Source: Cyanophora paradoxa CCMP329
Taxonomy: Eukaryota; Plantae; Glaucophyta
Assembly: GCA_004431415.1 (NCBI GenBank)
Contig: QPMI01000641.1
Location: 1-64,000, forward strand
Direction: 5' to 3'
Length of the DNA stretch: 64,000 nucleotides
Positions 1-64,000 of the stretch are shown here, piece by piece. A program made the position numbers and the translations under genes. The notes beneath the pieces are model-generated. The model saw nothing but the letters and a program-made list of their open reading frames with translations, had not been told where the DNA came from and did not search any database. Position 1 is the stretch's first letter, and each line of letters opens with the position of its first letter.

Positions 1-786
1 CCCCCCCTCCCCCCCCCCCGGCCCTGTAGGTTTTTGTCGAGCCCCGCGTGACTCGCGGCGTGACTCGCGGCGTGACGCGGTCGGCGGCGACTCGGCTCGC
101 GCCGACGCGACGGCCGGCGCGCCGGCGCCGGGCGCCGCCTGCCCGGCGGAGCTGATCGCGCTTGCAATTGGTCGCTTATCGCAGCGAATTCGAAGTTACT
201 AAGTTAATTTCGAATCCAGAACCCCCCGCGAACTCGTGATGTCACGTGTATTGTGTACCGGGTACTAGTGCGGTGGTAGTAGGACCCTCACTAGTACGTA
301 CCAATAGTAGTCTAAATACCGTGTCCGCTCCGGATCCGGACCGATCGTCGACGTCGACGCGTACCGTGCGGCGTACGTCGACGTTCGCAATCGAATCATT
401 TGTTCCGAACGACGGACGTACACAAATTCGTATTGATGTCAATCATCCGGCCGGGGCAGAGACCCGCGTACGCGATTTTTGTCAAATTGCGGAAGAGCTC
501 GAGGGTACGCACAGGAGCAGCGCACGCGACGTTGGTCGATCAGACGTAGGCGCATATGCATGCACGCATCATCGGCATGTGCGCAGCTAGCTAGCTGCGT
601 AGCCGCTGAGCGAGCGCGCACGCGCGAGCGCAGCAACACAGATCAAGCCTAGGGACAAGATCGACAGGGAAGAAGGCGCGAGGCTGCTAGTCGTCCATGC
701 GTACGTGCAAAGCGGACCTCGCAGAAAGCAATTCCTGTAGAAAGCAAAGGACCTCGTAGGCGTCCGCGTGCGGGCGGGGGGACGAG

Positions 787-8588
<7,802 letters not shown>

Positions 8589-9240
8589 CGGCGGGAGAGC
8601 GGCATGCAGGCGGGTGCGGGCGTAGGCATCGAGGCACGAGCGCACACAGAGTGCAGCCAGATCAAGACCTAGCTAGACGGGAGGAGGCGCACTGGCGGAG
8701 GACCCCAAGGTGTAGGCAGCCCAATAGCGCTGCACGCGCAGGACACAAAGCGTGTTTCAATGTCTAGATCTAGCTGTAGTTTCAGCGAAACGTGTACGTA
8801 GTTTACTTTTATTAGAGTAGTTTGTATTTCTATGCTTCCAAGCGAAAGCTGAACGTTATCGATATTTATCAGAGCTCGAGAGCCCAGAAGAATAGAATTT
8901 TATTTAATAGAAGCTCGAGGACGAGACAGAAATCGAACTTCGTAACTAGTAACTGAAGTCGCAGAACTTGATACCCGCGGGCCGCGGCCGGCGCCGCGCG
9001 GGAAAACGTACGTATACGAATCAAGAACGGGACAAGCCTTGAAGACGAATTCAAAAATCGAAGAGCCATATTAAAAACGACAAAAAAGCAAGAAAGAGAC
9101 AGACAGTCGGACCTAGACAGACCGAGACAGACAGAGAAAGAGACTGGCAGATTCTAGACCGAGAATTCGAACAGCCTGCAGCTGCAGCTGGCAGGATCTA
9201 CCGTGTAAATACTTATTTACTGCCCCCGGCCCCCGGGCCC

Positions 9241-9389
9241 ACAAATTACTGCGTTCCAAATTTTCCATCGGCTACCAAATTACTGCGTTCCATCGGCCTC
9301 GAAAATGCATTATTTGTTAGCAAAGGGGGTAATACGTATACTGCGCTACCAAATTACTGCGTTCTAAAATTTGGAACGCAGTAATTTGT
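9241..9389. mobile_element. MITE-like/foldback element with 24-bp perfect inverted repeats
   Basis: ACAAATTACTGCGTTCCAAATTTT at 9241-9264 has its exact reverse complement at 9366-9389. Two further direct copies of CAAATTACTGCGTTC lie inside (~9277, ~9350). AT-rich island in GC-rich DNA; no clear TSD. Confidence 0.6.
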
Positions 9390-10128
9390 ATTTGCATTTT
9401 GTATTTGTGGCAGCATGCGCGTTATGAATCTTATGATCACCACAGGCGCAGCCGCGCAGGAGTCAGGACACATGCATGATCAAAACAACGTTAACACGAG
9501 GCCACACAACAACAAACCACACGGTTATCATTTCCACACGGAACACACGTGCACGCGCACCGCGCGATCCGGATCCGGGTCCGGATCCGAGCCCGAGATT
9601 CCAGCGATCGCGAGCAAAAAAAGTTCGGACCCCTCCCCCCCTCCCCCCACCCCCCCCCCTTCGGAGCGGGAGCGGGCGTGGCCGGCGCCCGCGTAACAGT
9701 TGCAGCCTTTCAGTCGCAAGTAGCAGCAGCCTGGCAGCGGCGACTGTTCCACAGCAGCGGCCGTTTCCCGCGGCCGGCCTGGCACACGGCAGTTACCGCG
9801 GTCGTAAGCTGCAGCTGGCTCGCCTGCGGCGCACACGAACGCACGATCCGCGGTTCTGATCGCTTGTGGAAGCTTCGCCGACGAACGCCGGCGCAATCGG
9901 CGCCGGCGCGGCCGCGGCGGCCTATCTTTGACCGGAGCGGCGCGCCTCTGCAGCTGGCTCCGCGGGGCGCCTCCCCGGGCCATGGTCGGCTGCAGTGCTC
10001 GAGCGCGATCTAGAGGTTCCATATGCATGAACAGCTCCGGCGGTCGCGTAAACACGCCTCCAGGCAGGCAGGGCAGGCCGCGGCCGCGGGCCGCCGTCGC
10101 CGCTGCAGCTGCGGGGCGATGGAGGACC

Positions 10129-13100
10129 ATGGCCAAGGCCAGCATGCGCGTTATGATCACCGACTGCCGCTTCCAGTCCGCAGCTCGTGCGTACGTATAC
10201 GCGTACGTGCTCCTCTTCGCGGCGCTCTGCAGCTGCGGCACCGAGCTCGTCGGCGCCGAGCGCTCTAGCTCTTCGGGCTCCGCATCCGCGGCCGGTACGC
10301 ATCTGCAGGCGCCGCGCCGACGCAGCTATAGGTTCCATCGTGGGCGCCAGCTAAGACCTGATGCGCCGAGCGGGGGTGCGACAGGGCACGCGCACGCGCG
10401 CGAGGCCGAGGCATACCGTGCGCGGCCGGAACGCTTCGGGCACGCGGTCGGGTGGGGCCGGGAGAGCCGCACGGTGGACCCCCGTACGGGCGAGATCCAT
10501 CTCCACCACTCCGAGCACCGTCCGCCCGCGCCCCGCCCCCGCCCCCGCCCCCGCCCCCGCCCCGCTCTCTGTGTCTAAACCGCGGCGGGGCGGGGCGCGC
10601 GGGGCGGGCAGGGGTGGACGGGAGCGGGCAGCGGGTGCGGGTGGCGTACCGGGGGACGCTGGCGCACCGGGAGGGCTCCGGGGCGGGGACGGTCTCGCTG
10701 GACGAGGCGGAAGGGGTGGACGCCCTCGCCTGCGACGGGTCCCCGGCCCTCGTCCTCGTCGCCGGCCTCTCCCCGCCCTCGACCCCGAGCTCGGGCGCCG
10801 GCGCCGGCGCCGGCGCCGGCCGGCCCCTCCGGATCCGCACCTTCCCCCTCCCCCCGACGCGGCGCCGGTGCCGGCGCCGGCGTCGGGCCTGCGCGGAGGG
10901 GCGCGGGGCGGGGCGACGCGGGGCGCGCAGCACGGCGGGGCGGGCCACCACGGGGCGCACTTCGGGTGGGCCCCCGGCACCGTCGTTGTCGGGGGGCCCG
11001 AGTGGCGCTGCCCGCCCTTCGCCGACACGCCCTCCCCCGCGGACGTCGACTCGGAGGCCGCGGGGGGCCTCATGCGCCGCGTGCTCGCGTCAGAGCGGTA
11101 CCCCTGCGGCGTGGAGCTCGAGGCCGCGGCCGGCACCGATCGCGAGGGCCGGCGCGAGGTCGAGGTCGGGCGGGCGGAGTGCGTGCGGCTCGAGACGGCC
11201 CCGGCGGCGCTCACGGACATCTTCCGGAGCCTCCACCTCGAGATCTTCGACGACGGTACCCCTCCCATCCCGTCCCTCCGCGCCCCGCCCCCTCCCCCCT
11301 CTCCCCCTGGCCTCCCGTACTCTCCGTGCTAGAGCGTTTGATGCCGCTGACCGGCAGCGCCGACGGCGGGGGCGGCGGGGGCGGCCCCGCATTCCGTGCA
11401 CGAGCGGCACGCGCGGCCTGGCTCCGGCGTCGACTCCCCCGGCCAGGTCCGCCCCAGCCCGCCCCGCCGCACCGCCGCACCGCGGCCCGGCCCGGCCCGG
11501 ACCCACTGTTAAAGCCGGCCCCTGACATGGCGGGCCTCAGTTCCTGGATCCGGCGAAGCACCCGGCGGTGCGGCTCGCATCGGAGGACGAGGCCCTCCGT
11601 GCGCAAACCTCCCCTTCCCCTCACCCTACCCCCTCCACCCCCAACGTTCTTTCCCCTCCCTTCTCCTTCCCCCGCCCCCCGCCCCTCTTCCGCCCCCGCC
11701 CCCTCCCTTCCACCCCCCACCCCGCCGGCGCGAGCGACTCCATGTCCCTCCGTCCCCGCGGCCGCCCCCCGCGCCCCCCCCCCCCCCCACCCCCTCCCCC
11801 AACCTCCCGCTCCCCTCCTTCTTTCTTTCCTCCCCCACCTATACTTCCACCCTCCTTCTATCCCTCCCCATTGCTTCCCCTTCTTCCCCCTTTCTTCTCG
11901 AACTGCTTCGGTTTGCCTCTCTTAGGAGGCCAGGGCCGGGGCCCTCCGTGAGCAAGTCTACCCCTCCTACTCCCCTACCCCCTGAGGATTTACCCCCTAC
12001 CCCCCCTTCCGCTCTTCCCCTCCCCTTGCCGCCCCCCCCTCCCTCCCCCCCACCCCCCACCCCCATATAGAGCTACCCCACCCCTCCCTCACCCTCCCAC
12101 CCCGTCGGCGCGCGGGTCTCCCTGTCCCTCCCGCCGGACCCCCCTCCCGCCCCCCCCCCCCCCCCGCCCCCCCCTTTCCCCCTTCCCCCCCCTCCCCTCA
12201 CTCCCCCGGCCTGATGCGCGCACGGGGGCACGGCAGACGTGCGGACGGGTCGGCTGCTGCGGGCGGTGCGGGAGCACGCGGCCGGCACCTCGGGCCTGCA
12301 CGATGACGCGGCGCCTGGCCATGCGTATGGCCCGGCGCGGCCGGCGGCGCGGGATCGAGAGCGCGGCCGCGAGGGGCCGGATCGAGGGCGGCGGCCGCTC
12401 TTCTTCGGGTCGATCTTCCGGGCGGTGGCGCGCGTCGTGGCGCCCGTCGTGCGCGCCGTCACGAGCGCCGCCAAGGTCGCCGTCAACGCCGTCGCCACCG
12501 CCGCCAAGACCGTGCGCCCTCGCCCTGAATCTGCCCCGGCCCGCCCGCCCTGCCTGCCCCTGATCTGCCTCAGGTGGTGGACGTGTCGGCGGAGGTCGTC
12601 AAGACGCCCCTCAAGGTCTTCAACGAGGGGCTCACCGCCGTGCGCGCGCTCCGGCGCCCCGCACCGCTCCGCGCCCCGCGCGGCCTAGCCCTGGTGCAAG
12701 CTGTATCCTAAGCTCGGCGCAGCTGGACGCGGCGACGGGCGGGGCGCTGGCGGGGGTGACGGGCCCGCTGAAGGACCTCTCGAACAACCTGCAGAACAAG
12801 GTGGACGACGTGAAGAACAAGATCAAGAGCAAGATCAACCAGATCGCGGCCTTCCTGGAGAGCCTCCTGGACCTGCTCAACTGCCAGACGGGCCGCTGCA
12901 CCGTCAAGTTCGACACCGCCACCAGCAGCGTCAACTACAACTGGGGCGCGCCCCTCCGCCCCGCCTCCGCCCCCGCCCCCGATTGCGGCATTTGATCGCG
13001 CGCTCCGGCCCGCAGACGAGGAGAAGAAGCGGCAGGCGAGCAGGCTGCAGCCGATCACGTACTCGCTGCGGCTGCAGAGGGAGAGCAACGTGAGCCCCAA

Positions 13101-16100
13101 GAGCGCCGACTCCTCCAACACGGCCGCTGCTGGCGGGGCGGCCACCCTCCGCATTGTCCCCGAAGAGATGTGTGCCCCGCCCCGCCCCGCCCCGCCCCGC
13201 CCCGCCCTGGCCTGGAGCCCGCCTTCGGCCTGCCCCACCGTCCGGTCGCGAATTCGAACGAGCCGCCTCCGGCCTCGCAGATACACGTATCTGGCGACGG
13301 GGATCAAGATGACGATCGAGATCGAGGACTTCAAGCTGAAGCAGTTCTCCGCGTACCGCTACGGGCAGGTCCGCGATCATGAGGCCTGCAGCTAGCACGC
13401 TGGCGGTGTTATATATTATCTTAATTACCTCGCGCGCGTGGTCGACGAGTGATATATATACCGGCGCGGGATGCGCAGGTCGAGTACCGGAACCTGCTGA
13501 ACGTGACCCTGGACGCCGAGACGAGCGTCGAGCTCATGCGGACCCTCTTCGAGAAGGCCCGCGCGCGGCCCCCACCCCCGCGCGCCCCGCCGCGGCCCGC
13601 CCTCTTTTCGAATTCTCCCTGGCGGGTGGGCTGTACATGCACGTGTGCATGTGGCTGATTTCTGCGTCCGGTCGCGCGGCGCAGAAATTCGCGGGGAAGG
13701 TGTACGCGGCCGGCCCCGTCATCTTCGTGCTCACGCCCCGCATCGAGGTCGGCATCGGCGTCGTCGGCAAGTTCGAGGGCGCGCCGCCCCCGCCCCCGCC
13801 CCCGCCCCGCCCGGCCCCGTCCGGCCCCTTGTCGTCGAGCGGGCTGCGGGCGGGGCGCGCAGCGTCGATGGTGGTGGGGCTTGACAGCAAGATCTCCGTG
13901 GGCGTCCAGGCTGGCTTCCGGTACGAGGGCGGGGCGCTGCGGCCCGACGCCGGCTGGCTCGACGGGAAGAAGCCCCTCGTCTCCTTCAACCGCCCCGCCA
14001 TGCACGACGCCTCCATCGACCTGTCCCTCATGCTCCAGGCCCGCCCCGCCCCGCGCGCCCCGGACCCACAAGAAGAAAGTCCTAAGCTTCGACGAAATTA
14101 CACGTATTTATTTATTGACATTAATTGTACATTGTCCCGGCAGTTCATCCCGGAGGGGATCCTGGACATTGCGGTGTACGGGATCAACCTGCTCGAGCTC
14201 AAGGCCGGCATCCGCTTCCAGATCGGGCTCGTCTGGAGCCCCGTGGGCGGCGACTGCGGCGCCGCCTCCTTCAAGGCGCGCGCCGCCCCAGCCGGGCCCC
14301 CTGGACCTGGGCCGTTCCGAAAACTCTAGATCAGGGGCGCTGATAATTTCCAACGCAGATTACCGCCGGGATCGTGCGTACTTCGGCTCTTAAGCTTGCC
14401 ACTGAAGCGCAGGCGGCCGCGCGCGCGCGCTGACAGCGCTCGCGCAGATCCCGAACGTGGCGGCGAGCGTGCAGCTGGGGACGATCTTCGGGGGCAGCGC
14501 CACGAAGGTCGGCGGCATCGACGCCGACGTCAAGATCAAGCCCATGGACGAGGTGCGCCGGCCCGGCCCGGCCGCGGCCGGAGGTCGGCCTTCGAATTCC
14601 CTGCCTGCCCCTAACGGCGCCCTCTTGCAATTGTCGGCGCGGGCGTCGGCAGTTCGTCCTGTGGGAGAACAGCGTGCGCGCTGACGATCGCGATCGCGAC
14701 TGGCCCTTCGAATTCGCTGAGGCGCGGCCGGCGGGGCGGGGCGGGGCGCGCGCAGTGCGGGAGCGGGGTGGAGGAGGAGGCGCCCGAGGCGGACCCGGCG
14801 CCGTGCCCCGTCAAGCCGCCGCTCGAGCCCAAGGTCGTCAGGAGGTCCGCCGTCCCCGCCAGCCTTTCCTCGGGACAAATCGATCGCGATCCGCGGCGCG
14901 GCCGCAGCACCACCGGCGCGCTGACGGTCGGCTGGAAGATGCCGCGCTACAAGGCGCGCCGTACCCCGCCCCCGCCCCTCCCTCCCCTTCTTCTGTGCCG
15001 GCTTTTATATTTATAGAACTAATGTACGTCGGTGCACGTCGCGGCGGTAGTTCGGGGCGCCGATCAAGCAGTTCGACGTGCAGCTGCGGAAGCCGGACGG
15101 GAGCTGGACGGCCGCGCAGAGCGTGCCGGCGCCGCGCACCAAGTCCAAGTTCGCCTTCCGCTTCGCAGAGCTGCAGCGCGGGGCCCTCCACAGCGTGAAG
15201 CTCACGGCCCGCCCCGCCCTCGCCCCGGGCCTCGCCTCCCCGAGCAAGGCTCCCGCCCCTCCCGGCCGAGGGGGCCCCGCGTACAACCCGCGCCTCCTCC
15301 GCTTTGCCAAGGCGGCAGCGGGGGCGCGGGCGCTGCTCGAGGGGGCCCCGGAGCCGCAGCGCTGCTCCACAGAGCCGACCGTCGCCGTCGCGCCGGCCTC
15401 CACCTCCCGTGCGCCGCGCCTCCGTTGACTGTAAACTTTCAATTTCCGCTTATTTCCGCCGGCATCGATGGAACGGCGGCAGAGAGCCCGCCTGCGGCGC
15501 CGTCGGGGACGCGGCTGGCGTCGAAGACGATGTACAGCGCGAGCATCGCGTGGGATCGCGAGGCCGGCCTCGGCGAGTACCGCGAGCGTTTTGGGTACCG
15601 CGTCCTCATCCGCCCGCCCCGCGACGGCAAAAAGGTGCGCCCGCCGAGCCCGCAAATATTTATGTCCCCGCGCCCTGACCGGCAGGCAGCACCCCGACTA
15701 CTTCCTGGTCTCCACCGCCGATGCCCTCTCCACGACCGTCACGGGCCTCACGCCGGGCTCCGTCTACAAGCTCAGGCCCGCACCGCCCGCGCCGCCCGCG
15801 CCGCCCCTCGCGATTACCGCTCGAGCCGGCCGTGCAGCTTGCAGACGCTGGCGAAGGCGACGGCGACCAAGGCGACCTCGCCCTACGTCGGGAGCGCCTT
15901 CGGGGGCGCCCTCACCGTCGAGACCCTCGGTGCCCCGAATTTCCGAATTTCCGAAGCCAAGCGAATTCGCGCGCGCCTGCGCCGAGCGTGTTGCAGGGAC
16001 GAAGCCGACGACACGCTCCGGGGGCGACTACCCCATCGCCGTCATCGCGACCTCTTCGTGCGCCCGACCCCGCGAGGGACTCGCGATCGAAACTCGTGCC

Positions 16101-19100
16101 AGCGCGCGGGGTTGATTATAATTATAAGCTGACGTCGTCGTGTTTCGCAGCGCCTGCCAGCAGCTCTCGGTGAACTGGACGGTCAACGTGCGCGGCTACT
16201 CCTCCATGTACCCCTCCGCGTTCGTCCTCCAGGCGTGCCCTGCGGCCCCTGCCCCGTGTCCCAACTCCCGCGTCTGCGTGCACGTTGCACGCTGCGATCC
16301 CGAGCGCTAATTTCACAAGCCCGCCTGGATGGCAGGTCACGCCGCTGGCGGCGGGCCGGGGCCCCTTCTGGCTGACGTACCCCGTGGCGAACGTGACGGC
16401 GGTGGTGGCGGAGACGAAGACGGTGCGGCTCGTGGCGACGTACGAGGCAGCGAGCGTCGCCCGCTCCGAGGGGCGCTCCGGCTCCGTCTCCAGCAGCAAC
16501 CCAAGCCCGCCCTCGTCCTTCCTCTACCCCATCAACAGCGCGCGCCTCTCGCCCGGTGCCGCCCCTGCTGTTAACGCGTATACGTATGCTTCGAATTTAA
16601 TTTCGCGGTCGACGTCGCGATCGCAGGCAAGTACGAGGTGGCAGTGCGAATGGACAGCTACACGGGGGGCGCGAGCGGCTACTCGCCGGCGGCCGCCGCG
16701 ACGGTCCCGGCGTGCGCCCTCGCCGGCTACAACTACCGCTCGTTCATCAGCCTCCCGGGGACGGCCATGAAGGAGGGGGAGGGGATCCAGGTCGGCTCCA
16801 AGCTCTACATCTTCCAGCGTGCGCGGGGGCGTTCGAGCCACGCAGCCTTAACTTTGCTCAGCTCCCCGACGCAGAGCTGATCGGGATGGCGAACGTGAGC
16901 AACGGGATCAAGGTGCACGCGGTGGAGCTGGCGGGGGCGACGGCGAGCACGCCGCACGCCGAGGAGGTCTTCCGCAACGTCGGGAACACGGGGTCGAACC
17001 CCCGCAACATGTACACCCAGCTCGCCACCGACGGCGCCCGGTACATCTTCATGGCCGGTGCGACGCCCGCGTGACTTGTCCAGCTCGAGCGCTGTTCTCT
17101 CGAGCGCGGGATCCGGATGTTCTCGAGCGCGGGATGCGGATGCGGGGGAGGCGGGCTAGGGCGGGCGCCCGTCGCCAAATGATCATGAGAAATTCACGAC
17201 CGCTGGACATCGATTTTCCGCAGGAGGCGGGTCCGGCAGCGGCGCCTACCTCGGCTACCAGTTCTCGACAACATTGGCGCAGTACACGCAGTGGGTGAGC
17301 GACAAGCTCATCGTCTACGGTGCGCAACGCGACATTTACCTCCATCGAACATCTTTCATTGACGTATCGCACATGCATGCACATTTCTGCAGACATCCAG
17401 GCGAGGAACTCGTTCGCCGTGGATACGCTGCCGGCGCCGGCGAAGCGCTACGGCGTGCACACCTGCTTCTACAACAAACGCCTCTACGTGATCGGGTGCG
17501 GGAATTTCCGCGATCCGGATCCGGAGCCCTTCGCGCGTCGCGCGACGCTGCAAATCATGCGATCGCGACGCCCCGGCAGCGGGTGGGACGGGACGGCGTC
17601 GTCGACGGCGTGGCCGCCCGGCGCCGCCAACTTCGTCCCGGGGCTCCTCGAGTATGTCTTTGGCAGCCAGACCGACTTCACGGCCCCGGGCACCTGGTCC
17701 GCTCTTCCCTCGACCCGACTGCGCCGCAAGCCATTTGAACAGCTGCCGACGCCGCCGCTGCTCGAACCCGCAGGAACTCGCTGACGCCGGGGGGCGCGGC
17801 CCCCGCGGCGGTGCCGGCCGCCTCGGCGCTGGTGGGGAGCACCTGGCACGTCCTCACCGCCACCATGGACCTCCACACCCTCGGTCCCGCCCCGCCCCTC
17901 GCAACATTATAGATTAAATACTGCCGGACTTCGAATTCGACGCCGTCCGAGCGGAAGGGCGCGCCGCGCGCATGCGCAGACCTGAGCCAGGCGTCGCTGG
18001 CGTGGGCGGCGGTGGCGGCGACGGGGACGAAGCCGCCGGGCCCGCGCTTCAACCCGCTCTTCTTCCGCGCCGGCGGGGCCCTCTACGTCGGGATCGGCGC
18101 CCCGACGCCCTCCTACGAGGACCCCGCCTACTACAAGGATGGCGACCTCTACCAGCTCACCCTCGGCGCGCCCCTGTTAACGTTTATGTTCACTAGGAGG
18201 GCGGGCCGGGGCGCCTCGCTCATGGGCGTCCTCGCGGCAGCCTCCGCGTCGTGGTCGTCGACGGGCAAGTGCGCGGGGGCGGCCCTCAAGCTCGGCACCT
18301 CCTACATGCACTCCTTCCGCCCCGCCGTCGCCGTCGTGGACGGCAAGGTTCGCCGGCCTGCGCTGTTTTGCAGCAGCTGTGCCGGCCGCAGCCTGCGATG
18401 AAGATTAATTTGTGGCCGTGCAGGCGTACCTGGTGGACACGCGGAGCGCGCCCTTGGCGGCCGTGTGGCTCCTGGAGCTCGCCTGCCCCGCCGCCCGCCG
18501 CGCCCTCCGCTCCGCATCCGACGAGGGGCCCCAGGCCGAGCTCGAGGGGCCCGAGGCCGAGCTTGAGCTCGACGCCGAGCCTGCCCCCGAGGAGCAGCCA
18601 CAAGCGGACCTCGACGTCTGGGCCTCGCCCCGCCGCGGTGCGAATCGAACCGCATGTTTAGCCACAGGCGCGATCGCGCGGTCACGCGCTGCCCCGGCCC
18701 GCAGGTCTCCTGCAGGCGGCCGCGGACGCGGAGCCGGCGGCGCCGCCGGTGCCGTCCGCGGCGGAGGACGCCGCCTCGTCCTCCGACGGGGCGTTCGACG
18801 CGGCGGGGGCGGCGGCGGCCGACGCCTTTCCCGAGCCGGAGGCGGAGGGGGCGGCGGCCGAGGACGCGGATGCGTTCCTCTCCGAGTATGCTGTCGCCGA
18901 CAACGGCGTGCGCCCCGTCCCCCGTCCCTTCCTGCCCCCTGCCCGGGCTGCCCCCTGCGCGCGCGGGGCGCTCACTACGTATACGCCGCCCGTGGCCGCC
19001 GGCGCCGCCAGAACGTCAACGATCCGACGGTGAGCCGGGGCCGCGCCGGGCCGGGGGCGTGCCGTCGTGATCATGATCACGAGCTCTCATGCCTGCACGC

Positions 19101-20573
19101 ACGCGCCGCGCGCAGAGCCCGAGGTACAACAAGACGACGCGCTGGCTCGCCGAGGCCCGTGGTGCGCCGCCCTCTGAGTTTTGCACATTCGCCGCTCGGC
19201 CCCGGGCCCCCCTCCGCGCCCGACGACGCGGGCGGGCGGGCGGGCGGCAGCGGCGGTGGCGGCGGCGTTCGAGGCACTGCAGACGGACAACGAGGCACCG
19301 GACCTGGTCAACCCCGACGGGGCGGACGCCGTCGTCTCCCTGGGTCCGGCCTGCGCCGCGCCCCCCGAGTGGCCCCAGAACGCAAGCCTCGGCCGCACCG
19401 CCCTCCTCGGCGAGTTCCTCTGCTCCCGCGCCGCCAACCTGTCCCTCGGGCGCCCCGCCGGCAGCCCCTTCGCCCGCCTCTGCGCCCTTCCCGTCGTCTT
19501 CGGCGCCTCGCTCGCCTTCGCGGCGCCGGCGGACGGCGTGTACGCCTTCGAAGCCGGCGGCTCGGGCTTCCGTGCCGTCGTCGACCTGCAGGCGCCGGGC
19601 TCCTGCAGCTCCCTCGCCTGCACGGGCCCCCTCTTCCCCGGCGCGCTCGCTTCGCATCCCCCGCCGCCTTGATTCTCCAGCCCCGCCCTAAACTGGCCGT
19701 GAGGGGCGCAGACGAGGCGTCGGTGGTGACGTGGTTCCTGCGGGCCGGCGAGGCAGTGACGGTGGCGGTGGCGACGCTGGCGCCCGCGGCGGGGGCCGGG
19801 GCGGGGGCGGGGGCCCTAGGCCTCCCCTGCGGCGACCTCACCCTCGACGTCCGCCTCGTCGCTCCCTACGGCCCGCCCGCCCGCCCCGCCCCGCCCCTCG
19901 GCCCCCGCCGCCCCGCCCCTCTCTCTTCTTCGCCTTCGGGGCCCGCCTCACGCCCGGCGGGCGCGCAGAGGAGCACGTGGTGGTGGACCAGGCCGGCGGC
20001 TCGGACGACCCCGCCGTCCACGGCGGCTCCGCCCCGCCCCGCTTCGCCTCCTTCGAGGCTGCCTTCCTCCACGCCGTCGCCCGCTCCGCCGCCGCCCCCG
20101 CCCGCACGGCACGTGCACGCCCCTCCGAATCCGCCCCCGCCGCTGCGCTGCCTGCAGCTGCTTTCATTCCGGCCCGCTGACGCACATGTACCCCCCCCGC
20201 CTCGCGATCGTTCCCCCCGCAGGTCGGTGTCTTCCTCCTGCCCGAGTACGCCCGCCCGCCCCGCCCCGCCCGGCCCCGCCCGGCCGCACCCGGCGCCGGC
20301 GCCGCGGGGGCCGCCGCCGCCGCCGGGCGGGCGGGGCGGTGCTGCTGCTCGGGGGCGCCCGCGTTACCTTCGACGGCTGCGTCTTCCTCTCCAACGCCGC
20401 CCGCGCCGGCGGCGCCGTCGCCGTCCTCGCCGGCAGCTCCGCCCGCTTCCAGCGCTCCGCCTTCGTCGGTCCGATCGATTTCGAATTCGCGACCGGCGGC
20501 GCGTGCCGCAGCGCCAAAAAGGGCTCTGATCGTGAGCGGGCGTTAGGGAACACGGGGACGGAGGGCGGCGGCG
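10129..20573 (+). CDS. 5' part of a very large multi-exon secreted/type I membrane protein (signal peptide, beta-rich region, FN3-like repeats, kelch-like region, start of Pmp/pectin-lyase-like repeats); interrupted by the virus
   Basis: Hydrophobic signal-like YVYAYVLLFAALCSC; FN3-like segments (LTVGWKMP, TTVTGLTPGSVYK, LSVNWT); repeats GGAVLL..VTFDGCVFLSNAARAGGAVAV; host-type GT/GC-AG introns. Whether all of it is a single gene is uncertain. Confidence 0.55.
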
Positions 20574-20644
20574 ACACATATAAAAACAAATATTATTATC
20601 CCTCGCGTTCCGCTCAGGATAATAATATTTGTTTTTATATGTGT
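20574..20644. other. Terminal hairpin (28-bp perfect stem, 15-nt loop)
   Basis: ACACATATAAAAACAAATATTATTATCC - CTCGCGTTCCGCTCA - GGATAATAATATTTGTTTTTATATGTGT; the same structure is at the right end (~46641-46711). Confidence 0.92.
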
Positions 20645-20902
20645 GTTACTATAAGTTATATAAAGATATTAGCATTTTTATCATAGTGTATATCGATATG
20701 TGATATGTATTCTATCGGTAGTTCGTAAATGAATCAATAAAAATAATATAAGTATCGTGGAATCTTTGAAAAATATGTATATATAATATGTAATCGCGAT
20801 ATAGCCGATATGTGTTTACGATGCGCGATGTGTATCTAAAACAACTACAATGTGCTGCTTGGGACGCGCCTCATATAGTCATGTGTATCACCTACGTAGC
20901 TT

Positions 20903-21931
20903 CGATAGGGTGGGCGGGTGGGGTGAGGTGGGGCATTTTTTGAATTCCCTAAAATGTTTCACTCCCAAAAATTCTTGGTCAAAAAAGACCCCACCCAACC
21001 CCACTTACCCCACCCTGTATTATTCTCTTTATCTATGATTGATTTCAATGTAATTTAAATATAAATATGTATGATTGAGTATGTTAAATTAATACTGGAT
21101 GGGGTGTGAGGGTGGGGTGTGAGTGGTATCGGTATGGTAGTCCAATCTAAGATGGCACACATAAAATCATGATGTGTTATTTTTACTTCCGGTTTGATAC
21201 TTATCGGACTTCGATAACTTCGATAGGGTGGGGCGGGTGGGGTGAGGTGGGGCATTTTTTTGAATTCCCTAAAATAATTCCCCCTCAAAAATTCTTGGTC
21301 AAAAAAGACCCCACCCAACCCCACTTACCCCACCCTGTATCTTTTATTATATTTATGATTGATTTCAATGTAATTAATGTATAAAGTATAGAGATTATGT
21401 ATGTTAAATTAATACCGGGTGGGGTGTGAGGGTGGGGTGTGAAGGTGGTATCTGCCAACGAATTAACAATTACGATATTGAACCGACGTGATACCGACGT
21501 GATACCGACGAGATATGATATATTCAGATCGTATTAGAACGGCGCGATCACTAAGAAAAACAAGTATCATGTGCTGTATATTTCGCGATCCCTGAATCGC
21601 GAATCGATAGGGTGGGGTGAGAAAGTGGGGGCACCACCCTCACTGTATACACTGTGATATGATCGCAATCCCGATGTAGCCTACTATGATATCGTGCGGA
21701 CTTCGATAGGGTGGGGTAAGTGGGGTGAGGTGGGGCATTTTTTTGAATCCCTTAAATTTTTGGGGGTCAAATATTTTTGGGCAAAAAAGACCCCACCCAA
21801 CCCACCCTCCCCACCCTGTATTACTTATCGATACACCTCACTTATTTCAATGTATAAACTCTATTAAATTAGATAGTAAATATGTATAGAAATAACGAGA
21901 TTGTAGTATAGGGTGGGGTGTAGGGTGGGGG
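20903..21931. repeat. Three copies of a G-rich/C-rich imperfect inverted-repeat module (20903-21020, 21221-21340, 21704-21821), each followed ~80-90 bp later by a GGGGTGT..GGTGGGG tail
   Basis: CGATAGGGTGGG..GTGGGGTGAGGTGGGGCATTTTTTG ... CAAAAAAGACCCCACCCAACCCCAC..CCCCACCCTGTAT; mirrored in the right TIR. Confidence 0.9.
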
Positions 21932-22174
21932 CAAAATGCAAACTGAATCAGTGCGATATAATTTAGTGAACACAAAGTGGATATGAAGTGGATACGAAGT
22001 GGATACGAAGGGGATAAGTGCGCCCCGCCCACTATGCAAGATACATGCAAACTACATGCGAGTTCTATGAAAACAATAACGATTTAGTCATGTATATATT
22101 TCGTATATATGTCCGCACCTCCGTGTGTGTGATCCCGCACAACTTTGCTTTTTTGTGTTTTTTTTGTTTTTTTC

Positions 22175-22540
22175 TCATATGGCAACATATACATATATAC
22201 TAGCCGGGTCTCGTTTGCGGGATAGGTGCGGCGCATTAATCTGAACGACCTCTTGCCGGCTATACCACTCTTGCAATTTCTTATAATTCTCGTCGGGCAG
22301 CTCTTGCCGTAGCTTAGTGATCCCTTTGAAACCGGTTTGCGGATCGTAGAATTTACGCGCGATTTTCGATTGCTCCGGGACAGCAAGGGCTACGGGCACG
22401 TCGCGGGGCACCAAAGCCTTTAAATCAGACCGCTTTACTATGCGGCTCTCTTTATTCTCTTTCGGCACGGGGATCGGCAATGTGCTCCCCTCTAAATCTT
22501 GCGATCGTCTTACTATGGGCGGTCTTGACATCCTTGTCAT
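22175..22540 (-). pseudogene. N-terminal stub of a Polinton-type (rve/DDE) integrase; catalytic core absent
   Basis: FYDPQTGFKGITKLRQEL...KLQEWYSRQEVVQINAP resembles the YYDP..GF.G..KL....EWL..Q...Q.H.P N-terminus of Polinton integrases. The frame then runs into (TA)n/A-rich DNA and reaches the TIR ~125 bp after the stop. Confidence 0.6.
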
Positions 22541-22603
22541 CAGACAATAAAAAAGATCAATGTAACATTTTACATGCAGGCGACAAGAAAAGGTATTGTT
22601 TGT

Positions 22604-22945
22604 TTACGGTAAATCAGGGCGGAAGATCTTAACAACGATGCTGTTTCTATCGTATGTAAACCACCCATTATGCTTGTCCCACGATGCCCCGTTTTCCTTT
22701 AAGAATTTGCGCAAGGTCGCCCGAGATTTAATAGTTAATCCATGCGCTTCGAATTTAGGATAGGACTGTGAAAGGTCTCTCCGCGGCACATCTAAATAAA
22801 CGCGCCGCATCGCTTCCTGACGTTCACGCTCACGCCTCTTTTCTGACTTCTGAGCCTGAGCATGAATCAGTGCGAATAGAAGATCGCCTGAATTCGCATC
22901 TAATCCAGATTCTTCAAATACTTTAACAGGGTCGATCACTTCCAC
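22604..22945 (-). CDS. Viral hypothetical protein (113 aa)
   Basis: Intronless ORF in the tightly packed minus-strand viral cluster; start uncertain (GTG). Confidence 0.5.
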   Translation of the reverse strand: MEVIDPVKVFEESGLDANSGDLLFALIHAQAQKSEKRRERERQEAMRRVYLDVPRRDLSQSYPKFEAHGLTIKSRATLRKFLKENGASWDKHNGWFTYDRNSIVVKIFRPDLP

Positions 22946-22959
22946 AAAATCGGCAGCAA

Positions 22960-23259
22960 TTACGTTGGGGTCTTCTTCGAATAACTCCTTCTCTCCTCGT
23001 GCGGTATTTCCGGATACGTAAACCAGAAAAAGCGATTGTCGACCATTTTCCCATACATTCTATTAGGGTTTGCAGGAAAATAGCCGATCACGGAGAAAAG
23101 TATGTTTTGAATATCCATCAGACTAACAAGACGGATAATCGTATTCATTTGTTCATCATTCAGACCAAGAAAGGTAGCGAATACAGGGTTGCCTTCTTTT
23201 AGAATGCTCATTATCGATCGGTGGCGCTGACGTTCGTCGCCTTCAATTGCGTTGTCCAT
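22960..23259 (-). CDS. Viral hypothetical protein (99 aa)
   Basis: ATG preceded by the element's conserved motif AAAATATTTTCTCAGCTTAAAGTAAAA and by AAAATTGA at 23351-23358 (minus). Confidence 0.7.
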   Translation of the reverse strand: MDNAIEGDERQRHRSIMSILKEGNPVFATFLGLNDEQMNTIIRLVSLMDIQNILFSVIGYFPANPNRMYGKMVDNRFFWFTYPEIPHEERRSYSKKTPT

Positions 23260-23664
23260 TGTCGCCTTTTACTTTAAGCTGAGAAAATATTTTCCTGTTG
23301 CCTAAATGTAGCGCGTTCTCCTTAAATCATTTTCTGTTGCCCACGGGCTTTCAATTTTTACAGCGATCGTGGTGAGACTCTCACGTTTACTGTCAATAAA
23401 ATCAGTTTACCTGAGCGTTTATTGTCACGATTTTCACAATTGTTGTAAACTTTACAAGTAAACACTGTAAAATGCGCAATAAAAACGTGCAGTAAACAGT
23501 AGAATGGACGCCCCGGTATGGGACGCGCACCCGATCCCTAATTACTTCCTAATTGAACCCGACGACCCCTTTTTACGGTGCATATGGCTTCTCCATATCC
23601 TAAGGCGACAGCTCCTTCAATTAGAGCGCAAACCAAGAAAAAGAACGCACGATAAGATAGACGA

Positions 23665-26600
23665 CTAACAGCCGAATGGAAGGCTATGTATGCCGTCGCC
23701 TGATATGCAGCGCTTGCTATCGAATTGGGTCAGCGCTATCCGCTTGCTCTCCAAATCATATAAGTGGTGGCATCGCCGTTGCTTGTTTACTACTGTTACT
23801 GTTTTTGTGATCCCGTCAAATAGGCAGCGCTTAAAGTCGTCGAAATGCACCTCTTTCGAGGCTGTCCCGCTCATTTTTACCTTGTCGTAGCTCTCGGTGC
23901 GGAAAGCATATAGCTTCGGTCGCAGCCCCACATACTCCACTATCTTGACGTCGGGCATCTCATTTTTATATTTACCGGGAACCATCCGGTTCTCGGGATT
24001 ATAAGGGCAATCTAAATGAGGGCTGATCGCTCGCATGCCCGCTTCCAGATCCGCGGTCTCTATATACAGACAGAACGAGTCGGTATCGTGGAACAGCAGC
24101 TGAGCTTGCGAGAAAGTCGGTCGGATCACGTCGTAAAAGAAGCTATAATTATGGAGCTTCGCGGCATCCAGCACATAAGCGCCAATCGCAACCGGTTTAT
24201 CGAGTTTTACGTGTTTGCTATACATTTCGAATGCGACCGCAGTCTCGTTTAATACATTCGTCGCTTTTACCAGTGGGCTCGCGGCGTATTTCTTAAACAG
24301 CTTCGTGCTATTCGCGATCTTTACCACTGAGCGCCCTCGACACGATTCCAGGCATTTACCGTAAATAGCATTGTTCATTAATTTAAAGAAGTCGCTCTCG
24401 AATTTATTCCGGGCTTCCTTTCGCAGTTTCGTGTTTAGATCTATATAGGGCTTCATAAATGCAGCGGTTGCAAACGAGAGCACACGGTGGATCTTAGTAA
24501 CTACGATCCCCTTTTTTACCATATAGAGCAGCATCGGCTGAGAAACGACGTAATTATATTTCGGGGTAAATGAGGCGATCAGCTTCGGATCTTTACTGAG
24601 CTTCTCGCCGCTAATCTCCAAAAGCCCACGCTGATATTTGCCGAGCATGTCCGCAGTAATTACCTCTTTACTCACAATTAAAGGGAAATCGCGATGGTCA
24701 GCCTTTAAATAGTCCGGATAGGCAAGGTCGACCTCTATAAATGCACTCCGCCCTACAACCTCGGTAAAAGCCGTGCTTGTGTCGTCCCAGCGATAGTCCC
24801 CGACCGGTAAAGGCTGACTGAGCGCATAGCCATACAGATTATTCGCATCCAATAGCACTATATGTTTATCCTCGCTATTAGCCTCGGCATATCGTGTGGG
24901 CATGGTCGCAAAGCCGCCCCTAATTGCCCGCTCAATAAATTCGTATTGATCCGCATCGCTGATCTGTTCTATCGCGACCCTCGTATGCTTTAACATCGCG
25001 TCCCACGATAGTCCCGGTGCGCTCACATAATGCGTGGGATCCAGTCCGTATTGCTCATGGGCGAGCATGCTGAATTTACCGAATTTTACCATGAGATCAT
25101 TAACATCGGACGCCTGAAAATCCATGAAATTCGAGGCGTCTATAAACTTGTAAAGTCCCCACTGTAAAGAGAGATACTCGTCGAAATTCTTACTCAGGAT
25201 CTCGACCCGCAGCTTATCGTCTTGCTGTGCGATTTTCCTGAATATAGCATGCCCGCACTCGTCCATCCGATCAATGACCACGGCTACTTTCGTTTGCTTT
25301 GAGATCCGCCTATGTAAATTGCATTTTCGGCAAGCTTTCCCTATATAATCGCCGCTTTGGTGACAGTGATCGCGCACAGGGAAGTTTTCGTGGGTAAACC
25401 GCTGATTGCATATATAGCAGTGCTTGGTGAGCTTATAGGCTTGCTTTTGCGCCTCTGTGAGCGGGATCATAGGCGTGTTGGTAAATAGGGTATTAAGCAT
25501 CTCGCGACACAGATCCCCTAACGTGGTAAACATCTGTCCCAGCGGATCCACGCCCTCGAATTCGTGATTTTCAACATGAGAGCCCATAACAACATTAAGT
25601 GCCACCGACTTTACCTCTCGCTTGGTTCGATTTGGTTCATTAGGAACCGGCACCGACTCCATCTCTACCTTGCAGTAGCAGACAGTAGGAAGCCACACCA
25701 TTTTCCTTAGGTGTTGCAGTCCGAAAGTAATAAAGCTTCCGGGCTCCGGGCATTTACCTTTACTCAGCCGCCAATCGATACAGCGATTAGAGTCGGTGTG
25801 GCTATCGAGTTTCTCCTGTGATCTAAACCGGGACAAACAGGTTTCGCAGTAGAAAATGCGCCCGTCGTTTGCTTTATCAAAGGTGGTCTTTAATAGGCGG
25901 CTCAGTGACATAATCGTAATATAGTGACCCTGTCCGTTTGCGTCCTCGATCAGCAGCAGGTTTACCTTCGATTTACGACGCGGATTACTTGACATGTGCA
26001 GTGGGTAAAAGGTTTGGGTCGCATTGTCGGCGCCATATATATTAATCGACAGCTCGGGATTATTATCCTCGAAACGATCTATTAATGCAGCATCGCAAGC
26101 CACCGGGAAATTAATGCCTGAGAAGTCCAGCTCAGTCATCCACCGCCTATATTGGAACGGATCGTTACGTTTGTGTCTGTTTATGTCGTTTCTGTGCAGC
26201 CATGCGAGAATAGCGTAATTAAAACAGTCGTGACCATCGATATTCTTAATATTTACTGTGGCTCGCTTTAATCCAATCCATTCGGGGGTCTCAATGTAGC
26301 AGCCGCCCATCGGCGCATACGACAAAACGGCGACATGTAGCTTATCTAATTTACTTAGCCGGTAGCTGTCGACCTGTATCATCTGTTCATTCATTTGCTG
26401 AGCTACACCCACTAACTCAGTGAGAATATTGCGCGACCTTGTGATTACGAAATAATCGCTGTAAATGTGTTTGGTGATAAAAACGTTAGGATCACTCACT
26501 TTTACGTATCGGCAGATGAAAGTAAGTCGCACCTTAATAGCTTTAAGCTCGTCCAGCCGTTCTTTCAGCCGCCCAGGCAGATTTGCAGCGATGGTAGTGA

Positions 26601-26928
26601 GAAATTCCACCGGATCTAAGATTATCTGTTCATCCGCCTTATAGCTATACCAGGCGTATGCTTTATTCATTGCAAAACCGTCTTCCTCATCGGGTTCTAT
26701 GACGGCTAAGCGCCGCCCTTCGGTATAGAAGCGCTCCACATTTTCCAGGCGATTGTAGAGCTCGTCGGCAATATTCGCAAGGTTAGCTAAGCGGGGTTTT
26801 CGATCTAAGATCGCCGCCCTCCGATCGTATTCGGCTTCGGTGATCTCCCCAGTGACTAAAAGACTACCTAACAAGCCTAATATTTCGTCTTTTTTCTCTT
26901 TTATAAGGCGATTAGTTTGGCGGGGCAT
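23665..26928 (-). CDS. pPolB: Protein-primed family B DNA polymerase (Polinton type, with endonuclease VII-like Zn insert); exonuclease motifs degenerate
   Basis: VNIKN..DCFNYAILA, FSGINFPV, CYIC...VRDHCH..G...CNL, YGLDPTHYVSAPGLSWDAMLK, DANNLYG (motif A), KLMNNAIYGK (motif B), HDTDS (motif C), GLRPKLY. Confidence 0.95.
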   Translation of the reverse strand: MPRQTNRLIKEKKDEILGLLGSLLVTGEITEAEYDRRAAILDRKPRLANLANIADELYNRLENVERFYTEGRRLAVIEPDEEDGFAMNKAYAWYSYKADEQIILDPVEFLTTIAANLPGRLKERLDELKAIKVRLTFICRYVKVSDPNVFITKHIYSDYFVITRSRNILTELVGVAQQMNEQMIQVDSYRLSKLDKLHVAVLSYAPMGGCYIETPEWIGLKRATVNIKNIDGHDCFNYAILAWLHRNDINRHKRNDPFQYRRWMTELDFSGINFPVACDAALIDRFEDNNPELSINIYGADNATQTFYPLHMSSNPRRKSKVNLLLIEDANGQGHYITIMSLSRLLKTTFDKANDGRIFYCETCLSRFRSQEKLDSHTDSNRCIDWRLSKGKCPEPGSFITFGLQHLRKMVWLPTVCYCKVEMESVPVPNEPNRTKREVKSVALNVVMGSHVENHEFEGVDPLGQMFTTLGDLCREMLNTLFTNTPMIPLTEAQKQAYKLTKHCYICNQRFTHENFPVRDHCHQSGDYIGKACRKCNLHRRISKQTKVAVVIDRMDECGHAIFRKIAQQDDKLRVEILSKNFDEYLSLQWGLYKFIDASNFMDFQASDVNDLMVKFGKFSMLAHEQYGLDPTHYVSAPGLSWDAMLKHTRVAIEQISDADQYEFIERAIRGGFATMPTRYAEANSEDKHIVLLDANNLYGYALSQPLPVGDYRWDDTSTAFTEVVGRSAFIEVDLAYPDYLKADHRDFPLIVSKEVITADMLGKYQRGLLEISGEKLSKDPKLIASFTPKYNYVVSQPMLLYMVKKGIVVTKIHRVLSFATAAFMKPYIDLNTKLRKEARNKFESDFFKLMNNAIYGKCLESCRGRSVVKIANSTKLFKKYAASPLVKATNVLNETAVAFEMYSKHVKLDKPVAIGAYVLDAAKLHNYSFFYDVIRPTFSQAQLLFHDTDSFCLYIETADLEAGMRAISPHLDCPYNPENRMVPGKYKNEMPDVKIVEYVGLRPKLYAFRTESYDKVKMSGTASKEVHFDDFKRCLFDGITKTVTVVNKQRRCHHLYDLESKRIALTQFDSKRCISGDGIHSLPFGC

Positions 26929-26970
26929 CTTTTACTTTAAGGGAACATTTTAATTTCGGGAAAGGACGCG

Positions 26971-27324
26971 TTACATTCGCATAAACTGAATCCAACTTAC
27001 CGGATTCGAAATGTCGACATCAAATGAGGATGCTCCCCTTCTCTGAAAATTATAGCAGAATTCACAATGAAAACCTTGTGATATTGGTATGAGTTTTTCC
27101 GTATCTCCACAGATCATACAACAGTTGCCCGTTCCTGTTCGTTTATACATTGATTGGGCTATGGCTTGTTGGAATGGTGTTAATTTCAACTCGCCAACAT
27201 TTGCATCTATCATAGATACAACCGGGCGCCCACTTGTTGCGCCAACTATCGTGCTACGCTGACGTTTGCTTTTGCTTTTCTTACCCATTGTTATAACTAT
27301 TTTTAGAGGCTCTTTTAAAATCAC
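26971..27324 (-). CDS. Small viral Zn-ribbon protein (probable start at MGKKSKSK, ~27288)
   Basis: CMICGD...CEFC; basic N-terminus; AAAATTGA at 27326-27333 (minus) upstream. Confidence 0.65.
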   Translation of the reverse strand: MILKEPLKIVITMGKKSKSKRQRSTIVGATSGRPVVSMIDANVGELKLTPFQQAIAQSMYKRTGTGNCCMICGDTEKLIPISQGFHCEFCYNFQRRGASSFDVDISNPVSWIQFMRM

Positions 27325-27434
27325 ATCAATTTTTGCATCGGGAGTGATTCATCCGATGCCGAATGTCGGAAATCATTTAAAGAGAACTCAAAAAATGACA
27401 TGAAAAACGTTTTCCGTCTGTTATTGTAAAGAGC

Positions 27435-28289
27435 ATGGCGGCGAAACCGATGTCATATTTGGAGCGCTTAAAGGAAGCCTTGCGCGACCTGTGTGGCTCT
27501 GATGATTTCCATGACTATGTAAGCTTAGGAAGTAACAAAAACCTTGGGTTGCTCTCAACCAAACTGAAAAAATACGATTTAGACCTACATCATCTCCCTC
27601 GGGATTCCCCTACATGTGCATGCACGCATGATATAGTGGAGCAGTGTTATATATTGCATGTCGCCAAAAAGATCCCTGTTGTGGTCGGAAATTGCTGTAT
27701 AAAACGCTTTATTCCCAAAGAGTTCCGCTGTGATGTCTGTAAGCACTGTGGGGATCGTCACAGGAACCGCAAAGACAACTACTGTAAGAAATGTCGCCCA
27801 CTCATTGCACGTCAGAGGTGGATCGAAGAACAGCATGAACGACTGAAAGAAGAAGAAGCGGAGAGAGAGCAAAGAGCAGAACGCATAAGGTTGTTTGAGG
27901 AACACCAGAGGTTGTTTGAGGAACACCAAAGGCGCCTCAGGGACGAAAAATGGCTTGAACGCTTTCAGAAAGAAATGAATTTAAGAGAGTTCGCGATGTG
28001 GGCAACAGACTTCATTGAATCCATGGAAGAAAGCCGTGAGGAAGATATTGAGAAGTTCAGAGCTGATAGAAAGAAATTCGTCGACAGGTTAGCCAAATGC
28101 AGCTCAATCGATGGGGTTCAGGTTACCATAGGTTTTCGAGTCCCATTGAACAGGAAGGATATACCAAAATCCCTCAATTGCAATAGGGTTAGGGTTTTCA
28201 CATGGGAAACGTCTAATGTCGAGCAAACTATTGAACTACTCAAAAAACACTTCACGATGGATTATATAAACATAACCGTAGAAACGTAA
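27435..28289 (+). CDS. Viral Cys/His-rich Zn-binding protein with a coiled coil
   Basis: CACTH...VGNCCIKRF...CKHCG.RHRNRKDNYCKKC, a pattern reminiscent of NCLDV/PLV hypothetical proteins; E/R-rich helix. Confidence 0.8.
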   Translation: MAAKPMSYLERLKEALRDLCGSDDFHDYVSLGSNKNLGLLSTKLKKYDLDLHHLPRDSPTCACTHDIVEQCYILHVAKKIPVVVGNCCIKRFIPKEFRCDVCKHCGDRHRNRKDNYCKKCRPLIARQRWIEEQHERLKEEEAEREQRAERIRLFEEHQRLFEEHQRRLRDEKWLERFQKEMNLREFAMWATDFIESMEESREEDIEKFRADRKKFVDRLAKCSSIDGVQVTIGFRVPLNRKDIPKSLNCNRVRVFTWETSNVEQTIELLKKHFTMDYINITVET

Positions 28290-28330
28290 GCCGATTGTAT
28301 ACGTGGTAAATAGCTGACTTTTTTGTTTTT

Positions 28331-28546
28331 CGATAGGGTGGGGAGGGTGGGGTGAGGTGGGGCATTTTTTGAGTTCCAATAAAAAATTCTCCCACCCAAA
28401 AATTTTGGGCAAAAAAGACCCCACCCAACCCCACCCTCCCCACCCTGTATTAAGAACTATACTTTACACTGAATTCAATGTGTTTTAAGTTATAAAAATA
28501 AGATATATCAATGTTAGAATGAAACCAGGTGGGGTGTAGGGTGGGG
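28331..28546. repeat. Internal (seventh) copy of the TIR G/C module, between convergent genes
   Basis: CGATAGGGTGGGGAGGGTGGGGTGAGGTGGGGCATTTTTTG...GCAAAAAAGACCCCACCCAACCCCACCCTCCCCACCCTGTAT plus the GGTGGGGTGTAGGGTGGGG tail, which abuts the primase-helicase stop codon. Confidence 0.9.
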
Positions 28547-31168
28547 TCAGGCTTCCACATCTGAATCCTCGAATTTGGTGCCCCTTTTCTTTGGTTGCGG
28601 CTGAGGAGAATCATCTTCTTTAATCGAATCATCATCGATTAGCTTCAACTTTCGGAATTCAGCCATCATCTCATTCCACAGGAAGTGATAGTTAGATTTT
28701 CCATTGGTCGTTTTCACTTGAATATATGTAGTCGTGCGCATCTCAGTATAGAACCGCTTGCTATTATAATCGTTTTTATATTTGTTTTCAGAGATGAAGT
28801 CTTTGAACAGCTCCCATGTCGATGCAAGACCGCCCAGCTTGGTTTTCAGCTCTGTAACTCGCTCACTATCGACAAGCCACTTCGCAAACATAAGAATAAT
28901 CGGTGCAGCCGCTTGCTGAACTAAGTAGTATCGGTTTGTAAGCGGTCTGTCTTGACTCCAATTGACTTTCTCGCAATTTACTTTCGTCCTGAGATACTGA
29001 ACGATATTTCGAATATTTCTCATATCATTCAGCCACTCGACAAGCGGGGCGAAATAATCCTTATTACAGCGCTGTTTGTCACTCACCTCAATAACGACAA
29101 AGCGACGATCATCAGCCTCGATTTTCACAGGCACAGTATTGTTACTTGTAAATACAATTCGAGCGAAATTCTTCTTATCATAAGAATCGATTCCCTTGTG
29201 CTCGATTACAATCTTCGGGGCTGTGACTATATCTTTGAGAAGGTCGCTATGTTCAAAGGTATCCTTTCCAGAAGCTTCATTTACCACAATCATAATCTTA
29301 TCCTCCCTATTGTGAGCAAACCGCCCGAATAAATCATCCTTTGGCTTGGCTGTCGAGTATGCCAATGCATCACCGAGTATCTTCTTCTCAAAGGTATCAA
29401 TGAGCATATTCTTTCCAGCGCCTTGGCGACCTAGGAAGATGAGGGACACGTTATTTAGTTCCCCCGGCTTTTGCATCATGTGGGCAAACCACTTTTTAAG
29501 ATAATCGAATGTCTTATCATCCTCGCCTGACATTAAATATAAATGCGTCAGGAAAGGCTGAATCATCTCTTCTGTGATATCCTCGGGGGGCGGCTCCTCG
29601 AATTCTTCATGATCAATCTTGAATCCAGGGTAGAGATTGAATACAGACTTGCATTTCGCGCTCAGCTTTGCAGGAGGCGGCAGGAAATCCATATAAGTGG
29701 ATCGTGTCGCCCTCGGGTCAGTAATCCATTCAGGCAACGTTTTTACCCACTTTTCGGTTTGGTTCTCAGTCCCCTCATTGAGAATCACCTTGTGAAACAG
29801 ATGGGGAAAATGCTTGGTCGCCAATTTCGTAATATCTTTCGGTCGCCAGGATAATAGCTGTTCATCCCAATACATGACAGTGCCAATACTCTCGATGTGG
29901 TGCAGTCGCGCATTTAAATATCGCAGATGGACTTCAAAGCTATCGACCATAGGTGGAATGGGGGCAGTCTTGTAGTCAATATCGTCGGAATCCTCAGGCT
30001 GAAACGAATATTTCTTGGGGAATAGCTTATTATAACTATCGCTGTTGTCCTTTTTCAGCCAGTAAACAATCGAACCGAATGTAACCCGCTTTCCTTCCAC
30101 CATTTTCTTGCCTTTGCAAAGGCTCATGAACTTCTCATGACAGTCATCATATTCATATTTTTCGCTTTTCTCCGAGAACTTATGAAATAGCTCTACTTGT
30201 TGCTTGCGAGGGATATTGTTGTCTTCGCAAGTATTGATTATAGCAATACCTACGTCGATCCATGTCTTATATTCATTAGCTCGCTCCCCACTGAGGCTCA
30301 TAATGACTTCTTGCAACAGTTCAAACGAAACCTTATTTTCTTTGAGATCGTCCAACACCTCCTCCTTCTTCTTCACAGGTTCTTTACAGGGCTTGTCCTT
30401 AACAGACTTGGGCGCCACCGTTTGCTTAGGTTCCTCAGGCTTTGTAGCTTCCTTTTGTTTATCGACCGCAAAGGCTGACATGGTGTCTACTTCCACCCAC
30501 TTAGTGGGGCGATCGAAACATTGCACCAGGAAAAAGCCATCGTGCATGCCTTCTTTCTCACAATCAATGAACTTAGTGAACACAACATTCTTATCGACAT
30601 CGTGCTTTGATTTGCTTTGAGCGTCCAAAGCTTCGCCTTTGCAGCAACGGAGGCAGATCAGGTTTTGAGTTGTTCCATAAACGCCACTATCGAATTCGAC
30701 ATTTTTGATGAGACCCATCGCTTTAAAAAGCTTTGGAATGTCTTCGTGGCGGCAGACCAGATCGGTAAATACGAAATGCCCGGAAATCTTGAACTTAGTG
30801 ACATTCTCTTTGATTAAATGAACCCGCCGATGGCGAACAGCAACCGCAATAGTAGATCCTGATAGGTCTTGCAATTTCTTGCGCATTTCCCTGATGATCT
30901 CTTCGGCTTCCTTGTAATTGTCGGCAACATCAGGTTTCAGATCTACGAACTTGTCCAGATCCAGATAAACACGAGTTACTTGATCAGGTTGTATGCATTC
31001 CGCCCAGGTAGGGAAGGTCATATTGTCTCGTTTCTTTGAGTTATTGATGCGCTCAATAATCTCATCGTCGGTTAACTCAATTAAATTGGACTTATTGCGT
31101 TCACCTTTCAGACATTTCAGAAAGGTGCCCTTGGTATTCGAGAATGCGAATTTCGTGATAGCGTCCAT
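28547..31168 (-). CDS. Archaeo-eukaryotic primase - PriCT-2 - SF3 (D5-like) helicase fusion
   Basis: AEP motifs RVYLDLD / KISGH / FDSGVY; PriCT-2 YKTWIDVGIAI..FHKFSEKSEKY; Walker A GRQGAGKN, Walker B IVVNE, motif C FTSNN, arginine finger DDRRF. Confidence 0.9.
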   Translation of the reverse strand: MDAITKFAFSNTKGTFLKCLKGERNKSNLIELTDDEIIERINNSKKRDNMTFPTWAECIQPDQVTRVYLDLDKFVDLKPDVADNYKEAEEIIREMRKKLQDLSGSTIAVAVRHRRVHLIKENVTKFKISGHFVFTDLVCRHEDIPKLFKAMGLIKNVEFDSGVYGTTQNLICLRCCKGEALDAQSKSKHDVDKNVVFTKFIDCEKEGMHDGFFLVQCFDRPTKWVEVDTMSAFAVDKQKEATKPEEPKQTVAPKSVKDKPCKEPVKKKEEVLDDLKENKVSFELLQEVIMSLSGERANEYKTWIDVGIAIINTCEDNNIPRKQQVELFHKFSEKSEKYEYDDCHEKFMSLCKGKKMVEGKRVTFGSIVYWLKKDNSDSYNKLFPKKYSFQPEDSDDIDYKTAPIPPMVDSFEVHLRYLNARLHHIESIGTVMYWDEQLLSWRPKDITKLATKHFPHLFHKVILNEGTENQTEKWVKTLPEWITDPRATRSTYMDFLPPPAKLSAKCKSVFNLYPGFKIDHEEFEEPPPEDITEEMIQPFLTHLYLMSGEDDKTFDYLKKWFAHMMQKPGELNNVSLIFLGRQGAGKNMLIDTFEKKILGDALAYSTAKPKDDLFGRFAHNREDKIMIVVNEASGKDTFEHSDLLKDIVTAPKIVIEHKGIDSYDKKNFARIVFTSNNTVPVKIEADDRRFVVIEVSDKQRCNKDYFAPLVEWLNDMRNIRNIVQYLRTKVNCEKVNWSQDRPLTNRYYLVQQAAAPIILMFAKWLVDSERVTELKTKLGGLASTWELFKDFISENKYKNDYNSKRFYTEMRTTTYIQVKTTNGKSNYHFLWNEMMAEFRKLKLIDDDSIKEDDSPQPQPKKRGTKFEDSDVEA

Positions 31169-31377
31169 CTTCTCTGTTTTACTCTAAGCGGAGAAAATAT
31201 TTTTCAGGTTGTTCATTTTTTGCGCATTATCCTTAAATCCCTTTACAGTTTTTTCCCGATGATAAAATCGATTGCGATCGGGCAACCGATAGTATGGTAA
31301 GGAGCTTCCCGATTTGCATCGGAAAGCCGCTCGAAAAATAAGGAATAGGCTCAGCGGCAATCGAGAGTTTGCGTTTC

Positions 31378-31608
31378 CTAATACTTACGGGGGCGCCCCC
31401 GCTTTCCCATATGGCTTCCCTCCTCGGCCTTGCGACGATAATACGATTCCAAAGCCATCTTCTTCTTGAATTCGCGATATTCGGGATCCTCGTTATACCG
31501 ATTCCGCATTTTGATGATTTCACGGATCCGATAATTAAGTCCGTCGCCTTTCTTCATGTCCTCAGTGACAAGCTTTGCCTCAATATTTACAGCAGCGATG
31601 GTGGTCAT
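31378..31608 (-). CDS. Small basic DNA-binding protein with a C-terminal AT-hook
   Basis: Ends in KRGRPRKY; preceded by the conserved motif AAAATATTTTCTCCGCTTTGAGTAA. Confidence 0.75.
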   Translation of the reverse strand: MTTIAAVNIEAKLVTEDMKKGDGLNYRIREIIKMRNRYNEDPEYREFKKKMALESYYRRKAEEGSHMGKRGRPRKY

Positions 31609-31827
31609 CTTTGCGTTTCCTTACTCAAAGCGGAGAAAATATTTTATCAGTCGTATTTCCTATTTCTTCTTTAAATCATTTTCTGAGCTGTCATTTTTTG
31701 TGACCGAAGCGAGCTCTTCTCTACGTTTTTTAATAGCGGCTTCCAGTGCATATTGCGCGCATTTCCTGTATAGGATCGCGTAGAGATCAGGGTCGGGCAT
31801 TCGATACTATTTAACGCGAAAATAGTT

Positions 31828-32175
31828 TCAGCGATCGTATTCGCCCAAATAAAGCGGATTTATTGGCGGATATGGCGAATCAACGCGAATATGACCTTCT
31901 ACGAAATTAGGGCACGACCGGCGTCGTATATAGGATACTTGCACGTCTTCTATTGCTACCTGTGGGATTATATTGGAGTCAGCGGGCACAGGCGAGGGCG
32001 ATCGGGATCGTGGGCGATCGTGATTATCGCTGTGGTTGGAATATACAGATAATCGCCTTCCTCCATTATCCTCGTCAGAAATGTCAACCTCTACGGTTGT
32101 GTCGCAGCAGGAGTTGTGGCACGTGCTTGTGAAATGCAGGTGAAACATCTCAATGCATTGTGTGATGAAATTCAT
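31828..32175 (-). CDS. Viral hypothetical protein (probable start MNFITQC; SCC motif, RS-rich)
   Basis: Internal ATG within the ORF track entry 31828..32310; start uncertain. Confidence 0.4.
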   Translation of the reverse strand: MNFITQCIEMFHLHFTSTCHNSCCDTTVEVDISDEDNGGRRLSVYSNHSDNHDRPRSRSPSPVPADSNIIPQVAIEDVQVSYIRRRSCPNFVEGHIRVDSPYPPINPLYLGEYDR

Positions 32176-32404
32176 CGACCCTAATATTGCACAACGTATT
32201 AAATATTGGAGAAAAGAAAAGGGAATGAGGGTGTTACTTGCTCGTGTGTTCCCATACGAATTAGTCGACCTTATAATGGTGTTTGTGGAGCCGTCCTGTC
32301 CCTTTTGCAAGGGAATTCATATTAAGACCCGCTCTAAATACGGGCGGATTCATTTATGTTTGAACGACTTGCACATTAGAAGCGACGACGCCCACCAAAC
32401 ATAG
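32165..32404 (+). CDS. Viral hypothetical small protein with CPFC motif
   Basis: MKFIDP...FPYELVDLIMVFVEPSCPFCKG; overlaps its neighbours at both ends. Confidence 0.4.
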   Translation: MKFIDPNIAQRIKYWRKEKGMRVLLARVFPYELVDLIMVFVEPSCPFCKGIHIKTRSKYGRIHLCLNDLHIRSDDAHQT

Positions 32405-33047
32405 ATGACAGATTGGCACCCGGCTGTGCATGCACACCCGATGGGTTAACGAAACCGCCCGGCTTTGGTGCATTTTCAGCTATGACTGTCTCTTTTCTTT
32501 CGACTGTCTGAACATCGGGAACAGTCGCCCGCTTCTTTTCCATTTCCACGCGAACAGCTTGTTTAATCAGCTTGCGCTGTTTGTATTCCTTAGTGAAATC
32601 ATCAAAGGCTCGCACAGTAGTGTCGTATGTAGCCAGTCGCGCTTCGAGCGCCCTAAACTTCTCCTCTAATTCCTGACCGACTTTCTCGCCCTTGGTCACA
32701 TAGACAGATGCCCGCTTTTTAGGGGCTTCCATCGATGCAGGTAAAGCGGCTGTTGCTTCGGCTTTTACCACCTTATTATCAGTAAGCTTTTCGCCTGTGA
32801 GCTGTGATTCGGCGAGGGATTGATCCGCCAGCTTTCTATCAGTGGAATCGACCGGCTCTCGCTTAGCATCCACCTTTTGAGCACGCTCTGAAACCTTGGT
32901 ATTCGGATCAATCAGATCGAAATCTATTTGGTCAGAAGCGGCAGCACCACCAGTGCGACCGGCATCCTCCGCAGGATTAATCTTGCCAGCGACAACAGCG
33001 CTTTGATCTTCCATTTGGATAGCTTTCCGCGAGTTCTTGGGTGGCAT
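32376..33047 (-). CDS. Viral hypothetical protein (coiled coil, possible core/scaffold protein)
   Basis: 223-aa ORF directly downstream of the ATPase; upstream ATAAATTTCTCGC motif; ends in MFGGRRRF. Confidence 0.75.
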   Translation of the reverse strand: MPPKNSRKAIQMEDQSAVVAGKINPAEDAGRTGGAAASDQIDFDLIDPNTKVSERAQKVDAKREPVDSTDRKLADQSLAESQLTGEKLTDNKVVKAEATAALPASMEAPKKRASVYVTKGEKVGQELEEKFRALEARLATYDTTVRAFDDFTKEYKQRKLIKQAVRVEMEKKRATVPDVQTVERKETVIAENAPKPGGFVNPSGVHAQPGANLSSMFGGRRRF

Positions 33048-33070
33048 TTATCATTATGCGAGAAATTTAT

Positions 33071-33982
33071 TCAAAATTTACCCAATTTCTTTGCAAATTT
33101 TGGGCGGCGCTTTTCTTGGTATGCCAGCAATAGATTGGGGTCTTTAAGTAGGTCGGCTTCGATTATTCTCTTGGTGGATCGCTTTAAGGTTGCGACGTTT
33201 CCACTCACAGGTTTCGTAATATCGGTGGTTTGGGGTTGGTCGCCATTTACCGCGCCCGACGTCGGTTTTACCGACTGTTTACCAGCGGTCTTTATGTCGT
33301 CCGCCGCTTTCTTAAAGAAGCGCTTGAATTTATATTCGTCGGGCACCGGATCCGCTTTGCCCACAGAGAATTCCAGGCTATATTTCGCATTGTTTACCAC
33401 GATCACCTGATAGCTGTGACTGTATTCGGTCATCACCTTCTCGAACCACCGCTTTTCGTATGGATTAAACTCGTCCTCGGCGCTCTCCATCTCTTTTCTA
33501 TTGGGCAATGAGAACAGGAATATATATTCGGCGTTTACTCTGAGTGTCGGCGAGATTTTCGTGAGTTTCTGTGACAAAATCCAGACGCTCACAAACAGAT
33601 GGCGTCCAGCAGTGAAAAGACGATTTAATATAGGCTCACCCTTTCCTGACATCGATAGACTCGGATTATCAATAAAATCGTCCAGCACAATTAACAGGTT
33701 ACCGACTTTCTCATTTTTCTTGATCCTCTCCTTGCGTTTCTCTATTATATTGTCGATCAGCTTATGGTCGAAATCCTCATACAGATACGATGTGACATTG
33801 TCGTATTGATGATTCCAGATCGTGGAGGCGAATATCATCACCGAATCTATCTTGTCCTCGTTGTGGTAAAGCAGGTATTTCAAAAACACTGACTTCCCAG
33901 TTGCAGTTTTGCCCACAAAAACGGCGCGATTCGGAAATTCCAGGCTTCCCGGGTCAAACTCACTCAGATCTTGTATATCCAT
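33071..33982 (-). CDS. A32/FtsK-like genome packaging ATPase
   Basis: Walker A VFVGKTATGKS, Walker B LLIVLDD, GRH..VSVWILSQ, ISPTLRVNA; probable start at MDIQDLSEFDP (33982). Confidence 0.93.
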   Translation of the reverse strand: MDIQDLSEFDPGSLEFPNRAVFVGKTATGKSVFLKYLLYHNEDKIDSVMIFASTIWNHQYDNVTSYLYEDFDHKLIDNIIEKRKERIKKNEKVGNLLIVLDDFIDNPSLSMSGKGEPILNRLFTAGRHLFVSVWILSQKLTKISPTLRVNAEYIFLFSLPNRKEMESAEDEFNPYEKRWFEKVMTEYSHSYQVIVVNNAKYSLEFSVGKADPVPDEYKFKRFFKKAADDIKTAGKQSVKPTSGAVNGDQPQTTDITKPVSGNVATLKRSTKRIIEADLLKDPNLLLAYQEKRRPKFAKKLGKF

Positions 33983-34027
33983 TTCCCTTATAAGAAACAT
34001 ATAAAAATTACGAAACGCCACAGCCCT

Positions 34028-35476
34028 CTATGCGCTTATCTTAGACAATCCATTGGCATTCATCACAAGAATATTGTGGCAGTAAGCCGAGATCTGAACA
34101 CCGACCTTTGTCCAGGTGGCGAGGGGTGTGCCATTGGGTGTGAGGAGCAGGAAACTTGAAGCTGATTGAGTTAGATCGACGTAGCCAGTCGCCTTCTCAC
34201 CTTTGAGCGCCGCTTTACCATCGAGGGCAAAGCAGAAGCCAGTGTAAATGGGGCGCTTGTTGCTATCGATCCAGTTGGTCATCTTGAATTTATCGGCGAG
34301 CTCCATAGCCGCAGATTGCAGCGGGACACCAGTATTAGAATATAGGTAATTGTTGTTATTCAGAACTTGCATCACGACATTATCATCGAAGGCAAGGGTG
34401 CGGACAGTAGAGTGCCCTCCTTTATTATCGCCGAGTGTGTTTTCGTCGCGAACCTTGACAACAAGTGCATAAACGAGTCCAGAAATTTGAGATAGTGACA
34501 GGCGGAGACCAGAGCCGAGAGCTTGACCGGTATAATCCGCAAACTGAATATCAGTGTAGGGGATGGCAATGCCAGAAGTCTTAACACGAGTAATGATTTC
34601 GCCCATCGTTTCCTCATCGATGTTAACAGCATCCATAATAAGACGAGGGGTCGTCATTTCCAGATTTGCAAGAGCAGGGGTGGGTGTGAGAGCCGCACTA
34701 TCGAAAATCGCAGTGGCATTAGGGTGGGCTAAGGTCTTAATATTTCCGAAAGCAGCCGCAGCAATAGCCGTCGTCTCGCCATCAGTAGAATTGGCAGCGG
34801 TAATAGCAGCAGTGTTATTCTGAGCGTAAACGCCAGGAACCGCCGCAGTTTCGAGCAGCGCAGGGGTTTGGAAGTGCACCTCGACCGCGATTTCGGATGG
34901 GAGCGCACCGATGGGCACACCAGCATCGAGGAAGCTCGGAATTCGCATGGTAAAAATGCCACCGGCTTGGTTGCCGCCCTCTACCTTAGGTCCGAGATGC
35001 AGCCCATGCTTGCGCTTCTTTTGCTCGAATTCAGCCGGAGAGTTAGCCAGGAAAGCGTAATCTACCAGTCGCTCAGCCGGAATAATTTGCTCATACGACC
35101 CGTATTTAATGCTGACTCGCTGAACAAACGAGCCAGGAAGCCCGCGGACGAATCCAGTGTTGAATAGATCAGCCGAGCAGTCAGCAGAGGTCTTAGCGAT
35201 GGCAGTCAGCGCCTTTGCCGTAGGGATGGTAACTTGGAGGCTAATACCATTGCACCAATTGTAGCGAGGGAGATAGAAGACCACACGAGTGGTAGCACCA
35301 GTAGAGGAGAACAGATTGCCGGGATCCGCAATTGGGAGCACCTCAACACGAGAAGGCTTGAATTGTTTATCAACGCCCACAATAAATCCGCGATCCAAAA
35401 GCATGCTCTTGTAATCCTCCGGGGTTTCGAGGACGGATTTGAGCGTGAGGCGGCTAAGCGAGGTCGTGGGATCCAT
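34028..35476 (-). CDS. Major capsid protein (double jelly-roll, PLV type)
   Basis: 482 aa, beta-rich (RVVFYLPRY..GISLQVTI, FVQRVSIKYGS); C-terminal TGYVDL...VQISAYCHNILVM..NG typical of DJR capsids; lies between the ATPase and a penton. Confidence 0.82.
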   Translation of the reverse strand: MDPTTSLSRLTLKSVLETPEDYKSMLLDRGFIVGVDKQFKPSRVEVLPIADPGNLFSSTGATTRVVFYLPRYNWCNGISLQVTIPTAKALTAIAKTSADCSADLFNTGFVRGLPGSFVQRVSIKYGSYEQIIPAERLVDYAFLANSPAEFEQKKRKHGLHLGPKVEGGNQAGGIFTMRIPSFLDAGVPIGALPSEIAVEVHFQTPALLETAAVPGVYAQNNTAAITAANSTDGETTAIAAAAFGNIKTLAHPNATAIFDSAALTPTPALANLEMTTPRLIMDAVNIDEETMGEIITRVKTSGIAIPYTDIQFADYTGQALGSGLRLSLSQISGLVYALVVKVRDENTLGDNKGGHSTVRTLAFDDNVVMQVLNNNNYLYSNTGVPLQSAAMELADKFKMTNWIDSNKRPIYTGFCFALDGKAALKGEKATGYVDLTQSASSFLLLTPNGTPLATWTKVGVQISAYCHNILVMNANGLSKISA

Positions 35477-35509
35477 ATTTCGTTTTTATCTTCCGCTGAG
35501 AAATTTATT

Positions 35510-36796
35510 TTAGAAGAACGGATTATTTTTTACAGCCACCCCGCTCAACGCATTCGTTAAATTGCCGCAATGCGGGTAGTCCTCATATAGCATTTTCGCG
35601 AATCCCTTATTAACGATGCGCTGTAAATCGTCGTCGGGCTCATCCACTCCCATAGTGAGTTCCAAAATGAATGTGTGCTCACAGCTTCCGAGGAAATACC
35701 TATAACCGCTCTCTGTCAGGATTTGCACGGTTAAACTATCAAAGGAAAGGCGGGTGTTAAAGTATTTCGTGAAAGCATCCGCCCCATAATTAATAAGCTC
35801 AGCATCCGCATAGGCTGTGCCTTTCGAAATCGGGATCTTAGCGAGGAATCCATTAGTAGCCTCGGTGCATGTCGTAAAAAGCGAGCAGTCCGGCTCTGTG
35901 ATCTTTAAGACTATTGCATTATCCGGTGTATAATCAGGGGCAGTGCCTCCGGCTATGCCTAAGACCAGAGCCGTCGAATTATAATTGCGGAATGCATCAC
36001 CAGCTGAGTAAACGACACCACTCCCAGCAAAGGCTGTATAGCCCGAACCGTTGTATTGATCTATCATTATATTCTCTCTGATCGATGTAAACCCGAGAAG
36101 AGTCATCGTGCGATAGGCGAGCACCTTTCTTTCATTCGCAGTAGACGCAGTGGCATTACTCGGACCATATTTCGTGAAAGCTATGTAGACATAATCACTC
36201 GAATAAAAGCATATGGCGTTTAATGTGCTCTCAAAACGACATCTCACCACCGGGTAAAAGGTTCCCCCGGTCGATGCGTAGCTTGGATTAATTTTTGTAT
36301 CGATCATATCCTTGATGTAGTTGCCAGTTCCATTTTTCGTTAAGATGTTATCGATTGCAGTTGCAAGGTCGGTTCCAGTCGAGTATGTGCCCGGAGGGAT
36401 CGTAATTGCTACGTCTCTGTATCGGGTATATCTTCTGAAAGTGTTTAGGTAATCAGGCGGTATATAGTTGCCTTGGTCGCCAGCATCTATGGCTTTGTAA
36501 GCGTCATATATTGCAGTTGCCTGTGAATCTCTGATTTCCTGAGTGGCACCATTCAGCTGACCGCTCGAAAATCGGTAAGGAAATGATATGAAAATCGTAT
36601 TAGCATCATCGGCTTTCGTTTCCCCGATCTCAGTATAGAATTGAGGGCTTGGAACCGTGGGAATCGTGTTGGAAAATTCGATCTGTCGCACAGCGATGCT
36701 CTTCACATTGTGGTATTGCTTTGGAAGGGTCACCTTATAGGAATGAGCCGAGCCCTCTGATCGATCACGGCTACTGATGCTGAGATACTCGCGCAT
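35510..36796 (-). CDS. Minor capsid protein (penton) paralog 1
   Basis: MREYLSISSRDR...YKVTLPKQYHNVKSIAVRQIEFSNT, ITIPPGTYS, TLLGF, LAKIPI, SLTVQIL...EHTFILEL; true start probably the ATG at 36796. Confidence 0.8.
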   Translation of the reverse strand: MREYLSISSRDRSEGSAHSYKVTLPKQYHNVKSIAVRQIEFSNTIPTVPSPQFYTEIGETKADDANTIFISFPYRFSSGQLNGATQEIRDSQATAIYDAYKAIDAGDQGNYIPPDYLNTFRRYTRYRDVAITIPPGTYSTGTDLATAIDNILTKNGTGNYIKDMIDTKINPSYASTGGTFYPVVRCRFESTLNAICFYSSDYVYIAFTKYGPSNATASTANERKVLAYRTMTLLGFTSIRENIMIDQYNGSGYTAFAGSGVVYSAGDAFRNYNSTALVLGIAGGTAPDYTPDNAIVLKITEPDCSLFTTCTEATNGFLAKIPISKGTAYADAELINYGADAFTKYFNTRLSFDSLTVQILTESGYRYFLGSCEHTFILELTMGVDEPDDDLQRIVNKGFAKMLYEDYPHCGNLTNALSGVAVKNNPFF

Positions 36797-36823
36797 TTTA
36801 TTCTTTATTAATAGGAAATAAAA
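36797..36823. promoter_or_regulatory. 27-bp AT-rich quasi-palindromic spacer between two divergent ATGs (putative bidirectional promoter)
   Basis: CAT-TTTATTCTTTATTAATAGGAAATAAAA-ATG, centred on TATTAATA. Confidence 0.5.
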
Positions 36824-37796
36824 ATGATTCGGAAGCCAGTTAACGATTTCTATAATGGCAAGTTTACGAGGGTCAATGTTAATATCGATTCTATTGAGCG
36901 CAGTGCAGGGCACCCGGGAGAATATACAGTAAAGCTTTCTCAGCGACTTCTGAACGTAAAAGGGGTGCGCATTGCGAGCGCCGAGCTCCCAAACACGATT
37001 TATGCTGTCACCGATAATTCCAGAGGCGTGACCATACAGGGAATGACGAACAGCATCACCTTTTCCCCTTTCCCTGATATTGGGAACTACACCCCGCGAT
37101 TTGGGGATATGGTAATAAGAACTTAGGCTACTCGGGCAGCTTTGTCGATGTAAACCCTCTCACAAGCGAAAGCGTCACAGTCTACTACAAGTGGCTCTAT
37201 AATCCAGCGACTATGAAAATTACGTTTTATTCGAGCATTCCCCTCGCACTGAGCTGTGCACATGACGACTTTGCAAGGTTCCATGGAATGATCAAAGGGA
37301 TATGTATCAAACAATTCCAGTTGGTGAGGGTTCAGAGCATCTCACGGTAGACTATTTACCCCTCACACCCAGCAATCCAAAATACTCATTTCTACAAGCC
37401 TATGAGGGCAAAACAAAATACCCCGCCGGAATATCTGTGCTTCCATTCCCTCTCGAACATGTAGTGACCTTCCCAAATGCGATTAATCTAAATCCGACCC
37501 CCTATGTTTACCTACAAATTAAAGAGTTTACTCCCTTTTACGACAGGTATATGGTAGCAGCAAAGACAGATGAGGGCGGAAATGCAAACCTCGCTAAGGT
37601 TCCACTAACCAGCCCCTTGGGATCGTTTGTTTACTACCTGACATTCCGCAGAATCGATACTGTGGAGTTCTTTAATTCCCACGATCAGGCTTATGATATA
37701 GACACCCTCACAATTAAATGGCTCGATGCCTACAATAATGTAGTCGACTTTAATGGCGTTAATCACAGCTTTATATTAGAGGTGCTATCGGGTTAA
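36824..37796 (+). pseudogene. Minor capsid protein (penton) paralog 2, split by two -1 frameshifts (~37100 and ~37295; possibly sequencing errors)
   Basis: VNIDSIERS..YTVKLSQRLLNVKGVRIASAELPNTIY in the first frame, YNPATMKITFYSS..FARFHGM in the second, NLNPTPYVYLQI..LAKVP..LTIKWLD..VDFNGVNHSFILEV in the third. Confidence 0.75.
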
Positions 37797-37814
37797 AATA
37801 ATCTTATATTACAA

Positions 37815-40800
37815 ATGAGTATCACGAATCTCCCCTTTATCACTCGGGAAACCTTGTATTTGGATGACGGTTTCGAGCTCAGCAGTAACATTACCGCTTC
37901 CAATGTGACCATATCTTCGAACCTTGTGGTAAAAGACTTTCTATTAAATCAGAGTAACCTTGAATATATTGATATCACCAGCAATCTCCCTTTTACCTAT
38001 GGCACTGATAACTCAGCCCTCGTAATATATCATGGGGGCTCACCTGTTGCATTCTTTGGCAGCAATTTCCCCGCAGTGCGAACCTTTCAGCACGAAATCA
38101 ATAAAGCCCGCCCCATCCCACTGACAGCTGTCGTCGAATGGGATCCTGTTAAATATTCGCAGAGAATCACAAGCAATATCACCCTCACTCGACCGCATTT
38201 AATTGATGTCATGGGGGTCGACCTTGTAAAGGAGTTTTATAGCGAACGATTTACCAGAAACGAGCGAGATGTAGCCCAGGATCTCGAAATCTCGGGTTTA
38301 TCAATTGCTACCGCAGCAAACACGGCAGGGCTCGCTGTTTTAACAGGTGCAATCACCATCACTGATGCGATCATGTATTTATCCCGCGATTTGGTGCCTT
38401 TGCTCGATCATCAATTTAATCTCGGGCAATCTAACACTGATGCTGTTAAGAAATGGCTGAATGTGTATGCCTATGATGGGTGGTTTGATGACTTGCACAC
38501 GACTAACCTTTATAGCACGACCTCAAAAACAAGTAACATAATCTTGCCTTTCAATCACTCACTCCGACCTAATCAGATTCTTACCAATGATAATGCACTG
38601 ATCAGCTACACCGACTATAATAGTAACCTTTCCCGCTCGGTTTCGCAAACTGAGACCTACACTGTCGAGGGATACCCTCAGCAGCTCGCAAATGGGGTCT
38701 ATGTCGCTTACGTAGGCAAACCTACATATACATTCACTTGGGATCAGTTGGGTGTCACAGGTTTCGAGACGAATATACCCACTGTTTCATTGGTGGATCA
38801 CACTACTTATTATAATCCTATCTATAACAATAATGAATCTAATAAAGCATTTATCCAAAATGTCACCTCCACAGGGTTTCAGGTTTCGTTTGTCATTAAC
38901 GAGACATACAATTTACTTATCATCCGAAACAACTCATTGAGTTCCGAAGCTACTATTAGTTTCACTCTTAACATCAATTATATCACCCCTGAATTCGATA
39001 GCAAACCCAGAGTGAAGGTTTACCGAGATTTACAAGGTAGCAATATCGTGCCCTTCTCACAGAATTTCGATCTTGGGGCGAATTCTTTAAGGTGGAACAC
39101 AGTTTATACTTTGAGTGCAAACACCTGTAATATTGTGGTCGCAGGATCATCGGCTACTATTGGAGAATTGACCGCCCCTTTTAGAAAGGAGTTTCTCAAA
39201 GAACTGTATATAACGAAGTCTGATTTACCAGATGCTATTTCGTTGGTGCTCTCCCCAACTCCCAGTATATCCTATCACAATGTGAAAGACACCAGTAATG
39301 TAGTGCAGAGGGGAAGCAAAGTATTCCAGGCATCCGAGATATCAGCAACAACATATAGATACCTTGCAGCGGTTCCAGCGAATTTTAATTTCACATTTGA
39401 GACACCATTTGTTTCCCCTCCTACTATTGAAATAACTGACACGAATTTGTATGTGATCAATAATGGGTCGACCACCTCTATTAACAATGCACCAGCCGGC
39501 TACTCCCATTTGTTGCAACTAACATAACAACCACCGGCTTCACACTTGTCGGAAATGCAACAGTGACATATGCTCTTACAGCATATCCTGTTGGGTTGTA
39601 TTTTGCGAAATTTAATCTTTCAGCGATCCCACCTGTGTCCCTTTCTCCTCCCTTTACTATCAATTGGAAGGCAACAGGAACTATTCCGCGATTTGACCCC
39701 GAAGACCGCTTGAAAATAAGGTATCCTCTCGATGTGACCGACCTCCATACTACGAGAATAAATGGGCAGAATTTCGTATTTAATGGAACCAATGCGACTC
39801 TGATCAATAACAGTGTCACAAATAATTACTTTTTCGATTCTCGATATATTAATACTTGCAATATTGTCATACAAAACAAGATCCGTGCTCCTGCGGAGCA
39901 CTAAGTACGGCGAAGCCTCGCGGACGCCCTCGCGGTTGTCACAGTAGGCCTATAGGGCACTCAGCGACTGGCCAGCGGCCTGGCCGATCGCGAACAGGTT
40001 TCTGGCTGGAAGCTGGCTGGCTGACGGCCAGTCCAGCTACCGCTGGCCGGCTAGAGGAATATAACTAGAGGAATATTAATGTACTGAGGAAATAAAGGGA
40101 GGCCGGAGCAGGTTGAGATTAGAGGAGATGAATTATATATAATATTGTTGAGAGGGAGGCCCGGGAGGGGCAAGGTTCTCGCGGCCAGGCGCATGCACAG
40201 AGCTTGCGAATCGCTTAAACAGAATCTTGAATGCATATAGCTATAGCATCGATGTGCGGGGCTGCGGAGCTCGAGGCGAGGGCGCGCGGAAAGATGTGCA
40301 GGTCCATGCAGGATCGAATTTTCGGGTCGGCTGGGTCCTCGCGGCCCGTCGCATACGCAAAGCGTGCGGAAGACTTTGCCTACATCTTAAATGCTTATGC
40401 TATCGTTCCGCGCATGCGCCGCGGCGTGGGCGCGCGGAAAGATGTCAGGGCGCGTGCAGGATCGAATTTTGGCCGTCGGGTACCTTCCTGCGCTGTTCCG
40501 GCTCCGAAAAGCGGATTTCGGGGGTGCGCAGGCCCTGCTATGTCCATGCGCGCCAGTACGCATCGATTGCGCGCGTCGCGGGACCGGGCGGGACCGGCTA
40601 GCGCTGGATCAAATTTTCGGCCGACTCTTCGCACTGGAGCGTCGACGGCGCTTGAAATCGAGCTTGCGGCGATGCGCTCGCCCTCGCGCGGCATTCTGTA
40701 TCGTTCTGGGGCGTCCCTGGCGCGATTTCGTCGCGGGACCGGGCGGGACCGGGTCCCACCTTCTGACTCGGACTGCATTTGTCGGAGGTTAAGTACCGGA

Positions 40801-42344
40801 ATTGATCCAGAGGGAAATTCGATTTTCGCGCGACGCCCACGGGCGAGCGGTCGTCTTAGGGGAGCCACGACGCTAAAAATGGATCTAGAGAGGTCTGTGG
40901 GGGTTAGGGTAGCTGAGTCATTAGCGGCAATCGCGTCCGTGTCGAGGCAGAATTAATAATTCGTCCTCGAGGGAGTGCGACGCGGAAATTATTTAGCAGG
41001 GGGGATCTTGAGTGGAAAAAAAGGTTAAAAAAGGAATTTATATCGGCGGTTTTTGGGTTTGAGAAAGAGGCTTCGCCTGACACGTTTGAAAATCGCACTA
41101 AGACCTTAACAGTCACCTTGCCCACTCACTCGAATGTCTCAGATGGATTTCACTATTATCTTTTCAATCGTAATTACACCTCATATATTCCATATCCTTC
41201 TGAGACTGTCAACATGAGCTATCCCAGAGTCACCCTAACATCGACCAATGCTGACTTCTTTGGATCCACGGACTTTATGACCTTCTTTGCTTTCACATCC
41301 TCTACTGATGGGCTCTTAGTTTATTACACTTTCAGGTATGATGCTGTTTGGACTCAGCTTGACAGCCACCCAAATACAGATGTCATCGAAGTGGGCGATA
41401 AGAAATACATAAAAACCGCTTCTCCATGGGTGTGCACTGTCCGGCTCGATGACAGATACACTCCTAACCTTAATAACATTGGAATGCACACGACATGCAA
41501 TATTTATGTGCAGGGCGCGATTTCAGCTACCAAATATTTCGAGGGTGGGAACTGTGATGCAGCCCATAGGTTGCTATCGCGAAATGGGCTCTTTGAGTCA
41601 TTCAGTGGGACGGCTCTACCGCCCTTTATCAGGGACACAGTCTATGATACTACATGCAATATTTGGGTGTGCCGATCTGTGAGCAATCCGCCTGTGACAA
41701 AGGAATTATATAAATACCTGTCAGATACCTATGGTGCAATTACAGGGTCTTCAACAGGAAATCCAGCAACGGCTCCCATCGTGTTTGCAAATGCATACAC
41801 AGCGCCGACATCATTAGCAGGGTCGACAGAGCCGCCACCTAACGATCCCAATCCGAACCAGCCTAACCCAGATCCCGATTCAAAAGATCCCCCTACAACT
41901 GATCCAGATCCAAACACGACACCTAATAATCCCAGTAATCCTACTAATCCAGTTGGATCACCAGGAATGGATCCAGGGACGTTAGTGCTTCTAATTCTCT
42001 TGCCAATTCTCGGTGCCCTTGGACTTGTGCTTGCATACAAATTCCGAGCTTTATGTTGTGCTTGCATAGACAGAACCATTGCAGGTGCAGGTAATAAATA
42101 CTCAACACCAGAGCTTAATGTGACCCAAACAGCCGAAGGAGATGTGGGGTTAGAGGTGAGGTCAGCCGAGGGGCATGGTCTTAGTGTTGTGAGAACTGAT
42201 CAACCACCAGCAAGCAGGGCAGCACCCAAAAAATCACGAGCAGAACGAATGGCTGAATCAATAATAAAAGACAATGCAGACTTTATGTCGGAGATTGCAC
42301 AGCGGGAAGGACGAGTTTATGAGCATGTTCCGAATGTTATGTAG
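37815..42344 (+). pseudogene. Large (~1,100 aa reconstructed) fibre-like beta-rich protein with a C-terminal transmembrane helix; one -1 frameshift (~39505) and a 1.2-kb insertion
   Basis: ORFs 37815-39527, 39563-39904 and 41118-42344 share SN(I/L)/NTCNI motifs and F..PF...P.I / VTSTGF repeats. Removing 39880-41080 joins IVIQN-N-TFENRTKTLTVTLP in frame. A P/D/N-rich linker precedes LVLLILLPILGALGLVLAY. Confidence 0.75.
39880..41080 (-). mobile_element. Non-autonomous Helitron2/Helentron-like element (1,201 bp) nested in the virus
   Basis: GC-rich island; asymmetric 11-bp inverted repeats GGCGAAGCCTC (39909-39919) and GAGGCTTCGCC (41067-41077); minus-strand 5' end TCAGGC-GAA-GCCT forms a hairpin; 3' hairpin GTGCTCC-TGC-GGAGCAC (39885-39901); no TSD, TT target; removal restores the viral ORF. 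Confidence 0.75.
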
Positions 42345-42382
42345 CGATCCTAATTTTTGTAGTATGCCTTAATAGAGAAATA

Positions 42383-43846
42383 ATGACGGAACCCATAGTA
42401 GAAACGACAGTAAAGAATGCTGTATTGGATAATAAATTTTATATAACCCACGCCAATATACCCAGTGAATCCAATGACCTAATTGTTGATCTAAAAGGTT
42501 ATGTGATGGGAGCTATGGCTTCTAACCTATGGAATGACCTTTTCGGTTACGAGTTTGGTCACATCTATGACATTGCAAATGGGATCGGCTATGTGGATGC
42601 AATGGCAGGCACAGCCTTTCGAAATCTAAATTGCAACTGTGTGGGTGGGTGGATGTTTCAGATCTGTTCAAATGTCGATCCTACTATTGATCCCGCCACG
42701 ATTACTTTTGATTGCAATCTGTATGCCCCCAAAACCATTTTTTCTATCACTTGCAATCTCGTTAATTCGGATGTGCCCATAGTAGCACCTGTAATAGGTG
42801 CATCAAATATGTATATCCAAAGAAATCCGGTCGTGCATACAGGTGCCGAATTTATATTGGGCGACAACACCCCAATTAGTCGACTCGAATTGCCCACGAA
42901 TTTCACCTTTAATCTCGTGGATGAGTTCCCTAACAGTCAAAGTCTTATGTATTTCACCTCTGAAAATCGCCTTTCGGGTGCATTCTCACCCATTGAGCTG
43001 TCTATACCGAAGCAAAAGGTGAGCTATAAAGAGCTTACAGATGTGCCGGCGGGATTTAGTGGGAAGTGGAGTGATATCATTCAGAAGCCGACTTGGAGTA
43101 GTGTAGCATACACAGGAAATTACTATGATCTTGTAAATCCTCCCGATTTCACAAGCTATATACCTCGTTGGATTGATCAAGGTGTAATTATATCAGAATC
43201 TACACTTCCTTTCAATGGGACATGGGATAGGTTATTTACTAAGCCGAATTTGCATGCTGTTGCCACAAGTGGTGACTACAACGATTTAACTAACACCCCC
43301 AATGCACCGACCTTGCATGCTGTGGCTACAAGTGGGAGCTATACAGATTTAGTTAATACACCTAACCTCCACGCTGTGGCTACAAGTGGAAATTATGATG
43401 ATCTGATTAACACACCTACTTCGCCACCCACTCACAATCACAGCATAGAGTTGCTCACGAATTTCGGTAGTTATGTGAATCCAAATGCATATGTGCAACA
43501 AGGGACAGCGAATGTAGTTTTGGAAAATAGAATATACAATGCAGGAGAGACCTTTCAGTTATCGGGAACGGTCGTATTCTCTACCCCATTTTATAGTGAT
43601 GCAGTGATTACTACCTCTATCGAGAATAGCTACAACTCTGTAAATTGGGAAATGACCAACTGTGTGTATATCGGACCTGAGTATGTTAATAATGAGAGAG
43701 TAGGACTAAAAACTAAGTTTACATGGATCGTTAGATTCACAGCTTTCGCATCGACTAATTTCACAAATGTCACAGCAGCAAATCGCACCCTTAAACTCCA
43801 TTGGATTGCTGTCGGACCTCTCCAAAACAATAATATTCTCACTTAA
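42383..43846 (+). CDS. Fibre/tail-like protein with LHAVATSG.Y.DL.N.P repeats
   Basis: Three LHAVATSG(D/S/N)Y.DL.NTP repeats plus degenerate copies; C-terminal beta domain (VVFSTPF...LHWIAVG). Confidence 0.8.
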   Translation: MTEPIVETTVKNAVLDNKFYITHANIPSESNDLIVDLKGYVMGAMASNLWNDLFGYEFGHIYDIANGIGYVDAMAGTAFRNLNCNCVGGWMFQICSNVDPTIDPATITFDCNLYAPKTIFSITCNLVNSDVPIVAPVIGASNMYIQRNPVVHTGAEFILGDNTPISRLELPTNFTFNLVDEFPNSQSLMYFTSENRLSGAFSPIELSIPKQKVSYKELTDVPAGFSGKWSDIIQKPTWSSVAYTGNYYDLVNPPDFTSYIPRWIDQGVIISESTLPFNGTWDRLFTKPNLHAVATSGDYNDLTNTPNAPTLHAVATSGSYTDLVNTPNLHAVATSGNYDDLINTPTSPPTHNHSIELLTNFGSYVNPNAYVQQGTANVVLENRIYNAGETFQLSGTVVFSTPFYSDAVITTSIENSYNSVNWEMTNCVYIGPEYVNNERVGLKTKFTWIVRFTAFASTNFTNVTAANRTLKLHWIAVGPLQNNNILT

Positions 43847-43867
43847 TAAGTAAAGAACAATCAAAAG

Positions 43868-44899
43868 ATGTCGACTGTGTTTACCCCTGTGTTTTCTTTG
43901 AGTGCAAGTGCTGTCCATAATGTGCAACACACAGTCTATGATTTATCTCCGAGCCACCCTTCGACTGAGACAGCGAAAACCGATTCTTTTAATGACCAAA
44001 GCATACTCAGAGTCAAAGAACTCAGAGCTGACAAGATTGATGGACTCGTTAAAGCTACTCAAATAATCGTATCTAATCGACCCGCAATCTCTTCGGGGCT
44101 GGTCACCAAAGAAAATCTATATGAAGGTCAACAGGATTCCAAAACGGCTTTTAATCCGGCTGATAGGAATTCGGCGGCTTTTCAAGTTTACAGTGGTGGG
44201 GCATGGATTGGGACTGGACTTGGAGTGAATGGGACAGTGACAGCTACCAATTATTCAGGGGCTGTGAGTGGAACCACTGGTGGATTTACAGGGCTCCTTA
44301 CAGCGAATGGTGGTGTTAAAACGAATTCTATTGATACTGTGGGTGCAAGTGATAATTTTGTGATCAAGAGAGGTGGGGCGAATATTGCTTCTACCTTCGC
44401 ACTAAGTTTCACAAAGAACAGCACTCAGTATAACTACAACGGATTCAGTGTAAATGGAACGAGTTCTTATTTAGCCACCCCAAATCATCCCCGTTTCTGT
44501 TGTGGGCTCACTGCTGATGGAAGTGCTCCAAATTACCTTACTGCATTTACAAATGTGTTTTTGAATAATGGTAACCATTACAATTCCACAACTGGAATTT
44601 TTACAGCACCTGTTCCGGGGCATTACAGAATAACGTTCACAGGTTTGACAACAGAAAATACAGCGGATACTGTAATCCAATTGAAAGTGAATAATGCCGA
44701 TTGGGGAAATCAAATAGCTATTCAAGCATACTCAGATGCAATTGGAGCTCTTTCAGTGGCTCGGCAATTCGGTTTTTCAGTTATACTTCCGCTTGCAGGA
44801 TATGATACTATAAGGCTTTATCTAAGTTTTGGGTCGGTTTTTGGATCAGCTGTGTATTCGAATTGTATGTGGACAGGTGAATTAATTTCTGCAACATAA
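43868..44899 (+). CDS. Fibre protein with a C-terminal C1q/TNF-like domain
   Basis: HPRF...F.NV.LNNGNHYNSTTGIFTAPVPGHYRITF...L.GYDTIRL..W.G.LI, the C1q signature. Confidence 0.85.
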   Translation: MSTVFTPVFSLSASAVHNVQHTVYDLSPSHPSTETAKTDSFNDQSILRVKELRADKIDGLVKATQIIVSNRPAISSGLVTKENLYEGQQDSKTAFNPADRNSAAFQVYSGGAWIGTGLGVNGTVTATNYSGAVSGTTGGFTGLLTANGGVKTNSIDTVGASDNFVIKRGGANIASTFALSFTKNSTQYNYNGFSVNGTSSYLATPNHPRFCCGLTADGSAPNYLTAFTNVFLNNGNHYNSTTGIFTAPVPGHYRITFTGLTTENTADTVIQLKVNNADWGNQIAIQAYSDAIGALSVARQFGFSVILPLAGYDTIRLYLSFGSVFGSAVYSNCMWTGELISAT

Positions 44900-44908
44900 A
44901 GTAATAGA

Positions 44909-45172
44909 ATGTCGAACATCTATCAAGTCGTTCTTACTGATACTGAAAAACTCGGAATGGAATACTGTGCCTACTCTGTTCAGGATTGGATCGATAATGC
45001 GGCTCATAATAGGGCGAGAATCGCGATTGATGAGATTGTGGACAAAGAAGTTAAATCGTGTATTGCCGCTGGAATTCCGATTCCACTCACAAAGGAAGCG
45101 ATTGTAGAGCAAGCGTTTGCAAGGGGGACTGTTCGAAAGGCAAGCGAAATTCCTGTGAGTGCTTCTATGTAA
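44909..45172 (+). CDS. Small phage-like protein typically found next to C1q tail fibres
   Basis: LTDTE..GMEY.A..VQDWIDNA..NRARIAIDEIV resembles small ORFs of marine tailed phages (recalled pattern, not searched). Confidence 0.65.
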   Translation: MSNIYQVVLTDTEKLGMEYCAYSVQDWIDNAAHNRARIAIDEIVDKEVKSCIAAGIPIPLTKEAIVEQAFARGTVRKASEIPVSASM

Positions 45173-45232
45173 AGAATTCGAAGAATGAGAGATGGGTTTA
45201 TTGTTATTTTTCATAGATCATGCATAAGAAAG

Positions 45233-46711
45233 GCATGTATCTTGCATAGTGGGCGGGGCGCACTTATCCCCTTCGTATCCACTTCGTATCCACTTCATAT
45301 CCACTTTGTGTTCACTAAATTATATCGCACTGATTCAGTTTGCATTTTGCCCCCACCCTACACCCCACCCTATACTACAATCTCGTTATTTCTATACATA
45401 TTTACTATCTAATTTAATAGAGTTTATACATTGAAATAAGTGAGGTGTATCGATAAGTAATACAGGGTGGGGAGGGTGGGGTTGGGTGGGGTCTTTTTTG
45501 CCCAAAAATATTTGACCCCCCAAAAATTTAAGGGATTCAAAAAAATGCCCCACCTCACCCCACTTACCCCACCCTATCGAAGTCCGCACGATATCATAGT
45601 AGGCTACATCGGGATTGCGATCATATCACAGTGTATACAGTGAGGGTGGTGCCCCCACTTTCTCACCCCACCCTATCGATTCGCGATTCAGGGATCGCGA
45701 AATATACAGCACATGATACTTGTTTTTCTTAGTGATCGCGCCGTTCTAATACGATCTGAATATATCATATCTCGTCGGTATCACGTCGGTATCACGTCGG
45801 TTCAATATCGTAATTGTTAATTCGTTGGCAGATACCACCTTCACACCCCACCCTCACACCCCACCCGGTATTAATTTAACATACATAATCTCTATACTTT
45901 ATACATTAATTACATTGAAATCAATCATAAATATAATAAAAGATACAGGGTGGGGTAAGTGGGGTTGGGTGGGGTCTTTTTTGACCAAGAATTTTTGAGG
46001 GGGAATTATTTTAGGGAATTCAAAAAAATGCCCCACCTCACCCCACCCGCCCCACCCTATCGAAGTTATCGAAGTCCGATAAGTATCAAACCGGAAGTAA
46101 AAATAACACATCATGATTTTATGTGTGCCATCTTAGATTGGACTACCATACCGATACCACTCACACCCCACCCTCACACCCCATCCAGTATTAATTTAAC
46201 ATACTCAATCATACATATTTATATTTAAATTACATTGAAATCAATCATAGATAAAGAGAATAATACAGGGTGGGGTAAGTGGGGTTGGGTGGGGTCTTTT
46301 TTGACCAAGAATTTTTGGGAGTGAAACATTTTAGGGAATTCAAAAAAATGCCCCACCTCACCCCACCCGCCCCACCCTATCGAAGCTACGTAGGTGATAC
46401 ACATGACTATATGAGGCGCGTCCCAAGCAGCACATTGTAGTTGTTTTAGATACACATCGCGCATCGTAAACACATATCGGCTATATCGCGATTACATATT
46501 ATATATACATATTTTTCAAAGATTCCACGATACTTATATTATTTTTATTGATTCATTTACGAACTACCGATAGAATACATATCACATATCGATATACACT
46601 ATGATAAAAATGCTAATATCTTTATATAACTTATAGTAACACACATATAAAAACAAATATTATTATCCTGAGCGGAACGCGAGGGATAATAATATTTGTT
46701 TTTATATGTGT
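45233..46711 (-). repeat. Right terminal inverted repeat (1479 bp), including the terminal hairpin at ~46641-46711
   Basis: Reverse complement of 20574-22048. Confidence 0.95.
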
Positions 46712-49700
46712 GCGGCGCGGTGGCGGTGGGCGGCGCCGGCGACGCGGCGGGCACCGTCTCTTTCAACGGCTGCATCTTCTCCGCGCGCCCCGCGCCCCTG
46801 GCTGGCCCCGCCCCCGCACACGCCACGCCTGACTCGCGCGCGCGCTCAGGCCAACGAGGCCACCCCTGGCCCCGGCTACGCGCGCGCCAGCCCGCGGTCC
46901 GCCAGCCCCGCCTCGCGATCGCGATCGTGACGGCCTCATAAGGAAAGGGCAGCGGGCTGCGGGGCGGGGCGGTGCTGGTGGCGGCGGCGGCGCAGCCGGT
47001 CTCGCTCAATGGGACCTTCTTCGGTCTCAACGCCGCCGACGAGGGAGGCGCCCTCTACCTCGCCCCGGGCGCCGCCGCCGCCGTCGCCGCCTGCCGCTTC
47101 GACGGGAGCGCCTACGGGGGCGCCCTCGCCGCCCATGACGCCGCCCTCACCGTCTCCGCCTCCGAGTTCGCCAACGGCTTCTTCACCTACGGCTCGAGCG
47201 GCGACGGCACCGGTGCGCTCGCTCGGGCCGGCTCGCGATCGGGCACCTACACCCAGCGTCCGCCGCAGGGGGCGGGGCCATCACCCTCAAGGGGCCCAAG
47301 GCGACCGCCACCGTCGAGAAGACCGCCTTCGTGCGTTGCCGCGCCTTGCGCTTTGATTTGCGGTCCGTGCACGTGAGGCCGATCCGACGGCGATCGGCCG
47401 CAGGTGAACAACACGGCGAGCGTGGGCGGGGCGGTGCTGGTCGCCGGCGGCGCCTCCGCCGCCTTCGACACCTGCTCCTTCCGCGGTGCGCCCCACTTGA
47501 TCATGAGCTTGCTGGCCCCAGTCGCCGGCCACGGAACAAACAGAGGCGGGCGGGCGCCGCGCGCGCGCAGGGAACCTGGCGTCTGATGCCGGCGGGGCGG
47601 TCGCTCTCGGCCTCGCCGGCGACTCCCCCGGAGACGCCGCCTTCACCCGCTGCCAGTTCGCGGCGCGCCCCGGGCCCCGCCCCGCCCGGCCCGGCCTCGC
47701 CCTATCCCCGCCCGGCTGGCGGCGCGGCAGCTAATCTTGAGGGCGGTGGCGGGCGTGCGCAGGGGAATGCAGTGGACCGGAGCGTCCTCGAGAACGCGAC
47801 GGCCGCGAGCGCGGAGAGCGTCGGGGGTGGGCGCCCCCGGCCGGGTCGCACCCAGCGGCCACGTGCACGGGCAGCTCCTCACGGCGGGCCGCCGCGCGCG
47901 CAGGGCCGTGGCGGTGCTCCGCGCGACGAAGACCGTCCGCATCGGCTCCTGCACGTGCGCCCCGGCCCGCTCGCGACTGCACCGTTGGCCATATGCATGG
48001 CGAGCAAGCGAGCTGCGGGGCATGCGCAGGTTCACGGGCAACCGGGCGGCGCTGGGCGGGGCGCTCTTCGCGACGGCGGCGGACGCGGCGGAGGGCGACG
48101 CGGCGGTCGAGGTGGAGGTGGCGGGGTCGGCATTCGCCGGCAACGCCGCCGGCCTGGCGGCCAACGCCGGCTCCGAGGCGGAGGCGGCGCAGGTCGGGGG
48201 CGCCTCCTCGCCTCGGGCCGCGTCGCCCTCGCCCTCGACGGCGGCACCGTCCTGCAGGGCAACCTCGCCCGCGGCCTCGCCGGCGGCGCCCTCGCCCTCG
48301 TCGACGGCGCCCGCGCCGCCCTCCGCGGGCCCTCCATCTTCGGTCCGCTCCGGATCCGCCGCCCCCGCGCCTCGGGCCGGGCCCGGCCACGGCCCGCCGT
48401 CGGGCCGCTCGAACGGCCCCACGGCGTTGCAGTTGACGTGGGGGCCGGGCCTGGGGGCAGGCAACTCGGTGACGGGCGCGCTGGGGCAGGGGGCGGCATC
48501 TTCTGCGCCAACGCCAGCATCGCCGCCGACAGCCGCTACTCGGCGCGCCCGCGCCCCAACGTCACCCTCGCCGCGGCAGCCCCTCACGCGCGCGCCGGCC
48601 GCGGCGGCGCAGGTCTCCTCGAACTACGCGCCTGGGGTCTTCAAGAACGTCTTCCTCGCCGGCTCCTGCAACGACTCGGCCGCCGGCGCCGGCGCCGGCG
48701 CCCCCGCGCCGCCGCCGCCCCTGCGGGGCGTGCGCCGCCTGCCAGCTTTGCTCGGCCGACGGGCCCGGCGGCTGCGTCTTCCCCGCCGACGTCGCCTCCT
48801 GGTGCGCCCTCATCGGAGGCTGCTCCCCGCTCACCTGTGCGCACCCGGCCCGCCCGGCCTCCCGCGCGCACAAGCCCCCGCCCCCGCCGATCGCGAGGCG
48901 GCGCCCTCGCTCGAGCTCGGCAGGCCCGTTCGTGGTGGTCGGGTCGGCTGCCTTCGACGAGGCGGATCGCTTCCGGGCGCTCTCGGTGCAGCTCCGGGTC
49001 CCGTTCCGCCCGCCCGGCCTCGACCCCGCCGCCCTCGCTCCGGGCCGCGCCCTCCCCTGCTCCGCCCTCTTCGACGCCCCGACCGTCGCCTCTTTTGGGC
49101 CCGGTCCGCCACGAGGGCCTCAAATTTTACCGTTACGGCTGCACATGCCCAGTGCCCTGATCATGACCGCGCATTGCGCAGGGGCGGTTTGCGTGACGGC
49201 GGGTGGCCGGCGGCGGGCGCTGGGCGGGGCGAGCAACGTGAGCGCTGGCGGGGCGGGGGAGCCCATGATCACCTTACGCTTGCGCGTCCTCCTCGGCCCG
49301 AATGCGACCGTCTCGCCCGGTGCGCCCCGGCCCCGCCCGGGAGGGGACGGGAGGCGCGCGGCGGCTCAGCGTCGGGGCGCGTGGATGCGCAGGGGCGCCG
49401 CTCGGGGTGCGGGCGGAGGGCCTCCTGCCGCCCCTTGCCAACCTCTCGTCCGTCGCCATCGTTCACCTCGCCCCGGCCTCCCTCAGCCCCGCCGCCGTCG
49501 CCGCCCAGGCCCGACCTCGCCCCGCCCCGCCCCGCCCGCCGAGCCGCCGTCTCGATCTGACCCGCGCTGCGCCTGGCCGGCCCCAGATCGCCGCCTTCTC
49601 GGCCGCCTGGTCCCCGGCGGCGGCCGCGGGTGCGGGCGGCGCCGGCTCCGCGGCCGCCCCCTCCGCCGGCCTCGGGGAGAGCACAGTTGCCGTGCGGCCG

Positions 49701-50183
49701 CCCTGCGTGCCAGCCGCTCTCGCGCCGATCGCGCGGCAGGGCATCGTGCTGGTGGTCGTCGGATCGGCGCTGGTGGCGGCGGCTGCGAGCCTTGGCGCCC
49801 TGCTCCTCCTTCGCGCCCGGCGCCCCACGGCGGGGCGCGTGGAGCACCTCGGAGGCTCTGACCGCGAGGCCCCCGCCCCCATCTACGCCATCTCCCCGGC
49901 CGCGGCCATCAGCCCAACGGCCGCCCCAGCGGCGGCGGCCGCCGCCGCGACGCCGCGCGAGGGCCCGCGCTCGCCCTCGCCCTCGACGCGCAGGAGACGC
50001 CCGCGCCGCCGGCGACTGCCGCCGGCTCCAGACCCGGTGGCGAGTGGCCCGCGGGCCCGCCACGGGTCGGAGAGGAGGCCCGCCGCGCAGGTCTGGATCC
50101 GGAGGCAGACCGGGGCGGGGAGCACCGCGTGCAGCCATTCCACGATGAGGACCATTGAATCTTTAAATCAGCCCAGGCCCTAG
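46712..50183 (+). CDS. 3' part of the interrupted host membrane-protein gene: Pmp-like (GGA..FxxN) beta-helix repeats, TM helix, cytoplasmic tail
   Basis: GGALYL..CRF, NNTASVGGAVLV..FDTCSF, FTGNRAALGGALF, FAGNAA; TM IVLVVVGSALVAAAASLGALLLL; stop TAG at 50181-50183. Confidence 0.7.
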
Positions 50184-50986
50184 GCCTGTATACTAGTACC
50201 TAGGCCCAGCTTGCCGGCTCCCACGGGTTCCACTGCACCCCAGGACTCACAGCCCAAACTAATATTCTAACGTTGATTGTGAATCTAAAAAGCGAGTCCC
50301 TGCGGAGCAGGAGTGGCCTTGGGATCTAGATCTTGGGTCTGTAAGGCGTGAAGGTGGCCGCTCGAGCTTTGTCTTTAAATGTGGGCCCCCATCATGGCAT
50401 GCATATGCCAGCCTCGGGCCGTGTATATCGCGTTTGCGTTTAGTTAGGCACCGCAATATTAATGTATTCCGCGCCGGCGGCGCCGCGCCGGTTGTTGCTG
50501 GGCCCATCGATATCATCGATACCTGTGGTCGTTCACGATCACGCGCTAGCATCCGATCACGCGCTACTTATACCACGGAATAGCTAGGTCTGGAATCTGG
50601 ATTCACGGGACGCCGCCGATCGCGAGTCGGCCCAGAGTCGGCGGCGACGGCGGCCGACGCGGCGATGTCTGCGGCGGTCGACGTCTGCCGTTACACTGAT
50701 ACAGTGCCGCAGACTGGCCCGCAGTCGACGTCTCTCTCTAAAACGACCTCGGTGGCCACGTTGCTCGCCCCCGCCTCCGCGTCGTCTTGTTGTTCCTCTT
50801 ACTTGTCTGCTTCCTGTTATTTATCTTTCTCAAATTTGTCCTCCGCTTCTTAGTGATGTAATTCCTTCCGATATTGATGGTATCTCTAGCTCTGGCTCTT
50901 CTTCGTGTCAGTCATCCTCTGTCCCTAGATCTGCTCGATTTCTCGTCTCTTCTCGATCTGTCTCGAGCTCTGTGTCTTTTCTTTTT

Positions 50987-51282
50987 TATTGTCGATTTTG
51001 GCTCTTTGTCTTATCTTTCTTCGTGCTCTTGTCTTAGTTATTTTGCTTTTTTTGTCTTTATGCCCCCTGGGCAGCCCCCGCAGTGCTGGTGTCTAGAGAC
51101 TGTGGCCGGTAATTCACCAAAAATAAATAAATTCTATTGTCGATTTTGGCTCTTTGTCTTGTCTTTCTTCGTGCTCTTGTCTTAGACTCTTAGTTACTTT
51201 GTTTCTTTTGTCCCTGTGCCCCCTGGGCAGCCCCCGCAGTGCTGGTGTCTAGAGACTGTGGCCGGTAATTCACCAAAAAAAA
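50987..51282 (+). repeat. Tandem duplication (~140-150 bp unit) ending in GTGTCTAGAGACTGTGGCCGGTAATTCACC-A(n)
   Basis: Units start TATTGTCGATTTTGGCTCTTTGTCTT at 50987 and 51135; the terminal motif recurs inverted at 58436-58469. Confidence 0.8.
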
Positions 51283-51677
51283 TCGAAAAAGAGGAATCAT
51301 ATGCATGCGTCGGTGACTCGGTACCTACTTTTTTCAATCGTTAGTACTTGGTAGCGCACTCGGTACCAGTAGCCAGCGCTAGTAGCCTAATTTGAGCCTG
51401 CTTGGAGCGCTAGCCTAGCTATAGTAGCCTCGGAATCGGAATCTAGCATGGAGCACCAGGCTGCCACTAGCCTAGTAGTAGGCTAGTACTACCGTGGTAG
51501 GCTAGTAGCCTCGGAGCTGCCGCCACACTGCCGCCACAGGCCCACAGCTCCTATCTAGCCTAGTACTAGTAGGTGACACGCTTAAGCTTACGGTCGCACG
51601 GGCCCCGGGGTGAGGCGCTGGTGCCGCAGTGGTGCGACGGCGGCACTACTACCGCGCTAGCATCCGATCACGCGCTA

Positions 51678-51926
51678 CTGTAAACGTAGGAATCTTCGAC
51701 AGCGTCTTTATTTCGTCTATATTCGTCAGCCCTGCACTTTGACGAATATTTGATACTCTTGAACGGAAAGTTTGTATGGAGAGGGGTACTAACGGCTGAC
51801 CCTTCTATGGCGGAGTCGCGGGGCTGACGAAAATTTGATGCTGTCGAACCATATTTTCGTCACGATTTTCGGGTTTTGTCGAAATTAAGTCTCGACGAAC
51901 ATTTCTATATATAGCTACGTTTACAG
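51678..51926. mobile_element. 249-bp Tc1/mariner-type MITE with TA TSD
   Basis: TA|CTGTAAACGTAG ... CTACGTTTACAG|TA; internal TTTCGTC/GACGAA motifs; a paralogous flank without the MITE lies at 50542-50615. Confidence 0.8.
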
Positions 51927-52059
51927 TACCGCGGAATAGCTAGGTCTGGCCCAGCTGCAGGCTGGATTCACGGGACGCCGGGGAAGTTGCTTTAGCCGCG
52001 CGCTGCAGCTGAGGTAGTGGAGCATCGAATCCGCACCTGCGCCGGTCGCCCTGGGCAGC

Positions 52060-55000
52060 ATGCAATCGCAAGGCGACAGGAATCCCCTTCAGCACCTCGG
52101 CGGCAGCCCGCCCGTCGCCGTGGGGCCGGAGCACTTCAGCCAGGGCGAGCCGCAGCCGCAGCCGCAGTTCACGGTGGACCTCGGCCTCTACGGAAATGAC
52201 GCGCGCGGAGACGACTCGGCGGCGTACTACGCGAGCCTCCCGGAAGACGAGAGGGCGGTGCGCGCGCGCCCGTTCGCCCGTTGAATCTGCGTTAAAGAGG
52301 GCTGTTGGAGTGTACATATGCGTTCTAGACGCCGCCGCGTGTACCGCAACATGAATGGAGACTCAGTAAATTCGCTCTAACCAAGTGTCCTGGGCACTGC
52401 GGCAGGCGTTTCTCGTGGAGCATGAGATGACCAAGCGTGCGTGTTGGGACTCTTTTTCACGTCACTATCAACACTATATATATATCATAGTATAGATATA
52501 GCTACCGTAGTACGTATACGCGAGCTGAAAGGATGCGTTGCGCGCCCGCCCGCAGCTGCCACCGACAGAGGCCAGTGCGAGGTGCCGCAGGACGGCTTCC
52601 ACGTGAAGCAGGTGGACTTCGTGCGGCCCTTCAAGGTCATCGGAGAGATCCAGAAGCCCGGAGAGCTCAAGGTCACCGGCGAGGCCAAATACACGGCCGA
52701 AGCCGAGCGCTCCGGTGCGTGCGCCGCCGGAGAGGCGAAATTCCCGCGCGGGCGCCAGTGCATCAGGACTGATTGCGTGCCCCTTCGCGCAGGCACGTGG
52801 AAGTGCGCGACAGACCTGCAACCAGCACGCAATTAATTGGTTTGCCATTGACAGCCGCACAGGATCACTCAGCCTCACGAGCGAACGGGCGAGGACGAAA
52901 TATCCACTCCCGTGACCGAGTCCGGTGCGCATTGCAGTCAATATAAAATATCAATCTTGCCGGCGGCGTACACATCCGCCGCGGCTTACTCTATCTGCTT
53001 TATTTTATAATTATTGTATCAATACCACGCACCGGTACCGTCGCGCAGGACACCTGGAGACGAAGCAGCAGGTGAAGGTCGACAAGGTCGTCTATGGAGA
53101 GAAGCAGATCATCGAGGGCCAGGTCATCCCGGGGCAGCCCGGCGCCACCACCTGGGAGGTGCGTACCCCACCCCTGACCCAACCCACACCTCTCGATCCC
53201 CCTCCGGGCCTTCCCCTTCCCCGGCCCCGGCCCCCATCTTCCTCTTCCTGCTTGCCCTTGGGCCCCCTGGCCCTGGCCTCCCTTCCTTCCCTAGGCCTCC
53301 AAACTTCGCTCACGCCGCCGGGGGGTGGCGTGGGCGCAGTGGGACACCCAGGATTTCAAGCCGACAGGCCCCATGGTTGGCAAGTGCGGCACCGCGACCT
53401 GCGGGATGAAGGGTGTGTCGCTTCATTATATCTTGGACCATAGCTCATGATCACTGCCCATGCATCCTGAGCGCTGTGCAGATAAGGGGCCGAAGGAGTA
53501 CACCGAGCAGAAGACCTGCGCCAACCTCGTCATCGAGAACGTCGACCTGAAGGTCGACGCGCTTCAGGAGGTGGAGCACCAGGACTTTAAGCAGTACAAG
53601 CTCCACGTCGACGACAGCATCCCGCGCCTGGTGCGAGCAACAACATCGCCTCACGCGTCAATCCCTATTATAATTATGCGATTTCTGAACTCGATCCGGC
53701 ACACAGTGCCAGAACACGCTCCCGAAGGGCCTCCTGAAGGCAATGGCTGCCAAGAACATCGGCATCGAGTCGTTGTTCAAGGCGGACGTCAACTTCAACG
53801 TCGTCAAGACTGAGGACATCACGGCCTGCGAGGTCCAGACCGTCGCCAAGCAGGTCCGTCCGGGAACCGGGCTCCGCTTTGAAAAATTTCTAGAGCTGTT
53901 TCTAGATCTGAATCCATTGCATTGCAGGACTTCGAGCTGACGTACGACGAGAAGCACACTCTGAATTGGAAGCAGCCGATCTCCAAGGAGTGCACCAAGG
54001 AGTGGACCCAGAACGGTATCGAGTACGGCAAGGGCACGTACGAGCAGACTGACCAAGCGGAAATTGTCGGCTACTAGTGCGCATGAGTTGCTTTAAGCTT
54101 GCGCATGCAGCGTTTCAATTCCGGAGCCGACGCCAACGCAATAATCAATATTAATAAAGTCTAGTTATGACTCCCGATCCGCTAACCCCGCTGAGCATCG
54201 CAGCATCCAGCCCGGTGCCGAACTCGGCCAGATCAACAGTGCGCATTTTGCTTTTCAAAACTGCAATGTCCATATGCATTCGACCGCGAGGTGGATGCAA
54301 ACCTCACATCTCGGCAGCGTACATCCGGCAGTTCAACGAGCGCCGCGTCACGGGAGAGGAGACGACGAAGCAGCTCCCGGACACGAAGGAGACGCCGGTA
54401 GGAGATGCGAAGTACGTGGTGGAGAAGACCAACGACTGGCATCGCGCCGGAGACGTACGCTCTCAGAAAATCACGTGCGCAAGCGCTAGCGTATGCGTGC
54501 TGCCGGCGCCACCAGCGCCGCATCCGCTGTCATGTTTGCGCTCGAGCTTCTGCTTCTTATTATATTTATATATATGGCGGCACAGGTTCCACGAGGAGTA
54601 CAACTCGAAGGCCGAGACTATGTACACGCCGACGGGCATCATCGAGCTGTGTGCTCATTTCACCTGCCCGTCCAAGCATATCCATATATACGCATGCGAT
54701 ACCGCCTTTAATTTCATGTTCACCGCTGCTGGGGCGTCTGCTTCATATCGCTGGGAGTAACAAGCACTGCGCAGGGACGTCAAGTACAAGTCGGTCTTCC
54801 AGAAGTGCCCGCTGCTGCGGGTCTCGCAGAACAACGCCTGCAAGCTCACCGACGAGCAAAAGGCGGCCTTCAAGGGCCACCTCGCGAGCAACGAGATCCA
54901 GTGCGTCGACAAGGTGTGTAGCTTCAACTTCTGGTTTCAAAAGCTATGCTCGCGTGCGAAATTGACCGCTCCGTCCTGAGCAGGCCACCAATGTGCTCGT

Positions 55001-58000
55001 CCCGGGCAAGTGCGCCATCGGGCCGAGCGGCAAGTACGAGCCCGCGGACCGCGGTGCGAGCTCAAACGCAGTAGCACGATTTGCGATTGCTGCCCTGCAG
55101 CTGCCAACAAGAGCTTTGCAGAGAACGGAGTGAACTATAAATGGGAGGCGGAGGCTGACCCGACGGACACGAGCCCTGAGGGCGTCTTGGCGACCCTCAA
55201 AGAGCGCTTTGAGAATGCCGTTGTCGAGGCAAGCGACAATGCCTGCAATATCACTATTAATGGAAGCAGTGGTCTAGATCTGCAGCTCACTGATACCCCG
55301 GCAACCCGCCGCAGATGCTCGAGCGGAAGCAGCACTGGCAGGAGATTGATCGGGCGATCTCGCGCGTGCAGAGCGAGGCGTCCAAGGTCAGCCAGCAGAT
55401 CCAGAGCGAGCAGCAGAAGCCGGATCCGGAGGAGCCCACCTCCGACACGATGGGTCGGCTGCTGGACAGGCAGATCTCCCTGGCCGACCGCATCGCGAAG
55501 CTGGAGACGGCGCGGGACGAAGCCAAGCGGATGGCAGAGAAGTCGGAGGCGGAGGTGCAGGAGGTCGAGCAGCTCGTCGCGGGCCGCGCGGCGGAGCTGG
55601 GCATGGCCTTCGAGGAGGCCCAGCGGGTTATGTCGGAGGCGGAGGAGGCGATCCGCGCCAAGTACGAGGGCATCCAGAGGGAGGTCGAGCGGGACGAGCA
55701 GGCGGCGGAGGCGGCGGCCCGCGACAAGGGCGAGAAGGTGGAGGACGACTGCAACGACCTCGGCACGCCGGTGACGTAAGTCGCGATGCGCAGCCATCCG
55801 ATCTTTGAATCTGCAGCTGCGCCAACTTTAACGGATCTGTTTGGTATTGCAGCCGGGACGTTAAGTTTGGAAAGTGCGTGTGAATGCAGGCTCCTGTTGA
55901 CATCCAGCCGCGCACCGCGACCGAATCGCCGACTAACGCTTTATGTTAAATATTTATCCCCTCCAATCTCATGCGCAGTTGCTACGGCGCGAGGCCGACA
56001 AACGATTGCTTCACGTGCGCGCATATCACCCCACCCCGATTTCGAATTCGAAATTCGCAATCGTCCCGTTCCTTTTCCTGACTGGCTACCGACCGCAATC
56101 AGTTGTGAGGATGTTGTGAAGGCACACGAGTATCTGGTGCATACACGTGCGAGTATATGTAGTGTCCGAAACACAACACTAAGCTGACGCCGTGGGCTTC
56201 GTGTGCACGAAACAACAGGAGTGGCCCTACAGGAAGAGTGATTTTGAGCAGTGCAAGGGCCAAAGCGACGACGACGAGCGCAACTCGTGAGTATTTACGT
56301 AGTGCAAGACTTCGAATTTTAAATTTGTTTCATTGTCGATTGCGAATTCTCAAAGATACAGCAATCGCGATTAAATATATAACTTTTAATTAAATGCAGC
56401 GGCAGTAATGTTAGTGGCGAGGATGATGGGAATGAGACCTATTTCAGGGAGCCTCAAGAAGACGGGTAGGTCGCGCGATCCGTTTGATGCATTCGCACGA
56501 ACATGAGCCCAGCTGACCGATCGCGAATCCGATTTACAGCCAGTCGACGTTCGACGATGGGCAGTTCTCGTACGCTTGAAAGCTGCTTTTTTGCTTGAAG
56601 CGAAAGCTATTTCGACACTCACAATATCATGACACTTGCGGTCGCAGGTGCTACGGCGCCAGGGAGACCAACGATTGTTATACGTGCGCCACTCTAGATC
56701 TCGGTGTCACACCGTGGCACGAGGCCCATTTAGATCGATATCGATATCTTATAAATTCATGACGCACTTGGCGCTGCGCGCGCGTCATAACCATTTCGGT
56801 GTGCTTGCATCTAACTTATAATTATCCCCCTCAGCTGTGAGGATGTTGTAAAGGCCTACCTGAGCGCTGTGCGTTGCGTTGCGCATGAAAATTAATGAGC
56901 TGCTCGCGTGCACCAGTATATAATTAATTGCAATCACACATACCAAAATAACCCTCTTTTCTCCGGATCCCTTTTCACAACTACAGGGATGGCCCTACGA
57001 CAAGGATAACTTCGCTCAGTGCAGCGAGGGCCGCAGCAACAGCACGTCCATCACAAATGGCGAGAGCTCGAGCTCGGGCGTGCCCAGCAATACGAACACC
57101 GTGACGATCGACATCAGCAACGTCGACACCAGTATCCCCGACACCACGTCCATCAGCAATGGCGAGAGCTCGAGCTCGGGCAACGTGCCCAGCAATACCA
57201 ACACCGTGACGATCGATACCACCAACGTCGACATCGACACCAGCATCCCCGACACCACGTCCATCACAAATGGCGAGAGCTCGGGCAACGTGCCCAGCAA
57301 TACTGATCTTGACGTCCTTCCCCCTCTGCCGGCGGTGCCACCCCCAAAGCCCGGCGTGCTGCCGAAGTCCACGGATGAACTCTTCACCATCCAGGTGCTT
57401 CTTTTCTCATGATCATGATCACTAAATAATAATACGCCTTGTCATTTATTATGAGTTTATAATTACGCGTAAGCCTGTCATACTGAACCGCAGAACAAAG
57501 ACGGAGGCTGCATGCTATTCGCAAAGAACAACGCAGATGGCAATTGGCAGGTGGTCAGCGAGCAGTGCGACCCCAAAGACCGTGAGCCACATGGATTACA
57601 AATACATGCGCTCTGAAATGTTTTATTATGCTCTCACATATATATACTCGAGTTCGCTCACGCACGTGCTTGCGCATGCGCAGCGGATCTCAATCCCAAA
57701 TACCTGTGGTCCTACAACCTCCTTCTAGGCGCCGACGGCGCGAAGCTGGAGGCGCAGGGCTGGCACGGCCTTAACAACCTCAACCGCGTGCCTGACTTGC
57801 TCGGCTTTTCGAATGGCGCCGACACCCAGTGGCAGTCAGGCGAGATGATCCGCGGATGGACCCAGCAGTCAAACGACCCCGATGCGCGCATCAAGTAAGC
57901 ATCCCATATATTATTGGCGCTAGTGCTCTCATTGCCTGTGCCGATATAATCGACATGTCTGCAGGTGGGAGCCTGTTGAAGCCACTGAGTCGAAATTTAC

Positions 58001-59465
58001 GAAACCCGTCACGGATGGCGGCGTTGTTGTGCGGGTCAACACAGTGGGCGTCAGCGGCAAGCCGGGGTATTGGACGATGGGTCCAAGGCATGCGACAGTA
58101 AATAATTTGCCGAACCCCGGGACCACCAATTATGATCAGCTCTTCACTGTCGCGCTGCACGAGGAAAGAACCGTGCACCCTGTCAAGGGCGACAAGTTCA
58201 CCATTCAACTGGTCCGCCACCGGCCGCGCCGCGGCGCCGTACAGCTAGCTATAGCATCGCCTGGGAACCGCAGACAGTGCATGACTGACTGCGCGCTGCT
58301 TCGCAGAACGATACCAAGGACTGCCTCTTCTTCAAGGACACTGGAAGCTGGGGCATCTGGGACCTCCGCACCGCGCCTTGCAACCCGAATGACCGTGAGC
58401 ACTAATATTAATATTATATTTAGTACTACTTTTTGTTTTGGTGAATTACCGGCCACAGTCTCTAGACACGCTACGTTGTACTTCGAATCCCTGTGATTCC
58501 CGATACCGTGACTTGTATCCTCGTTGTGTACTACGAGTGGGCACGCCCACCGTAGATCTTTAAAAAAAAAAATAGACACCAGTACCTGCGGGTACTACTT
58601 CGTCTGCAGCGTTAGCGGGCGAAAAAAACATAATAGCTGGCGCAGCCGCGCGCGCATGTTGTCCCCCGGGCCCTCTGGTCAGCTCTGACCCGTTGTGCAT
58701 GCGCAGCTAAGCTCGACCCGAAATTCTTGTGGTCCTATGACGCGCTTCCCGGCACCAAGGGGGCGGAGCTCGAGGCGCAGGGATGGCACGGCCTCGCCAA
58801 CCAGAGCCGCTTCCCGGACCTGGCGGGCGACTATTCGCCTGGCAATTACGAGCAGTGGGCCAACAAAAGCAAGCTCTTGGGGCATACGACGCAGACGGCC
58901 GATCCCGACATGCGCGTGAAGTGAGCCCACTGGCCTCGATCGCGCTTCCGGCTTCCGCCGGATTAATTATATATAAGATATTTGTGAGCGACGAACGGGT
59001 TAACGTCCTCGCAGGTTCTACAAAGCACCGGACTCCGAGCAGCCAGTCGTAGATGGCGGTGTCGCTGTCCGGATTGGCACAGCGTATGTCAGCAACCTTC
59101 CGGGCTTCTGGAGCTTCGACGAGTCCAACCGCAACGTTGGGGTGGCGCACTGGTCGGCTGCGAAAACGAACCAGATCTTCACCGTCAAGGACTACGCCCC
59201 CGCGTCCACCGCGCCGCTTCCCCATCTCGACGCCGACTCGCAGGCCGCCGATGAAGATCTGCTCGCCGCCGTGCGCATGCGCGCCCCCGCAACGCCTTCG
59301 ATACGCAACCTTAGCAGCAGGCTAGGGCTAGAGCGTCGAAGTCCGTCGGGCCCTGACGGTTTTCGCCCGCAGGCGGAGGAGGAGGAGGCGGATCCGGAGG
59401 TGGAGGCCCAGGAAGCCGTTCTCTCCGAGGCCCCCGCAGCCGACGAGTGCCTCCCCATCGCCTAA
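52060..59465 (+). CDS. Large multi-exon host protein of unknown function (beta-rich region, coiled coil, internal repeats)
   Basis: Exon-like codon usage with GT/GC-AG introns; coiled coil at 55315-55779; duplicated CEDVVKA...WPY..F.QC modules and duplicated P..LWSY....GA.LEAQGWHGL.N..R.PDL modules. Start and gene unity uncertain. Confidence 0.5.
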
Positions 59466-59961
59466 TTTGTAATTACAACCTTCGAATTCAGGGAACTCGC
59501 CGAGTCGTGATCCCTGCACGATCGGCGAAAACGTGCACCGTGGCACGCAAATGCCATGTCGCTTGTTTTCTATGGCTTTGGATTTTCGCCTTCTAGATCT
59601 TAGGAACCAGTGTGAACTGTCTATACAAGAATTGCAAAATCAACTACTGGCCCGCGGCATCTGCCTCGCCGCTGGAATGTGAACTTTGGAGGAGGCGGCA
59701 CTCGAGATTCAAAAATAGACTCGCCCCCCCCCCCCCCCCTCCCAGCCTCCTCCGCCCCCCCCCCCCCCCCCCCCACCCCCCTCCCACCCTCTCTTCTCCG
59801 CCCCCTCTCTCCCCCGCCCGCACACACAACCGAGGATTCCTCAGCGGGGGCCCCCACGTGGTGGACTGCGGGGTCCCGGCGGCGTCCCCTCTCGTGAATT
59901 CGGGACGGGGCGGCCGTGGCGACAGGGCGAGGCGGCGGGGCCGGCGGCGGGGCGCTGGGGC

Positions 59962-62814
59962 TTAGGGGGCGGGGTTGGGGAACTCTTTGTAGACCTCCTG
60001 GATGTCCTGCGCGCCCGTGCCGCGAGGGACGGGGCGCGCGTAAGCCAGGCGGGCGGGGCGGGGTGGGGCGGGGCGGGGCGGGGCGGCGGGAGCGTGCCTT
60101 CATGAGCTCCTCGGAGAAGGCGTAGTTCGCGGCGGAGAGGTTCTCCTTCAGCTGGTCCATCCGCGTCTGCGCAGGCGCGCGGGAGGCTCCGGCTCAGACG
60201 CGGCGCAGGGCTCCGGGGCGCGGGGCGCCGGGGCCCGGAGCACGGGGGCTGGGCGGGGCGGGCGGGGGCGGACGGCGCCGATGATGGTGGAGGTGCAGAA
60301 CCAGCGCGAGATGCAGAACTGGAGCGCCATCACCGCCGGCGAGACCCCTGCCCAGGGCGGCCATCACCGCCCGCCCCGCAAGGCTCGCACCCGGGGGGAG
60401 GGGGGGGGCGGAATGAGGGGTACCGTGCTTCTTGGCGACGTCGAGGTAGGCCTTAATGGCCCGCTCGATGCGCGGGTCCCGGCAGTACCTGCGGCACCGG
60501 ACCCGGGTACGTGAGCCTCAAGAAGGGACTCGCAGGGGGGGTCGGGGGGGGGGGGGGTAAAGAAGGAAGGGGGTACCGGGCGCCGAAGTCCTTGAAGAGG
60601 GTGAGGCGGGCGCCCTCGGGCTCCTTCCCCCCCAGGTACTTGCCTGCGCCGCGCTCAGGGTTTAGAGGGGGGCGGACGCGGGCGGGGGGCGGCGGCGGGG
60701 GGGGCGCGCCGGTGAGGGCGCCGAATCCGAGGGGCGAGTAGGCGAGGAGGCCAACATCCTCTGCGGACCGTACCCCGGCCGGCCCGCCGCGTCGGGGCGG
60801 GAAGGCGAGGCGGGCGAGGCGCGGGGCGCGGGGCGGGGCGGGGGGGGGGGGGGGGGGGGGGCGGGACCGTGGTAGCAGGCCTCGGCGAGGTGCCCGTCGA
60901 AGACCCGGTTCAGCAGCGAGTACGCGTTCTACGAAGAGGGTGAGGGTGAGAGCCGGGGCGGGGCGCTCGGGGGCGGGGCGGGGCGGGGCGGGGGCGCGGG
61001 GATCGCGGGGGCGGGGGGGCACCTGGATGGAGACGACGTGGGAGCCCGGGGCGAGGCTCAGCTGCCGCGCCGCCTCCGCGAACTTCGTCACCCCTGCAGG
61101 CCCCGCCCCGCACCCCGTCCTCAGGCGGGGCGGGACGATGCGGGGGCGGGGGCGGGGGCGGGGCGGACCGTAAGGGGTCTCGTTGGAGAGGCCGACCGCG
61201 CGGATCTTGCCGGCGCTTCGGGCCGGGCCGGGGCAGGGCGGGGCAGGGCGGGCGGGGTGCGGGGTGCGGGGTGAGCAGGGGGCCGGACTCGGAGAGCGCT
61301 GGGCCGGGGGCGGGGGGCGGGGCGGGGGCACCGGACGAGCTCGTCGAGGGCGAGGAGCTGCTCCTCGATCGGCACCGTGTCCTCCTTCCGCTTGTCCGCC
61401 TGCCGCCCGGGGGCGCGGCTCGGCCTCGGCGGGGGCCCGGGGGCGGGGAGGGGCGGGAGGTGGGCAAGGGCGGGGCCTCCCGCACCATCTCCTTGACGTA
61501 CCTGCGCAAAGAGAGGCGCGTCAGCGGACAGTGCAGATGGAAAGGAAGGCCGCAAGCGGCGCACTCGACGCCGCCGAAGATGGGCACGTAGCGCTCGGGC
61601 CAGTGCAGCTGGTCTGCCGGCGGCGCGCGCGGCGGGTCAGAGGACGGGCGCCCGGGGCGGGGGTGGGGGGTGGGGCGGGGGTACGCGCACAGAGGTCGAT
61701 GTAGTCGGTCTGGAGGCGCTTCAGGCTCGCGTCCACCGCCTCGTTGATCTGCTGCCTGCGTGGGGTGGGGGGAGGGGATCAGGGGGGTACGCAGCGCGCG
61801 GTGCCGGGGCCGGGGCGGGCTTGTTGAGGGCGCGGCGGGGCCGGGAGGCGATCTTGGTCGCCACGATCACGTTCTCGCGCTTCTGCTTGCGCAGCCAGTG
61901 CCCGATGATCTGCCGCCGCCCGGCGGATCAGATCATATGATCAGGCCCCAGGGCGCCCAGCAACGGGACGGGCGGCCGGCCGCGCGCGGCGCGCACCTCC
62001 TCCGTCTTGCCCCAGCGCTCGCCCTCCCCAACCTGAGGACCGCGCCGGTGAGGGCCGCGCGCGGGGTCGCGCGCGGGTGCAGGGGTACGGGGCCGCACCG
62101 GGACGGGGTACATCTCCGCCGCGTCCAGGAAGTTGATGCCCGACGCCCACGCGTAGTCCTGCGCCCCGCACGGCTCGGACGGGCGCGGCACCGCACAGAG
62201 GGAAGGACGGGCGGCACCAGCTGCTCGTGAGCCTCCTCGAGCGTGTTCTGCCTGCCCCAGGTCATCGTCCCTGCGCCGCGCCGGGGGGTGAGCGCGCGCC
62301 CGCACAAGCGGGCAGGCGGGCGGGCGGGCGGGCGGGGGCCCGGGGAGGCACCGAGGCAGATGTCGGTCACCTTGATGCCCGACTTGCCCAGCTCCTTCAT
62401 CTGCGGCCGCGCGCGGTCAGCTCCCGCGACGCTCCGGCCGCGCTTCGCCCGCCCAGCTGCAGCGCACGTGCGCGACGCGCTCGCCTCCCCGCGCTTCCCG
62501 CGGCGGCGCACTTCTAGCTAAGCGGCATCTCTCGCGCGTATCGAGCGCGCGCGTCGCCATACCTTCAGATCATAGGAGTCCGTCTTGATCTTGGCGGACG
62601 CTTGGGCGGCAAGCGGCGAGGCGCTTGGGCTGGAGCTGCGAGCGACCTCCACGCGCACTGCGTGCTGGGAGAGCGAGGCCGCGAAGGACCGCGCCCTCGC
62701 GGGCTTCTTCAGCGCCGGCCTGGACTGGCACGCGCTGGACTGGGACGGGGCGATCAACACCGCATTGCTGGTCGCCGCCGCGACGGGCACGACGAACGCG
62801 GATCCGGAAGCCAT
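59962..62814 (-). CDS. Aldo-keto reductase (Tas-like) with a plastid transit peptide
   Basis: LGKSGIKVTDICLG-TMTWG.QN, GINFLDAAEMYP, TEE-IIGHW, VATKI, SLKRLQTDYIDL, HWPERY, GKIRAVGLSNET, QNAYSLLNR, LLAYSPLG.G.LTGKY, STIIGA..QLKEN; N-terminal MASGSAFVVPV is Ser/Ala/Arg-rich. Confidence 0.9.
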
Positions 62815-62890
62815 CGGCCTCAACTCTCTTTCGCTGGCGAATCACGCGTACCCCAAGACTCGACCCGCTCTCGCTCTGACGGCGCCGGCC

Positions 62891-64000
62891 ATGGCAGCAA
62901 ACCGCGCATGTCATCGAAAGCTAAAGGCGCTGGCCTACCCGAGGGCGTCGCAGTTCACAACAGGTGCGGGGCAGCGCGTATGAGGCCGAGCGCGCCTCAC
63001 GCGCTCGCAGAGGACGAAGAAGTACGCGCGCTCGTCGTGTGGCTCGAGGACATGAAGATCCGACAGTGCGCCAGCGTTCTCCCGCCCTCGTCCCATGCGT
63101 CATACGCACCGCGCTCCACAGCTACCCGATCGAGGGCCGGGAGCCGCTCCGGACGTTCAACGCGGAGTGGGGCAAGGTCTTCGCGAAGGTCCGCCGCGCG
63201 GATGGCGCCCCGCGGGCCCGCGCGGCCGGCCCGACGCGGGCGCAGTACCTGGCTGAGCTGGAGTGCCCGCTGGCGGTGGGGGCGGAGGTGAAGCCGCCGT
63301 ACAGCGCCCAGCTGGTCGATTGGATCGTCGGGCACGCCGTCTACCTCGAGCACCAGGACCGAGGCGCGCCGCCGCCGCCCGCCGCCGCCGCCTGTTGCCG
63401 GGCGTGCGCGGGTCGAGCCGCCGCCCGTCCGCAGCGAAGGAGGTCAACGAGGCGGCGAAGCAGTTCGCGGCGCAGCAGAAGGCGGCGGGGCGGCCCAAGG
63501 GACCCGCCGCCTCCTCCTCGAAGGCGTCCGGGCCGCCCGTCCCCCTAGACCGTGCGCCGCCCGCCCGCCCCTCGCGGCGCCCGGCGCCGCGCCGACGATT
63601 GCGGCGGGCGGGGCAGTGGGGTCGGAGGAGCTGCGGGGGGCGCTGGCGGAGCTCGCGGCGGTGCTGAAGCAGCCGACGGAGGGCCGCGACGCAGCTGCCC
63701 TGCTCCAGGTGCCTGGCCCCTCCCGCCCCCCTCCCGCCTCCAGGCCGCGCCGGCGCGGGGCGAGGCGAGCGAGCGGGCGGGCGCGGGGGCAGGCGGCGGC
63801 GGACGTGATTGAGCGGAAGTTCAGCGCGGCAGCGGTGGCGGCGGCGACGGGCAAGGGGCCCAAGCCGGTCCCCGGGACCCCCGACCCGCAGCTGCCCGCC
63901 GACCTCTTCCCCCTGGGCTTCGAGACCGGCGGCACGCCCCGCCCCGCCCCGCCCGCGGCCCCGCCGGCCCCGGGCCGCCGCTGAGGGCCCCGCCGGCAGA
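62891..64000 (+). CDS. RTRAF: RNA transcription, translation and transport factor (C14orf166/CGI-99) homolog, runs off the window end
   Basis: RKLKALAYP, VVWLEDMKIR-YPIEGR..LR, YLAELECP, VDWIVGHAVYLE, FPLGFETG; head-to-head with the AKR gene (76 bp apart). Confidence 0.85.

Follow-up and report, generated by a model that had tools for sequence, protein, structure and literature searches.

Polintons, mavirus-like virophages and Polinton-like viruses (PLVs) are the closest described systems to the element reported here. In the available part of a Polinton survey, the motifs Exo I-III are conserved in the pPolBs of all taxa examined (10.1101/2023.08.22.554363), and for phi29 the four exonuclease carboxylates and the ExoIII Tyr are listed in PMC4974454 (in part). 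Mutants of the adenovirus polymerase in the exonuclease metal ligands fail to support replication, and the same source, as far as available, cites the equivalent phi29 ligands as essential to strand displacement (PMC3061072). In maviruses and PLVs, exonuclease loss goes with helicase gain according to excerpts of PMC11161782, and DUF5906 proteins are the commonest pPolB companion in one mavirus-related group (PMC13215967, in part). From these end states (mavirus and the Tlr1-like fusions) Krupovic et al. (2024) proposed that the two changes compensate each other. Finally, pPolB and AEP-SF3 proteins are described as alternative modules in the available parts of 10.64898/2026.06.19.733378 and PMC10120064. 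Our window, the whole stretch of 64,000 nucleotides from Cyanophora paradoxa CCMP329 (contig QPMI01000641.1), holds an integrated Polinton-like element whose pPolB (P0001) has a dead exonuclease and whose other genes include a primase-helicase. We found no description in the literature of an exonuclease-dead Polinton-type pPolB alongside an AEP-SF3 protein, although supplements could hold similar sequences; the available portions of PMC12220804 and PMC12721341 contain no such case.

The features of the element are collected in Table 1. With a GC content of about 43-45% against 68-79% in the host DNA, it forms an AT-richer island in the window. Its ends read 5'-ACAC...GTGT-3', GCGGCG on both flanks is a 6-bp target duplication, and the left and right TIRs are 98.9% identical. 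Long TIRs with a 6-bp target duplication and an A32 packaging ATPase are present, as in Polintons/Mavericks; of the complete rve integrase that also marks these elements, this copy has an N-terminal stub only. The copy may be non-autonomous, its integrase being cut, although the target duplication implies rve-type integration. G-rich GGGT(G)GGG subrepeats occur three times per TIR and once internally (20899-21812, 28329-28546 and 45415-46388 of the window). To judge from their letters they are quadruplex-like and candidate origin iterons, the internal copy behind the primase-helicase gene included. The single-sequence model of the candidate MCP (pLDDT 33) was set aside; in the ESM Atlas this protein lies nearer to Nucleocytoviricota-type MCP clusters than to named Polinton capsids. 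No maturation protease was matched among the 13 ORFs scanned against Pfam, and no viral loci were found with MCP and primase-helicase queries. The element also encodes fibre-like proteins, one fibre gene having a probable break. Within the fibre-gene region a GC-richer insert of about 1.2 kb (39898-41102), with the 8-bp sequence GCACTAAG repeated in direct orientation on either side (39898 and 41095), is probably a nested mobile element. Between the pPolB and primase-helicase genes lie two Cys-rich (Zn-finger-like) ORFs (26971-27288 and 27435-28289) with no family match. Across 22615-23264, contigs from sequencing runs are joined through different or unknown sequence, which means that the small genes there vary among copies. 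Judged by its sequence, the host seems to be a protist with densely packed genes and short introns rich in GC; one site inspected by eye (about 2600-2700) suggests that its short C-rich introns start with GC, not GT, and end with AG. In the host flank, a second island of intermediate GC (50200-59600, 52-61%) contains short ORFs and blocks that recur, and may consist of other mobile elements.

Table 1. Features of the element and of its pPolB (positions in the window; aa, residues of P0001)
Feature	Positions	Strand	Remarks
Integrated Polinton-like element	20574..46711		26.1 kb; TIRs, GC, target duplication
Left TIR	20574..22085		about 1.5 kb; three G-rich subrepeats
rve-type integrase stub, N-terminal	22175..22540	-	121 aa; stops before catalytic core, adjoins left TIR
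pPolB (P0001)	23665..26928	-	unbroken ORF, 1087 aa
Exonuclease remnant, aa412-627	25048..25695	-	strands and helices modelled, pLDDT mostly >88
Deletion junction, aa603-606	25111..25122	-	about 97 residues gone in frame
EndoVII/HNH Zn nuclease insert in exonuclease domain	25294..25449	-	DHxH and CxxCN kept
vOTU protease domain	25894..26271	-	Cys235 and His335 kept
Terminal-protein (TP, D1) domain, aa88-206	26311..26667	-	little-finger/PAD fold; Z 9.7, rmsd 2.5, 105 aligned
Internal TIR-subrepeat copy	28329..28546		73-78% alike; adjoins primase-helicase stop codon
Primase-helicase, 873 aa	28547..31168	-	AEP-type motifs, PriCT-2, SF3 helicase DUF5906
A32-like packaging ATPase	33071..34000	-	PF04665, E 5.6e-10
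Double jelly-roll MCP, NCLDV-like, probable	34028..35476	-	ESM features, score 0.98, recognition below threshold
Right TIR	45200..46711		partner of left TIR

P0001 runs from TP through vOTU and C2H2 to the dead exonuclease, which harbours the HNH insert, and then to the polymerase; no C-terminal SF1 helicase is fused to it, the thumb being the last part of the ORF. Polymerase motifs A, B, C and KxY are all there (DANNLY, KLMNNAIYGK and HDTDS were found as strings), no deletion lies between motifs A and C, and TPR1 and TPR2 keep their lengths. An initial annotation, made from the letters of this DNA, had described an unbroken ORF with these polymerase motifs and an EndoVII-like Zn domain, and so we found it, all ten conserved columns of the HNH/Zn insert being retained. 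No PDB entry matched the pPolB by sequence. The AlphaFold2 model (mean pLDDT 90) is biased towards the intact fold because its input, an alignment of 60 sequences, consists mostly of intact homologs; its residues 413-1067 superpose on residues 5-575 of phi29 polymerase (Z 22.1, rmsd 3.0, 482 aligned). The little-finger/PAD match of aa88-206 was rejected as a novelty, being the TP fold published in PMC11161782 (in the part available). Conserved columns are kept unevenly along the protein: 12/28 in the exonuclease remnant against 67/82 in the palm, fingers and TPR region (Fisher p=1.8e-4), and 12/13 in the vOTU domain. The polymerase domain drifts too, 67/82 comparing with a median of 95% in the references, whose 5th percentile lies at 83%, and in the thumb Ser replaces a Lys that is nearly invariant.

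In the exonuclease, the ExoI string PTVCYCKVE (aa414-422; 25663-25689) has Lys420 in place of the motif Asp. The initial annotation had called this motif lost, and overlooked that its Glu422 is kept. ExoII reads IDRMDECGH (aa552-560; 25249-25275), as had been annotated, and in the profile alignment it is one residue short and without the motif Asp. FIDASNF (aa595-601) is followed by DFQASDV (aa603-609; 25102-25122); here the reported loss of ExoIII holds for the Tyr, now Phe604, and not for the Asp, since Asp608 stands in register with it. Two of the four metal ligands, the ExoI Asp and the ExoII Asp, are therefore lost. Against a profile of 120 homologs with 33-38% identity to it, P0001 matches in two pieces (profile positions 50-568 and 665-1173), so that between aa603 and aa606, at about 25115, it lacks some 97 positions in frame; the annotated gap before ExoIII is real. 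The distance from FID to ExoIII is 12 aa, compared with 103-117 aa (5th-95th percentile) in the homologs. Such losses are rare in a wider survey: 394 proteins were fetched, 151 were dropped because they did not span the region, and all four exonuclease acids are kept in 235 of the 243 that span ExoI to motif A. The eight exceptions are P0001, P0242, P0377 and P0392 (one cluster), P0279 (two acids left, spacer of 45 residues) and three proteins that have lost one acid each.

P0242, which comes from another source, was the best match by far in a scan of 1.84 billion representatives. It has 1083 aa, lies on a contig of 6.3 kb, is 44% identical to P0001 and shares the identical deletion junction; all four of its acids are gone, through substitutions that differ from those in P0001. 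A shifted but intact acidic set, which the initial annotation had named as evidence against its reading, was not seen, and the two proteins have no alternative acidic set in common. They form a fully supported pair, 1.2-1.5 changes per site apart, inside a supported clade with six relatives; the exonuclease loss is derived, because none of these six is among the eight exceptions. In trees without a mavirus sequence, P0001 nests among intact Polinton-type pPolBs. P0377, with one acid remaining and a deletion that is 12 residues shorter and may have arisen independently, is placed apart from the pair in free trees, and none (0%) of 200 bootstrap trees joins them; a constrained tree that does so has a higher likelihood (LG+G4) and is not rejected (p-AU 0.75). 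The residues of the HNH insert are conserved in all three exonuclease-dead proteins. P0377 and P0392 lie on Logan contigs of 5.5-9.8 kb as full-length pPolBs with dead Exo motifs that retain both the HNH insert and a long TP loop. Further searches added little: only relatives of 32-53% were found among shorter proteins, only one intact, distant pPolB when P0242 and P0377 were sought in viral contigs, and no neighbourhood of exonuclease-dead relatives when metagenomes were searched with the two-protein alignment. The junction pattern occurred 0 times in viral contigs, and in metagenomes only as 2 chance bacterial matches.

Might the dead exonuclease reflect no more than a faulty assembly, or decay confined to this integrated copy? 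In this copy the integrase is indeed truncated, a fibre gene is probably broken and a 1.2-kb insert sits nested in the element. Twenty listed sequencing runs of one organism contain 62-66% of the sampled words; one of them may be the source sample, so the runs are not independent lineages. In each of four runs examined, 250-297 contigs map to the region, including 52-67 that are under 90% alike, which points to a multi-copy family. Run contigs bridge the deletion junction with 0 gaps (X1, 24599-25307; X5, 24599-25662). Among copies at least 80% alike, no variant was seen at ExoI or the junction (two runs, 1% threshold), and none of the mapped run contigs shows an intact exonuclease, the other finding that had been named as contrary to the annotation. 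A divergent variant in the host reads IVVDHMDE at ExoII (at a loose end, 25283) and is likewise degenerate. Among the best-supported 40 of 593 differences, 31 lie in the pPolB gene and change 29 codons; 25 of these changes are silent and 4 are replacements, where 75% replacements would be expected (p=5e-12). All listed differences in 25040-25720 give a similar picture, with 8/10 silent. Purifying selection acts on the pPolB among copies. Local decay or misassembly is hardly credible in view of the junction in the run contigs, the degenerate ExoII of the divergent variant and the mostly silent changes, and it is refuted by the junction that P0001 has in common with P0242. The annotated conclusion that selection retained a polymerase without proofreading is borne out by both the silent codons and the 44%-identical relative.

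The primase-helicase gene lies two genes away from the pPolB gene, within the same TIR-bounded element. By eye, its AEP-type motifs are DxD at aa70-72, His131 and Asp160, and its SF3 part has Walker A and B, motif C and the Arg finger. The protein matches the helicase part of NrS-1 polymerase (E 3e-15) and phage primase families; in a large protein set it has no match at E<=1e-10. As a control we took 37 IMG/VR loci with related pPolBs, of whose contig bases 474,691/573,338 (83%) were covered; the loci are partial, 23 of those with intact Exo motifs being 13 kb or longer. All 30 control pPolBs with visible Exo motifs are intact. A match to the primase-helicase at E<=0.01 was found in 0/37 control loci, and more than one credible P-loop ORF in none of the 37. 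Most control P-loop ORFs are A32 ATPases; five have no clean Pfam name, one of which matched the A32 protein of the element, the others being assumed to be packaging ATPases. The pairing of a dead exonuclease with a helicase thus stands at 1/1, in one element, against 0/30 control loci with an intact exonuclease.

Two of four metal ligands and 97 residues have been lost from this pPolB, the deletion is common to a relative of 44% identity, and a primase-helicase is encoded in the same element. The exonuclease-dead pPolB is kept by selection, and we consider it probable that it still serves as the replicative polymerase of the element, whose own SF3 primase-helicase would unwind the DNA. In phi29 and adenovirus the exonuclease ligands also serve strand displacement or replication, so their loss would be tolerable only once a helicase unwinds the template. 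The SF3 helicase would have taken over unwinding and relieved the exonuclease of one of its two tasks, the remaining fold may be retained because it gives the embedded HNH nuclease and the DNA channel a scaffold, and fidelity would be lower as a by-product. The mutator phenotype suggested by the initial annotation is plausible, but would better be read as a consequence of the exonuclease loss than as its purpose. That a mutator was selected as useful in an arms race, independent of the helicase, seems very improbable. By root-to-tip length P0242 does come 2nd and P0001 4th among 239, but both midpoint rooting and the manner in which the set was gathered confound this order. The two TIRs share 98.9% identity, one point mutation would suffice for a mutator where 97 residues were deleted, and Exo-ligand mutants of other pPolBs cannot replicate unaided (PMC3061072, in part). 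The second function that had been suggested, a specialised priming or end-repair enzyme, fits poorly with the full replicase architecture that is kept (TP fold, vOTU, TPR1/TPR2 and a phi29-like fold over 482 residues), and the separate primase-helicase of the element had not been connected with it.

Two further readings give the primase-helicase a larger part. It could prime by its AEP-type domain and hand the primers to the exonuclease-dead pPolB for elongation, protein priming being reduced or lost in such a two-enzyme replisome. Besides the AEP-type motifs themselves, the predicted TP priming loop (aa186-189) points this way, being four residues shorter in P0001 and P0242, where 205/210 relatives have no gap, as does a Glu of the TPR1 region, which 193/210 relatives have and which is Ser/Thr in both proteins. 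The long loop is retained in P0377, however, a D-S-Y stretch that could carry the primer is left in the loop of P0001 and P0242, and neither the vOTU Cys/His nor the TP fold has been lost (44% identity over 112 columns). Dinucleotide-repeat ends are expected for protein priming, and those of the element (ACAC) are of this kind. Given D-S-Y, the intact vOTU and the dinucleotide repeats at the ends, protein priming may continue, and we regard a hand-over of primers as unlikely. In its strictest form, a pPolB without proofreading or TP priming that extends AEP-SF3 primers, with the EndoVII-like nuclease as the sole editing or resolving activity, it is likewise unlikely; if true, this replisome together with an NCLDV-like capsid would make the element a living intermediate from Polinton-type to giant-virus-type replication. 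Alternatively, a swap of replication modules might be under way, AEP-SF3 being already the replicase and pPolB remaining for end fill-in, TP supply, or vOTU or HNH activity. PLVs mostly carry either pPolB or AEP-SF3 and switch frequently (available part of 10.64898/2026.06.19.733378), NrS-1-type proteins are stand-alone replicases (PMC7102993, in part), and the polymerase domain of P0001 is drifting. Yet the whole polymerase, TPR2 and thumb included, is of full length and under purifying selection, and the 1.2-1.5 changes per site that separate P0001 from P0242 are a long span for a passing state to have lasted; we find such a swap improbable.

With the dead pPolB as the probable replicative polymerase and the helicase at its side, the element can be set beside the known systems. 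Exonuclease loss with helicase gain is already known from mavirus, whose system the element appears to parallel. The available parts of PMC11161782 and PMC13215967 (pMVRE group 1) describe mavirus-like virophages that likewise have a pPolB without working exonuclease but with TP and vOTU retained, a separate SF3 helicase gene of the DUF5906 family, and integration with TIRs. The mavirus pPolB, as described there, is reduced to TP, vOTU and palm with an exonuclease remnant only, whereas P0001 keeps about 215 aa of the domain and an intact-looking HNH insert. With most of the exonuclease fold retained, P0001 does not have the mavirus TP-vOTU-palm architecture, and its SF3 helicase, unlike that of mavirus, is fused to an AEP-type primase. 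Other Polinton pPolBs have an HNH/EndoVII insertion, and these we take to be the ones labelled 'group 2'. In the accessible part of 10.1101/2023.08.22.554363 they appear as pPolB2; they are 33-38% identical to P0001 and have the same domain order, with the HNH insert between ExoI and ExoII, but in P0001 the Exo motifs are broken and its element has the primase-helicase. The Tlr1-like pPolB-SF1 fusions of PLVs and transpovirons (PMC11161782, in part) also combine exonuclease loss with helicase gain; they are SF1 fusions without the whole exonuclease, while in our element the helicase is SF3 and separate from the pPolB. We see in the P0001 lineage a half-way state in Polinton-type pPolB, in which the fold is kept, the catalytic residues are gone and a primase-helicase stands alongside. 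With it, two purified proteins would be enough to test whether exonuclease loss and helicase gain compensate each other, and a natural exonuclease-free pPolB is of enzyme interest because changing the exo ligands of phi29 or adenovirus polymerase by engineering costs the enzyme strand displacement or replication. The 873-aa ORF itself resembles the AEP-SF3 replicases of PLVs and the NrS-1 polymerase of phage (PDB 6k9c/6k9e) in its AEP-type domain, PriCT-2 and SF3. In PLVs such a protein normally replaces pPolB; this element has both, and it may show how PLVs switch between two modules otherwise reported as alternatives.
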